Shown: positions 1-64,000 of the stretch, piece after piece | How positions within the stretch are numbered: the stretch's first letter is position 1 | Layout of the letters: each line of letters starts with the position of its first letter | Source of the DNA: Nannocystales bacterium | GTDB taxonomy: Bacteria > Myxococcota_A > Polyangia > Nannocystales > Nannocystaceae | Reading direction: 5' to 3' | Assembly: GCA_050633305.1 (NCBI GenBank) | Contig: JBOEGF010000036.1 | Location: forward strand, 64,001 to 128,000 | DNA: 64,000 bases | Translations under genes and position numbers: made by a program | The notes under the pieces: model-generated | Database searches by the model: none | Seen by the model: only the letters and a program-made list of their open reading frames with translations | What the model was told of the DNA's origin: nothing

Positions 1-107
1 CCGTGAACGTGGCGACCACGTGCGGCATCGTACAGATTGACGGATGCCAATTGGAGTCGGGCTTGGTATCGGCTGCCGTGAGGGTGTTCGTCCAGTATCC
101 TGGGAGG

Positions 108-794
108 GTGACGCTTCCGCCCAAATTCTTGGAGGCCGACTTCGACCTACTCGGATCCCTGCTGGAGTTCGACGTCGAGCGGAGGTTCGGACGTAAGGTT
201 CAGGTCCTGCATGCCTTCCTGAACAACGACTCGGTCGTTCGCACGGCCCACCAGCAGCGCCGCGAATGGAAGTCGCGGGCGAAGCCGGACCGGGCCTTCG
301 AGAACCTCGGCTCGGAAGCTCGCCACTGGTACACATTCAACGCGGGTGGTCGGACCGAGGCACAGCTCAACGTCGGGATGTTCGGCGGCAGGGATGGGCA
401 CCTCCGAATCGGGCTTGGCTTCGAGATGACCGAAAGAAAGGGCGGGCGGCCCGCGGCCGTCCAGTTCATCTTTGCGGCCTTCGTCAAGCTGCTGAAGGAG
501 CGGACCGAGCTCGTGCACAACGTCTCGCACTTCGTGGAGGAGATGGGCCTCGAGGTCGAGTTCTGGGGACCATCGTCAACCGAACTCGAGATCGTCGGGA
601 CGTCCGACGCGCTTCGGTTTATCACCAGCCTGACCAGGACGGCGCACTGGGTCTTCTTGGGCAAGCTCCTGCGCCTCGACACCGATGCGGCGGTTCTTGC
701 AGAGCCGGCCGACCTGGCCTCGGCGATCGACGACGTGTTCCGGGGCATCCTGCCGATCTGGCGGGAAGCCAACGTTGTGGGCTCGTTGGGGTAG
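108..794 (+). CDS. Hypothetical protein resembling the N-terminal domain of some HNH/restriction-type proteins
   Basis: ORF 3..794; GTG at 108 follows GGGAGG; contains WYTFNAGGRTEAQLNVGM; protein-like composition. Confidence 0.6.
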   Translation: MTLPPKFLEADFDLLGSLLEFDVERRFGRKVQVLHAFLNNDSVVRTAHQQRREWKSRAKPDRAFENLGSEARHWYTFNAGGRTEAQLNVGMFGGRDGHLRIGLGFEMTERKGGRPAAVQFIFAAFVKLLKERTELVHNVSHFVEEMGLEVEFWGPSSTELEIVGTSDALRFITSLTRTAHWVFLGKLLRLDTDAAVLAEPADLASAIDDVFRGILPIWREANVVGSLG

Positions 795-821
795 TCGAGC
801 AGCATCTATCCGGTAGCACGC

Positions 822-1480
822 ATGTCGGGGATGACGGTCCGAGGCGTGTGCATGAACTTTCCTGTTGAGGTAGAGCCCGTATCGTTCGACTCCATTTCGG
901 CGTCGGGCCGCGAGATCGATTCGCGGTATCTGGTGCCGCTCCGCCTGATGCGGGACGACGTGCTCCTCGTTGACACCATGCAGGTAGTTCCTCGCGAACG
1001 CACGGAAGAGCGGCGGGCGGACGATGTGGGCCAACATACGAGAGTCGGCGCGACCAACAGACGATGAACTATCCAGCCGCGGCCGGCTCCGGCATCGCTC
1101 GTCGAGCAGGCCGACCGATTCCCGGGAACGTGGAGTGGCCCCGGCGCTACCTCCTCGCGGCCGAGCGCTGGCTCGTGCTCACACTCGGGGTCGAGGCCGC
1201 CGCGTTCGCGCGCTGCGAGTCATTCTCCATTCTCCGAGACCCATCGGAAGAAACACGCGACGTTCTACGCCGACCCCGTTCCCGGCTTCCGTGATCTCGA
1301 CCTCGAAATAGTTGGTCGGTGATCGGGGGCAGCCTCTGGGAGCGGTTCCCGGACGACCGGGAAGAGTCGCCGTCGCCTTTGGTCGTTTCGTCAGTGCTAT
1401 CCCAGGGCTGGCGGGAGGTACGAACTCGAGAACCCTGACGAGGTGCTTGGGGTTGTTGGTCGGTCGGTCTCGCTAGCCTG
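822..1480 (+). pseudogene. Probable degraded gene of unknown family (ORF pieces 822-1067 and 1064-1294, with protein-like text continuing in other frames)
   Basis: Short co-oriented ORFs with ATGA overlap; segments TFYADPVPGFRDLDLEIVG and YELENPDEVLGVVG continue in shifted frames. Confidence 0.3.
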
Positions 1481-1562
1481 CCGCGCGCGCACGCCGGCGA
1501 CCACCGAGTGGGTTCGAGCCAGCTAGAAACGTCCGGCGGAACTCGAGCCAGCCGCGTTCCAG

Positions 1563-2870
1563 CTAGTCAGTCGGCGCTGGCTGGAGTGTCCTGCCATCAA
1601 GATCCAGGTACAGCTGCGCCGCGTCGTAGGGGCAACGTCGGGTGCCTCGGATCGTCCAAGGTTCGCGCATGCAGGTCTCGGCTCGTTGAGGCGCATCGCA
1701 GCAGGAGTACAGCGGGCACATCCAGCGAGCGGCTTCCTCCGATCGAAGCGACTGAACCAGGTGCGCCATCGAGCGAATGAGAAAAACCGCCTGCTCGCCC
1801 GGGGTCTCACGCCCTCCGGCAAAGACCTGCCCCTGGGCGTCCTCCATCGACGGCAAGGGAACCTCCTCGAAGAGCGGCCTGACGTCCAAGGATTGCTCCG
1901 GCGATTCGGGATCTGGCAACCGGTCCAGCGGGAACCGGCGCTCGCCGTTTCGGTTGCGCGCCAGGCTCAGGAGGGCGATCTCCTGGTACCATCTTAGGGC
2001 GACCAGGAGTGGGTCCTCGTCGCCTGCAGCGGCGTGGTGCTCGACGAACTCTTTCAGTGTCGCAGTGATCTGCGCCACCGTCCGATCGTAGGTCGCTGCT
2101 AGCGTGTGTCTCCGGCACCAGTCATAGACCTCCTCTCCCGACGGGTCTGTGCTGTTTTGGCCCATGTCGGAGAAACCATCCAGCAAGTTGAAGAGGTGCG
2201 GCCCTGGGGTCGGGTGTTGGAGGGCCCAATGGCACATTGCGATACGTTGCCGTGGGGTGTGGAGCCCGACCGTCGCCAAGATCCGATCAATCGCGACGTA
2301 CTCGAACGACGTCGATTCCAGGACGGGCTCGTCGTCGGCGAACAGCACCTGCAGCGCAACGGAGTACGCCTCCTTGATCTCCCAGGGGCCTACGCTGTGA
2401 TGCATGATCTCGCCAGAGATATTGTCGACGAACTTTGCCTTGGCCACCATCACTGGCTGCGACTCGGCGTCGATCGTCGCAGCTTCAAGGCAGTAGCCCT
2501 CGTAGGCCCACGGCGTCCCACTGCCCCAGGTCTCCCGGGGTTCCACCGCACGCCGAAGTCGAGGCTGAGCGAAGTACCATGGGTCATCTATGGCGGATGG
2601 ATCGTCTGTCAGTGGGAGCGTCACCGCCTCCCCCATGTGCCGAACTGCGCGCTTCGTCGCGTGGACCGAGTCGAGGAAATGAATGAAGTCGATCGCCCCG
2701 TACACCGAGCACAAGTCCTGCAAGAGGTGACCGTACTCGTGCATGAACGTCCACAGACCGTGGGGAAGAGGCTGTCCCGTATCTGGGTCCAGCACATCCT
2801 CGCGAAACCATATGTAGAACGCGCTCGGCCGGTAGTAGGAGCGCCCTGAGCTATCGTGGCGGATTGGCAT
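1563..2870 (-). CDS. HEXXH zincin-like protein with C-terminal Cys cluster
   Basis: TFMHEYGHLLQD; downstream EIKEAYS as possible third ligand; C-terminal CPLYSCC...C..EPW...CPY; ATG at 2870 preferred over 2948. Confidence 0.7.
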   Translation of the reverse strand: MPIRHDSSGRSYYRPSAFYIWFREDVLDPDTGQPLPHGLWTFMHEYGHLLQDLCSVYGAIDFIHFLDSVHATKRAVRHMGEAVTLPLTDDPSAIDDPWYFAQPRLRRAVEPRETWGSGTPWAYEGYCLEAATIDAESQPVMVAKAKFVDNISGEIMHHSVGPWEIKEAYSVALQVLFADDEPVLESTSFEYVAIDRILATVGLHTPRQRIAMCHWALQHPTPGPHLFNLLDGFSDMGQNSTDPSGEEVYDWCRRHTLAATYDRTVAQITATLKEFVEHHAAAGDEDPLLVALRWYQEIALLSLARNRNGERRFPLDRLPDPESPEQSLDVRPLFEEVPLPSMEDAQGQVFAGGRETPGEQAVFLIRSMAHLVQSLRSEEAARWMCPLYSCCDAPQRAETCMREPWTIRGTRRCPYDAAQLYLDLDGRTLQPAPTD

Positions 2871-3111
2871 CGTTCGACCTGTGACTGTGTTCGCGCACCC
2901 GCTGCACGCGGCGCGAGTCTCCAAGATACGCGAGGCGGGCCCCTTCATTCGCTATGTGGACCAGAATGGGCCGTTGGCCTGATATTGATCGGTCAGGCCC
3001 GCTCTCCAGCACATGGCGGCCTTCAGCAGCGTCAGCCTGGTTTGTTGGCAATGAGCGACGTTGGAGGCGCTCTGGCCCGGTTCAGCGTATCCTTCGCTCC
3101 TGCACTCGCTG

Positions 3112-3936
3112 ATGGACACGACAAATCTCCATTCCGAGCTCGAAGTGGTTCTTCGCGCTGGCACCCACCAGCTCGTCTTCATTGACGACGGTGGAGCCGG
3201 GCACCACACTATGGACCCCGATATCCTTGTTCAGGACCATCTTAGTTTCACCGCGGTCATTGTCCCAGCGTGCTCCTTTATCCCGTTGAACGACGCCTTC
3301 GTTTCGTGGCTGTCCGAGGTGCAGAAGGACGCCCCGTCCGTCACCGAGCTTCATGCCACAGCACTCATCAACCCGAAGCGCGGCCAGCCTTGGCGGGACG
3401 TCAAGGATGTGGACGTGCGAGCCGGGCATCTCCGGCGCGCCGCCGACGTTTTCCTCCCCCATGTGGAGACCGTCATTCACGCCCACATCGGCAAGGAGCA
3501 GTACGAATCTCTCCTTGCCTCGCATGCCGAGCAGGTGGATGGCCTCTACGACCATGTCAAGAAGGACCTCACGAAACACAAACATGGCCTCGAACTCGTG
3601 ACGCTGCAGGCGGTCGCAAAGCACGTGCAGAAGCGCGGGGTTCCTTCCGTAGTATTCGAGGATGAGGGGCGCTACAGGGTGAAGAACAAGGACGAATGCA
3701 CGGTGAAGTTCATGTTCGATCCCGTCGTTCCGATGTGGAGAGGTGCTGTTGTCTACCAGCCTTCGCACGCGTGGCCAGGGCTGCAGGTCGCAGACATGCT
3801 GGCAGTTGCATTCGCGCGCGAGTACGTCACCGCTCAACGGGTGCGGATTGGCAAGCACCCTCTCCCTTTCGATCGTGTTTGCAAGCGAATCCGCGAGCAG
3901 GTCGCCGAGAAGAAAGTCTTCGCCTTCGACGCCTGA
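3112..3936 (+). CDS. DUF3800-family protein (RNase H-like fold)
   Basis: Motifs VFIDDGG, TELHA, VFEDEG and GLQVADMLA match the DUF3800 pattern D(E/D)xG...ElH...lQxADxxA. Confidence 0.75.
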   Translation: MDTTNLHSELEVVLRAGTHQLVFIDDGGAGHHTMDPDILVQDHLSFTAVIVPACSFIPLNDAFVSWLSEVQKDAPSVTELHATALINPKRGQPWRDVKDVDVRAGHLRRAADVFLPHVETVIHAHIGKEQYESLLASHAEQVDGLYDHVKKDLTKHKHGLELVTLQAVAKHVQKRGVPSVVFEDEGRYRVKNKDECTVKFMFDPVVPMWRGAVVYQPSHAWPGLQVADMLAVAFAREYVTAQRVRIGKHPLPFDRVCKRIREQVAEKKVFAFDA

Positions 3937-4090
3937 TGTGTGGACACGCGGCCTGCCACTTTCCGTTCTGGGCGCAGAGCGCCCGGATGCCGGTCCGAGA
4001 TTGGGGCGGTCGCGGAGAAGGCCCGGGCGGTGCGAGCGCGTGCCCGTGTTGCCGGCCGAGTTCGTCTTGGCAATCTGCGGCTTGTCGATC

Positions 4091-4120
4091 TTGACGGTCC
4101 TGCGTGGGGATGGATATCTT
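4091..4120 (+). promoter_or_regulatory. Possible sigma70-type promoter for the 4208-7068 operon
   Basis: TTGACG-N18-TATCTT, about 90 bp upstream of the ATG at 4208. Confidence 0.3.
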
Positions 4121-4207
4121 GGCACCGTAACGCCCGTTGTACGTTTGCCTTGGCGGCATGTGCTCTTAGGCGGCCGCTCCATGAGCATCGGGAGTTTGTG
4201 AGGGCAG

Positions 4208-4975
4208 ATGGGCCACATCCGGCTTGGGAAACTTCCACGCACGAGACGCTGGGCAGAGGTCGTCGACCTCTTGGGCCTCGGTGCGGGCTCCGCTGCGGTC
4301 GCCGCCGCCACCCTCGACGCGGCCGAAGCGGACCTACGCGGCGCCCCTGAAGACCCCGCTGTCCTTCACGCTTTCTGGCTGCTGACGCAGCTCCCTGACG
4401 CGGCGCGTAGCAGCGACTTTGCCGGCGCACTTCGTGACATCGGGGTCCAGGTCGAGAGCGCGCCCACGGTCGCCGAGCTCGGCGCCGCGCTTACCCGGGC
4501 CATCGACCGGCACGCGCTCCAACAGCGCAACATGTCCGACCTCGGCGAGATGGCACAGCTTGCTGTCGTCCAGAGCCTGACGGGTCTGCTGCAAGCCCGC
4601 GTGCCGACGCTCTTCGGGACTACGCCCGACGACGTGCGCTCGGAGGTCGCCAAGCTCGCGACCGGAAAACAGTTTGGGATGCTCGCCAAGGAGTTCTTCG
4701 CCGGCTTCTCGCAGCGGTTCCTCACCTACTACACCAGCCGCGAGCTGCCCTCCCACGTCGGACGGGGCCGAGCGTTCCCGGAGCTGACGGACCACGAAGC
4801 GTTCAACCAGGCGCTCGACATCCATTGTCAGCAGGCGTCGCGGATCGTCGAGACCTTCGCGGGCACCTGGTACTCGAAGAGCCGATACGAGAAGACGCTA
4901 ACTCCCGAGCGCATGGCGGGGTTTGTCGGGTACGCGCTGGGCAAGATGCGGCGCGAGCTGAGGCGGGGGGGCTGA
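4208..4975 (+). CDS. Helical protein coupled to QueC-like gene; QatB-like partner with N-terminal Gly (MGHIRLG...)
   Basis: 255 aa ORF; GAGGG before ATG; stop overlaps the next start (TGATG at 4973-4977). Confidence 0.75.
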   Translation: MGHIRLGKLPRTRRWAEVVDLLGLGAGSAAVAAATLDAAEADLRGAPEDPAVLHAFWLLTQLPDAARSSDFAGALRDIGVQVESAPTVAELGAALTRAIDRHALQQRNMSDLGEMAQLAVVQSLTGLLQARVPTLFGTTPDDVRSEVAKLATGKQFGMLAKEFFAGFSQRFLTYYTSRELPSHVGRGRAFPELTDHEAFNQALDIHCQQASRIVETFAGTWYSKSRYEKTLTPERMAGFVGYALGKMRRELRRGG

Positions 4976-7068
4976 TGTCGTCGTCCCTGCCTCGGAGTGT
5001 GCGTCACGTCGCCTGTGGGAGCGCCGCTCGCAGCGCCCCCGAGGATGCGCTGCGCCTGAAGCTCCACGGGACGTCGCCGAGCTTCAGCGTCGACGTCGCG
5101 GGCCTCGACCAACAGCTGACGACTCGTGTCGCCCCGCGCTTCAGGGATCTCATCCGCCTCGCGTCCTACGTCCTCGTCGCAGACCAGGCGGTCACCCGTG
5201 GGGAAGAGGACTCCCTCGACCTGGGGAAGCGCTGGCGCCGCGAGTTCAAGTTCGTCGTCGGCGTCGAGGACCTCAACGTTTGGGACTGCGACGAGATGCG
5301 CGACGTTCTCGAGTCGACGCTGCATACCCTCACCGACGACTTCTACACGTTCGAGTTCGTGCCGCAGCTCGACTCCGAGCCTGAGCAGCTCAACTTCGGC
5401 GCCGTGGGCGACGACCCCTTCCTCCCCCTCGAAGGCTTCGCGTCGGTGCAGCTGTTCTCCGGTGGGATGGACTCGTTCACGGGGGCGGCCGAGGAGATCC
5501 TGGGCAGCGATCGAGACGTCATCCTCGTGAGTCACCGGTCGGCGACCAAGACTTGGAAGCTTCAGCGGGACCTGATCGACGACCTCCGCCAGCGAGCTCC
5601 GTCGCGCCGCATCCTCCACGTCGCTGTGAGCATGGTGAAGCATGCGAAGGAGCTTCGCCGCGAGCGAACCCAGCGGTCGAGGTCGTTCCTGTACGCCGCC
5701 CTGGCGGGGACGGTGGCCAACCTGGTGGGCCTCGACTTCATCCGATTCTACGAGAACGGGATCGTCGGCATGAACCTCCCTGTGCTACCGCAAGTCATCG
5801 GCACGCGGGCGACGAGGACAACCCATCCGGAGGTGCTGCGGGGCTTCTCAAAGATCCTCTCGCTCCTTGGCTCCCAGAGTATGCGGGTCGAGAACCCGTT
5901 CGAGTTCTTGAGCCGCGCCGAGGTGGCCGGGCGGTTGAACGGCGCCGGTGCCATCGACGTGCTGAGCAAGACCGTCAGCTGCGCGCACGTGCACAAGAGC
6001 AGCAAGATGCATCCGCACTGCGGCGTCTGCTCCCAGTGCGTGGACCGGCGCATCTCAATGCTGGCGGCCGGATTCGCCGAGCATGACCCTGCCGAAGGCT
6101 ACGCTGTGGACATCCTCCGCGGTCAGCATCCCACGGGCGAGGGCGACGTCCTGACCGAGCGCGACCGCACGATGATTGTCGGATACGTCCACGCCGCTGA
6201 CCGCTTCCGAGACCTCGCTTCGCCACTCGAGCTTCAGCACCGGTATCCCGAGGTCACCCGAGCGCTACTCGGCCTGACCGAGCGCTATGTCATCGACGCC
6301 GATGAGGCGCTCCGGCGTGTCTACGAGGTGCACAAGCGCCACGGTGATGGCGTCGGTAGGGCCGTCGAAACGCTCTTCGACTCGGACACGGTCAGGGCGC
6401 TGCGGAAGCCGAACGGCATCCCTGCTGACAGCCTCCCCGCGCTCTTGGGTGCGCGCGGCCTTGGCATGTCCGGATCCCATCAGCAGAAAGAGGAGGTGGC
6501 TCTAGAGATCGTGCCGGCAGATGCCGAGCATGTCTTCCGCCGGCAGGGGCAGAACTGGACGCTCAAGTACCGGGGCGGCAAGCCGCTGATCATGAAGCAC
6601 ACGAAGGGGCTGAACTACATCAGCTTCCTGTTCCGGCACCCGAGTGAGGAGCTGACTGCGTTCGCGCTGATCGACCTAGACGAGGGGCGTGAGGTCGGCC
6701 GGCACTCGCTGTCTACGTCGTTCTCGATCGACGCGAAGACGCTCAGCTCGGTGAAAGGCAAGATGCGGGAGCTCAAGTCCGCCCTCGCCGACGCGATCGA
6801 GTACTGCGACGACGCCGGAGCCGCTCGCATCCGGGCTGAGATCGAGACGCTTGAGGACTACGTGAGTCGGGAGACCGGGCTCGGGGGAAAGGTCCGGCGG
6901 GAGTCGCCGGACCGGAAGAGGGCGAGATCGTCGGTGTCCAATGCCATTACGCGCGCTATCGGCACGGTGCGCAAAGAGCACCCAGCCTTCGCCGACTACC
7001 TAAAGCGGCAGATCCAGACCGGGTTCTTTCTCCAGTATCGCGACGTCAGCACCCACTGGCTGTTGTAA
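4975..7068 (+). CDS. QatC-type QueC (7-cyano-7-deazaguanine synthase-like PP-loop ATPase) fused to a putative C-terminal DNA-binding domain
   Basis: PP-loop LFSGGMDS; ERTQRSRSFLY; YENGIVGMNLP; TRTTHP; Zn site SC...HCGVCSQC; C-terminal FRRQGQNWTL...KGLNYI...RARSSVSNAITRAI...HP..ADYL...IQTG. Confidence 0.85.
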   Translation: MSSSLPRSVRHVACGSAARSAPEDALRLKLHGTSPSFSVDVAGLDQQLTTRVAPRFRDLIRLASYVLVADQAVTRGEEDSLDLGKRWRREFKFVVGVEDLNVWDCDEMRDVLESTLHTLTDDFYTFEFVPQLDSEPEQLNFGAVGDDPFLPLEGFASVQLFSGGMDSFTGAAEEILGSDRDVILVSHRSATKTWKLQRDLIDDLRQRAPSRRILHVAVSMVKHAKELRRERTQRSRSFLYAALAGTVANLVGLDFIRFYENGIVGMNLPVLPQVIGTRATRTTHPEVLRGFSKILSLLGSQSMRVENPFEFLSRAEVAGRLNGAGAIDVLSKTVSCAHVHKSSKMHPHCGVCSQCVDRRISMLAAGFAEHDPAEGYAVDILRGQHPTGEGDVLTERDRTMIVGYVHAADRFRDLASPLELQHRYPEVTRALLGLTERYVIDADEALRRVYEVHKRHGDGVGRAVETLFDSDTVRALRKPNGIPADSLPALLGARGLGMSGSHQQKEEVALEIVPADAEHVFRRQGQNWTLKYRGGKPLIMKHTKGLNYISFLFRHPSEELTAFALIDLDEGREVGRHSLSTSFSIDAKTLSSVKGKMRELKSALADAIEYCDDAGAARIRAEIETLEDYVSRETGLGGKVRRESPDRKRARSSVSNAITRAIGTVRKEHPAFADYLKRQIQTGFFLQYRDVSTHWLL

Positions 7069-7180
7069 GAGCTGGCTCTCGACGACGGCCGGCAGAGCGA
7101 GGTGAATTCCGAGCGCTGTTTTTCGCACTCGGAGGGATCCGTTTGCATGCAGGCTGTGTACGGGCCGAAAAAACTATGCC

Positions 7181-7222
7181 GCTACGCCTGACGTAGCGCC
7201 TGCAACGCGGCCCGTAGCGCCT
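7181..7222. repeat. Two tandem 21-bp units, each an inverted repeat GC(T/A)ACG-N5-CGTAGC; operator-like
   Basis: GCTACG cctga CGTAGC gcct / GCAACG cggcc CGTAGC gcct. Confidence 0.7.
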
Positions 7223-7269
7223 CCGGGTTGAGCCATGTCGGCTCGCAAATACCTGACCCGGAGGTTCAC

Positions 7270-7773
7270 ATGAAGCCCCAAGAAAAAACTGAGCGGAGCT
7301 GCCGAAGGTGTGGCGGACTCGTCGGCACCCGATGCGCTGTCCACGCCCACGATAAGCACACGCGCGCCAAATCCGTGGCCCGCGATCGCGTGATGACCGT
7401 CTGCCCGTGCCGCGCCGAACTCGATCAGAAGACGAGTGGGGAGCGGGGCCTGGAGCTGTGCGCGGCCACGACGGTCAGCGACGCTCGGAGTGCAGCTCAT
7501 AGGCCTCGGGTCCAGCGGCCGCCATCGCAACGGCTTGCGCACGCCGTCCGTCTTGTTCTGGGCCGTCGCACCTTTGACCGTGTCCTCGGCCCCACGATGG
7601 CGGATGTGTATCTTGAGTGGGTCGAGGCCCATTCTTCCGGAGATCTGGTCGAAGCGAAGCGCGTGAGAATTCGGTCGGCTTTCTGCTTGTCTTGGGCCGC
7701 GGTGGCGTATCTGTTGGGACGCGTCGCGGTGGTCATGGACGACTTTCGGAAGAACTTCGGTCCGAAGCGTTGA
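7270..7773 (+). CDS. Hypothetical protein with N-terminal Cys/His cluster
   Basis: GGAGGT RBS before ATG at 7270; CRRC, CAVH and CPC motifs. Confidence 0.45.
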   Translation: MKPQEKTERSCRRCGGLVGTRCAVHAHDKHTRAKSVARDRVMTVCPCRAELDQKTSGERGLELCAATTVSDARSAAHRPRVQRPPSQRLAHAVRLVLGRRTFDRVLGPTMADVYLEWVEAHSSGDLVEAKRVRIRSAFCLSWAAVAYLLGRVAVVMDDFRKNFGPKR

Positions 7774-7873
7774 GGTCGATTGAACGGGGAAGCCGCTCTC
7801 GCTGGAGCTCTGCTTCGTACTGTTTTGGGGACAGCGACGATGGTTCCTCGGTCCCCCGCGTCCGCGTCCGCGT

Positions 7874-8128
7874 TCAGATTTTTTTGCGATATTCGTTTGC
7901 CACGACCTCAACAATCATCCCGCCGGGCGCATCCACTCCGATTGAGAGAAGAAGGGTCGTCAGGAGGCCGTCAACCCTTCTTTGAGCATCGTTCGAAAGC
8001 GACGCATACTTCGCGAAATCCCCTCCGGGGATCAGCTCCTCGATGTCAGTCGCGAGAGCCCCTTTCCTCAGCTGTTCAGGCTCCGAAAGGCTGCGATATG
8101 CGTCAGCGATCTTCTTGCGGCGTCCCAT
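7874..8128 (-). CDS. Small hypothetical protein
   Basis: ORF 7874..8143; protein-like from MGRRKKIADAY. Confidence 0.45.
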   Translation of the reverse strand: MGRRKKIADAYRSLSEPEQLRKGALATDIEELIPGGDFAKYASLSNDAQRRVDGLLTTLLLSIGVDAPGGMIVEVVANEYRKKI

Positions 8129-8437
8129 ACCCGATCTAAACACACTGTTTCACCTCTTCCAACGGCAGGCCATGGCTCATGGCCAAGGGGCTGGCTGGAC
8201 GGGGGTGGACGGAGGTTGGGGTCCTCGGCTTTTTGGGTTTGGGGACCTGGCGCTTTGGTGCTCAGGTGTTCGGCCGGTGCTATGGTTCCGACGCTCGTGT
8301 CAATGGCACCACACGGCGCGCACTTCAGGAGCGTGTTTGAGCAGCCCGAGTGTGCCACGGTAGAGCTGCGGCCCGCGCCCTCGACCGAGCACTTCTCCGG
8401 AAGCGACTCGTCAACGCGGAAGGCTGAGCCCGGGAGC

Positions 8438-8560
8438 CTCGGCCGCCCCGAGGCCTGCACCAACGACCTGTTCAAGGAGAAGTGCGACGCTGCGTGCGAG
8501 CACGTGTTCGAGAGCTACTGCGGCGACGGCCCAACCAAGTGCGGAGCGGCATCAGCGTGA
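8438..8560 (+). pseudogene. hsdR: Relic of the extreme C-terminus of a type I restriction subunit HsdR
   Basis: PEACTNDLFKEKCDAACEHVFESYCGDG resembles the HsdR C-terminal pattern LPxxYTxxLFxxKCxxVxxHVxESY; stop overlaps the next GTG. Confidence 0.5.
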
Positions 8561-9603
8561 CGGACGAGTACAAGCGCGAGCTACACATCCCCCTGCCACA
8601 AACCGACACTGGGAAGGTGCAGATGGTCTGCCCGCGCGGCGACTGCGAGCCAGGTCGGTTCTTCCTCGGCGACGCTCCTAGCGAACGACCCGAAGCCGGC
8701 AACAGCACTCCGACACGCCGCGAACCAGGGACCGACGGCGTGACTTGCCCGTATTGCGGCAAGGACGATTCTGATGATGCGTTTCGCCACCCGGACGACG
8801 CTGCGTATCTCGAGAAGGCCATCGATCACGGTGTTGAAGAGGTTGCGCACGAGATGATTGGGGAACTGCTCGACAACCACTTCACCCAGCCTTTCAAGCG
8901 AATGGGACGGGCGTCTAGGCGCAGCGGGTTCAGTGTGACCGTGGAGTCCCGACCGTATCGTCAGCAGCCGAAGTCCCCACCCCGGCCGCCGGCTCGGGCG
9001 GACCTACCGCGCAACGTGACCTGTACCGCATGCGCGCGCGCGTACGGAGTCTTCGCTATCGCCCTCTTCTGTCCCGACTGCGGCTCTTCGAACGTCCTGG
9101 TCCACTTCGCCCGCGAGCGCCGGCTATGCGAGGATGAACTTGCCAGCGCTCGCGAGACGTCCGATCGTGAAAGAGCTCTGCGAAAGCTGGGTAACGCCCA
9201 CGAAGACGCTGTTTCAGCCACCGAGGCGTATCTCAAGTCTATCTATGCCCTCGTCATCGGCGTTCGAAGACCTGCCGATGGGGAGAAGAAGCTAACCAAG
9301 GTCGGGAACGCCTTCCAGAGCATCGAAAGAGGCAAGAAGCTCTTTGCGCCGCTTGGGGTCGATCTCTACGGGATGCTCATGGAGGGGGAACTCAAGTTTC
9401 TGGACGCTTCGATGGCGAAGAGGCACGTGGTCACGCACAACCTCGGAGTCGTCGACAAGAAGCACGTAGAACGAACCGGCCAGGGGAAGGCCGGGGAGCT
9501 GATCAGCCTCACAGAACGGGACGTTCGGCGTCACCTCGAACTGGTCGAGCGGGTCATCTCCGACCTTGAGCGGAGTGTTCCGGAGTTGCAGCCGTCGCCC
9601 TAA
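8557..9603 (+). CDS. Zn-ribbon protein with C-terminal HEPN-like domain
   Basis: CPRGDC, CPYC, CTAC and CPDC; RX4H motif RHVVTH; GTG start overlapping the upstream TGA. Confidence 0.7.
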   Translation: MTDEYKRELHIPLPQTDTGKVQMVCPRGDCEPGRFFLGDAPSERPEAGNSTPTRREPGTDGVTCPYCGKDDSDDAFRHPDDAAYLEKAIDHGVEEVAHEMIGELLDNHFTQPFKRMGRASRRSGFSVTVESRPYRQQPKSPPRPPARADLPRNVTCTACARAYGVFAIALFCPDCGSSNVLVHFARERRLCEDELASARETSDRERALRKLGNAHEDAVSATEAYLKSIYALVIGVRRPADGEKKLTKVGNAFQSIERGKKLFAPLGVDLYGMLMEGELKFLDASMAKRHVVTHNLGVVDKKHVERTGQGKAGELISLTERDVRRHLELVERVISDLERSVPELQPSP

Positions 9604-10054
9604 TCACCATGTGCCGAAGTCCCCGAGCCGAACTGTGCCACGACTGGTGTCTGGGCGAGTCATCTTCGCGCGGTCGAGCCGCCTTCCGAGGTTTGCAGGA
9701 GTGGTTGGTTCTGGCGGCGACGGTTCAGCCGGTGGACGAAGTCTTCGAGCGCGTACGCCACGCAGAGTAGGTGGATGGCTTACGAGGCTATGGCCTCCAA
9801 CGGTGGCTGATCTTGCAGGAAGCCATCCGCGAATCCATGCCGAACGGGCCCCTCGGGGCTGATGAGGTGATAGTAGACCCGGTTGCGGAACGACTGACCG
9901 GAGCTTTTTCGGCTCACATGAGGCTATCGTACGTGAGGTCCCTGGTGCCAGTGCCACACCCTTGAGGCCACGAAGCGTCTTCTGCTGGGCCTCGGCTTCC
10001 GCGCTTCTCGAGACCAGTGCATACTTCGAGGAGCGGACCCGCTGAAAACCATCC

Positions 10055-13000
10055 ATGGAGATCCCTGACATCGATTTCACGCGAATAAGGTCACTCGGCC
10101 CCGGCGGGCAGCGCGATGGGTACGAGCAGTTTATCTGCGAACAGGTCGCTCAAGAGCAGCCCGCGCCGGACGCCAAGTTTGTGTCTCTCCACGGAGCGGG
10201 CGGTGACGGCGGGGTCGAGTGTTACTGGACTCTCGCGGACGGCACCGAGTACGGCTGGCAGGCCAAGTATTGGACGGACCACAGCGCCGTCGACAAAGGG
10301 CAGCTCGATAAGTCCGTCAAGGCTGCTCTCGAGCAGCACCCGAAGCTGGCGCAGTACACGATCTCCATCCCCGCCGACCCGACTGGTCGCACCGGGCGGA
10401 AGGCCAAGTCTCTCCTCGCGAAGATCCAGGATCCGAAGGGATGGCTCGACGGCTGGAAGGCCATGGCTGCGCTACGCGGTATGTCTGTCGTTTTCGAGGT
10501 CGAATGGAGAACGAACATCGTCACGCGGCTGACCCGTCTCGACGTCTCCGGAACCCAGCGGCGCTACTGGTTCGACGTCGATGTGCTCGCCGAGCGGTGG
10601 TGGGACGACCGGAAGCAAGACGCGGTCTCAGCCGCTAGGCCCCGGTACATGCCGGAGCTCAATATCGAGGTGCCCGCCGCACGGGCCATAGCCGCGCTCT
10701 GCTCGGACGACGAGTGGTGGATGGTCGTTCTCAGTCAGATTGAGACGGTCAAAGAGGCCGCCAGTTCGCTCCGCTACGCCGATGAGACGGTGCTGGCCGC
10801 GGATCTGGCCGCAGCGGGTGACGCAGTTGCAAGAGTTGTGGACGCACTTTCCGCGTGGCACGCATCCCGCGGCACGACAGCGATTGACGATCTCGCCCAA
10901 GTGCTCGAAGAGTCCTTAAACAGCGTCAGCGACCAGGAGGCCCTCGAGGTTGCGGCGATGGACGCGAAGTACGCCGACGCTACCTGGGATACTCCTGGCT
11001 GGCGGCAGTTTCAGGCCGAGTACATGGTCTGTTTTCCGGCGGCAGCCGTCGATGGGTTACGGGAACTCGGTAAGAAACTCACGGAGACCTCCGAGGTTCT
11101 ACTGAGCCCGACTGGAAGGCTCGCAGGAGCCCAGGTCGCACTCATCACCGGTCCGGCCGGAATCGGCAAGACGTACCTCGCCCTGGACTCAGTCGTCCGC
11201 CGACTAGGCCAGGGGCGCCCAAGCGTCATGATGCACGGTCGATGGTTCAGCGACCACGAGCCGCTAGCCCATCTCCGCGGTGTACTCAGCATGCCGCCGG
11301 ACCTGAGCAGCGAAGATGCGATCGCGCTCCTGGATCAGCATGCCCGTGTTGTGGGCGCCACAACCCTCTTGGTCGTCGACGCGCTCAACGACACCCGCCC
11401 ACGGTCGCTCTGGCGGGACAACCTCGAACGGATCATCGCCACGATCGGCAGGTATCCGCACGTCCGGCTTCTGCTGACGGCGCGCACCCACTATCTCGCC
11501 CACGTTCTCCCGCCCGGATTGACGGTCGCGCAGTTTGAACACACCGGCTTTGAAGGAGTCGAGTTCGAAGCTGTTAGCGAGTACGCCGCTTTTTACGGCC
11601 TCGAGCCCCCGACGTCCCCGCCGATTCACGGCGAGTTTAACAACCCGCTGTATCTGCGTCTTGTATGCGAGGCTCTTCAGGCTACCGGCCGCTCGTCTCT
11701 TGAGCAGGCCAATATGGGCCTCGACGAGCTGACGAAGATGGTCCTCGACGACGCCAACGCTCGTATCAGCGACCGTATCGATGCGTCCCCGTCGGACCGG
11801 GTCGTTCAGCGTTCCATGCATGCCCTGGCCACCGCGCTTGCGGACGGCGGAGGCGGTCCGCTCAATCGAGCAGATGCACAGTTCGTGCTCACCCCGATCT
11901 GGTCGGATCGGAGCGCGGAAAAGTCGCTGCTCGACGCGCTCATCGCCCAGGGCCTCGTCGAGGAAGACGTCATTTCGGACGGTAGCACCTACGGCGCCGA
12001 CGTTGTCGCCATTACCTTCGAGCGCATTGGACACCACCTCATCGTGTCCGATGCCCTCTCCGGTGTAACCGATGCGGACGGCGTCCGTGCGGAACTCGGC
12101 TCACGCCTTGGGCGGCTCATCGGTCTCGGTGGGATAGTCGATATCGGCGTCCTCGAGGCGACCTCCGTCGTCGTCGCCGAACGCCTCGGACTTGAGCTAA
12201 CCGAGTTCGGGGCTGAAATCGGGGACGATGACGCTCTTGCCACGGCAGTCATCGCAGGCATTGGATGGCGTACGGCGGACTCCATCAGCGACGAGACCCG
12301 TCTCATCGTGACGAACGCGCTGCGACGCGAAACCACCCGCAAGGGCGCGCTCACGATGCTGTTTCGGCTCGCCTCACGAGCTGGGCATGGTCTGAACGGC
12401 GAGTTCCTCCACGGGCTCCTCGGCCGAATGAGTCTGGGTGAGCGTGACGAGTTTCTTCCCGCTTGGCTCCACAGGACCCACGGCACTAGCGGAGGGGTCG
12501 ATCGGCTCATCCGCTGGGCGCGGGAGAAACCATTGGATCTGGTCGGTGCGGACACAACTCGGCTGTGGGTGACCGCGCTGCTATGGATGGCCGGGGCCAG
12601 CGACCGACGCGTCCGCGAGCCCGCGACCATCGCCGCCGCCCGCCTCCTCGCTCGTCACCCGGACCAGGCGGCAGGGCTGTTGGAGCGGTTCACCGTGGTG
12701 AACGACGAGTGGGTCGTTGAACGCTCCCTTGAGGTGGCCTACTCGGCGCTCTTGAGGAGCGGCAGCACCAACGACTGGGCAGCCGCCGCAGGCGTGGTCT
12801 GGAACCGCATCTTTTCCGTGCCCATGGACGTGACTCCGAATGCTGCGGTTCGTGACGCCGCCCGCAGCATCCTCGAAGCAGCGAATGAACGTGGGGCGCT
12901 CCCCGCTACCGTGACCGTTGCGCAGTTTCGGCCGCCGTACACCAGCGACTGGCCTCCTACTTGGCCCACTGAAGCCGACATTGGGAGCTATGACAACGTC

Positions 13001-14224
13001 GGCTACCCGAAGCTTGTGTACTCGACCACCAGCGATGACTTCTTCACCTACAAGGTTAGTTCCGAACTCAAGGACCGTCCCGGTATCGACGTGGACGCAG
13101 CAGCCAGATGGGTCGTGCAGGAAGTCATCCGCCTTGGGTACCGGAGTGACAGGCATGCCGAGTTCGACGGCTATGTGATGAGGACCTACGGCGGCGGCCG
13201 TTCCAAGCCTGCTTGGGTTGAACGGATCGGCAAGAAATACCAGTGGATTGCGCTCAACCGGCTCATCGGCATGGTCTCCGACCACGTACCGAAGACCCCT
13301 AGTTCGTGGGACCCCCCGGCCCCGCCTGTCCCCGGCCCTGTCTCCGGCAGGTGCCGGCAGGTCGACCCGACAGTCCTCGAGTTCCCGCCTACTGACGCCG
13401 CGGAAAGGTCGTGGGTGCCTGGCTACGATTGGGCACCCGCAAGCGGCAATACCGACGCCGAATGGATCGTTGACGACACTGACCTGCCCACCATCGCCGT
13501 AACCGACGCCGTCTTCGACGGCCGTCAGTTCGTCGTCCTTTCCGGCACCTACGACTGGACCAATGTCACCGACACGGGCAAGCCCGCCCGCCGCATATGG
13601 ATCCATCTCGTTCCCCACCTCGTCGCTACCCCGGATCTACCCGCCGCTCTTGGCGAGGTCGAGGGTCGCGACCTCCTCGGCCACGAGCTGTCCCGTTGCC
13701 CCCTGATGCCCGACGGGTACGTCGGCGAGTATCCGTACGGCCATCACCATGGTGAGAGCATTCACGTAAAGCAACACGAGTGGCGAGAACCGCTTGGGGT
13801 CCCGACGAGCCCGGCTGCGTGGGACATCCTCGGCGAATACGAGTATGCCCCCGGCAATCAGCACAGAATTTCCCTCGATGCTCCCGCCCCTGAGTTCTTC
13901 GGTCCGGTACCCGGCGACCTCCGCTGGAACGGGCGCAATGGCTGGAGCGACAAGAACGACCAGATCATCGCCGTTGTTCGCCACACGAACAACACGGGCC
14001 AGAACGAGCTCCTCATCGACGCCATCTGGCTCGAGCAGTGGCTTGTTGGCGAAAAGAAGTCCCTCATCTGGGTGGAGAGCACGGCCAAGGAAGCCTTCCG
14101 GGGGCTCGGTGGTAAGACCCACCCCGGACGCCTCACTCGCTCCCAAGTGCACTCGTGGGCACCCGGCAGGGACGCACAGACCTCAGCACCATTCTGGGAT
14201 CGTCTTCCAGCACGCGGAGAGTAG
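10055..14224 (+). CDS. Avs2-like antiviral STAND NTPase with N-terminal Mrr/PD-(D/E)xK-like nuclease
   Basis: N-terminal GDGGVE...GWQAKY; Walker A GPAGIGKT; Walker B LLVVDALND; NPLYL; C-terminal ERIGKKYQWIAL; 1389 aa. Confidence 0.8.
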   Translation: MEIPDIDFTRIRSLGPGGQRDGYEQFICEQVAQEQPAPDAKFVSLHGAGGDGGVECYWTLADGTEYGWQAKYWTDHSAVDKGQLDKSVKAALEQHPKLAQYTISIPADPTGRTGRKAKSLLAKIQDPKGWLDGWKAMAALRGMSVVFEVEWRTNIVTRLTRLDVSGTQRRYWFDVDVLAERWWDDRKQDAVSAARPRYMPELNIEVPAARAIAALCSDDEWWMVVLSQIETVKEAASSLRYADETVLAADLAAAGDAVARVVDALSAWHASRGTTAIDDLAQVLEESLNSVSDQEALEVAAMDAKYADATWDTPGWRQFQAEYMVCFPAAAVDGLRELGKKLTETSEVLLSPTGRLAGAQVALITGPAGIGKTYLALDSVVRRLGQGRPSVMMHGRWFSDHEPLAHLRGVLSMPPDLSSEDAIALLDQHARVVGATTLLVVDALNDTRPRSLWRDNLERIIATIGRYPHVRLLLTARTHYLAHVLPPGLTVAQFEHTGFEGVEFEAVSEYAAFYGLEPPTSPPIHGEFNNPLYLRLVCEALQATGRSSLEQANMGLDELTKMVLDDANARISDRIDASPSDRVVQRSMHALATALADGGGGPLNRADAQFVLTPIWSDRSAEKSLLDALIAQGLVEEDVISDGSTYGADVVAITFERIGHHLIVSDALSGVTDADGVRAELGSRLGRLIGLGGIVDIGVLEATSVVVAERLGLELTEFGAEIGDDDALATAVIAGIGWRTADSISDETRLIVTNALRRETTRKGALTMLFRLASRAGHGLNGEFLHGLLGRMSLGERDEFLPAWLHRTHGTSGGVDRLIRWAREKPLDLVGADTTRLWVTALLWMAGASDRRVREPATIAAARLLARHPDQAAGLLERFTVVNDEWVVERSLEVAYSALLRSGSTNDWAAAAGVVWNRIFSVPMDVTPNAAVRDAARSILEAANERGALPATVTVAQFRPPYTSDWPPTWPTEADIGSYDNVGYPKLVYSTTSDDFFTYKVSSELKDRPGIDVDAAARWVVQEVIRLGYRSDRHAEFDGYVMRTYGGGRSKPAWVERIGKKYQWIALNRLIGMVSDHVPKTPSSWDPPAPPVPGPVSGRCRQVDPTVLEFPPTDAAERSWVPGYDWAPASGNTDAEWIVDDTDLPTIAVTDAVFDGRQFVVLSGTYDWTNVTDTGKPARRIWIHLVPHLVATPDLPAALGEVEGRDLLGHELSRCPLMPDGYVGEYPYGHHHGESIHVKQHEWREPLGVPTSPAAWDILGEYEYAPGNQHRISLDAPAPEFFGPVPGDLRWNGRNGWSDKNDQIIAVVRHTNNTGQNELLIDAIWLEQWLVGEKKSLIWVESTAKEAFRGLGGKTHPGRLTRSQVHSWAPGRDAQTSAPFWDRLPARGE

Positions 14225-14409
14225 TCCGGCCGTGAACACGGCGGTGTTCGGCACCCTGAGCAGGGTGCAACCGTCCCGCGCGACCGTCTACCGAGCACCG
14301 TGGCTGTCAACGCCATGCCGAAGGCCGAGACGAGCTTCGGCGCGAGATTGCCAACGGGTTGGAGCGCGTCCTGCGGTTGCGAAGGGCAGGGCAGCAGAGC
14401 CGGCGGTCC

Positions 14410-17400
14410 TCAAACCTCCGCGGCGCCGGAGGCCACGCGCTCGATCACGTGATCGAGGTTTATCGCCCGCACAGAGCCTCCGGCAAAGTCCGCGGGCGCC
14501 TTTCCTTGTGGCAACTCGTCGAGGTCGAGATAGTCCTCCGGACGTGCGGTGAGGACGACGATCTGGATCTTGTCCGCGGACCTGCGCAGCATCTTGTGGA
14601 ACCACGCCGCGCGGCTGCGGTGGGTTTGGGCCAAGTGGTCGTCGAGGATGAGCATGGAGCCCAGTTGCTCGGCGATACACAGCCGGAGGATGGTGGCGAG
14701 TTGATCCTGGGTCCCGGCGGAGAGGTCGCCAAAAGAACGGGCGACGCCGGCAACCTGCACCGCGTCGGTCGCCAAATGGGCGTTGAGGCGGATTGAGTCG
14801 TATCGGTCCTGGGTCAGGCTCTTGAAGCGCTCGCCGACTTGGCTGCCCAGGGCCTGTCCGATATGGGCGCCATCCTCGTTTTCCACATCGCGCAGGGTCT
14901 TGGCCAGCAAGCGATAGGCTTCGTAGTCCAACTCGATCTCGTGTTCTCGGATCCGCGCCTGGTCTCGAGCCTCTCGGTGGGAGGTGAGCGTGTCCCGCGT
15001 AACTTCGCCGCCCACTTGCTCGAACGCGCCCTCTGCGGTGCGCACGTCGCCGCGGAGTCGGTCGGCCAGTCCATCAGCCTCGACGTGGCTGGCGGTGGTG
15101 GCTTCGAGCTCGGCATCGGTGGCCGGGCTCTCGGGGCGTGGGAGTTTGGCGAGGGCTTCGGCCAGCTCGCAGGCGGCGTGTCTGGCGGCATCGAGCCCCA
15201 TCGCCTCGACGTGCCCGGTTTCCACGTCGAGGCGCGACCGCGCAGCCACGAGGGCTTCGCCAGCGTTCTTTGTGAGGGTCGCAGCGAGGATGCCTGCGTC
15301 GCGTTCCTGCGCCAGCGCGGTCGTGGCCTGCTCGACGGCCTTGTGCGCAGCGGCGACTTCCGCGAGGCCGGCTTCGGCCAGGGAATCGCGTTCTTGGCGG
15401 GCTTCGGCTCGGTCCGTGTTGGCGTGCTGGAGTTGAGCCTCGATCCGAGAAGCGGCCTCGCGGGGCTCGGCGTCGAGACCCTCGGTGCTAGCTTGTAGGG
15501 CGGTCGCGGCGGCAGCCTCAGTTCGTTCGGCGGCCTCCAGGCTGGCAGCCAGTTGGGCTTCCTTCTCTCGGCTGGACGCCAACGCCTTCTGGGCTTGCCG
15601 CAGTGTGGTGTCGGCCGCTGCGGTGTCTGCCTCGATAGTATCCTCCCAGCCGCCCGGTTTCGAAGCGGCTTCCAGTTCGAGTTTGGGGAGCGTCTCGCCC
15701 CCCATGCTGGCTTCCCGCTCGGCGACCTTGGCTGACAGCCGCTCCACCGCGCTGGCTGTTTCGGCGTGAGCGGCAGCGTCGTTGAGGGAGCTCGCGGCCT
15801 CTGCTTCGTGTTGTCGCAGCTGTTGTGCCCGGGCTTGGGACTGGCGCACCACCTCGCCGAGGGCGACGAGATCGGGAGCGCCGGTGCTCGTTAGAGTGGG
15901 GACTCCCTCGTGCTCCCAGCGGGTTTGTAGGGCGGCGGCGAGTTTGTGGTCGTCAGGGCTTCCGGCGCTCACCGTCAACTCGGCGACGTTCTCGAGGATC
16001 AGGGCGATGGTGCGGGACGCGTCGATGGGGGCGCTTGCGTCGGCTACCGCTTGCTGAGGGCCCCCGTCGATCGCGACGTGCAGCGTCAAGTCGGTCATTG
16101 GCCTGACTGCGACAGTGAGGCCCACGCCGACCTTGGCCAGAGCCACGTCTAGTTCATTTCGGAGAGCCGTGAGCGCCTGGACCTCGTCGGCAGTCGGGCA
16201 GGCAGTGGCCTTGATCTGGTCTCGAAGGTTCTTGGCTTCGGCCTGAGATTGCCTAGCCCTGACGAGGAGGGCGGCACGCTTCTCTGCCGCGGAGCGCGCG
16301 TCCCCAAGGGATTTGTGTGCCTCTCTTAGCCGGGCCAGCTGGCAGAGCCCTCGGTGGGTCTCCAGATTCTCGTTGGCCTCTCGCTCCCGGGCTACCAGGG
16401 CATGCCGTTCGGCTTGAGCGGTGGCGACTGAGTCGTGGAGCACTGAGGTGCGCTCACGGGCTTTACTCAGTTCCGTTTCGCACACTCGGGCAGCCTGCGC
16501 CGACTTGAGGGCGCTGTTGAGCTTCTCGATCCGGTGCTCGCACTGGGCGAGCTTGCTCTCGACTTTAGCCTTGTTGAGTGCGTGCTGCTGGTGCGAGCTC
16601 TGGCTCTTGGCGCGCTGTAGGGCGCTCGTGGCTTCTTGCAAGGTGGTCTCGGCCGCGGATATCGAAGCTGCGCAAGCCTGGTCGTTGGCCTGGGCGGCCT
16701 GTGAGGCGCGGTCGAGTTCGGCGATCGCCGCGGCGTCGGTTGCCAGTCCCGCCACGGCCTGCTCAATCTCCGAGACCTTAGCTGCTGCGACGGCCAGCCT
16801 GTCCTCGGCGTCCAGCATGGCCTTGGTCTGATCAAGGCGCGCCCGAACGACGGTGACCAGAGCTGCGGCTTCTTTGCTGGTGGCGCGGGCGAGCGTGAGC
16901 TCTGACGTGAGCGCCTCCAAACGCTCACGGGCGCGTTCGGTCTCTTCCTCCTGAAGTTCGAGAATCGCGATCTGGTGCGCCAGCCCGTTGATCTTCTCTG
17001 TGATCTGCACAAACGGGGAGTTTTTGCCCTTCTTCTTACTTCCCCCGGGCGTGTAGGCTTCGTTCACCCTCCCCTGCGCTTCAGTAAGCACCTGCTTGAA
17101 CAGAGGGTCTTGCGCAAGCGCCTCAAGTGCCAGTCCCAGCTGCGCTCGAGCGGTGTCGTCCGCGTCCTTCAACAGGCTCAGACCGAGCAGTTGGGCAGCG
17201 CCTACCTGCTCGCCGAGCAGGGCATGACTCAAGAAACTCTCGGGCAAACCGCGAGCACCACCCTTGCCCCCGGGAGGCTTGATCCCCCAGCGAAGCAGGG
17301 TCCGAAGTTGACCATCGACCTTGCGAGCGGTGGCCTCCGACGAGTAGGCGGTGTCATCCTTCGAAAAGCGAAGCTCGGACGCGCCGGGATCCCCGTAGTT

Positions 17401-17655
17401 GCGAGTGACTCGCCAGAACTTGTTGGTGTCTGTGGCGAAGGTGAGCTTGACGGTAGGCTCGCCACCGGCCCACGAGCGAAGCGACGACCGGGCCGAAGAG
17501 CTGTGAGGGAGTAGTAGTCCGGCCCGGACCGCATGGGCCAGCGTGGACTTTCCGATATCGTTCTCGCCAAAGAGAATATTCAGCCCCGGACAGAACTCCA
17601 GCTCCGCGTGCTGCACACACTTGAAGTCGTCGACTGTCAGCCGTAGGAGTCTCAT
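14410..17655 (-). CDS. SbcC/Rad50-like (YhaN-type) coiled-coil ABC ATPase
   Basis: Walker A GENDIGKS; long coiled coil; signature LSAGTQDQL; Walker B LILDD. Confidence 0.88.
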   Translation of the reverse strand: MRLLRLTVDDFKCVQHAELEFCPGLNILFGENDIGKSTLAHAVRAGLLLPHSSSARSSLRSWAGGEPTVKLTFATDTNKFWRVTRNYGDPGASELRFSKDDTAYSSEATARKVDGQLRTLLRWGIKPPGGKGGARGLPESFLSHALLGEQVGAAQLLGLSLLKDADDTARAQLGLALEALAQDPLFKQVLTEAQGRVNEAYTPGGSKKKGKNSPFVQITEKINGLAHQIAILELQEEETERARERLEALTSELTLARATSKEAAALVTVVRARLDQTKAMLDAEDRLAVAAAKVSEIEQAVAGLATDAAAIAELDRASQAAQANDQACAASISAAETTLQEATSALQRAKSQSSHQQHALNKAKVESKLAQCEHRIEKLNSALKSAQAARVCETELSKARERTSVLHDSVATAQAERHALVAREREANENLETHRGLCQLARLREAHKSLGDARSAAEKRAALLVRARQSQAEAKNLRDQIKATACPTADEVQALTALRNELDVALAKVGVGLTVAVRPMTDLTLHVAIDGGPQQAVADASAPIDASRTIALILENVAELTVSAGSPDDHKLAAALQTRWEHEGVPTLTSTGAPDLVALGEVVRQSQARAQQLRQHEAEAASSLNDAAAHAETASAVERLSAKVAEREASMGGETLPKLELEAASKPGGWEDTIEADTAAADTTLRQAQKALASSREKEAQLAASLEAAERTEAAAATALQASTEGLDAEPREAASRIEAQLQHANTDRAEARQERDSLAEAGLAEVAAAHKAVEQATTALAQERDAGILAATLTKNAGEALVAARSRLDVETGHVEAMGLDAARHAACELAEALAKLPRPESPATDAELEATTASHVEADGLADRLRGDVRTAEGAFEQVGGEVTRDTLTSHREARDQARIREHEIELDYEAYRLLAKTLRDVENEDGAHIGQALGSQVGERFKSLTQDRYDSIRLNAHLATDAVQVAGVARSFGDLSAGTQDQLATILRLCIAEQLGSMLILDDHLAQTHRSRAAWFHKMLRRSADKIQIVVLTARPEDYLDLDELPQGKAPADFAGGSVRAINLDHVIERVASGAAEV

Positions 17656-18782
17656 CGAGCACCGTCCCGACTAAGGCGATACAGGTGGTACAGGGCGCGT
17701 CTCGCCGCTGGTGCTGCCTCGCCGGTCGTATTGCGCAGGCGCTCCGCGGCCCGCCGCAGCACGTCCGGTGCATTCTCGAATGCGGTCTCCACATTTGTGA
17801 TGTCGAGGTCCAGGCTGCTTCGGTCGAGCTGCAGGATCCCGACCTTGCCGTGTTTGGCGTTCGTTCCCTGGAGGTCGCTGAGGATCTCCTCAGCACGGCC
17901 GTACTCATCGGTCGGCAAGCTCATCTCGACGCTCAGGCGCACCACATGGTCGGTGAGATCCTCAAGCCGGAGTTGCTCCAATTCGGGCAGAGATCTGCAG
18001 GTCCGGTCCTGCCAGGTCCATCGGGCCACCCGCTCCTTGTGGACCCTCGGCTTACGGCCCAGCCGTTTTACGAACACGACCGCCGCATAGCCTGCCTCGG
18101 TTTCCCCAAAGCTGGTGGGCTCCGGCGCACTCGGGTAGATGGTGGGCACGCTTGCGTCGGGGGGGACGTGGCGGAAGGCGTGGGTATCACCAATGGCCAG
18201 ATAGTCCAGCCCCCGGTCCGCGGCCGCCGTCCGCGAAATGGGGAAGTTCATCTGGTACCCCGGCATGTCAAACGTGGAGCCGTGCACCAACCCGATGCGG
18301 ATGCGGGTGTCGCCGCTCTGGCGCTGGGGCAGGCCCATGGCCAGATCGCTCTGGCCGGACTGGCTGCGACAAGGGGAGGCGTACAGCACGGCCTCCTCTG
18401 AGAGTTCGACCTCCTGGTTGTCGTCCTCAATGACGTGCACCCACGGAGGCAGGGCCTTCCGAAAACCATGCTCCTGGCTGTACACGGAGGTGGCTGTGAG
18501 TGGGTCGTGGTTGCCCGGCAGCAGAAACACGGGCCGGTCCGTCCAGGCGAGCCGGTTGAACTTGTCAGCCAGTGCTTGCCACCAGTTCTTGGAGGGGTTG
18601 GGCGAGTCGAACAGGTCGCCGGCACACAGCACGGCGTGCACACGATTGCGCTCGGCCAGCCCGAACACGCGGTCAAGCACGTCCAGTCGCGCGCGGGTGA
18701 GTTGGTCCCGGTCGGCTTGTTCAAAGGCCGGGAAGTCCTTGCCGAGGTGCCAGTCGGCTGTGTGTACGAACTTCAGTGCCAC
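17652..18782 (-). CDS. SbcD/Mre11-like metallophosphoesterase nuclease
   Basis: HTADWHLG, AGDLFD, PGNHD, HGS, GDTH; GTG at 18782 after GAGGTGG; ATGA overlap with the SbcC-like gene. Confidence 0.92.
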   Translation of the reverse strand: MALKFVHTADWHLGKDFPAFEQADRDQLTRARLDVLDRVFGLAERNRVHAVLCAGDLFDSPNPSKNWWQALADKFNRLAWTDRPVFLLPGNHDPLTATSVYSQEHGFRKALPPWVHVIEDDNQEVELSEEAVLYASPCRSQSGQSDLAMGLPQRQSGDTRIRIGLVHGSTFDMPGYQMNFPISRTAAADRGLDYLAIGDTHAFRHVPPDASVPTIYPSAPEPTSFGETEAGYAAVVFVKRLGRKPRVHKERVARWTWQDRTCRSLPELEQLRLEDLTDHVVRLSVEMSLPTDEYGRAEEILSDLQGTNAKHGKVGILQLDRSSLDLDITNVETAFENAPDVLRRAAERLRNTTGEAAPAARRALYHLYRLSRDGAR

Positions 18783-18786
18783 GTCT

Positions 18787-21763
18787 TCATCCACCTCGGG
18801 CATCAATGACGAACTCCACGTCTAGAAGGGTTTCACTACTCGGGGGCTCATAGCGCCGGGTCTGTGCTGAGGTTTGCCACCGCTCGTAGGCGTCGTCGTC
18901 TCTCGCCCGCAGTTTGGCGATCTTCGCCTCCACGTCCTCGGCAGCCGCGCCGTGACGGGCGACCGCCTCCTCGGCCTTGGTGCGCTGCGCTGCGCCGACC
19001 GCCGCGTCGAGCACTGCCTGCGCGTTGCGCAGTCGCTTGCTGGCATCCGTTCGCTGCCGCTCCAGCACCATGATCCGGTCCTCCACAAACCGCTCCAGTT
19101 GCTGCATTGCGCGGGTGTACTGGGCCTCCTCCTCGATGCTCACCTGCGCGTCGTCCGCGAACAGAGCCTCCTCAATGGGGTCGCCGATCTCATCGTCAGA
19201 GATTGGCGCCGTGGGCTCCGGCCCCTCGGCGAATGTGGACGCTGCAAGCAGCCTCGCGGCGTCCTGCGGCTCAAGGGCGCCCGCGTCCGGCAGCACAAAC
19301 AGCGGTAAGACCTGCTCGGCGGGTTCGAAGCCGTGGTAGTGCACCCTCACCACTACAAGTCGACCGCGGCGTCCGACGTGGAGGCGGAGAGCGTCGTTAT
19401 CGGCCAGATCCAGCACCAGGCGAATAGTGTTGAGCTGTGCGGCCCGGGCTCGCGCATCGGCCACCGCGGCCAGGACCAACGGGTGCTTGAGGTGCACAGG
19501 TTCCGCCCCCTTTCGGCCGACAGGGTTTCCGAGCACGACAGTTAACCCCTGCTGCAGCTGGTCGGGGAGGGCACCGGAAGGTTCTACGACCAGCTGGGAA
19601 CCCCCATCGAAAGCGTCGAGTCGGTACGTCACACCGAGCACATCCAGGTAGTCGCGGAGGACTTGCTCCACGGCCTCGTCGAACTCGGCCAGATCTGCAG
19701 GCAGGGACTCCTGGATGCCCCGAAACACGCGTCGCACGCTGTCGTCGAACTTCGACTCGATGAGCCCCGCGGTGCGGGCGTGCAGCGCCTCAAAATCGGA
19801 GCGCCGCGAGTCCATGGTCTTCCTCAGCTCTCGGAGCTCGGCCGCGATCTCGTCCACGGTGCGGGCGCGTTCGTAGATTCGTCGCAGCGTCGACTCGAAG
19901 TCAGCCGACAAGGCGCCCGCGAGGTTCTCAGTGGAAGTGTCTGCGGGGGTGTGCAGGACGGTGTCCGAGGCGTCGAGCACGGTTCCGAACAGCTCAAGCT
20001 TCTTGCTCAAAATCTCGAACGTCAGGCGCTGGGCCTCGTTGTCCCGAGCGAGGAAGTTGATAACGGTCACGTCACGCTCCTGGCCGTAGCGATGGCACCG
20101 GCCGATGCGCTGCTCGATGCGCTGGGGATTCCACGGCAGGTCGTAGTTGATGAGCGTGTCGCAGAACTGCAGGTTCAGCCCCTTGGCGCCGGCTTCGGTT
20201 GAAACGAACACCCGCGATCGAGTGCGGAACTCGTGCACGAGCGCCAGTCGCACGGCAATGTCGCGGCTGGGACGGCCCTGTCGCTTGCTGCCGATCTCTG
20301 CAATCCACCGGTCGAGGGCCTGCTGGGCCCGGGGCGTGTCGTTGGTTCCCCGAAACAGGGTGACCTCGTCATTTGCCACGACCTTGGACTCCAGGAGGAG
20401 GTCCCGAATGTAGTCCTGGGTCGCAAGTGACTCCGTAAAGATGACAAGCTTCCCGGTGCTCTCGCCTTCCTCCTCTCGCTCCATAGCCAGGCGAATGGCG
20501 TGGACGAGCGCGCGGGCCTTGCCGTCGAGTTTGAGCGCGCTGGCGCGCTTAGAGGAACCCCTGCACCAGCTGCAGCTCGGCCTCGATGGCGTCGCCGGCT
20601 GGCGGCCCAGACTCGTCGATGTCGTCCTCGGAAGAGTAGTCGGATTCTTCCAGGTCTTCGTTGAACGCGGTCAGGGTCTCGTCGTCGTCGCCCGAGGGGA
20701 TGTCGCCGCCGGCCAGCATCTTGCGCAGACGCTCGGCCACGCGGTCCAGGCTGGCGGCGAGGGCCCGGTGCGACGAAGCCATGCGGCGGTGAAAACCGAT
20801 CAGTAGAAGGCGTCGTTGGCTCCCGCGGAAGGCGGCCAGATTCGGGCGCAGGAGATAGTCTGTGACGTCCTCGTACAGCTGTTTCTCCTCGGGACTCATG
20901 TCGTACTCGAACAGCCTCGTGCGGCGGCCCACGAACGGGCGAGTCATGAACTCCTGGGCCTGCCGGCGCAGCGTTCGCTTGACCACCGCACTCATGCGGC
21001 GTTTCAGCTCATCCTCCTGCCCCTTGACCAGTTGCCGGTCGTCACCGTCACAGAACACCTGCCGGAAGGTTCGCAAGTCGCCCAGTAGCGTGCCGCCGCG
21101 ATCTACGTACTGCACCAGGCCCCACAGCTCGGTCAGGGAGTTCTGGATCGGCGTGGCCGTAAGCAGCAAGACCGGGGTCTGCGTCCTCTGCAGGAGCTCG
21201 CGTAGGCTTCCCGCGGTCTTGGCGTGTTCGGACGCGGAGTCGTAGTTCCCGTACTTGTCGTACCGGCGGTAGATCCCAGCGAACACCTCGTGGGCCTCGT
21301 CAACGACGCACAGGTCAAAGGGCGCGGTCTGGTTCAGGGCACCGGACCCCGCCGCCGTCCCCACGAACTCCCGGCCAACGAGGAATACGCCGTCCCCGTC
21401 GAGGGCCTTGGGGTTGGCGCTACCCTCGGTGGTCTCAATAGCGAAGAGATCGAACAACTCGTTGCGCCACTGCCCAAGCAGGGGCTTGGGAGCGATGAGC
21501 AAGATCCGCCGGGCTCCCTCGGCCAAGAGCTGCGCCATGACCACGCCGGCCTCGATGGTTTTGCCCAGGCCAACCTCGTCGGCGAGGATGCAGCCCCCCT
21601 CGCGGACTCGACCCAAGGCAAACATGACAGCGTCGATCTGATGCGGGTTGGGATCGATGCGCCCGCAGCGTTGGGATGCTACGTAGCGCCGTCGCTCTCC
21701 GGAGCGCCGCTGGCGGACGAGGTCCTCTGCCTGCAGCAGGCGGCGTAGGGGGTGAGCGGACAT
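18787..21763 (-). pseudogene. SNF2-family helicase split by one extra base at about 20551 (ORFs 20549-21763 and 18787-20484; 991 aa if joined)
   Basis: N-half LADEVGLGKT, DEAH, LTATP; C-half VIFTES, STEAGAKGLNLQ, YDLPWNPQRIEQRIGRCHRYGQ; deleting one T from CTC-T-AAG gives a continuous frame ...GFLKRASALKLDGKARAL... Confidence 0.88.
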
Positions 21764-22434
21764 GGTCGGGCGGGGATGCTAGCAGCTGATCAAGTTCTGC
21801 TCGGCACGCATCGGAGGCGATGGGGAGCAGCCTCCCCGCAAGGGCGAGAGCGAGGTGGGCGAGGGGACGCGGTCGTGGGGAAAGCCGGTCGGCCTCGTTG
21901 ACCGGCTGGTGGCCAAAGCTCGGAAACGAGGGCGACATTACAGGTCGAACTCGACGACTTCTCTGATGTGTGCGTCGCGAGGCTGGGCTGCCAGGGCGAG
22001 GTGTTGAAACGTCGGCATGCCGGCGCCATTGCATGGGTTGATGCGCTTCGCTCCGAGGTCTCGTTTCCTTGGGTCGCGGGGGATGTCGAGGCTGACATGG
22101 GGGCTGAGCAGGACGAAGGTGACGGACAGACGCAGATTCGGATATTCGGGCCCAGGCTGGGTAAATCCCGGTCGCCGGAGCTTCACCGTCTGGCCTGCCG
22201 CGAGGTAGCCTCCGAGCGCCGGCGTTCCGAAAGCCGAGCGCCCGGCGACGCTCGTGTCTACGCAGGGCACGGCGAGCGTATGTGGACAGTTGAGTAGCAG
22301 ACTACTTGCCGGTGAAGACGGAGCGCGACGGTATGACGCTCGGGGACTTTCAACAGAGGCTGCCGGGACGCGGACGGTAGACTGCTCCCTGTGCTCACCC
22401 AGATGTGCTCGAGGCGGCCAGCCTGTGTTGCCCT

Positions 22435-23148
22435 TCAGCCGGCATTCTCGTCCCGCAGGTGGCCCTCGATGTTGTCAACCGCGGCCCGCACCTGAGCGGC
22501 ACTCTCCTTTCCAACGACCTCGATTCGCACGAGGATGCCGGTGCCGCGGGGCTCCACGCTTGCCTCGACGCCAGTGGGAACCAGCGGGCAGGATTCCATA
22601 CCTGCGGGCTCCTGTCCCACGACGGCGTTTCTCGCGATGTGGCAGTCGAGGAGTCTCTGCATCGCCTGGGCGTCCAGGCCTGGGACTCTGGAAAACTCAA
22701 CTTCGTAGGTGCCCGAAGCTCTTTCTTCCGAGACGCGTTCGACCCGGGAGATGTCGCCGACATGCAGAAACGGGCTGACATCGCGGTCTCGTTGGGGGAT
22801 GCCGACGCAACTGCGCTCCTCCGCTTTCCGCAGAGCTTCAGAGGCTTTCCGGTGCTGCTCTGCAATGACCCGGTGCTTTTTCGCCTCCTTGGCGTGCTCG
22901 CTGCTTGGGTTGGACCACGTGTCGAAACAGTAAGTGGAACACCCTCCTGACCCGGTGGACCAGCCTTCCTCTCGGAACTGTTTCTGGTGCGCTTCGGCTT
23001 CGCGGTCTTCCCCTTGTGCGGCTTGTTCATGGGCTGCTGCACTCATCTCGTTCGGATGTGTGCCCGTCGCGGCGCACCCCGCGAGGAGGGCCGCTGTGGC
23101 GACCGTGACCCGGAAGCCTATGCGCTTGGTTCGTGATTCCCTCTGCAT
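22435..23148 (-). CDS. His/Cys-rich lipoprotein (paralog of 24911-25594)
   Basis: GAGGA RBS; lipobox LLAGC; DRDVSPFLH, DCHIARNA, CPLVP. Confidence 0.75.
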   Translation of the reverse strand: MQRESRTKRIGFRVTVATAALLAGCAATGTHPNEMSAAAHEQAAQGEDREAEAHQKQFREEGWSTGSGGCSTYCFDTWSNPSSEHAKEAKKHRVIAEQHRKASEALRKAEERSCVGIPQRDRDVSPFLHVGDISRVERVSEERASGTYEVEFSRVPGLDAQAMQRLLDCHIARNAVVGQEPAGMESCPLVPTGVEASVEPRGTGILVRIEVVGKESAAQVRAAVDNIEGHLRDENAG

Positions 23149-23269
23149 TTTTTCGTCCTCAGTGTTCATCAATGGCCACCTGTGGATTCTCGATCGGGGT
23201 TTCGGCAGGTGCTCTCCGGCCTCAGGTTCCTCTTGGTCTCCAGGATTTCCTCGAGACAGTCGGCTTCGG

Positions 23270-23737
23270 TCATGGGCTTTCCCCGGTCGGCGGTCGGCAC
23301 CCACGAGTTCCAGAGAATACTCCGTCTTCGCTTGCTGCGAACCCGACCGTCCTGCTGCCGCCGTCCCCTTGGTCGTGGACCCTGGCCCCGCCAGTTTTTT
23401 CATGGCTACGCACATCGCAGCTGAGCGCGCTCTGTCCGCCGGAGAAGGTCATCGTCATCGTCATCGTCGGCCTTTCGGTCATCGAGACGTTGACCTCGGC
23501 GAAGCTGCCGGGCTCGACGTCCAAGAAGCGAGACGATGGCACGGTGGCGGAAGCGGGGGCCGCCGAGCCACACGCGCCTTCGGCGTGACTTCCACACGCG
23601 TGCTCCCCTGCGACCGCTGAGGCTGGGATTGAGCCTGCGGGGGGAACTTCGGTCGCCGAATCCGCCTCCGGGCAGCCCGTCGCGAGACTGCCCGCGGTGA
23701 GCGTCGCGAAGGCACGGGTGAGCTTCGATGTCTTCAT
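23270..23737 (-). CDS. Lipoprotein with two ExACG motifs (GEHACGSHAEGACG) and a beta-rich domain; C-terminus possibly truncated
   Basis: Signal MKTSKLTRAF...SLATGC; repeated xACG motif; ATGACG tandem encoding MTMTMT. Confidence 0.6.
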   Translation of the reverse strand: MKTSKLTRAFATLTAGSLATGCPEADSATEVPPAGSIPASAVAGEHACGSHAEGACGSAAPASATVPSSRFLDVEPGSFAEVNVSMTERPTMTMTMTFSGGQSALSCDVRSHEKTGGARVHDQGDGGSRTVGFAASEDGVFSGTRGCRPPTGESP

Positions 23738-23831
23738 GGGGGTCTTCGGCTGGAGCGGAAAGCGGCGGAGTGTGAAGGTCTCCTGGTTCGCGCTGCGCAC
23801 TGGTTCTGGGCACGCTCGTGTCTGACCGGCA

Positions 23832-24674
23832 TCACGGAAGCGACTGTGCGAAGGCGCCGAGGGCACCAATGTCCTCGTGCGACGCTCCTCCTTTTTGGAA
23901 GCCGTGCATCGGGGACCCTGGGTGGCCGAATCGTGCCTTGTGGTGGAACTCCCAGGGATTCTCGCGCGCGACAGATCCTATTGTTTCGAGGTGCTCGGGT
24001 TCGAGCTCTTCTTCGGGCTCTTCGCTCTCCTCGGCATCGTCCTCGTGCCCGTCGTCAACGTGAGGCATTGTCTGTCCGCTGCCACCGTGGCAGCTGGCGC
24101 ACGACGGTTCAGAACCGATTCCGTCGGCGAAGAGCGCCTCGCCTGGTGGCGGAGCGGGCACGAAGCTGCCCGAGTCGTCGATGATATCGCTGGTCGACAC
24201 CGCGCCTTCGAGGCAGAACCTCACCAAGTCCCAGAGCTCGCGGTCGCTCAGGAAACGTCCGTACGCGTGGCCCGCCGGATTCTCACCAGGCTCCTCACTC
24301 AACAAGTCGAACAGCCCAAGGGGGGAGAGTTGCGTTCGAAGAATTCCCGGAAATCCAGTTCGGTGGTTCCCCGTCCCGTACTGACCATCGACGCCAAGGT
24401 AGTCCCAACCGTGGCACTCCTTGCAGCGCCAGGTCTCGGTTCCACCGACCCCGCTACTGGAAGTGTCTGGCCGCGCCGCCCATAAGGGATGATCCCCAGT
24501 GAAGTCCTCGGAGGGAGTCTCGGCCCAGATGCGATCGTACAGCCGGCCCCCCTCGTGAAGGTCCGCGGAGTCGTAGGCATCGACAGGATCCTCGGTTTCT
24601 GCACACCCCGACGAACACGCGAGGGGAAGCAAGAGACAGAACACGGCGATGTTGTTGGAGCTGGACAGTCGCAT
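23832..24674 (-). CDS. Diheme c-type cytochrome lipoprotein
   Basis: CKECH and CASCH; GGRLYD...WRCKECHGWDY; N-terminal signal with Cys; His/acidic insert. Confidence 0.85.
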   Translation of the reverse strand: MRLSSSNNIAVFCLLLPLACSSGCAETEDPVDAYDSADLHEGGRLYDRIWAETPSEDFTGDHPLWAARPDTSSSGVGGTETWRCKECHGWDYLGVDGQYGTGNHRTGFPGILRTQLSPLGLFDLLSEEPGENPAGHAYGRFLSDRELWDLVRFCLEGAVSTSDIIDDSGSFVPAPPPGEALFADGIGSEPSCASCHGGSGQTMPHVDDGHEDDAEESEEPEEELEPEHLETIGSVARENPWEFHHKARFGHPGSPMHGFQKGGASHEDIGALGAFAQSLP

Positions 24675-24910
24675 CGAACCACCACTGTTTCGGTAGCACC
24701 GGGGCCGAACGTACGGAGCGAAACTACTGCTGTCGGTCGAGGAAAGCGTGTGGCCGGCCGGGATACGGACCGGCGGTGCTGGTCTCGCGACGTCGCTGTC
24801 GATGCTGTTGTCGGCCGCGAACGAGCGGTAACCGCCTGAGTCACAGAAGCCGACGGAGTCCCGCAACACCTGCCGCGCTCAGGTCGGCTTCGCTGGGCAC
24901 TGTGTAGGTC

Positions 24911-25594
24911 ATGCGACGCGTGCGAGTGCTGCTCTGTGGTGCCCTGGTGATGACTACGGCGTGCGCTGGAGGCATGCCTGCGTCGCAAAAGAGCGTTCCT
25001 GAACACGAGGCCGCAGCCAAGGCCAACGCGGAAATTGCGGTTGCCCATGACCGGGCCGAACAAGAGGCGCCGCCTTGCGCGGACATGAACGACATCTACG
25101 AGATCTGTTGGACTCGGTCGGACACGGCCCAGGAACACCGTTTTCAGGCCCAGCAGCACCGCCGTCGTGCTGCGGAGCATAGAGCTGCGTCCGAGGCGCT
25201 CCGGACAGCGGAGTCCGAGGCCTGCGCCGGAGTCAGTGCGGTCGATCGAGACATCAGCCCGTTCCTTCATTCGGGGGACATCGTGGGCGCCGAATTGCTC
25301 GACCCAGCAGACACCGAGAGCCGGGAGACCACCCCCGTCGTTCGCGTCACCTTTCGGCCGGTCCCCGGTCTCGATGAGGGGACGCTGAAACGTCTCATCG
25401 GGTGCCACCTCGCCCGGAACGCCTCGCTTGGTCACGAAGTTCCGGAGATGGAATTTTGCCCTCTGGTCCCTCCCGGAGTGGAAGCGAGCGTCGGCAAGGC
25501 CGATGACAATTTGTTCGTGATCATCGCCGCCCACGAATCCACGTTCGATGAGGTCCGGCGTCGCGCTCTGACCCTGGTGGAGCGAGCTCAGTGA
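24911..25594 (+). CDS. His/Cys-rich lipoprotein (paralog of 22435-23148)
   Basis: Signal ending TTAC; DRDISPFLH, GCHLARNA, CPLVPPGVEASV. Confidence 0.8.
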   Translation: MRRVRVLLCGALVMTTACAGGMPASQKSVPEHEAAAKANAEIAVAHDRAEQEAPPCADMNDIYEICWTRSDTAQEHRFQAQQHRRRAAEHRAASEALRTAESEACAGVSAVDRDISPFLHSGDIVGAELLDPADTESRETTPVVRVTFRPVPGLDEGTLKRLIGCHLARNASLGHEVPEMEFCPLVPPGVEASVGKADDNLFVIIAAHESTFDEVRRRALTLVERAQ

Positions 25595-25663
25595 CGCAGT
25601 GCGCGGGGTCTGCCCCCGGTTCGGTCTGGGACGAGCTGGGGCTCGGGAGACAGGTGTTGGGTT

Positions 25664-27181
25664 TTGGGTGATTCTTCTGTTGTGGAGCTTGCGACGAAGA
25701 GGCGACCTGTGGAGCGGCCATCACGACTTATTGGACGTCAGCTCGTTCTTGGGTTTGGTCTGATCGCCGTGATCGCTGCAGCCATGTGCGTGATGCTGCT
25801 GGGCACGATTCGGCAGGTTGGCGACGTGGTGGCGCAGATGCGGCGGGACGAAGCCGCCATTCGAGGGGGGCTCCGGCTCTCTACGGGTGCGCGGGAGCAG
25901 TACATCCACATTGCCCACTCTCTGATCGAAGGCGACGGGAGCCACCTGGAGCACTATGAGGGCGGGCGGCTACAAGTGGTGGCGGATGCGCGAGCACAGT
26001 CGGAGGGAGCTCCCGAACAGCTGCAGCGACGACTTCAGTCGGTCATCGACCTCGGTTCGGAGATGGACAGAATTTTTAGGGACGTTCTGCTTCCCGCCGC
26101 CGAAGAGGGGCGCCTCGACGAGGTCCAAGGAGAGCACCGCAGAGTCGAGGAGATCTCGCGCGACGCCGCAACACAGGCCGACGCAGTGGCGCTCGCAGCG
26201 GAGCGACGGATGGCCGACGCCCACGACGAAGCCAGACTCGCAGGCCAGCGAGGTATGGCGATGGGAGGGGCATGTATCGCCGCGGTGCTCCTCGTCGCGG
26301 CCGCGTCCACCATTCGGCTACGTGCCGCTGTGCTGCAGCCTCTTGCCGCGCTTTCCCGTGCCGCAAGCCTCTTCGGCCGAGGGGATTTCAAGCACCGCGT
26401 TGGAGACGTCGGAACCGGGGAACTCGCGGAGCTTGCCCGTGCCTTCGACACCATGGCGGAGGAACTCGCGGCGCGCGAGCAGAAGCTACTCTCCAAGGAG
26501 AGGATGGCGGCGATCGGCCAGCTGGCGGCCGGTGTCGCTCACGAGATCAACAACCCGATCGGGATCATCCGTGGCTACATCAAGACGATGCTTCCCGAGA
26601 CGAATGATCCGCAACTTCGAGAAGAGTTGGAGGTTCTCGACGAAGAAGCTGCGGCGTGTCAGAGGCTGACCGGAGACCTTCTGGCCTCCGCGGAACGGCC
26701 CCGCCTCGAGCTCCGACTCTTCGAGATGCGGGAGTTCCTCGAGGATGCCTCGGTTCGCGTGGCCGAGGGCATGCCGTCGGGGGAGCACTCGGTGATTGTT
26801 CAAGCGAAGAGGGGGGAACTCATGGCCGACCCCTCGCGTTTGCGGCAGGTTCTTGCAAACCTTGTGGTGAACGCGGCACAGGCCTCGCCCGCGGGCGCGT
26901 CGATTCACGTGTCCGGAGGGCCTACGGATGCAGGCGGATACGAGTTTTCGGTGATCGACTCGGGCCCGGGCGTCGCCGCTGACGACCGCAAACAGATCTT
27001 CGAGCCGTTCGTCTCGAAGCGCCGAGGCGGTTCGGGGCTGGGACTGGCTGTCAGTCGAAGCATCGTCCTGGCCCACGGAGGATCGATCGAGGTCGAGCCC
27101 GCTGCGGAAGGCGGCGCGTGCTTTCGCGTCGTCCTCCCTGCCCATCGGACCCGCTCCAACCAAGAGGAAGACCGAGCATGA
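25664..27181 (+). CDS. Membrane HAMP-domain sensor histidine kinase
   Basis: Two TM helices, HAMP domain, H-box AHEINNP, NLVVNA, DSGPG, GSGLGL; true start may be GTG at 25709. Confidence 0.92.
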   Translation: MGDSSVVELATKRRPVERPSRLIGRQLVLGFGLIAVIAAAMCVMLLGTIRQVGDVVAQMRRDEAAIRGGLRLSTGAREQYIHIAHSLIEGDGSHLEHYEGGRLQVVADARAQSEGAPEQLQRRLQSVIDLGSEMDRIFRDVLLPAAEEGRLDEVQGEHRRVEEISRDAATQADAVALAAERRMADAHDEARLAGQRGMAMGGACIAAVLLVAAASTIRLRAAVLQPLAALSRAASLFGRGDFKHRVGDVGTGELAELARAFDTMAEELAAREQKLLSKERMAAIGQLAAGVAHEINNPIGIIRGYIKTMLPETNDPQLREELEVLDEEAAACQRLTGDLLASAERPRLELRLFEMREFLEDASVRVAEGMPSGEHSVIVQAKRGELMADPSRLRQVLANLVVNAAQASPAGASIHVSGGPTDAGGYEFSVIDSGPGVAADDRKQIFEPFVSKRRGGSGLGLAVSRSIVLAHGGSIEVEPAAEGGACFRVVLPAHRTRSNQEEDRA

Positions 27182-28530
27182 GCGAACAAAGACACTCCGT
27201 CCTCGTCGTCGACGACAAGCCGAACATGCTGCGACTGATGACCAAGGTCCTTGGTGGTGTCGCGCAAGTCCACACGGCGGACAATGGGAATGATGCGATG
27301 GCGCTCCTCGACCGCGAAGTGGTCGATGTCGTCCTGTGCGACCTCAGGATGCCCGACCTCACGGGACTCGAAATGCTGCGGTTTTGCAAAGCGCGGCAGC
27401 CCCGTGCGCGGTTCATTTTGATGACCGCCTACGCAAGCGTGGAGACGGCAGTCACGGCGCTCAAGGATGGCGCATACGACTACTTGACGAAGCCCTTCGA
27501 CCCTGACGAAGCGAAGACTACGGTGCTGCGAGCACTGCACAGCGTCCGGCCAAGGCCTGCTGTCGCGGAGGGCGACGAGGTGCTCCCTGGGGTCCATGCG
27601 CGCTCCTACGTGATGAGAGAACTCGCCGCGGTGGTTCAGCAGATCGGACCGACGAGCCTCAGTATCCTCATCGGCGGAGAGTCAGGCGCGGGCAAGAGGC
27701 GGCTCGCCCACGCAGTCCATCGCCTCTCTGCGTTTCGCGACCACTCCTTCCACCGCTTGGATTGCGCCTCGCTTCCGCCTGGAGGAGTGCAAGAGGCGCT
27801 CGCGCGGCTCGGCCGCTCGGGACCCGAGTCTCCGTCCGTCTCGTTCGTGTCCGGGACTCTCCTCGTCGACGAAGTGGATGCGCTGGGAGCTGCCGACCAA
27901 GCGGCCTTGGAGCATGCGCTCGAGCGCATGCGCGGGACCTCGCTGCCTGTGAGTCCCGGTGTTCGACTGGTCACCACGACGCGGCGCAACCTGGATGCGA
28001 TGGTGGCTGACGGGGCCTTTCGGCGCGACTTGTTCCTCCAAATCCGGGTTGCGTCGCTCGCGGTCCCTCCTTTGAGGAAGCGATCCGAGGACATTCCGGT
28101 TCTCGCCGCGAGCCTGTTGCGCGCAGCGGAGTCCGAGACAGCCGGCCTGCGCGGGTTCACGGCCGGCGCCATGGAGCGCCTCTGCGCGGCGGCCTGGCCT
28201 GGCAACGTTCGCGAGCTTCGGTCGGTGATCGAGCATGCGGTGGCCCACGCAGGCCCCGACAGCATCGGACTGGAGGCACTCCCAGAGTGGATCCAAGGCG
28301 AGGCCGCGTTCGAAACGCCGTGGGAAACGCTGACCTGGTCAGACGCCCTGGCGCGCGGACGCGCGGACGTGGCGCGCCGGTATCTCATCGCCCTGCTCGA
28401 GCGTTTCGGGGGCGACGTCGTGGCCGCCGCTGCGCAAGCTTCGGTGGAGAGGGAGAGCTTTTATCGCCTCTTGCGCCGACATGGCATCCAGCCCGAGGGC
28501 TTCCGGAGCGCGGACCAGGACGAGGAGTAA
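27178..28530 (+). CDS. NtrC-like response regulator (receiver-AAA+-HTH) with degenerate sigma54-interaction loop
   Basis: VVDD, DLRMP, KPF receiver; GESGAGK; LVDEV; WPGNVREL; C-terminal HTH; no GAFTGA. Confidence 0.9.
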   Translation: MSEQRHSVLVVDDKPNMLRLMTKVLGGVAQVHTADNGNDAMALLDREVVDVVLCDLRMPDLTGLEMLRFCKARQPRARFILMTAYASVETAVTALKDGAYDYLTKPFDPDEAKTTVLRALHSVRPRPAVAEGDEVLPGVHARSYVMRELAAVVQQIGPTSLSILIGGESGAGKRRLAHAVHRLSAFRDHSFHRLDCASLPPGGVQEALARLGRSGPESPSVSFVSGTLLVDEVDALGAADQAALEHALERMRGTSLPVSPGVRLVTTTRRNLDAMVADGAFRRDLFLQIRVASLAVPPLRKRSEDIPVLAASLLRAAESETAGLRGFTAGAMERLCAAAWPGNVRELRSVIEHAVAHAGPDSIGLEALPEWIQGEAAFETPWETLTWSDALARGRADVARRYLIALLERFGGDVVAAAAQASVERESFYRLLRRHGIQPEGFRSADQDEE

Positions 28531-28608
28531 CCTCCCCGGTCTCACTGTCTTGGGAGGGCCCGCAGATGTTTCAGCCCGCGGATCGGGTGTCGCTGGCATG
28601 CATGTCTC

Positions 28609-29184
28609 GTGGCGAGTCTTCCCACGGTGTTGCGCCGACCGCTCGTGGTCGTTCTAGCCACCTCTGGAGTCCCGTACGTCGGACTTGTGGGCTTCTTGCT
28701 CTTCGAGCACTGGACCGTCGAGGCCATCACCCGTCCCGAGGGGGGGTTCTTTTCCATCCTGGCGGTCGTCGGAGGTCTCGTTCCTCTAACGGCGCTGGTG
28801 ATCGTGTTTCTCCGACTGGTGCGCGACACCTCCCGCTTCAGAGTCAGCGTCCTTCTCGAGTTGTATGCAGGGATGCTCGTGGTGTTCGCGAGCTTGGACT
28901 CACTCCTTCAATGTGCCGCCACCAAAGCCGCGTTCGCAGGCGCACCCATGCTCTGGGACGGGACGGCGCACTCACTCGCCGACCATATCGAACGGACCCA
29001 TGCCGTGTTCGGCACCATGCTCTACTTCAGCGTCGTCACCATGACGACGTTGGGGTTTGGCGACATCACGCCGGTCTCGGCTTCCGCCCGCGTTCTGACC
29101 GCTGCACAAGCCCTCTGCGGGGTGTCGTTCGTGAGCGTTTCGGTGGGTTACTACTTCGCGGTCTGCTCCTCCCGCCGATGCTGA
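28609..29184 (+). CDS. Potassium channel pore-domain protein
   Basis: YFSVVTMTTLGFGDITP selectivity filter with flanking TM helices. Confidence 0.8.
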   Translation: MASLPTVLRRPLVVVLATSGVPYVGLVGFLLFEHWTVEAITRPEGGFFSILAVVGGLVPLTALVIVFLRLVRDTSRFRVSVLLELYAGMLVVFASLDSLLQCAATKAAFAGAPMLWDGTAHSLADHIERTHAVFGTMLYFSVVTMTTLGFGDITPVSASARVLTAAQALCGVSFVSVSVGYYFAVCSSRRC

Positions 29185-29345
29185 AGGCTCGCAACACGAG
29201 CTGCGGTAACTCGCGGGACGAGGCCGAAACTGAGCCAGTGGTCGACTGGGTCACCCTGCGCGCGGACGTAGCCGCAGGTTCTGCGCGCAGGCCGAAAGAC
29301 GTTCTCGGACGAACCGTTCGCCGCTTCACATCGTATCGTTCGCGT

Positions 29346-30431
29346 ATGGCTCGCCCCTGCCTGATCTTCCTCGCTCTGGCCATCGGTTGTTCGGCGGAGG
29401 TCGAGTTGCGGGTGTTCGGTGAGGCGTATGCCGAGCAGGGCATCGAACCGGACGAGGTTGTCGGCGGATGGGCCCTCGAGTTTTCTGAACTCGTCGTCTC
29501 GCTCGACGACGTGCGATTGTCCCCGCAGGGGGAGGTTGGCGATGGAGGCTATGTCTTCGATCTGGCAGCCGATTCATCACGTCGCGGGCACTTGCTTGCC
29601 ACAACGGACGCGGGGCTCGGATCGGTGAACATGGCCCATTTCAGAGTGGCGATGCCCACACAGGTCGTGGGCGGCAATGCGACTGCACAGCAGATTGAGC
29701 GGATGCGCTTAGAGAAACTCGCGTTTTGGGTCAGCGGCAGGGCGTCTCGTATGGGCGAGGACGTCTTGTTTGCATGGGGGATCCCGGCCGATATTTCCTA
29801 CGACTGCCCCCTGAGCACCGACGTCGCAGCGGGTGATGTGGCGAGGGTCGAGCTCACGATGCACGCTGACCACCTCTTCGTTGATGATCTCGAAGTGGGC
29901 GCTGAAGTGGCGTTCGATGCGATCGCAGGTGCAGACTCGAACAGTGACGGCTCGGTCTCGGCTGCCGAACTCGGGCAGGTGTCGCTGGCCGGGCTCGCTC
30001 GTTATCAAACCGGAGGACGCCGCGACATCGACACCCTGTGGAAGTTCATCGGGGCCGCTTCGCTGACGATGGCGCATGTGGACGGCGAGGGGACCTGCAC
30101 GCCGAGGCTCGTCCCGGACGCGTTTGCGGATCCCACGCCTGCGCCAACCGACCCGCCTCGGGCGATGGCGCTGTACGCCGAGCACTGTGCGTCATGCCAC
30201 GGCGACGAAGGCCGCGGCGATGGTCCCGGCGCCGCCGGGGTCCTGCCGGCAGCGACGGACCTCACCGCGCTCCGGGGCGAAGCGTCGACGCTGCCCTACA
30301 TTGCGTTCCGGATTGCGGTCGGTGGCGCGATGTTCCCGTACGCGTCGAGCATGCCGGGGTACGCCGATTCGCTCGACGCGACGGACCGAGGGTTGCTCGC
30401 GGACTACGTCGCGGGGCTAAGCGGTCCTTGA
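29346..30431 (+). CDS. Lipoprotein with EF-hand-like loop and C-terminal monoheme cytochrome c
   Basis: Lipobox LAIGC; DSNSDGSVSAAE; CASCH...SMP; real start at ATG 29346, not 28287. Confidence 0.8.
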   Translation: MARPCLIFLALAIGCSAEVELRVFGEAYAEQGIEPDEVVGGWALEFSELVVSLDDVRLSPQGEVGDGGYVFDLAADSSRRGHLLATTDAGLGSVNMAHFRVAMPTQVVGGNATAQQIERMRLEKLAFWVSGRASRMGEDVLFAWGIPADISYDCPLSTDVAAGDVARVELTMHADHLFVDDLEVGAEVAFDAIAGADSNSDGSVSAAELGQVSLAGLARYQTGGRRDIDTLWKFIGAASLTMAHVDGEGTCTPRLVPDAFADPTPAPTDPPRAMALYAEHCASCHGDEGRGDGPGAAGVLPAATDLTALRGEASTLPYIAFRIAVGGAMFPYASSMPGYADSLDATDRGLLADYVAGLSGP

Positions 30432-30462
30432 CAAGGCATCCGGGGTGCGACAAGTTGTCGCA
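30428..30462 (+). promoter_or_regulatory. -35 TTGACA followed by a perfect palindrome TGCGACAA-G-TTGTCGCA (putative repressor operator)
   Basis: TTGACA at 30428-30433; 8-1-8 inverted repeat at 30446-30462 covers the expected -10 and reaches the ATG. Confidence 0.6.
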
Positions 30463-30863
30463 TGATGGATGCGGCACCCCTACGACTCCAGCGCTGGCCA
30501 ATGTTGGTCGCCGCGCTGATGGCCGTGGTGCTGCTCCTGAGCGCGGGTTGGGCAGGGTCGTGGGCCTGTGAGATGGGCGGCTCGAGCGGGTGTGCGTGTC
30601 CGTGCGGGAGCGAGGCGCCCGAGGCGATGCCTCGAGACGCCGCCCAGCGCCCGCGCTGTTGCGCATCCGAGGACTCCACAGACGTGGTGGTCGCCGGGGT
30701 GGTTGGCGAATCGTTTGAGCCGTGGGTGCCGGATGCACGCGTCTCCCCAACACCGCGGAGGTTTGTTTCGGTGCTGCGCTCCGGTTTGCCGAGGCCGGGG
30801 GCGAGCCGAGCTCCGCCGCGGAAGACGTCGGTGTTCCTGAGTCATCAGGCGCTGCTGCTCTGA
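30462..30863 (+). CDS. Small exported Cys-rich leader protein with RAPP motif (DUF2946/CutF-like)
   Basis: Hydrophobic N-terminus; CACPC and CC; RAPP at 30807-30818; directly upstream of the tolC-cusB-cusA-copA genes. Confidence 0.6.
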   Translation: MMDAAPLRLQRWPMLVAALMAVVLLLSAGWAGSWACEMGGSSGCACPCGSEAPEAMPRDAAQRPRCCASEDSTDVVVAGVVGESFEPWVPDARVSPTPRRFVSVLRSGLPRPGASRAPPRKTSVFLSHQALLL

Positions 30864-30947
30864 GGGACGTCGTCGCCGAATGTCGCGACCGCGGTGACCT
30901 CTGGTCGTCCGCGCCTTCACGTTTTCTCGTGTCTCCAAGGACTCTCC

Positions 30948-32363
30948 ATGACCTTCTTTGGCCGCTGCCGTGGCCTATACATTCTCGGATCGCTCTCCGC
31001 GGCTCTGCCCGGGTGCGGGTCCACATCGCCGCAACTCGCTCGAGAGCTTCACGCCGTCGAAACGACGCTCGCCGAGCCCGTGTCCCAAGAGGACACTAAG
31101 GCTGCCTCCGGGGAATTCGACGGCACCCTCGGCGGGTACTTGGCGTACGCCTATGCCCACAGCCCTGCGCTGCGGGCGAGCTTTGAGACCTGGCGCGCGG
31201 CGACGTTCCGCCCCGATCAAGAGCGCCGCCTGCCCGAGCCCACGATCTCCTATGCGGTCTTTTTGCGGAGCGTGGAGACGCGGGTCGGTCCGCAGCGACA
31301 TCGATTCGGAGCCTCGCAGTGGTTCCCGTGGCCCACCAAGCTGCGGGCCGGGAGCGACGCCGCGGAACTCGAAGCCCAGGCCGCCCAGCGCAGGTTCGAG
31401 GGCCATGCTCTGTACATCGCCGCCGACGTTTCGGCAGCGTACTGGACCCTGTGGCGCCTGCATCGGCAGGCCGAGGTGCTGCGCGATGAGATCGACGTGT
31501 TGCAGAGCCTGTCCGAGCAGGTTCGAGGCCGCCTTTCTGTCGGTGCGGCCGAGCTTTCGGACCTCGCGCAGATCGACCTGATGGGCTCCCAGGCTCGGGA
31601 CCGGCACGCAAGCGTGCTCGAGCGTCAGCGGGTCGCGAGCATTCAGCTCGTGCGCGTGCTGGGCGCGCCGGACGACACTCCGACGCCGGTCAGTCGGCGG
31701 GAGCCCGAGGTCGCGGGGTTGGCTGAAACGCCCCAGGAACTTCGTGCGGCGGCGGCCGAGCATCCCGATGTGCAAACCCTGGCCACGCTCTCCGACGCTG
31801 CGGGGCAGCGCGAGCGTCAGGCTCGAGCCGAGCGGGCGCCGAGCTTCGGGGTGGGGGTGGATTGGATTCTCACAGGGGAGGCCCCGGCCAACCCAGGCCC
31901 TGCGGACAGCGGAAAGGACGCCGTCGCGCTTACCTTCTCGATGAAGGTACCGCTGTGGTCCCGGGCTTACAAAGCCGGCGAGGCGGAGGCTCGTGCCCGA
32001 GGGGCTGCACTGCGCTCTAGGGCCCTCGATGCCCGCAACGGCGTTGCGGCTCAGGTCGGCGAGCGTGCGGCGCTGGTGGACGACGCTGTCCGCCGGGTCG
32101 AGTTCTACGGCAGCACGCTGATCCCACAGGCCGAGACCACCTTCGAGTCCGTCTTGGCCAGCTTTGCGTCCAGCCGCGCGACAGTGGCTGAGCTCCTGCT
32201 TGCGGAGCAGGCGCTCTTGGGCCTTCGCGGGGAGCGGTTCGCTGCGCAGGCCGACTACGGAACCGAACTGGCCCGGCTCGAGCGCGCCGTTGGCCGGCCG
32301 GTTCGCACCTCCGCTCCCACATCTCCAACACCCAAGGCAGTTTCCGATGACGAACAACGTTGA
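30948..32363 (+). CDS. TolC-family outer-membrane efflux lipoprotein (CusC-like)
   Basis: Lipobox LPGC; LPEP, QWFPWPTKL, KVPLW, LERAVG; upstream of MFP and RND genes. Confidence 0.88.
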   Translation: MTFFGRCRGLYILGSLSAALPGCGSTSPQLARELHAVETTLAEPVSQEDTKAASGEFDGTLGGYLAYAYAHSPALRASFETWRAATFRPDQERRLPEPTISYAVFLRSVETRVGPQRHRFGASQWFPWPTKLRAGSDAAELEAQAAQRRFEGHALYIAADVSAAYWTLWRLHRQAEVLRDEIDVLQSLSEQVRGRLSVGAAELSDLAQIDLMGSQARDRHASVLERQRVASIQLVRVLGAPDDTPTPVSRREPEVAGLAETPQELRAAAAEHPDVQTLATLSDAAGQRERQARAERAPSFGVGVDWILTGEAPANPGPADSGKDAVALTFSMKVPLWSRAYKAGEAEARARGAALRSRALDARNGVAAQVGERAALVDDAVRRVEFYGSTLIPQAETTFESVLASFASSRATVAELLLAEQALLGLRGERFAAQADYGTELARLERAVGRPVRTSAPTSPTPKAVSDDEQR

Positions 32364-34317
32364 CCCTGAGACTTCGGATGATGACGGACCGGCGCCTGCG
32401 GAGCGAGCGGATTCACTCGACGCCGGTCCTGAAATCCCGCCAACACCCGGCGCGCAGGCGCCGGCCGAGTCCGGCGGGCTGATGCGGGCGCTGGTGTTCA
32501 CCGCGGTTGGCTTCGGCCTCGGTGCGGGGGCTCTAGCGTTGTTCTCGCCCGGCGAGGAGTCGAAAGACGAAACGCACGCCCATGGCGAAGCGTCGGACGT
32601 CGCGACGACCTGGACCTGCTCGATGCACCCACAGATTCAGCTAGCTGAGCCGGGGCAATGCCCGATCTGCGGGATGACACTGATCCCAGTCTCGAACGAC
32701 GCGGGCGACGACCTGGCTCTGGCGGCCGACCGCATCGTGCTCTCGGAGCGGGCACGAGTTCTGTCAAAACTGACCACGGCCAAGGTCCGTCGTCAGGCGC
32801 ATGCGACGGCCGACCTGCGACTTCTGGGAAGAATCGAGCCCAACGAGGCCTCGCTCAAGACCGTGACGTCTTGGATCGGCGGACGCATCGACAAACTACG
32901 GGTGAGGGAAACCGGTAAGCGTGTCCGTAAGGGGCAGGTCATCGCGACGCTCTATAGCCCAGAGGTCTTTGCGGCCCATCAAGACCTGCTCGTTGCGAAG
33001 CGGCAGGTCGATCGGATGCGGGACAGCCCGGAGACCTCTCGTTGGGCCGCCGATGCTGCCCTCGACGCCGCTCGCGAGAGACTCGCGTTGCTCGGTGTTC
33101 CTGACGCCGAGGTCACCCGGATGGAAGGCCAGAAGAAGCCAACCCGTGCGGTGGCGATCCGCTCTCCGTTCTCGGGCACGGTGATCGAGCGCATCGCCAC
33201 CGAGGGCGTGTACATCACGACCGGTGCATCGCTGTATCGCATCGCCAACCTGAACACGCTTTGGGTGCAGCTCGATGCCTACGAAAGCGATCTGGCCCGG
33301 CTCTCGCTCCAGCAGACGGTGCAGGTCTCGGTGGAGGCGGTGCCTGACGAAGTGTTTGAGGGCACCGTCACGTTCATCGACCCGATCCTCGATGCGAAGC
33401 GCCGCACGGCGCGGGTTCGTGTACAGCTCGACAACCGCGATGGCCGCCTTCGGCCCGGTATGTTCGCCGAGGCCACGGTCGCAACGAAACATCCCGAGGG
33501 CTCGCCCACGCCGCTGGTCGTTCCCTCGACCGCGCCGCTGTTCACCGGTCGGCGCGCAGTGGTCTACGTGGAGGTGGAGACCGAGGCTCGCCTTGTCTAC
33601 GAGGCTAGAATCGTTCGGCTCGGGCCCAGGCTTGGCAAGTTCTACCCGGTCGTGGCGGGCCTCTCCGAGGGCGAGAGGGTCGTGACGCGAGGTGCTTTTG
33701 CGCTCGACGCCGACCTCCAGATTCGGGGTGGGGCCAGCATGATGACCTCCGCGGACGACAGCGAAGAGGGGATCTGGGACCGCGTTGTCGAGCTATCCGA
33801 CGAGCAGCGACAGGAACTCGCCCCGGTTGTCACTGCGTATCTGGCCGTCCAGGTGGCGCTTGCCGACGACGACCTGGAACGAGCCAAGACCTCCGCGGAA
33901 GTGCTCTCCGATGCGGTCGTCGCGGTGAAGATGACGCGCCCGACGGAGGCCAGGGAGGCGTGGTCGGAGAGCTCGGTCGCGCTGCGTGGTCACGGGCAAC
34001 ATGTCTCCAAGGCACAGACGCTCGAAGATGCTCGAGCGGGGTTTGAGCCCCTGAGCGAGGCCGTCATTGGGCTGATGGGTCGATTTGGAAACCCGCTCGA
34101 GGGGGCAGTCCACCTGGCACACTGCCCGATGGCTTCACAGAACGAGGGCGCGCTTTGGTTGCAGCAGGGCACCGTGCTCGACAACCCGTACTTCGGTGCC
34201 TCCATGTTGGACTGCGGTGAGATTCGGAAGGAGGTTGGCCCGGGCGCCTACCTCAGGCCCCCCTCCGCCAGGGCGGCCAGGGCCGGGCGACCGGCCGCGG
34301 GAGGGCATCAACATTGA
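32347..34317 (+). CDS. cusB: CusB-like RND adaptor with heavy-metal-binding domain and DUF3347-like C-terminus
   Basis: WTCSMHPQI...CPICGM; GRIDKL, YSPE, LRPGMF; C-terminal HCPMA...NPYFGASMLDCG. Confidence 0.9.
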   Translation: MTNNVDPETSDDDGPAPAERADSLDAGPEIPPTPGAQAPAESGGLMRALVFTAVGFGLGAGALALFSPGEESKDETHAHGEASDVATTWTCSMHPQIQLAEPGQCPICGMTLIPVSNDAGDDLALAADRIVLSERARVLSKLTTAKVRRQAHATADLRLLGRIEPNEASLKTVTSWIGGRIDKLRVRETGKRVRKGQVIATLYSPEVFAAHQDLLVAKRQVDRMRDSPETSRWAADAALDAARERLALLGVPDAEVTRMEGQKKPTRAVAIRSPFSGTVIERIATEGVYITTGASLYRIANLNTLWVQLDAYESDLARLSLQQTVQVSVEAVPDEVFEGTVTFIDPILDAKRRTARVRVQLDNRDGRLRPGMFAEATVATKHPEGSPTPLVVPSTAPLFTGRRAVVYVEVETEARLVYEARIVRLGPRLGKFYPVVAGLSEGERVVTRGAFALDADLQIRGGASMMTSADDSEEGIWDRVVELSDEQRQELAPVVTAYLAVQVALADDDLERAKTSAEVLSDAVVAVKMTRPTEAREAWSESSVALRGHGQHVSKAQTLEDARAGFEPLSEAVIGLMGRFGNPLEGAVHLAHCPMASQNEGALWLQQGTVLDNPYFGASMLDCGEIRKEVGPGAYLRPPSARAARAGRPAAGGHQH

Positions 34318-37300
34318 ACGCTGATCTTCAGCCCGACGGCGACGCACCGCGTGATGCTTGGGAGGCACTCATCGGGTGGTTCGTCGAGAACAAGCTCATC
34401 GTGTTTCTGCTTGCGACGATGCTCGTCGCCGGCGGCATCTACGTGGCGCCTTTCTCATTCGACAGTGGTTCGATGCCCCGCGATCCGGTCCCTGTGGATG
34501 CCATTCCGGACATCGGCGAGAACCAGCAGATCATCTTCACGCAGTGGGAAGGACGCTCCCCTCGAGACATTGAAGACCAGGTCTCGTACCCGCTGACGAC
34601 GGCGTTGCTCGGAATTCCCGGGGTGCGAACGATCCGTAGCTCGTCGGCTTTTGGCTTCTCGACGATCTCGATCATTTTTAGCGATGACGTCGAGTTCTAC
34701 TGGTCACGCTCACGCGTGCTGGAGAAGTTGGCGTCTCTGCCGCCGGGGACCGTCCCGGACGGGGTCACGCCCACGCTCGGCCCCGATGCGACTGCCTTGG
34801 GGCAGATCTTTTGGTACACGCTCGAGGGCCAGGACCCGGAAGGACGAGCCGTCGGCGGCTGGGACCCCGACGAACTCCGGAGCATCCAGGACTGGACCGT
34901 CCGCTACGCGCTGCAGTCTGTCGAGGGCGTCAGCGAGGTGGCCTCGGTCGGCGGGTTTGTGCGGGAGTACCAAGTCGACGTCGACCCCGAGGCGATGCGG
35001 GCACACGGCGTCACGCTCGCCCAGGTGGCGGGCGCGGTCCGCAACAGCAACCTCGATGTCGGCGCTCGCACGCTCGAGGTCAACAACGTCGAGTACATGG
35101 TGCGCGGGCTCGGGTTCATCAAGACGCTCGAAGACTTGGAGGCAACCGTCGTCGTCGCTCGCGAGCACACGCCCATCCGGGTTCGAGATGTTGGGCGGGT
35201 TTCGATGGGTCCAGCGCTGCGACGCGGAGCGCTGGACGACGAGGGAGCCCCGGCTGTGGGCGGCGTGGTCGTTGCGCGCTACATGGAGAATCCGTTGGCG
35301 GTCATATCGGCGGTCAAGGAGAAGGTCGAGCAGATTCAAGCGGGCCTGCCCAGCCGCACCCTCGAAGACGGCACGGTCAGCAAGGTCACTGTCGTTCCGT
35401 TCTACGACCGGACCACGCTGATCGAAGAGACCCTCAGCACGCTCTCTACCGCGCTTTTTCAGGAGATCCTCATCACCGTCATCGTGGTGTTGGTCATGTT
35501 GCGAAACATGCGCAGCTCGATGTTGATCTCGATGATGCTTCCGCTGGGGGTTCTCGCGGCCTTCGTCGCGATGAAGCTTTCCGGGGTGGATGCCAACATC
35601 ATGGCCCTGGGCGGCATCGCGATCGCCATCGGGACGATGGTCGACATCGGCATCGTCTTCGTCGAGAACATCAGCCAGCACCTCGAAGATGCCCCGCCCG
35701 GAGCCTCGCGGGCGGTCGTGGTGCGCCGAGCCGCAGCCGAGGTCGCGCCGGCGGTCGTCACCTCGGTGCTCACGACGGTGGTAAGCTTCCTGCCCGTCTT
35801 CGGCCTTTCCTCCACGGAACTACGGCTGTTCGGACCACTCGCGTTCACGAAGACGTTTGCGATGGGCGGAGTCCTTCTGCTTGCGTTGCTCGTGCTCCCT
35901 GGTGCTGCGCTGGTCGTGTTTCGCGAGCGCCCCACTGCGCCAGTGACCTCGAGCACGGGCATTCGCCGCGTCGCTCGGTCACTGTTCCGCGCCGAGCATG
36001 CACGGGATTGGGTCCTGCTCGGGTTGGGGGGCCTGCTTCTTCCATATTCGTTGCTGGGAGGCTCCTTCGTGCTCGGGCTCGGGCTCTATCGCCTCGCGCG
36101 ACCGCTGCTGAATCGCAGGGTGAGCCGCGGCATCACGGTGGCTGAGAACCTGCTTGCCATCATCGCGGTGACCTTCTTGCTCGCCGAAGATTGGCTCCCG
36201 CTGGGCCGGGGGGAGGGGCTCGCGGCCAACGTCCTCTTCGTCGGAGGCCTCATCCTGCTGGTGATGGGCACTTTCCGGCTGTTCGAGTCGGTCTACCCGC
36301 GGTTGCTGTCGGCCATCTTGCGACACAAAGCAGTGTTCCTGCTGATTCCAGCGTCGATGGTGTTGTTTGGAACCACCGCCTGGCTCGGCTTCGACACCCT
36401 GTTCGGCCAGCTCCCGCAGGAGATTCGCACGACAAAACCGGTGTCGGCGGTGGCGCATGCGTTCCCGGGGTTTGGGCGGGAGTACATGCCGCCCTTCGAC
36501 GAGGGCTCGTTCCTGTACATGCCCACGACGATGCCGCACGCATCGATGGGAGAGGTCCTCGAGCAGCTCTCGGGAATCGACGCGGCGATCGCTCAGATCC
36601 CCGAGGTTGATCGCGTGGTGGGGAAACTCGGCCGCGCCGACACGGCGCTCGATCCTGCGCCGCTGTCGATGTTGGAGACCGTCATCACCTACGTTCCCGA
36701 GTACAAGGTCGCCGAGGACGGGTCCCGCGTTCGGCAGTGGCGCGACCATATTCGGTCGCCCGCGGATATCTGGACCGAAATCGTTGCCGCGGCCGAGCGT
36801 CCCGGTGTCACCAGTGCCCCGACGCTCATGCCGATCGGTGCACGCATCGTGATGCTGCAGAGCGGCATGCGGGCTCCGATGGGGATTAAGGTGCACGGCC
36901 CGACGCTCGAGGCGATCGAGGCGTTTGGGCTGCGCCTCGAAGAGGTTCTTCAGGGCGTGCCGACGATCCGTCCGGAGACCGTGTTCGCAGACCGGGTAGT
37001 CGGGAAGCCCTACCTGGAGATCGAACTCGACCGGGAGGCGATCGGCCGATTTGGATTGACCATCGTCGACGTACAGAACGTTCTGCAGGTGGCCTTGGGA
37101 GGCATGACCCTCACCCGCACCGTCGAGGGGCGAGAGCGCTATCCGGTGCGGGTCCGCTACATGAGGGAGGAGCGCGACAGTCTGGAGGCCCTCGACAGCG
37201 TCTTCGTGCCGGCCGCAGGTGGGGAACAGATCCCGTTGAGCCAGCTGGCCCACATCCAGTACGTGCGAGGTCCTCAGGTCATCAAGTCCGAGGATACGTT

Positions 37301-38082
37301 CTTGACCAGCTACGTCCTGTTTGACCGACAGCCTGACATCGCAGAGGTCGCGGTGGTCGAGCAGGCGCAGCAAATGATCGAAGCGAAGATCGAAAGCGGT
37401 GAACTCGAGGTCCCCGCGGGGGTCAGCTACGAGTTTGCGGGTTCCTACGAGAATCAAATTCGCAGCGAGAAACGGCTGATGATGTTGATCCCCATCGCGC
37501 TGGCGTTGGTCTTCATCCTGCTCTATCTGCAGTTCCACCGAGTCGCGACAACGGCGATCATCTACACCGGCGTCGCGGTCGCGGTCTCGGGTGGATTCAT
37601 CCTGCTGTGGCTCTACGGTCAGCCATGGTTTCTGGACTTCGAGCTGCTGGGAACGCCGATGCGGGATCTGTTTCAGGTCCGCACGATCAACATGTCCGTC
37701 GCGGTGTGGATCGGGTTCATCGCGTTGGTCGGCATCGCGACCGATGACGGCGTGGTGATCTCCACGTACCTCAAGCAGCGCTTCGAGCAGGACCCGCCCA
37801 AAACGGTGATGGAGGTCCGGCGACGGACGCTCGAGGCTGGGTCCAGGCGTGTCCGGCCGTGTTTGATGACCACCGCAACCACGATCCTAGCACTCCTGCC
37901 GGTGATCACATCCCAGGGCCGCGGTGCCGACATCATGATGCCGATGGCGCTGCCGTCCGTGGGCGGGATGGCCATCGAGCTGCTCACGCTGTTTGTCGTG
38001 CCGGTCCTGTACTGCGCTGTCGAAGAGCGCCGGCTCGCCAAGCGCCTTCGTTCCACTCAACCATTTCCCGAGGAGACGCCTG

Positions 38083-38090
<8 letters not shown>
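34314..38090 (+). CDS. cusA: CusA/CzcA heavy-metal RND efflux transporter
   Basis: [48 protein letters not shown]. Confidence 0.95.
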
Positions 38091-40512
<2,422 letters not shown>

Positions 40513-40552
40513 CCGAGTCCCGGGTCGATGCATGTCGCCACGGAACGCCGGT

Positions 40553-40828
40553 TCACTTGTCGAATCTGCGATAGAGCGGGACGAAGATGAACGCGAAGTA
40601 CCAGCCGTAGAGGTACGATTCAGCGAGCCCGATGAAGAAGCCCGGGAGCGTGAGCCACTCGAAGCCCGGCAACAGCGGCGACCACGCGGTGTGCATGTGG
40701 AGACTTTCGGGCATCGCCAACCCGAACGCGATGCAGACCAGATATGAAATGCCGAGGAATGACGCCATCGCGTGTCCCAGTGGTTGGATTTGGAGGCCGT
40801 GGTTCGCGGTGGCTTCGTTGTTCGTCAT
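40553..40828 (-). CDS. DUF5676-like small membrane protein
   Basis: SYLVC...LHMH..W..LLPGFEWL..GFFIGLAES..YGWY; GGGAG RBS. Confidence 0.75.
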   Translation of the reverse strand: MTNNEATANHGLQIQPLGHAMASFLGISYLVCIAFGLAMPESLHMHTAWSPLLPGFEWLTLPGFFIGLAESYLYGWYFAFIFVPLYRRFDK

Positions 40829-41737
40829 CTCGTTCTCCCTGCGAGTTCGGCGCTCGAGGTCAGCCGAATGTAGATGTTGTAGTCGTATTTGGCGCCCACG
40901 CAGCGAGGATATGACCGATGCTCTTGCGCGGTCTTGTGACCTCATCGGTTACATGCGGGTAGGTGTCTTCGTCTGGACTCCGGGCAGGGCATCGGGACGA
41001 AGAACGGCGCGAAGAGGCGCCGAGTTCACTACGTGCAGGCGGCCTCTCCCCCCGATAGCATCGAACACCGGCCCCTCTCGCGCTAGATTTAGGGTCGGAG
41101 CCAACTTGATGCTGTTCTACGCGACAACCGTAGGCCGCACCCACCGGCGAACCTGATGAGCGACTGCCCACAGCTTCTCGATCCCGTCGAAGGAGGGCCA
41201 CGATTTCGGCCAATCCTCTGCGCCAAGCTCTTTGCTGAGCAGTTCCCCGATCGCCGCCACAAGCAGCTCCCCAGCACGGTGCCGATCGCGCTGCCCCACC
41301 GCTGAATGGGATCCATCGCCGGCATCGCGACGAACGGGCCGACCATCTGCAGCATCAGCTTCCACCCCATCGACCGATCCCCGGGTGTTCGCTTCGCGCG
41401 GACGGTTTCCCCGTCGACGAGCAGGACGCTGCCCGCCCCCCACCGCTCATGCGCAAGCACATCAACATCCAGGGCGCCACGCGTTCGCTGCTCGGCAGAC
41501 GCCTTCGAGCGCTTCAGAGCCCAGAGCGAGAACTCAACGATATATGGCGGTCACGATGTATAGCGGTCACGGCGCCGCTTTGCGCCGGATTCGGTTCCGG
41601 TGTTCCCCATGGCCCGAAACCGAGGCCTTCAGGCTGAAGGCTGCGTCAGTCCATCCCAGCCCGCTGCAAGCCTGTGGGAAGCGCGCTACGGTCAGAAACC
41701 CCGCAGGCCGGCTCCGCGTGGGCTCTAATCCAAACCG

Positions 41738-42220
41738 ATGCGCCTTACGTTGTCCGTCTCACTGTGTCTGTCGCTCGCCGGATGCGTATCTGAGCCGGCC
41801 ACTCACGTCGCCCCGATCGCGCCGGACAACTCGGCGAACCACAACGGGCCCCGGACCTCCTCCAGGAGCCGGGGTCCCGCCGATGCACCGAAGGTCAACT
41901 GGACTCGTTTGGAACCGGCCAATGTGACTCGCGTCTGCAGTGTCGCGAACGAGGACGGACGCCCGCGCCTGCGGGTCGAGGGCTGCGGTTGCGGCGAAGT
42001 CCTGTACTGCCGGATCGCCGAGCGCGATGGGGCGGCTGTGCTCGAGGTGGGCCAAGACCCCGAAACGCTGACGTTGTGTACCGCGTGCTCCCCCAATGTC
42101 CCGGCCACATGCGCGGTGCCGGCGGACTCGCTGCCACCGGCGATACGTTACGGCGGGGTCGTGCGTGGGCAGTCGAGCGCCCCAACGACCACGATCACGA
42201 TCCGGCCTTGCGCTCGGTAA
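41738..42220 (+). CDS. Cys-rich lipoprotein, hypothetical
   Basis: Lipobox LAGC; CGC and CTAC motifs. Confidence 0.55.
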   Translation: MRLTLSVSLCLSLAGCVSEPATHVAPIAPDNSANHNGPRTSSRSRGPADAPKVNWTRLEPANVTRVCSVANEDGRPRLRVEGCGCGEVLYCRIAERDGAAVLEVGQDPETLTLCTACSPNVPATCAVPADSLPPAIRYGGVVRGQSSAPTTTITIRPCAR

Positions 42221-42322
42221 CTGCGTCTCATCGCTCCTCGGTCGGCCTCGGCCCGACGACTACGGCGTGCGGGGTCTCGATCTGCGCCGCGCCCACGCGA
42301 TGGCCGCGATCCACAGCCCACA

Positions 42323-43215
42323 ACATTCCCGAAAGGGAGCGGAACCGAGACACGCTCACTGGGGAGCTCGACCTTCGAGGATAAGGTTCTCCAGCGAGCT
42401 GTGGCGATGGTGCTCACGGCGGTCTACGAGCAGGACTTCTTGCCCTGCTCGTACGGGTTTCGGCCCGGTCCCTTCGCGCACCAAGCCCTGCAAGCGCTGT
42501 GGGAGCGGGCGACGAGGACGGCGGGCGGGTGGGTCGTCGAGCTCGACATACGGAAGTACTTCGACTCGATCGACCATGGCGATCTCCGGGAGGTCCTGCG
42601 CCGCAGGGTGCTCGATGGAGTGCTGCTGAGACTCATCGGCAAGTGGTTGAGGGCCGGCGTCCTGGAGAATGGGACGCTGTCGTATCCACGCAGCGGGAGT
42701 CCTCAGGGAGGAGTCATTTCGCCGCTCTTGGCGAACGTCTTTCTCCACGCGGTTCTCGATGCGTGGTTTGAAGAGGTCGTGCAACCGCGGATGCGGGGGC
42801 AAGTTCGGCTCTTTCGCTACGCGGACGATGCCGTGTTTGTGTTCGCACGCAAGGACGATGCCGAGCGGGTGATGGCTGTGCTTCCGAAGCGATTCGAGAA
42901 GTACGGGCTGACCCTGCATCCCCAGAAGACGAGAGTCATCGAGTTCGTGCGCCCTGACCGTCGGTCGAGGCGCGTGGGTCCGGGCGCTGGAAAGCGATCG
43001 GAGACCTTCGACTTCCTTGGCTTCACGCACTACTGGGGGCGCTCGCACGGCGGAAAACTGCTCGTGCGTCGCGAGACCGCCAAAGACCGCTTTCGCCGTT
43101 CGCTCAAGGGGATCGCGAGGTGGTGTCGATGGCACCGCCACGATGACCTCCGAGTCCAGCAGAAAGCTCTCTCAGAAGTTACGCGGGCACTACGGGTACT
43201 TCGGCATCGTCGGCC
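42323..43215 (+). pseudogene. ltrA: Truncated group II intron reverse transcriptase/maturase
   Basis: PKGSG..R.LG..TFEDK; SYGFRPG; ELDIRKYFDSIDH; SPQGG; RYADD; FDFLGF; frameshift near 43170 before KLRGHYGYFG; both ends missing. Confidence 0.9.
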
Positions 43216-43239
43216 CACGGATGTGCTTCGACCCCCGGA

Positions 43240-43342
43240 CGAGCGCACCGGGTTCGTGTGTACCGAGCCATCCCCGGCACTGGGCAAAGACCTCCGGCTT
43301 GCTGAACACGCGCTGCACGTCTTTGGGCTCGCAGTCCGCGAG
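43240..43342 (-). pseudogene. pheA: Short fragment of a prephenate dehydratase domain
   Basis: KDVQRVFSKPEVFAQCRGWL resembles the PDT pattern IxxVxS(H/K)PxxxxQCRxWL. Confidence 0.5.
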
Positions 43343-43353
43343 CGGCGCTCCGG

Positions 43354-45081
43354 CTATCCGCGCTGGGGGACCCGCTGGGTCTCGCCCCACGATGCCTGCT
43401 GCCCCATCGTCGCGAGCTGAGCCAGCTCGGCGACCGGTGCGAGGGCCTGTCGTGCCATCGCGCGCGCAATGTCGGAACGGGCGATCAGGCGCGCCATCGG
43501 AGGAGACGCGTAGTAATAGAAATCGACCATCGACTTGCCCAGTGCCGAACGCTCCAGCACGCGGTCACGAACCCAGCGCAGCGCCTGCACCTTGTTGTCC
43601 CACGGGACGCCGTAGGCAGCCGTAGCAATGAAACAGAACCCCTCGACGACCGCAAACTGCTGCTGCGGGGTCGTGACGGCCATGGATGCGACGTCGCTGC
43701 TGTTGGCGCATCGGTCTTCGTACCGGATGCCGACCTGGTAATTCGTGGCGCCGAAGAGCTGGTCGAGCTCGCACCACGTGGACACGCCCGGCGCGAGCGG
43801 CTCTCCGCAGTCTTCCTCGGCGGGAACCTGCTGGATCGCCGAGGGGAGCGTGTCGGACGTGAGCGCGAGCTCGCCTTGTCGATAGAACATGCGAACCGCT
43901 CCGAGTTCGGTGCTCACGTCCTCGGGCACGGTGAAGTGCACACGAACGCGATCGAAGTCGAGCGGCTCAACCTCGACGTCGGTCAGCGCAGCGAGCGTGG
44001 TGTCCTCGCAGCTGCCCCAGCCGGGATCTTGGCCCTGGCCGCCGCCCTCGGTGCCGTGGCTGAACACCCCGAACCGAAACGTCTGCTCATTGAGCGTGAA
44101 CAGCTGGAGGCGATCGGCGCCGCTGCCGTCGTCGATGCTGATGCTGTCGTCGGGGGGATTGAGCGTGCCCGACTCGCCGGTGAGGTCGCCGTATCCGGTG
44201 TAGTGATCGGTCGAGTTGAAGCCCGACATTGTGGGCTCGAAGCTCACGTCGTAGACGATAGAGGGCTGCCCCAGGTAGGGGATACCGAAGCTGGCCAGGC
44301 GGGGATCGACGTAGTGGTCGTCCTCCCGATCGTAGGCCCAGCTGTCGTTCTGGTCGTCTTCGATGTTGATCTCGACGCGGGCAACCAGCGGCCCGGCATT
44401 GGCAACATCGGCCGGGATGAGGGCCGTGACGAGGTGCGGCGTGTATCCGGCCGGCGTCGCGCGGGTGACGGTGTCGAGGTCGTTGAGTTCGGAGAACGTG
44501 CGGACGTCGGCGTGGTCGCCCTCGGTCTCGAACTCGACGAGGTCGGAGCGCGGCGGGTACACGCTGGTCTCCTCAGAGAAGCGGCCTTTGTCCGACTGGA
44601 ACACCGCCGGCGAGGGGCAGGTGAGGGTGTCGGTGGAGATGACTTCGTGCTCGTCCGGGGTCAGCGGGCGGCAGAAGTACGGCTCCGGAGAGCTGGAGTT
44701 CTCGTGCCACCCCAAAGAGTTGGCATCGGAGGGCTGGTCGTCGTGAAAGACCAGCTGGGGATAGGTGATGTCCCGGGCGTGGGCCCAGACCGGAAGGACG
44801 CCGGGCCGTGGACCGTACGGAAACCGCCAGCTCGACAAGAAATCCCAGCGACCCGGTCGGTTGCCGATGCCGAGCGTTCCGGTGGCCTGGGTGACAAAGA
44901 CGTCGCGGACGAAGTTGCCCTCGCTGTCCTCAAGCCAGATCGCGATCTGGGCGCCGGGCACGGGCTCGAAGTGAAATTCGAGCAGCGTGTCTCCATCGGC
45001 CGCGGAGGCGAGTGATGGTGTGGAAAGAGCCACGGCCGCGATGCCCACGCCCAAGCCGAACCGCACTGCGCTCGATCGCAT
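43354..45081 (-). CDS. Secreted protein with DUF2271-like N-terminus, FN3-like domain and CFI-box-CTERM
   Basis: Signal peptide; QIAIWLEDSEGNFVRDVFVT; CFIATAAYG...LRWVRDRVL...G...VDFYY..SPP. Confidence 0.8.
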   Translation of the reverse strand: MRSSAVRFGLGVGIAAVALSTPSLASAADGDTLLEFHFEPVPGAQIAIWLEDSEGNFVRDVFVTQATGTLGIGNRPGRWDFLSSWRFPYGPRPGVLPVWAHARDITYPQLVFHDDQPSDANSLGWHENSSSPEPYFCRPLTPDEHEVISTDTLTCPSPAVFQSDKGRFSEETSVYPPRSDLVEFETEGDHADVRTFSELNDLDTVTRATPAGYTPHLVTALIPADVANAGPLVARVEINIEDDQNDSWAYDREDDHYVDPRLASFGIPYLGQPSIVYDVSFEPTMSGFNSTDHYTGYGDLTGESGTLNPPDDSISIDDGSGADRLQLFTLNEQTFRFGVFSHGTEGGGQGQDPGWGSCEDTTLAALTDVEVEPLDFDRVRVHFTVPEDVSTELGAVRMFYRQGELALTSDTLPSAIQQVPAEEDCGEPLAPGVSTWCELDQLFGATNYQVGIRYEDRCANSSDVASMAVTTPQQQFAVVEGFCFIATAAYGVPWDNKVQALRWVRDRVLERSALGKSMVDFYYYASPPMARLIARSDIARAMARQALAPVAELAQLATMGQQASWGETQRVPQRG

Positions 45082-45337
45082 GGCCGCGAGTATAGCGAGG
45101 GGACCCGGTGATCGGCGGCTCGATCGGTGTTGTGCGGCAGGATTTTGGCATTTTCGGCGGTCTGAGCGCTTGCAACCCTCGCACGCGTCGAACCTTCCCT
45201 CTGCGATGTTCGGCTGTGCAGGCGGTTGGTAGCCTCTCGGCTCGTGTCGCGCTCTTTCATCGGGTGGGTTCCGTGGGCCCGGACATTTGTTCTCGGATGC
45301 GCCCCCGCGGCCGAGCCCGCGCAGGTCCCGGCGACCG

Positions 45338-46300
45338 CAGCCGAGCCAAGAACCGCTCCGGGCTCATCTCGGCATAGGTGGCTCCATTTCGGCTGGGCTT
45401 TTTGAAGTGCACGCGGACCTGTCCGTCGGCGGTGCGCTGCACGGCACCGAGCGCAAACGGGGGACGCAGCAGATAGCGGCAGACGCGTTCAAGACGCTTT
45501 CGGTCGCGACCATCAACGGCGACGGCGGCATGAAGCTGCATGCCGAAGCCCGAGACAAGCATCGGTCCGACGGCACAGGGCAGGGCGCGCACGGGCTCAG
45601 GGCCAAGCCCGGATAACCCAAGCTGGACGCATGCCGCGACGCCATCCTCGGGCGGCTCTCCTTCGTCAAGGGCACACTCGGCGAGGTCCGCGTGCAGACG
45701 CTGGAGCGTACTCAAAAGGTGCTCCGCGGCCAGCTGCTCTGGGCCAGAAGCGAACCTCCTGCGCGTCGTCATCGGGAGCCTCGAAGCAGCCATCGGTCAC
45801 CAACGCGTGCAGATGCACGAACAACCCCAGGTCACTGCGGAGCCGCTGCACTACGATGACCATCCCCGGATGCAGCGTGCTGCTGGTCGCCCGAGCGTGT
45901 TCAAGCTTGGTCTGTCGACGCAGCGTCTGCATCACCCTCTTGGCGAAACGCTGGCACACCAGTGCGAGCAAGCGCTTGTCGTAGCCCAGCCGCACGGCCA
46001 TCGGCCCCTCGCGACAGCACCCACTGCCGCCACGGCACGGCCGGGAACCGATGCTCCATGAGCAGCGTCGCGCTCTCGCACATGCGCCGGCCCATGCACG
46101 ACGGGCAGCCCCCGCGGCTCTTGCACGCGAAGGGGACCCGCAGCGCATCGCCGCAGCGTCGGCATTGCGCCACCAAGAAGCCCTACTCGAAGTCCCCACA
46201 CGTCGCGAACGCCTCGATCTCGTCAGCGTACGGCTCTGGAGGCCGAGGGCTAGCCATTCTCCCGATGGAGTGGGGCGATGCTGAGTCTGCGCCACGGGTG
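45338..46300 (-). pseudogene. IS91-family (rolling-circle, HUH/Y2) transposase remnant
   Basis: CRRC...CKSRGGCPSC Zn domain; RQWVLS; HLHALVTDG; LERVCRYLLRPP; in-frame TAG at 46183-46185 and at least 2 frameshifts. Confidence 0.85.
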
Positions 46301-46349
46301 GAGGTCGACGCGGGCACGTTGCTGTTCGATGTCGGCCTGACGGCGAACA

Positions 46350-46843
46350 CCGCCGTTGCGCTTGGGGGACAACAGGCGGTCGATTGTCGCCGGGCTAATC
46401 TGGAGGAGCTTCTCTCGGACGGTTGAGTCGAGGCCGAGGTGCCCGTGCCGCTCTAGGGCAGGAATCAGCACAGGGAGTAGCGGCGCCAGACGTTTGCCAC
46501 AAATACGATCAGAGGCCTCCCAGAGGATCGTCAGCGCCACGGCCACGGCCCCGTCGTAGACCGGAACTCTGGCCGACGCGCGCCTCGGGCTTGCGGTGCC
46601 AGCCGGCCTGTTCAAGACCCTGACCGGATGCTTGCGGTGGAGGCTGGTGAGCGCGACGAACTCGTCCAGAATCTTCGACTTCTCGACGCGTGTTGCAGGG
46701 CGGTATCGATCGCGCACGGCCTCAGCGAGTTCTTTTCGTACTTGTGATCTGACCTTTGGCACGCGGCCTCCTCGAGTTCTACGGGTTGCATTTTCGATGA
46801 GGCAACGATGTGCTCAGAGTTGCAAAAAACATGAGTCAATGCG
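46350..46843 (-). mobile_element. Left end and truncated transposase of an ISNCY-type element
   Basis: EKSKILDEF...HRKH..R.L; LWEASDRICGKRL; ISPATIDRLL; imperfect direct repeats GTTGCA-N6-ATGAG(G/T)CAA at 46785-46805 and 46819-46839. Confidence 0.75.
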
Positions 46844-46972
46844 CCGGCAGAAATAGTTGTCGCTGACCAAAGGGCAGACAAACAACACTGCATCCAGCGT
46901 CGCGATGGCCTCGCTCACCGCCGCAGACTCCCTCGGCTGGGCTTTTTCCTCACCCTGCTAAACTCCTGGAAT

Positions 46973-47380
46973 GTGCGCGGGGGCCGTGGGACCGAGACCA
47001 TCACGCGCGCGAACCTCGAGGCGGCGCGTCGACTGGGTCACTCGGTCCTGGACGAATCGGCGTCTGTGCAACAGCCCCTGCTGGTCTCCGGATGGGGCTC
47101 GGTGCAGGCGTGCCTGGTTTCCGTCTCTGACCCGCGACGGGATTGGGTCGTGACCCTGGGGACCGAGGAATCTATGGTCGGGCGAGGCTGGAGTCGCACC
47201 CGTTCGCAGTGGCCGTCGGCGAGTGACGCGATGCTGTTTCGAGAAACACCAGTTCTCCTACATGTGCCGCCCCTCCGGCGTCTGGCTCGAAGACTTGTCC
47301 ACGACGAACGGAACGCTCCTCTTGACCCACGAACAAGCCATCGGCCTGCGGCCGTACAGTTGGCCCAGCAGGCCAAGTCA
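46973..47380 (+). pseudogene. Frameshifted FHA-domain gene interrupted by IS3
   Basis: MVGRG in one frame, GVWLEDLSTTNGT in another; cut at the IS3 left end. Confidence 0.5.
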
Positions 47381-47422
47381 TGGGCATGATCGGTTTGGCC
47401 GGACACTCCGAAAGCGGAGACA

Positions 47423-47725
47423 ATGCCAAGCACAACGAACGTGACGAAGAAGCGGACAAGAAGAAAGTACAGCGCCGAGTTCAAGGCCAACGCGGTGAAG
47501 CTGGCCATGCAAGGCGGCATGAGCATCGCGACGGTGGCCCGCGACTTGGGCGTGCACGAGAAGAGCCTCTACGAGTGGGTGCGGCTGGCGAAGGAAGAAG
47601 CCCAAGGAGGACTGTCGTTCGACGAACGCGAGGAGCTGGCGCGGCTACGGCGTGAAAACCGGCGACTTCGACAGGAGCGAGACATCCTAAAAAAAGCCTC
47701 GATCATTCTGGGCGGCGGAGAATGA
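47423..47725 (+). CDS. IS3 OrfA (HTH) with A7G -1 frameshift motif
   Basis: RRKYSAEFK..AV...VARDLGV...W; ERDILKKA; AAAAAAAG at 47689-47696. Confidence 0.9.
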   Translation: MPSTTNVTKKRTRRKYSAEFKANAVKLAMQGGMSIATVARDLGVHEKSLYEWVRLAKEEAQGGLSFDEREELARLRRENRRLRQERDILKKASIILGGGE

Positions 47726-50059
47726 CGAGCTACGACCTCATCGCCGCGTCCAAGGGCGAACTTCCGGTCGCGGTGGCTTGCGACGCCTTGGGAGTCTCGC
47801 GCCCTGCGTACTACGCCCATGTGCGCGAGAGGGAGTCACCGCCCTCGAAGCGCAAGCAACGGGCGAGGCGGCTTGAGCATGCGATTCGAACTGCGTTCGA
47901 CGAGTTCCGCGGAACGTACGGCCGGCCTCGTCTGCTGCGAGTGCTGAGGGCCCGTGGCTTTCGCATCGGCGTGAACCAGCTTCGAAAGTAAATGGCTCAG
48001 ATGGGCCTTCAGGCGAAGCCCAGAAGGAAGTTCAAGCGGACGACCGACTCGGACCACGAGCTGTCGTGCTCACCCAACCTGCTGGCGCAGCACTTCATCG
48101 TCGATGCACCCAACCGTGTCTGGTGCTCGGACATCACCTACGTACGCACGTGGGAAGGCTGGCTCTACGTCTGCGTCGTCGTTGACCTGTTCGCGCGGAA
48201 GGTCGTCGGATGGCACGCCGCAGACCACATGAGAGCCGAGCTCGTGACCACGGCGTTCGACGCCGCAGTCGGTCGACGGGGCGTTGGCCCTGGCCTCATC
48301 TTCCACTGCGATCGCGGCAGCCAGCTTGAACTCAACGGGTCGTCGCAACACCGCTTCGTCGGGCCGAGCGTAGATGATCGTCGAGAGCTTCACCAGGTGT
48401 CTTCCAGCCGAGGGTCTTGCGCGGCCGGCTATTGAGGGTGGCAGCGACGGCAGCGAGGTCGGTAGCGGAGTGCCTGCTGAGGTCAGTGCCCTTCGGGAAG
48501 TATTGGCGCAGCAAACCGTTGGTATTCTCGTTCGTGCCGCGCTGCCAGGGACTGTGCGGGTCGCAAAAGTAGATCGGCAGCCCAGCGTCAACGCGTAGCT
48601 GGGCGTGCTGCGCCAGCTCGGCACCTTGGTCCCATGTCAACGATCGACGCAGAGCAGCGGGCAAAACCGTGATCGATGCCGCGATCGCATCTCGGACCGC
48701 CTTGGCGCCGTGTCCCGCCAAGGCGGGACCGTTCTTGAACCGCGGCTCGTCACCATGACCATCCATTCTGGGCAGGTGCAGCAGGATCGTGAACCTGGTC
48801 GTGCGCTCGACCAGCGTTCCGATCGCGGAGCTTTCCAGACCGATGATCAGGTCGCCTTCCCAGTGTCCAGGCACGGCTCGGTCGTCGGCCTCCGCCGGCC
48901 GTTCGGCGATCATGATCTCGGGGCTGACGAACTTCTTGCCGCGCTCGCGGGTTCGAGCTCTGGGGACTCGAAGCGCTCGCCCGGTTCGCAGGCACGCCAC
49001 CAACTCTCGGCGCAGCGCGCCTCGTCCTTGGACGTAGAGAGCTTGGTATATGGCCTCGTGAGAGATTCTCATCGACTCATCATCCGGAAAATCAACGGGG
49101 AGCCGGTTCGAGATCTGCTCGGGGCTCCATGAGTTGGCCCAGCGCCGATCCTGTCGACGACCGTGGCGTCGACCGTTCCAGCGTACATCGGGACCAGGCA
49201 GGACTGCGCCGTCTGGTGTTGAAATCGTCCCCGCAAGGCGCTCCTGCACGTACTGGCGCCACATGGGGTTTGCGACGAGCTTCGCGATCTTCGGACGCGC
49301 CGCTCGCCGGTCTGCGTGCCACTGCGCGGCCGTGGCCCGATACTCGAGACCCCCGCAGCGAGTCGCAGCGTTACGTCGCAACTCCCTTGAGACTGTCGAC
49401 GGTGACCGACCAAGGTGTCGGGCGATCGCACGTACCCCCTGGCCCTTCGCGCGGAGGAGCCATCTCCTCGCGCTCTGCGAACGACAAGTACCGTCCCGAC
49501 AGCTTGGGGAACTTGGAAGGTGCCATCCCCCCACTTTGCCTAAACCAGCGGTTGCCCACAGCCGGAGAGAGAGCAGCTAAGACCGCGGCCTTCTCGCTTG
49601 CGACGCCTCGCGCGATCGCGTCCCAGAAGCGCTTCCGATGTTCGCGGCGCCACCCCGGTGGGCGGCCAGGCGAACGCATCGGGGGCCGCAACGCTCGGTC
49701 CGCAGGTCGTCCTTTCTTTCTCTTCATCGAGACTCCTTTTCTTCGAGGTGTTGCGACAAACGATTGAATTCGCCCAGTACGCCTCCAGAGTCCTCCGGAC
49801 TCGCCTCGAACGGGCGCAGATGCGGCAGAGCATGTCGCGCCGCGGAAACTGCTACGACAACGCCGTCGTGGAGAGCGTCAACGACAAGCTCAAACAAGAA
49901 CTCATCCATCGAAACATCTGGCCCACCAAAGCACAGGCCCAGTCCGCAATTGCCGACTACATCGAGTGCTTCTACAACCCTCACAGGATGCACTCGACCC
50001 TGGGCTATCTAGCCCCCAACGAGTTCGAACGGGAACATGCCGCGAAACTCGCGGCCTAA
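47722..50059 (+). pseudogene. IS3 OrfB integrase with a nonsense TAA at 47989-47991, split by IS30
   Basis: YGRPRL, WCSDITY, FHCDRGSQ | YAS, GNCYDNAVVES, YNPHRMHSTLGY. Confidence 0.9.
48325..49774 (-). mobile_element. IS30-family element with frameshifted transposase (49727 to 48332, shift near 49460)
   Basis: 28-bp IRs (20/28 by hand); CAG target duplication at 48322-48324 and 49775-49777; SPEQI, GHWEGDLI, TWDQG, WQRGTNENTNGLLRQYFPKG. Confidence 0.92.
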
Positions 50060-50507
50060 CTAACAACGTGTGCGGACTTGCGGATCATGGTCAAGTTCCT
50101 TCATCGCAGGTCTACTGCGATCGAACGCCACCGTGCCCCCAACGACTCGCCGGGGCTCCGGGTTTCAACGGCCTACGCGCTGCAAGAACCGTGTTGTGCA
50201 GCCCAGGTCGAGGCAGCAGGTTTCTGCTCGTCTCGCCGCAGACCGCTTAACGTGTATTTCGACATAATCCGGCCTGGCACCCTCGAAAGGCCGTGCGCGC
50301 GCATGGGGAGTGCTGCGTGCAACACGCGCGCCAGCCCAGCACCAACTGCGCAAAACCGGCTTCCGCGGGACTCGTGTGTGTGCCCACGACCTCCTTGCCC
50401 TATCCACCGACAGGAATGTCGCGGAGCCCCTTGGCATCATCCTCTGTAGAAGCAAGAGAAGCTCGAGCCGATGGGAACTGGCGCAGAGGTTGCACCAGCG
50501 ACCACTC

Positions 50508-51293
50508 ATGCACCGGATTCCGACTTCGTTGACCCAGTCTATTCGTCGTCTCGTGAGCACGCAGGTCAGCTCAGCGTTTGGGCCAGTCCTGGCATTCGCC
50601 GCCGCCCTTGGCTGCGGCGACCCCGACGGTATCGAGGCGAACGGCGAGAGTGACGGCATCGAGGCGAGTGGCGGCATAGAGACGGGCGCACCGTCCAGCT
50701 GCGATGTCCCCTCGGACCCATTTCCCTTACCCGCCGAAAATAGTGTGTCGCTGCGCATCGAGAATCGGACCGATGGCCCAGTCTTTATTGCCGACCCCGG
50801 ATGCATGGACGCGCCGTACCAAGTCGAACTGCCCGCAGGGATTGAGGGTTCGGCACCGGAGCTTCCCGGTTGTCACTGGAACTGCCGCGACGCTGCGAAG
50901 GGGAACTGTCCCCACTCTTCCCTTTGCCAGGGGTCATGCAGCGAGCCCCTGTGGCGGATCGAGCCGGAGGCGACACTGGAGGTGCGGTGGAGCGGCAGGA
51001 TCGAGCGGGCCGTGCCTATACCCGAGGAAGAAGGGTGCTGCGTTGGGTTCTCCACGGAGTGCACGGACACGGAGGTGGCCCCGCCCGGCGAGTACCGCAT
51101 CCTCGTGGACGCGTTCGCGGCTGCCGCGGACTGTGGCGACGCGTGCGAAGTGCCGTGCGAGGAGGCCGAGGCAGCCTGCGAGATCTCCCAGGGCGAAAGC
51201 AACGGCGAGTTCGTTCGTGGTCGCTCGTTCTCCGTCCGCACGAGCTTCGACGTACCTGCCAGCGAACCTGTTGTCGTTGTCATCGAGAGCTGA
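50508..51293 (+). CDS. Cys-rich acidic lipoprotein, hypothetical
   Basis: Lipobox ALGC; short DGIEA repeat; many Cys; APPGEYRI; start uncertain. Confidence 0.65.
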   Translation: MHRIPTSLTQSIRRLVSTQVSSAFGPVLAFAAALGCGDPDGIEANGESDGIEASGGIETGAPSSCDVPSDPFPLPAENSVSLRIENRTDGPVFIADPGCMDAPYQVELPAGIEGSAPELPGCHWNCRDAAKGNCPHSSLCQGSCSEPLWRIEPEATLEVRWSGRIERAVPIPEEEGCCVGFSTECTDTEVAPPGEYRILVDAFAAAADCGDACEVPCEEAEAACEISQGESNGEFVRGRSFSVRTSFDVPASEPVVVVIES

Positions 51294-51544
51294 AACTGTC
51301 CTCGACGAGGACCCGAGTGCGATCGTCGTGCGGTCCTCACCCGTCGGCGGTGGGCACGACGCCTGAATCCAGAATCGACACCCGCAAGCCAGATCGAGAT
51401 GCGGGCCCTGAACCGCGACAGCTGCGTCATTGCATGGTGCACCCGGTGGCTCGCGTTGGTGGTCGGACTGGTGTTCCAGTGATGGTCAACACCTTGCACG
51501 ACGACGCCTCATGAGATTCCACCGTGGTTGGCGCGCCGCCTTCT

Positions 51545-52436
51545 ATGCTCGGCTCGGCCGACCTCGCTCGACGGTCTATCGCGAGCTCGATCGGAACGGC
51601 GGACGAGGCGTGTATCGAGCCGCGGCAGCGGAGACGCGGGCCTGGGACCAGGCGAAACGGCCGAAGATGTGCAAGCTTGCAGCTGATCCCAGACTGCGCA
51701 GGCTGGTGGCTGCCAAGCTTCGCAAAGACTGGTCGCCATCGCAGATATCGGGCTGGCTGAAAGCCCGCGCCCCCAAGTCCTCAGAGCCCTACGGGTCGCA
51801 CGAGACCATCTCTCGGACGCTGTTCGTCCAGGCTCGCGGAGTCCTCAAAAAAGAACTCATCGCCCATCTGCGTTCGAAGCGGGTGATGCGACGTGCCAAG
51901 TCCTCATCCCTGCGAGGCAAGGGGCGAGGCCAGATCGTCGATGCGGTCCCGATCAGCGAGCGACCTGTGGAAGCGGACGATCGAGCTGTCCCTGGGCATT
52001 GGGAAGGCCACCTCATTCAAGGGGCCCGTAGGCACGCCGTAGCAACGTTGGTCGAACGCTGCACGCGGTTCGTCAAGCTCGCCCGGCTCAATGGCAAAGA
52101 CGCACCATCCGTCACGAAGGCGCTGATCAAGAAAGATCGGCAAGCTGCCCGGCGAGGTCCGCCGGTCACTCACCTGGGACCGAGGGCTGGAGATGGCCGA
52201 GCACGCCAAGTTCACGGTGGCGACCGGAGTCCAGGTGTCCTTCTGCGACCCTCAAAGCCCGTGGCAGCGGGGATCGAACGAGAACACCAACCGACTGCTT
52301 CGGCAGTATCTCCCCAAGGGTGCTCCGATCGGAGAGCTGTCCCAGCAGCAGCTCAATGCCATCGCACGCAAACTCAACGAGCGGCCGCGAAAGACATTGA
52401 ACTTCGAGACACCGGCGGACAGACTTGCTGTCGCGC
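51545..52436 (+). pseudogene. Second IS30-family transposase remnant
   Basis: LGRPRSTVYRE, WSPSQI, GHWEGHL (catalytic D to H), frameshift near 52135, WQRGSNENTN, LNERPRKTL; 5' end missing. Confidence 0.88.
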
Positions 52437-52594
52437 TGACCGCGACGGCTGTCGCCCTCATGCCGCGAGGGCGGCTCATCATGCTGCTGGTCGTGAAGGT
52501 GCCGTGGCAGCACCAACAGTACTGCGTCGGACTGGGAGCCCGTATTCTTGGATTCTGCTGAATCCGACCGCCTGCGTCTCCGACGCAGGATCTG

Positions 52595-53146
52595 TCAGGG
52601 GCGGTGGCGACCGTCCATCCCGTGGTGCTCGCGGCACATCGCCGTGCTTGTGCCGCGCCTCATCTCCTCCATCATCTCGTCGAGCTCGCTCAGGCAGGCC
52701 GTCATTTCTAGCTGGTGCCGTTGCTCCTCCGCACGGCCGTCCGTGATGTTGGTCTGGCTCATCATCGCGTCTTGGTGACGGCCGCGCTCCGCGTCACACG
52801 TGCCACGCATCTCGATGAGCGCGTCGAGAAGGTCGGGGGCAACGTCCTCGCACATTCCCATGTCCCCAATACCGTGCTCTAGCTCCTCCAAGTGGCCGTG
52901 AAGCGCCCCCTCATGTCCAGCTTCGCTGTTCTGAAGTTCCACGAACTCGGACGTGCGCTCCGCTAAACCTGCGTGCGCGCCGACTTCGACGCGGAGTTCG
53001 TCGATGACAACCTGTGCATCGTCATTTTGATGCAGGAGGGGTTCTCCGTTGTGGGAATCGCATCCGCACAGCCCGACCCAGAGCCCAACAAAAAGGGGCC
53101 CACCGAAGCGCTCCGTCCTTGGTGTCCGTCCCGAAAATTTCACCAT
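52595..53146 (-). CDS. His/Met-rich helical lipoprotein, putative metal-binding
   Basis: GLCGC lipobox; HEGALHGHLEELEH, HQDAMM, CREHHGM. Confidence 0.65.
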   Translation of the reverse strand: MVKFSGRTPRTERFGGPLFVGLWVGLCGCDSHNGEPLLHQNDDAQVVIDELRVEVGAHAGLAERTSEFVELQNSEAGHEGALHGHLEELEHGIGDMGMCEDVAPDLLDALIEMRGTCDAERGRHQDAMMSQTNITDGRAEEQRHQLEMTACLSELDEMMEEMRRGTSTAMCREHHGMDGRHRP

Positions 53147-53668
53147 ATCGATTGGAGCGTAGCCTTCGCCGGGGTGGGGGCGCGCGAAAGTCCTGCGCGG
53201 CCTCGGGCTTTGAGGCGGCGATAGGGGCACAGGAAACCATGCGCGGGCGACGGCGACCCGGACGGCTATCTGCGTGCGGCGTCACGTTCAGTTTCTACTG
53301 ACTCCTCCGGCCGAGCTTCGACGTGCCCGCGCCAAGCGGGATGACGTCCGACCGAGTCGCTCGCCCGTCACAGCGACCGCGGGTTCGCAACTTGTACTCA
53401 AAGGGTTGTCACAGCGCGTCGTGGGCCTTTTTGGTCAATCTGTGCTTTCCACGTTCCGTGGCCGCGGTCCGTCGAGCAAATGCGACCGCGGACGTACTCG
53501 AGCTGGTCAAGAGGCGGCGTACCTCATGGTCATACTTGTCTCCCGCGCGGCGCAACGCCGCGTTCCCATGCCGGTGACCGTCGAGGACACCGCGTCGCCG
53601 GGCAGGGTGCAGCATCTTCGGGGTGCCGGCACGCCTCAGCGGCTAGCATCTCACGAAGGAGTTCACCC

Positions 53669-54019
53669 ATGACGAGCCAAAGCCGAAAGAAGCGAAGCGC
53701 AGAATCTGAGCCAGCGGGAGCACGAGGTACCGTGGACGATGCGACAACTCGTTTTACATTCCTCGCTCCGCAAGCGAAAGAGGTGCTCCTTGCCGGCTCG
53801 TTCAACGAGTGGACGCTGAGCGCAACACCCATGCTGCGTGGCGATGATGGTGTGTGGACAGTGCGCGTTCCTCTTGCGCCGGGTCGGCACGAATACAAGT
53901 TCGTCGTCGACGGGACATGGTGCTGTGAGCCACCCGGACAAGAACCTCACGCGGACGCGACGGAGCGCGTAGCGAACGAGTTCGGGACGATGAACCGAGT
54001 CCTGCACGTGGGCCCGTGA
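53669..54019 (+). CDS. Stand-alone glycogen-binding CBM48/AMPK-beta-like domain protein
   Basis: AKEVLLAGSFNEW...GVW...LAPGRHEYKFVVDG.W; AAGGAG RBS. Confidence 0.88.
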   Translation: MTSQSRKKRSAESEPAGARGTVDDATTRFTFLAPQAKEVLLAGSFNEWTLSATPMLRGDDGVWTVRVPLAPGRHEYKFVVDGTWCCEPPGQEPHADATERVANEFGTMNRVLHVGP

Positions 54020-54026
54020 GGTCGCG

Positions 54027-56198
54027 ATGTCGTCGCAGAAACGGACGCGGAGCGCTCATCCTGCGATGAGCGCTCCGCTCACCTGTTTGCATTGCAGCAA
54101 GACGGCCTCGCCCGAGCAGTTGCGGGCGTATCCAACCAGTACGCGCTGGGAGTCCAGGAACGGCAGATCCTCCCCGCTGGGAGTGAGTTGGATGGTCCGT
54201 GAGCAGGCGTACAACTTCGCGCTCTACTCAAAACACGCGCACAGCGTTCGGCTGCTCCTGTACGACTCGGAGGACCTGGTGACACCCGTGCTCGAGCGCG
54301 ACTTCGTCGTGCCGCGCAACAAGACAGGGCCGATCTGGCACTGTCGAATTCGTCGAGTCGAGGCTCAAGATGGCCACTACTACGCGTATCGCGTCTTCGG
54401 CGGCAACGCAGTCGACGTCCACGGAAGGTCGGACGAGGCGAAACTCCTGCTCGATCCCTACGCAAAGTCGGTCTTCTTTCCGCCGGGGTTCAGTCGCGAG
54501 GCCGCACAGACTCCCGGATCGAACGCTGGGATCGCGCCGCTTGCTCTGCTCAACGAATGCCGCTGCGTCGGCTCGACGAGAGCGTCGCCGCCGATGCGAC
54601 ATGCGTCAGACCTGGTGATCTATGAAATGCACGTGCGCGGGTTCACCCAGCATCGGTCATCCGGGGTGACACCCAAGAGCCGGGGCACGTTCGAAGGGAT
54701 CGTGCAAAAGATTCCCTACCTCCAGCAGCTCGGCGTCACGGCGGTGGAGCTGATGCCGGTCTTTCAGTTTGATCCCGGCGAGGATAACTACTGGGGGTAC
54801 ATGCCGCTCAACTTCTTCGCGGTGCATCACTCGTACGCGACGGAGCCAGATGCTTGCGCGCAACGAAAGGAGTTCCGGGCCATGGTGGATGCGCTCCACA
54901 CGGCGGGAATCGAAGTCCTCCTCGACGTCGTGTACAATCATACAACCGAGGGGGACCAGCGTGGTCCCACGTACAGTTTCCGCGGCATCGACGGCCGTAC
55001 CTACTACCTTCTCTCTGGCGCCGAAGACCAGCCGTACGCCAACTTCACCGGGACGGGAAATACCCTAAACACGAGCGAGCCGGCTGTTCGCCAACTTGTC
55101 CTGGACAGCCTGCGGTACTGGGTGTCCGAAATGGGAGTCGACGGGTTTCGTTTTGATTTGGCTTCAGTCTTCGCCCGGCGCGCGGATGGGAGCCTCGCGA
55201 CCGACGAGGCTCCCATCTTCGCGCAGATCGCCGACGATCCGGTCCTGTCGCAGGCGCGACTCATCGCCGAGCCATGGGACGCGGCCGATGCCTACCTCTT
55301 GGGCCACCGTTTCCCGGGTACGACGTGGATGCAATGGAACGCTGCGTATCGCGACGCCCTTCAGAGGTTCGTGCGGGGCGATGCGGGCTATGTCGCGGAA
55401 ACAATGACTCGGATGTACGGCAGCTCCGACCTGTTTCCCGATGATCGCGCCCACTCCCTCCGACCGTTTCAGAGCCTCAACTATGTCGCTTCGCACGACG
55501 GTCTAACGCTGTACGACTTGGTCTCCTACCAGGCCCAGCGCAACTGGGCGAACGGGCACGACAACCGCGATGGCCACCGGGATTTCAGCTGGAACGGCGG
55601 TCATGAGGGTGATGAGGGAGCTTCCGACACCGTGCTCGCTGTGCGCAAGCGGCAGGCAAAGAACTTGATGTGCCTGCTGCTGCTCTCAAACGGTACGCCG
55701 ATGATCCGCATGGGCGACGAGTTCCTGCACACCCAGTCCGGCAACTCGAACCCGTACAACCAGGACAATGAAACCAGCTGGCTCGACTGGGGACGCCTCG
55801 ATCGCAACGCAGACTTCTTTCGCTTCTCTGGGCTGTTGATTGCGTTTCGGAAGGCGCACCCTTCGCTTTGCCGCGCCGAGTTCTGGCGCGACGACGTCAC
55901 TTGGCTCGGCCCTCAGGGAGCCGTCGACTTTTCATCGGGATCGCACACGTTCGCGTTCCTGCTCGACGGGCAGTCGGAGGGGGACGACGACCTCCTCGTG
56001 ATGGTCAACATGGGGACCAGCGCTGTCAATTTTGGTTTTCCCGCTGCCCGAGGTCGGGACTGGTTGCGCTGCATCGACACCTCGCTGCCGACGCCCAGCG
56101 ACATCGTCGAAGCCGGCACCGAGGACTCTCTCGCGGGAGACTGCTACCCGCTGGCGGCCAGGAGTGTGGCCGTGTTGCTGGGAACAAACGCGGGATGA
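54027..56198 (+). CDS. glgX: Glycogen debranching enzyme/isoamylase (GH13)
   Basis: IYEMHVRGFT, NYWGY, DVVYNH, DGFRFDLA, AEPW, SHDG, NPYNQDNE. Confidence 0.93.
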   Translation: MSSQKRTRSAHPAMSAPLTCLHCSKTASPEQLRAYPTSTRWESRNGRSSPLGVSWMVREQAYNFALYSKHAHSVRLLLYDSEDLVTPVLERDFVVPRNKTGPIWHCRIRRVEAQDGHYYAYRVFGGNAVDVHGRSDEAKLLLDPYAKSVFFPPGFSREAAQTPGSNAGIAPLALLNECRCVGSTRASPPMRHASDLVIYEMHVRGFTQHRSSGVTPKSRGTFEGIVQKIPYLQQLGVTAVELMPVFQFDPGEDNYWGYMPLNFFAVHHSYATEPDACAQRKEFRAMVDALHTAGIEVLLDVVYNHTTEGDQRGPTYSFRGIDGRTYYLLSGAEDQPYANFTGTGNTLNTSEPAVRQLVLDSLRYWVSEMGVDGFRFDLASVFARRADGSLATDEAPIFAQIADDPVLSQARLIAEPWDAADAYLLGHRFPGTTWMQWNAAYRDALQRFVRGDAGYVAETMTRMYGSSDLFPDDRAHSLRPFQSLNYVASHDGLTLYDLVSYQAQRNWANGHDNRDGHRDFSWNGGHEGDEGASDTVLAVRKRQAKNLMCLLLLSNGTPMIRMGDEFLHTQSGNSNPYNQDNETSWLDWGRLDRNADFFRFSGLLIAFRKAHPSLCRAEFWRDDVTWLGPQGAVDFSSGSHTFAFLLDGQSEGDDDLLVMVNMGTSAVNFGFPAARGRDWLRCIDTSLPTPSDIVEAGTEDSLAGDCYPLAARSVAVLLGTNAG

Positions 56199-56291
56199 CC
56201 GACTGCACTTGCTGATTCGCCGCACCGGCCATTCTTAGCCTCCAGGTCGGTTCCTGCTGCCCAGCTCGGAGGGTGACGGTCGGGGGGCGCG

Positions 56292-57161
56292 TCACCGGCG
56301 GCCCCGCTCATCGAGCGCGGCCGCCGACCATCGCATGTCGCAGACCCCGTCCCCGCGCGACAATGTGTGGCGGCGTGCATAGTGCCCGCGCTCGAACGGG
56401 CCTGCGCCGGCGAGCAGGTCGGCCGCCGGCCAGTCGTACAGGCACCACGATTGGTAAAACGCGTCCGCTTCTCCCCGATCGCCGTTCTCGGCGACGTAGC
56501 GCTCGACAAAGCCGAATGGCGCGCAGTAGCTCCAGTCGGTGTGGAGACACCCGTTGATCGAGCGGGTCGTGACCTCGTATCCAGGCCGCCCAGGGGCGCT
56601 AAAAGGGAAGCGCATCAGCGAGCGCAGCGCCACGTCGATCCGGCGCTGCGGGTCTCGGGTGACGACCCGGCCAAACGAGAGCGGGATCCGGATCATGCGC
56701 TCATAGACTTTCCAGCCCACGTCGGCGAAGAGCTCGCACGCATACGCGCGCTCGATACCAGCAGCGATCAGCGCGTGGTAGGCCGCCACCGTCAAGACGG
56801 CAAGGAACACATTGCAACGATTGCCCAGGGTCGGGGCGCGCACGTACGAGCTCGATGCCAGGATCGCTGCGACACGCCGCCACATGTCGGCAAGGAAGGC
56901 GTCGACGTCGGGCCCTAAGAACCGTCCAGCCGCTGGATCACTGCGACTGACCCGGCGGCCCTGCAGGGTCTGCCGAGCCGCGCGCCGAACGATGCCGCGG
57001 AGTAGTCGGGCCAGCACGCGTTCGAGCGTGTTCCGTGCAGCGGCGTTCGGAGCGGGCGCTCCGCCCTGGTTCTTGGCCGGTGCAGCCAAAGGTAGGTGCA
57101 CGCGCCGTCTCTCGGAGTCACGCGTGCCGCCGGATTCGGTAGTCTCGTCGGTGGCCATCAC
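56292..57161 (-). CDS. ATC-hydrolase-like family protein (L-2-amino-thiazoline-4-carboxylate hydrolase-like)
   Basis: D...C...WCLYDW...YARRHTLSRGDGVCDMRW C-terminal pattern. Confidence 0.6.
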   Translation of the reverse strand: MMATDETTESGGTRDSERRRVHLPLAAPAKNQGGAPAPNAAARNTLERVLARLLRGIVRRAARQTLQGRRVSRSDPAAGRFLGPDVDAFLADMWRRVAAILASSSYVRAPTLGNRCNVFLAVLTVAAYHALIAAGIERAYACELFADVGWKVYERMIRIPLSFGRVVTRDPQRRIDVALRSLMRFPFSAPGRPGYEVTTRSINGCLHTDWSYCAPFGFVERYVAENGDRGEADAFYQSWCLYDWPAADLLAGAGPFERGHYARRHTLSRGDGVCDMRWSAAALDERGRR

Positions 57162-57174
57162 ACTCCGATTTCGT

Positions 57175-58065
57175 CTAGCGGCTGCTTCGACCGCGTCCGC
57201 CTTTGAACGGGGCGCGTTGAGCCACGGACCCAGCGAAGAGTTCCTGGAGTTCGTTGGTGATCCCTTCCTGACGGAGGCGATTCAGTTCGATCCGCATGTC
57301 GTCGAGCCGATCGTCCAATGTGTGGATCGCAGCATCGGTTGTACGCAACCGTGCGTCGTGCTCGGCGGTCAGTGACTCCAGGGCGCACCGGTAGATCGCA
57401 GCGTACGTCCACTCCAGCAACGAGGCCTCGAGAACGCTCTGCAGCGGTTCGTAACTGAGAGGTCCGTAGCCAGCCGACTTGCGGACAACTGCCGGCGCGC
57501 CCGTGGCGGGCGTGGGTCGTGGAGGGTACACGCGCAGGGCGGTCGCTTGGTCCTCAGGATCGTCGACGTGCCGGTTGTAGACCACCTCCACGCGACAGCA
57601 CTCCCCCCCAGGAAGCTCTCGCTCGAGATGTGTCGCCAACGTCCCCACGATCTTGTCTACCCCGTGAACGGATACGGGCGCATCGTGGGCGAAGTCGACT
57701 CGATGCCCTGCAGCCTCAAGCTGCGCCCGAGTGCGTCGGCCCACAGCGACGACCAGCCGTACCTCTGCGTGCAGGCGATGGATGCGAGCCACGGCACGTT
57801 CCACCAGGTGACGCGTCAGGGCGCCGCACATGCCCTGGTCGCTACCCAACACGATCAGCATCACGCGGACCGGGTCGGGCTGTGTGATCGGCTCGAACCC
57901 GGAGGTGAGCAGCCCGCGCGCGATCGAGTTCTCGTACTTGCGAACCGTCTGCAACGCGGCATGTCCTCTGCGTAGCTGGACGCCGGACAGTGCCCGCATG
58001 GATACGAGGATCTCTCGCACTGCTAGTGAGTTGTCCCGTCGCCGCTGAAGTGTCGTCTCGTCCAT
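57175..58065 (-). CDS. atpG: N-ATPase gamma subunit
   Basis: GSDQGMCG, AEHDARL, RQEGITNELQE. Confidence 0.9.
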   Translation of the reverse strand: MDETTLQRRRDNSLAVREILVSMRALSGVQLRRGHAALQTVRKYENSIARGLLTSGFEPITQPDPVRVMLIVLGSDQGMCGALTRHLVERAVARIHRLHAEVRLVVAVGRRTRAQLEAAGHRVDFAHDAPVSVHGVDKIVGTLATHLERELPGGECCRVEVVYNRHVDDPEDQATALRVYPPRPTPATGAPAVVRKSAGYGPLSYEPLQSVLEASLLEWTYAAIYRCALESLTAEHDARLRTTDAAIHTLDDRLDDMRIELNRLRQEGITNELQELFAGSVAQRAPFKGGRGRSSR

Positions 58066-58069
58066 GGGG

Positions 58070-59587
58070 TCATGCCTCTTCGAGCAACGAGCGGACGGCT
58101 CGTCTCAGGTCGTCGGTTGGAGGCGGCCCCTCGGCGAGCGCATGGCGAAATTCTTCTGAGCGTCCGGCGATTCCGGCCAAGAGTCTGTCGACGTGAGCTG
58201 CGACTTCTTCCGTTGCAAGGTTGTCGAAACAACCCTCCTCGAGCGCAACGAGCAGCGCGACCTGCTGCGCCGGCGACCGCGGCCGTCCCGGACCTTGTTT
58301 GAGCAGCTCTCGAATCCGCTCGCCGCGCGCCAGTAGGCGTTGGGTGGAGGCATCAACCCGGCCGCCAAACCGGCTGAAAACCTCGATTTCGCGGAACCGA
58401 GCCGCATCGAGTCGCAGCTTGCTCGCGACCGCTTTCATCGCCGGTCTCTGGGTTCTACCGCCCACGCGAGACACACTCAGGCCGACGTCCACGGCGGGTT
58501 TGACGCCGCGGTCGAACGCCATCGGGTCAAGATACAGCTGCCCGTCCGTGATCGAGATCAGGTTTGTCGGAATGAAGTCGCTGATGCGCCCGGCATGGGT
58601 CTCCGCGATGGGGAGCATCGTGAGCGAGCCGCCCCCTTTTCTGTCGCTGAGCCGGGTGCCTCGCTCAAGCAGCCGGGAGTGCACGTAGAAGATATCCCCC
58701 GGGTAGGCCTCGCGCCCTGGAGGTCTGCGTAGCAGCAACGCGAGTTCCCGATACGCGACAGCATGCTCGGTCAAGTCGTCGAAGATGATGAGAGCTTCCT
58801 CGCCCCGGTCACGGAAGTACTCGGCGATCGTGCAGCCCGCGTAGGGAGCAATGAATCGGAACCCCGGGGTGCTCGACGGAGGGGCAATCACCACCACCGT
58901 GTTTTGGAGCGCATCGTGGCGCCGCAAACGATCCAGAAGCTGAACGACCGACGACGACTGTTGCCCGATCGACACGATGACACAGCGCACTCCTGTGTCT
59001 CGCTGGTTGAGCACTGCATCGATCGCAAGCGTTGACTTGCCGGTACCCCGGTCCCCGACGATGAGTTCTCGTTGCCCGCGCCCGATCGGGAACAAGGCGT
59101 CGACGGCGGTGATCCCCGTCGAGAGCGGCTCACGGACTGCCGCGCGGTCCACCAGCGGCGGCGCCGGGCGCTCGATGGGCCAAGCCTCAACGTTCGCCCA
59201 GTCGGGGCCACCGTCAGCGGGTCGCCCCAGAGGATCGACGACGCGCCCGAGCAACTCGTCTCCAACCGGGACACAGAGCACGTCACCCGTGCCCACCACA
59301 ACATCACCAACGTGGACGCCGTCCGGATCATCGAGCAACGCGACGCCGAGCTCGTCCTCATCCAGATCGAGCACTATTCCGGGACGGCCTTCGCCGATGG
59401 TCACTCGCTCGGACAGAGCCGCGCCGGGCAAGCCAGAAATCCGGGCCACGCCGTCGGCGATCGACACGACGTGTCCGACTGAGGTGCTATGCGGCTGGAA
59501 CGCATACTGTTCCGCGGCTGCCCCGAGCCGTCCCGCGATGTCGTCGAGCCGGCCCGCGTCGCCGTCGTCCGGCGGAGGAGCGATCAT
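58070..59587 (-). CDS. atpA: N-ATPase alpha subunit
   Basis: DGVARISGL, GRGQRELI, GDRGTGKS, RRPPGREAYPGD, PTNLISITDGQ. Confidence 0.95.
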   Translation of the reverse strand: MIAPPPDDGDAGRLDDIAGRLGAAAEQYAFQPHSTSVGHVVSIADGVARISGLPGAALSERVTIGEGRPGIVLDLDEDELGVALLDDPDGVHVGDVVVGTGDVLCVPVGDELLGRVVDPLGRPADGGPDWANVEAWPIERPAPPLVDRAAVREPLSTGITAVDALFPIGRGQRELIVGDRGTGKSTLAIDAVLNQRDTGVRCVIVSIGQQSSSVVQLLDRLRRHDALQNTVVVIAPPSSTPGFRFIAPYAGCTIAEYFRDRGEEALIIFDDLTEHAVAYRELALLLRRPPGREAYPGDIFYVHSRLLERGTRLSDRKGGGSLTMLPIAETHAGRISDFIPTNLISITDGQLYLDPMAFDRGVKPAVDVGLSVSRVGGRTQRPAMKAVASKLRLDAARFREIEVFSRFGGRVDASTQRLLARGERIRELLKQGPGRPRSPAQQVALLVALEEGCFDNLATEEVAAHVDRLLAGIAGRSEEFRHALAEGPPPTDDLRRAVRSLLEEA

Positions 59588-60300
59588 TGCAACCTCGCAA
59601 GCGCATGGGTGATCTGCCTGCGCACGCTGCCGTCCAGCACGGTATCCCCGGCGACGAGTTGCGCGCCGGCGATCAAACTCGCGTCGATTCGAGTCACGGG
59701 CGACTTGAAGATTCGCTCGGCCGCACAATGCAAGGCGCGTGGCACGGGACCGCGCGCAACTACCAGAGAGAATCCACTGGCACCGGCCCGCGTCAGTTCG
59801 TCGCGTTGGTCCGCCGACAGATTCGCCAGATGATCCGCGAACCGCTGGCAGGTCACCACGTGTAGATTCGCCACGTCGCCGAGTTCCCGCAGCAACCCCG
59901 CCAAGAGCTGGGTCAGTGCCGGCGCGAGGCCCTGCAGAAAGTGAGATTGTTGCCGTGCCTGCTCGTCTAGGGCGCTTGCAAGCAGCGTGTCGCGCTCAGA
60001 CCGTGATTGTTCCCGGGCTTGTTCTACGATCCGGAGCCGTTCTGCGTCCGCCTGGGCACGGGCCTCCTCGAGGGCTGAACGACGAACACGTCGGGCCTCG
60101 CGGAGCTCTGAATCGATGGTCATCTGGCTCTTCGCGAGCTCCTGCTGGCCGGTAGCGACCTCCGCCAGATCTCGCGAGATCCGAGCCGCCCTGTCTTGCA
60201 TGTGCCGACGGAGTGGGCGAAGCAGCAGTCGCCATAGCAAGACGACGAGCACCAAGAAGTTGACGCTCTGAAAGAGCAGCGTCGGCAGGTCGACGCTCAC
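59584..60300 (-). CDS. atpF: N-ATPase b subunit with delta-like C-terminal extension
   Basis: QSVNFLVLVVLL..LL.RPL; coiled coil; IDASLIAG. Confidence 0.9.
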   Translation of the reverse strand: MSVDLPTLLFQSVNFLVLVVLLWRLLLRPLRRHMQDRAARISRDLAEVATGQQELAKSQMTIDSELREARRVRRSALEEARAQADAERLRIVEQAREQSRSERDTLLASALDEQARQQSHFLQGLAPALTQLLAGLLRELGDVANLHVVTCQRFADHLANLSADQRDELTRAGASGFSLVVARGPVPRALHCAAERIFKSPVTRIDASLIAGAQLVAGDTVLDGSVRRQITHALARLQ

Positions 60301-60560
60301 TTGACGAGCTCGAGGAGCGGGTTGGCGAACAAGATGATGAGCGCGATGACCAGCGCGTAGATCGCCGTCGATTCCACCATCGCCATGCCGACGAACAGCG
60401 TGCTTCTAATCCGCTCCGATTCGTCGGGTTGACGAGAGATAGCTTCCAGGGCCTGGGCTAGAGCCTGCCCCTCCCCTCTGGAGGGGCCGTACCCCCCGAT
60501 GGCGATGGTGATTCCGGCGGTGAAGATGCTGACGCAGACGACGATTCCGAGAACGGTCAT
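60297..60560 (-). CDS. atpE: N-ATPase c subunit with Na+-binding signature
   Basis: GEG, RQP loop, ESTAIY. Confidence 0.95.
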   Translation of the reverse strand: MTVLGIVVCVSIFTAGITIAIGGYGPSRGEGQALAQALEAISRQPDESERIRSTLFVGMAMVESTAIYALVIALIILFANPLLELVK

Positions 60561-61255
60561 GATGGCTCTGTCCTTGCAGGTTGAAGGTCCATCGGCGGGA
60601 CGCCGAGGGCGGATGCGATGTAGACCATCGCCAGAAGGGTGAAGACGTAGGCTTGAATGAAACCGATGAGCAGCCCGAAGAGCTGCATCGGAACGGGTAC
60701 CAGCAGGCCGCTCAGAAGAACTAGCACCGCGACGACAAGCTCACCCGAAAGCGTGTTGCCGAACAGTCGCAGGGCTAATGCGATCGTGCGGGTGACCTCG
60801 CTGATGACATTGAACGGCAGCAGCACCCAGGACGGTTTTACGTAGGTCCTAAGGTAGCGAGCCGGACCCGCAAGGCGCCAGCCATAGACGTGGACCGAGA
60901 CGAATACGATGCCGGCGAGAGCCAGCGGCGTGTTCAGGTCGCGGGTCGGCGAGCCAACGCCGGGAACGAGGGCGACGACGCTCGCTGCGGCCAGGAATAC
61001 GGCCAAAGTATAGATGAGGGGAAGGAAGTGACGAGGGTCGTAGCTGGTCGACTCGCAAATCAACGATTCCGCCGCTTCGAGGGTCGCCTCCATCGCGTTC
61101 TGCAGCGGCCGGGGTCGGTCCGACAGTCGCCTCGTCGACAGCCAACTGGCCACGGCGAGCAAGGCCATGATCGCCCATGTGACAACCACAGTGTCGCGGA
61201 CCGCTATGCCGGCGACCTCGAACACCGCGTACGGAAAGACGCCCTCAATCTCCAC
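60557..61255 (-). CDS. atpB: N-ATPase a subunit
   Basis: PTRDLNT, RTIALALRLFGN, IQAYVFTLLAMVYI. Confidence 0.93.
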   Translation of the reverse strand: MEIEGVFPYAVFEVAGIAVRDTVVVTWAIMALLAVASWLSTRRLSDRPRPLQNAMEATLEAAESLICESTSYDPRHFLPLIYTLAVFLAAASVVALVPGVGSPTRDLNTPLALAGIVFVSVHVYGWRLAGPARYLRTYVKPSWVLLPFNVISEVTRTIALALRLFGNTLSGELVVAVLVLLSGLLVPVPMQLFGLLIGFIQAYVFTLLAMVYIASALGVPPMDLQPARTEPS

Positions 61256-61517
61256 GTCTCAACTCCAGACAAATGAGCAAGCGCCGAGCGACATCGAAGC
61301 CAACAAGGCTTGCGACGACCGCGGTGCCCCACAATGCCGGCACGAACAAGGCACCTGACACCGCTCCCCAGCGCACAAGTCGGCGGCTCGGCGATACGCC
61401 GGATCTGCACTGCGGGCCGCTCGCCAGGAGGATGGTATCGCGTCGGACCAACCACAAGAACGCGGCACCAACCACGCCTCCCCACGAGACCGCGACGATG
61501 CAGGTCGGGACGTCCAT
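61245..61517 (-). CDS. atpR: N-ATPase AtpR subunit
   Basis: 90-aa membrane ORF between atpQ and atpB; LVR and GF..ARR; overlaps both neighbours. Confidence 0.75.
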   Translation of the reverse strand: MDVPTCIVAVSWGGVVGAAFLWLVRRDTILLASGPQCRSGVSPSRRLVRWGAVSGALFVPALWGTAVVASLVGFDVARRLLICLELRRGD

Positions 61518-61782
61518 CACTGACGGGCTCCGATCACGAACTTCCACACGGCGTAGACTCCCGCGCACAGACCCAGGAGAAGGCCGGCCAGGGCGTAGGT
61601 CACGCCTCCCCCCGAGCGCATATCCAGAAGATGCCCACCGAAGGCGCCTGCAACGGTCGGCAGGGCGAGCATCCAGCCCACCGCGCCGATCATCCCCACG
61701 GAGGCCCAGACGCCTCGCGGACGACTTCGAGCCAACTGCATCCGACGGGCCTTCTCCGAGACCTCGCGCCGAGCGGCTGGTT

Positions 61783-61786
<4 letters not shown>
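61517..61786 (-). CDS. atpQ: N-ATPase AtpQ (AtpZ/AtpI-family)
   Basis: GMIGAVGW.LALPT..GAF.G..LD. Confidence 0.88.
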
Positions 61787-63638
<1,852 letters not shown>

Positions 63639-64000
63639 TCAATCAGCTCGCGACATGTATGGGAGGGGCATTCACAGGGGTCGATACGTCCGTTGTGCGC
63701 TGTGTGTCGGCACTCTTGATGCCGTCGTGCACAGACGGTACAGGCCCCGGGACGACACCACCGCGAAGATGGTGCCGGAGTGGTGATGGGTAGCGTGACC
63801 GCGCCGGTCACTGCTGATGCACACTTCGTCGCAGGTCCGGGATCGCCCCGGAGAAGTGGACGGTTGTCAGGCGGTTCTCGCAGCCTGAGGGTTGAGTTGA
63901 CGGACTCGAAGTTCCGGGGCTTCCGTTTGGGACTTTGGACTCCGATTCTCCGTAAGTTCGGCGTCCACAGAACCGGTGAGCTACACCTGACAGAGGGGGA

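Follow-up and report, generated by a model that had tools for sequence, protein, structure and literature searches.

A QatBC-like gene pair with a probable C-terminal output domain in the regulator slot of prophages

Results

A coupled gene pair encoding a helical partner and a QatC-like enzyme

The window analyzed here, a 64,000-nucleotide stretch of a Nannocystales genome, contains two coupled genes, A and B, with the following features, given in window coordinates.

4091..4120, + strand: candidate sigma70-like promoter of A-B, TTGACG-18-TATCTT, a consensus match only
4208..4975, + strand: gene A, QatB-fold helical partner, 255 aa, with an N-terminal tail of ~12 residues, MGH[IVQT]RLGxLPxTxxW
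4211..4213, + strand: Gly2 codon of A, the presumed acceptor once Met is removed, judged by conservation across loci
4973..4977, + strand: TGATG stop-start overlap in the sequence, A TGA and B ATG
4975..7068, + strand: gene B, QatC-like QueC-family PP-loop enzyme with a C-terminal output domain, 697 aa, assigned by profiles and model
5458..5475, + strand: SGGMDS pyrophosphate-binding loop of B, residues 162-167; S162/G163/G164/D166 in 119/120 homologues
5812..5829, + strand: TRTTHP of B, residues 280-285; T280/T282 aligned with QatC T278/T280
5980..6051, + strand: Zn site of B, C336-x12-C349-G-x-C352-xx-C355-xx-RR; four Cys in 120/120 homologues
6517..7065, + strand: C-terminal "t1" tail of B, with beta strands, helices, a coiled-coil insert and a putative recognition helix
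7181..7218, no strand: two tandem 17-bp imperfect palindromes, period 21, GCTACG-N5-CGTAGC, a putative tail-binding site
7270..7430, + strand: apparently decayed first gene of a prophage early operon, a small Zn-ribbon ORF, where homology to the related locus L004 stops

A sequence-only reading of this DNA had described a 255-aa protein coupled through TGATG to a QueC-like enzyme with an SGGxDS loop, Zn cysteines and ENG, NLP and TRTTHP motifs; coordinates and overlap were reproduced, and all the motifs were located, with ENG at residue 260 and NLP at 267. The A/B junctions overlap or abut in most relatives. A begins with MGHIRLG and its first helix starts at residue 13, and the Thr pair of B is conserved in 120/120 (T282) and 116/120 (T280) homologues. 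The promoter candidate is the one site found in positions 3900-7500, against 0.3 in shuffles, and hexamers resembling it occur at the same place in L004, whose copy of the Zn-ribbon ORF gives weak Zn-ribbon/Com matches (E about 0.002-0.02). Against L004 and L002 the B core has a dN/dS of 0.15; that of the t1 tail is 0.19-0.21. A public-run contig covers window positions 2500-9000 with one difference and may come from the source sample.

A is present in 128/129 related loci and B in 120/129, a pairing that is not due to chance; many loci are near-identical, so that such counts overstate independence. There are 1730 clusters at 50% identity, and distribution within the phylum is sporadic (6/301 genomes). 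The sequence-only reading had also noted that genes of known systems are missing, and this was borne out. Searches by tblastn with four canonical QatA and four QatD proteins found neither qatA nor qatD in the window or the 129 related loci, and Pfam and PADLOC searches of 28 selected long window ORFs found no TatD, queD/E/F, tgt or CD-NTase. The host genome, 92% complete, yielded no KAP NTPase, and its TatD homologues are located on other contigs. Among neighbor families of A-B, que/tgt families do not recur, and the recurring families include no CD-NTase or Cap10 TGT.

A modeled QatB fold and a near-invariant Gly2 in the partner

Sequence searches with A gave no match in Pfam, PADLOC, NCBIfam, PHROGs or PDB, zero matches in 50,697 isolated phage records and one match among plasmids, and PADLOC 2.0 has no model for it. 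The structural model of A aligned with QatB (9y01_A) at Z 12.2 and rmsd 4.2, with 210/215 residues aligned, the next unrelated fold reaching Z 4.4. This likeness surfaced only on realigning Foldseek's top 1000: QatB ranked 41 with E 1.8, yet had the highest TM-score shown. A wide VIA structure search of cluster representatives reached a best Z of 6.1 and did not list QatB, and similarity at the sequence level is weak (HHalign probability 36%). By structural modeling, A is a remote QatB homologue. Because A has the QatB fold, the core is a divergent QatBC and the partner is not of a new kind; the earlier suspicion of a non-Qat output is supported, this output being visible as the C-terminal domain of B.

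Gly2, proposed as the substrate after Met removal, is present in 124/125 scorable loci. The sole exception, L057, carries G2D, and no B follows within 6.8 kb downstream. An [MLV]G start is found in 132 of the best 150 library matches to A, and a natural A-B-phosphoesterase fusion, P0125, starts with MHP and is without Gly2.

B as a QatC-type enzyme and its predicted complex with A

B matches PADLOC QatC with E 5e-51 and the NCBIfam QatC equivalog with 191 bits, under the 280 cut-off, and its model matches QatC (9y01_B) with a TM-score of 0.75 by target and E 2e-19. The QatC-type features found in B are the fold, SGGxDS, DxxxxR..WxR, RxRxF, ExG, TxT-HP and the Zn site. That B might be an ordinary preQ0 synthase, as its weak match to Pfam QueC could suggest, is vanishingly improbable, since the canonical motifs YxQxHxxE, VPxRN and YPDC of the ~220-aa QueC (motifs from PMC13329287) are absent from B, the host genome encodes its own QueD and, elsewhere, a full-length QueC, a queC deletion is not rescued by QatC (PMC13329287) and occurrence is sporadic in the phylum. 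The sequence-only reading was right to see more in B than a QueC.

The A-B complex was predicted with a score of 0.94 versus 0.00 for the best control, although QatBC structures are already solved and the score may come from likeness to them; 116/157 solved pairs and 2/215 mismatched pairs reached the mark. The runs were concordant in at least 96% of contacts, with a partner pLDDT of at least 91. Residues 2-11 of A were modeled in contact with B residues 232, 264-282, 337-338 and 352-354, comprising the active-site loop and Zn region, so that the N-terminus is predicted where the earlier reading had looked for it, again with a possible contribution from likeness to solved QatBC.

The predicted interface is large, about 190 contacts, which would suit a different arrangement: A, as an anti-activator or antitoxin, would hold B inactive simply by binding to it, release would come from ATP or a metabolite, and any covalent product would be irrelevant. 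The P0125 fusion without Gly2 points the same way, and the Qat papers report no in vitro reconstitution of QatC turnover. We nevertheless consider such an arrangement highly doubtful, as Gly2 hardly varies from clade to clade, nor do the PP-loop, the Thr pair and the Zn ligands, and G2D abolishes Qat defense (PMC13279940, PMC13639016).

Another proposal concerns the chemistry and fits either biological role: B would ligate host-made 7-carboxy-7-deazaguanine to Gly2 of A (NDG). It draws on Cap9, for which bioRxiv 2025.04.06.647259 gives a precedent of deazaguanine ligation to a partner N-terminal Gly, on an NDG peptide of QatB detected by LC-MS/MS, not by intact mass (PMC13639016, section 9), and on the host QueC and QueD together with the conserved Gly2. 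Against it, QatC was inactive with CDG in vitro (PMC13376578, PMC13639016), with no pyrophosphatase activity on CDG, no CDG in crystals and no adduct by intact mass (PMC13376578, PMC13279940, PMC13639016); QatC T278/T280 replace the CDG-binding Tyr/Asp (PMC13279940), and B likewise has T280/T282 where the CDG-reading Tyr/Asp (YxDC) would stand, with no recurring que/tgt families beside A-B. We regard the NDG product as possible and hold it tentatively. The sequence-only reading had taken deazaguanine attachment by QatC as reported; the LC-MS/MS peptide agrees with this and the biochemical results and the Thr pair do not; the evidence on deazaguanylation by QatC is divided. Three 2026 structure papers leave the QatC substrate, the trigger and the QatBC effect route open.

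A swappable C-terminal tail on B

The sequence-only reading overlooked an appendage of ~180 aa on B, at about aa 515-697. The t1 tail is also found on non-QueC proteins occupying the same prophage slot, and the window copy is 53% identical to the resident regulator of L004. Its structural neighbors are the C-termini of regulator, STAND, TPR and hydrolase proteins. In the QueC-family protein of L061 the tail is instead Trans_reg_C (E 6e-9) and is 64% identical to a non-QueC slot occupant. The t4 tail class matches Trans_reg_C. The window t1 tail has no winged-helix match in Pfam, PHROG or PDB, its profile gives coiled-coil matches only in PDB, and its similarity to the Trans_reg_C-type tail is weak (HHalign probability 10%); a viral fold search with B returned QueC-like cores only. 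We regard the t1 tail as a probable DNA-binding regulator domain.

Well-supported branches of a quick tree force at least four tail switches for t0 and at least three for t1, and the swap position is always the same. A clade with an REase tail has the same MGH partner upstream (PF18742 in 112/120 matches seeded from this clade), and further effector tails are SEFIR/TIR, DUF4062, EAD7 and metallophosphoesterase; one canonical QatC-TatD fusion was also seen. Judged by sequence, the output slot at the end of B can be swapped: temperate phages have winged-helix-like domains there, and REase, TIR or phosphoesterase domains are found elsewhere.

Covariation of tail and tandem palindrome

A generalized t1 palindrome (score of at least 15/16) was found in 16/16 QueC+t1 and 5/7 non-QueC+t1 elements, hence in 21/23 elements with the same tail, the other two non-QueC elements falling below threshold, versus 0/91 elements with other tails and 5/1500 random windows. 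The motifs were defined post hoc on sequences already viewed, and the generalized form was adopted after the strict t1 motif had missed all non-QueC t1 elements (0/7). For t0, at least two copies of GTCAC[AG] were found in 14/14 and 36/46 loci, the motif being missing from 10/46, and in 0/2 t0-like non-QueC controls; at the two-copy threshold the strict t2 and t4 motifs were found in only 1/3 and 1/2 loci. Where the early operon is on the far side, the site lies 126-133 nt before HTH_17 in 26/26 loci with a gene call and behind B in 0/18 with DNA; the 26 loci with this inversion probably represent a single lineage. The palindrome is kept in L004, although the DNA immediately upstream has diverged. 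Positions 7181-7218 are thus a putative binding site of the tail.

A-B in the place of prophage regulators

A mobile-element marker is present in 26/49 GTDB loci, and the 80 viral loci contain a serine recombinase (51), DUF2924 (50) and HTH_17 (50), in IMG/VR sampling that favors prophages. ImmA/IrrE (PF06114) and LexA (PF01726+PF00717) genes occupy the slot of A-B in sister elements, and other occupants are Trans_reg_C, an Rrf2-like HTH and a sigma54 activator with TGGCAC-N5-TTGC after it. Either cassette can be found in elements whose two flanks are 91-97% identical (L213 versus L221 and L214). Among elements chosen solely by their downstream gene and with at least 4 kb upstream, an ImmA/LexA-type (ImmA/S24) protease was found in 0/24 with A-B versus 45/69 without, and its partner gene G1, which has no named family and a PHROG match of unknown function, in 0/24 versus 53/69. 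LexA is present solely as its DNA-binding domain in 42/80 viral A loci, and the S24 peptidase in 1/80. A-B takes the place of standard prophage regulators in many prophages; replacement is not obligatory, as L001, L002 and L004 retain LexA, G1 and the resident regulator next to A-B.

The window copy adjoins DUF3800, an Avs2-like gene and a DrmD-like helicase, an arrangement shared by related strains. With local profiles, no F25 gene was detected in the host and HTH_17 gave one weak match, elsewhere in the host. In the window, A-B is part of a prophage remnant that lies inside a defense island and has kept the site and the decayed first gene but lost the early operon.

This setting could also be explained by a stand-alone antiphage cassette inserted in frame into a prophage regulator gene; the tail would then serve as an autoregulator or constitutive regulator without need of the chemistry, and defense by QatBC would follow a route of its own. 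QatBC alone defends against lambda (PMC13279940), the sister clade bears REase and TIR tails, the window copy stands beside the DUF3800, Avs2-like and DrmD-like genes, as in related strains, and both cassettes coexist in L004. Such an insertion is nonetheless unlikely in our view: ImmA/S24 and G1 are gone from 24/24 control-selected A-B prophages with no other visible input left, and regulator-like tails were swapped repeatedly onto the core, always at the same position.

Discussion

We think it rather probable that A-B is a QatBC-type signaling module whose output is the domain on the C-terminus of B, and in which a regulator of the prophage early operon is gated by N-terminal ligation; we infer the DNA binding, the regulation and the adduct. 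A would lose Met1 and then bind B, the Gly2 of A lying in the active site. On arrival of a trigger or first substrate, possibly a deazaguanine, B would adenylate the substrate and ligate it to the A N-terminus, altering the conformation or oligomeric state of A-B and so switching the tail. For temperate phages and integrative elements we picture this tail as a regulator that would bind DNA, and most likely activate, at tandem sites about 50-200 nt before an early operon of an excisionase-like HTH_17 or sigma factor followed by recombination and replication genes, and A-B would substitute for LexA- or ImmA-controlled input. Lineages with a nuclease, TIR or phosphoesterase tail would probably use the module as a defense system. 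The window copy would be of the regulator type. The tail could instead act independently of the ligation chemistry.

Since A-B replaces damage-sensing control genes in many prophages, tagging may decide when a virus switches on. For the wider proposition the chances seem evenly balanced: in a widespread family of temperate phages, QatBC-type N-terminal conjugation would replace LexA/ImmA proteolysis as the early-gene switch, QatBC being a general sensor-ligase platform with an activator as output in prophages and a nuclease or TIR in defense. If the regulator reading is true, the input to the lysis-lysogeny decision would be covalent protein-small-molecule ligation, not repressor cleavage, and this input would be common to phage regulation and antiphage defense. 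The REase- and TIR-tailed clades are separate two-gene defense candidates. With an output domain on the enzyme and a candidate DNA site, a promoter reporter could read QatC-type activity and screen triggers and substrates. In the mostly open-access main texts searched, no account turned up of a QatC with a DNA-binding or REase domain attached, or of QatBC in prophage regulation; the neighborhood table S2 of PMC13329287 may list such proteins.

A-B shares with the qatABCD core (PDB 9y01/9y02, 9zee, 9vlk) a QatB-fold partner with Gly2, coupled genes, and a QatC-type QueC that has the extensions, the Thr pair and the Zn site. A 1:1 complex with the tail of the partner at the active site is likewise predicted, perhaps through likeness to the solved structures. 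It differs in being without qatA and qatD, in a B that scores under the NCBIfam QatC cut-off, in a partner that starts with MGHxRLG and a tail of ~12 residues rather than the MGTS and 30-90 residues of QatB, in forming a separate clade (SH-aLRT 98, quick tree), and in an output domain fused to the enzyme and a frequent position in the prophage regulator slot. Like Cap9-CdnD-Cap10 of type IV CBASS, A-B has a QueC-family enzyme, there acting on a partner N-terminal Gly, but no CD-NTase or TGT-like gene was seen with A-B, the CDG-binding Tyr/Asp is missing, A is QatB-like and B has 697 aa versus about 185 for Cap9. With the LexA/CI and ImmA-ImmR switches of prophages and ICEs, and with FseA-like activators of excisionase promoters, A-B shares the locus and apparently the early promoter, whereas its input would be a PP-loop ligase with a protein substrate and not a protease, the S24 peptidase being absent with A-B. 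Compared with OmpR/PhoB and one-component regulators, A-B has a QatC-like input domain and its window t1 tail is without a winged-helix profile match, but one tail class is Trans_reg_C and the sites are repeated with a 21-22 bp period.

A divergent QatBC core

The two genes, A and B, are joined by a TGATG overlap between the end of A and the start of B, as read from the sequence alone, and one contig of a public sequencing run spans the region. The features around them in the window are as follows.

1563-2948 (-), HExxH-motif protein with no family match, flanking A-B
3061-3936 (+), DUF3800 protein, flanking A-B
4208-4975 (+), A, 255 aa, N-terminus MGHIRLG
4975-7068 (+), B, 697 aa, QatC-like
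7181-7218, two 17-bp imperfect palindromes with a period of 21 bp, a putative tail site of a kind found, at a period of 20-22 bp, behind genes with a t1 tail (the C-terminal tail class of the window's B)
8482-9603 (+), Zn-ribbon protein with a weak PDC-M14A match, flanking A-B

B contains the SGGMDS, ENG, NLP and TRTTHP motifs and four Zn cysteines, as the sequence-only reading had described. It matched QatC in PADLOC (E 5e-51) and solved QatC chains (E 2e-27), and its NCBIfam QatC score was 191 bits, below the 280-bit cut-off. None of the family libraries searched had a match for A, whose model (pLDDT 84) aligned with QatB 9y01_A over 210/215 residues (Z 12.2, rmsd 4.2; next unrelated chain, Z 4.4), and the model of B resembled QatC (TM 0.75 by target). 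These models make the A-B core a divergent QatBC. When B 8-495 was modelled together with A 2-255, ATP and Zn, the predicted complex scored 0.94, and the best of three controls 0.00, with contact agreement of at least 96% and partner pLDDT of at least 91; the complex-score mark was reached by 116/157 solved pairs and 2/215 mismatched pairs. Residues 2-11 of A were modelled in contact with the B loop 264-282, T232 and the Zn region, which sets the N-terminus against the active-site loop of B, but since QatBC structures already exist, the prediction shows likeness to them rather than binding.

Neither the window nor any of 129 related loci gave a match to canonical QatA or QatD (four query proteins of each), in agreement with the module having been described as lacking both. 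The host genome (92% complete) encodes canonical QueC and QueD, and no KAP NTPase was found in it. The family is large, with 1730 clusters at 50%, but sporadic (6/301 genomes of the phylum); a quick tree built from 71 cores separates it from six canonical QatC proteins with SH-aLRT 98. Values of dN/dS against the related loci L004 and L002, averaged over both branches, were 0.12 for A, 0.15 for the B core and 0.19-0.21 for the B tail.

Gly2 of the partner and its likely chemistry

Of 125 scorable loci, 124 keep Gly2, expected to be invariant among partner homologs; the sole exception (L057, G2D) is without B in the 6.8 kb downstream. The MGH motif sat in one search pattern, and a pattern-free library search therefore matters here: 132 of its 150 best matches start with [MLV]G, and among the remaining 18, five contain [MLV]GH further in and are probably miscalled at the start, most others look truncated, and one, P0125, begins MHP. 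P0125 is a single-chain A-B-metallophosphoesterase fusion of 1079 aa without Gly2.

The QatC Thr pair is retained in the B family (T280 in 116/120, T282 in 120/120) and stands where QueC and Cap9 have the Tyr/Asp that read 7-carboxy-7-deazaguanine (CDG). Two reports describe QatC as inactive with CDG and its reaction as unresolved (PMC13279940, PMC13376578); in a third, a QatB peptide modified with NDG, the proposed deazaguanine adduct on Gly2, was detected by LC-MS/MS yet was absent by intact mass (PMC13639016). QatC did not complement queC, and qatA/qatD adjoin only about one-third of the QatC cluster, the remainder being left undescribed, in the parts covered of a fourth (PMC13329287). Of the Gly2 deazaguanylation first proposed, N-terminal ligation at A Gly2 can be inferred with good reason; a deazaguanine adduct is possible but, given the Thr pair and the inactivity with CDG, not the default reading.

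The swappable B tail, a probable output

The 103 tails following the core in loci L001-L129 were of classes t0 (46, ending GYRLNP), t1 (43), t2 (3), t3 (2) and t4 (2; Trans_reg_C, E 6e-9), with seven singletons (some truncated). Tail t1 was present in 104 of the 120 closest proteins. The classes are patchy on the quick tree, and close relatives of L055 bear four different short tails. When a distant member was used as the seed, 112/120 matches carried a DpnII-MboI REase tail, and wherever metagenome loci of this clade extend far enough upstream, they have an MGHER[IVT]G partner there, L309 excepted. Single cases of SEFIR/TIR, DUF4062, EAD7 or metallophosphoesterase tails occur, and one canonical QatC carries TatD fused at the same position. 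The t1 fold matched no solved winged helix; among Atlas models, the closest to it are the C-terminal parts of regulator, STAND, TPR and hydrolase proteins. By comparison of these sequences, the B tail is swappable and probably the output.

The REase clade (PF18742; L295:7001-9645, L303-L312, P0272-P0391) forms a large set of two-gene A plus QatC-like-REase loci, a candidate defence system. The natural QatC-TatD (QatD) fusion (L296:3018-5147, 709 aa) belongs to a Bradyrhizobium plasmid qat operon. Another QueC-like variant (L301:3435-6579, Rhizobium plasmid) is preceded by a small gene that, as annotated, lacks Gly2; an HTH-ImmA gene and DUF3800 come after it.

A prophage regulator slot

On one side of A-B in 80 IMG/VR loci lies a module with a serine recombinase (51 loci) and DUF2924 (50). 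On the other is an early operon whose first gene is excisionase-like with HTH_17 (50), or which starts with a small gene (11) and a sigma factor (13); AAA_24, helicase, nuclease and primase genes come next. An integrase, recombinase or HTH_17-like gene was present in 26/49 GTDB loci. In 160 control loci chosen by downstream gene alone (the best 80 of 581 plus the best 80 of 172), the slot held modular proteins whose HTH-like C-termini vary: among them are Trans_reg_C and Rrf2-like types, as well as a sigma54 activator with a TGGCAC-N5-TTGC site behind it. The t1 tail also occurs in seven non-QueC occupants.

Among the 93 controls with at least 4 kb upstream, G1, the partner gene (~395 aa) of the standard prophage regulatory cassette, was found in 0/24 with A-B and 53/69 without, and an ImmA or S24 peptidase in 0/24 and 45/69, respectively. 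LexA beside A-B is often only a 77-aa DNA-binding domain. L213, which carries A-B, is 91-97% identical on both flanks to L221 or L214, which carry LexA-G1-regulator; identity restarts directly after the B stop against L214, which shares the t1 tail, and only at the downstream gene against L221, which has a different tail, indicating that tail and promoter region changed together. The exceptions are the window's closest relatives, L001, L002 and L004, in which G1 and a resident t1 regulator are kept before A-B. That A-B is an independent defence cassette with a constitutive tail, the main rival explanation, we consider unlikely.

The standard cassette of these prophages (L261:3113-4303, L161:4418-5362, L229:4544-5677) consists of G1 and a Zn-ribbon-containing protein whose HTH tail varies, with LexA or HTH+ImmA above them; it belongs to no named family and appears to be a prophage regulatory system in itself, so far undescribed. 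At L267:2663-5855, a 33-residue A remnant precedes a sigma54 activator in the slot, and a sigma54-type promoter lies before the early operon.

A candidate site that tracks tail type

With a generalised palindrome pattern defined after inspecting the sequences, a score of at least 15/16 was reached by 16/16 QueC+t1 and 5/7 non-QueC+t1 control elements, 0/91 with other tails and 5/1500 random host windows. Elements with t0 bear repeated GTCAC[AG] (14/14 controls, 36/46 loci overall), spaced mostly 21-22 and 53-54 nt, and both t0-like non-QueC controls lack the repeats. Tail-site covariation of this kind could arise from linkage alone, but in a lineage whose early operon is on the other strand at a distance of 3-4 kb, it is before HTH_17 that the site lies, at 126-133 nt (26/26 with a gene call, 2 uncalled; the loci are close kin and represent roughly one event), and behind B in 0/18 loci with DNA there.

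The window copy

Identity to L004 (85%) is limited to 4185-7422, which holds a promoter candidate, A, B, the palindrome site and the first part of a Zn-ribbon gene; this gene leads on to replication genes in L004 and looks decayed in the window. Judged from its sequence, the window A-B is a prophage regulatory fragment inside a defence island. The genes flanking the pair are arranged alike in related strains from ~2941 onward.

The decayed ORF runs through into a helical segment (7500-7773, +) without a database match, which we take to resemble domains beside padR genes. A 1389-aa Avs2-like STAND ATPase (10055-14224, +) matched PADLOC at E 2e-259 and scored 560 bits in NCBIfam, under the 1000 cut-off. 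A possible defence operon (14410-21763, -) encodes a Rad50/SMC-like ATPase, an Mre11-like phosphoesterase and, over two ORFs (20549-21763 and 18787-20484, -), a DrmD-like SNF2 helicase that is perhaps broken. Further genes at 25664-40512, 48332-52746 and 58070-63626 are those of a two-component system accompanied by heavy-metal RND efflux and P-type ATPase genes, transposase-like genes and F1 ATP synthase alpha/beta genes, which give the wider window the look of an accessory island.

Proposed role and relation to qatABCD

Folds, conservation, tail swapping, slot, mutual exclusion and site covariation are shown by the computed comparisons. Beyond them, we propose that Met1 would be removed from A, that a trigger-dependent ligation onto Gly2 would switch the B tail, and that the switched tail would activate the early promoter of the prophage; this ligation-switch model of early-promoter control seems to us moderately probable. 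Repression of the early promoter by the tail would be the less probable alternative. Activation is favored because a sigma54 activator is among the sister occupants, and sigma54 activators act as activators, and because a weak -35-like position is either overlapped by the sites or lies downstream of them.

A search of mostly open-access main texts, with term look-ups in Qat papers, found no account of fused QatC outputs or of a prophage role, and we give an even chance to this being a categorically new role for a QatBC-type core. Compared with qatABCD, the A-B core is of a known kind, yet it comes without qatA, qatD and the MGTS tail, and B falls under the NCBIfam QatC cut-off.
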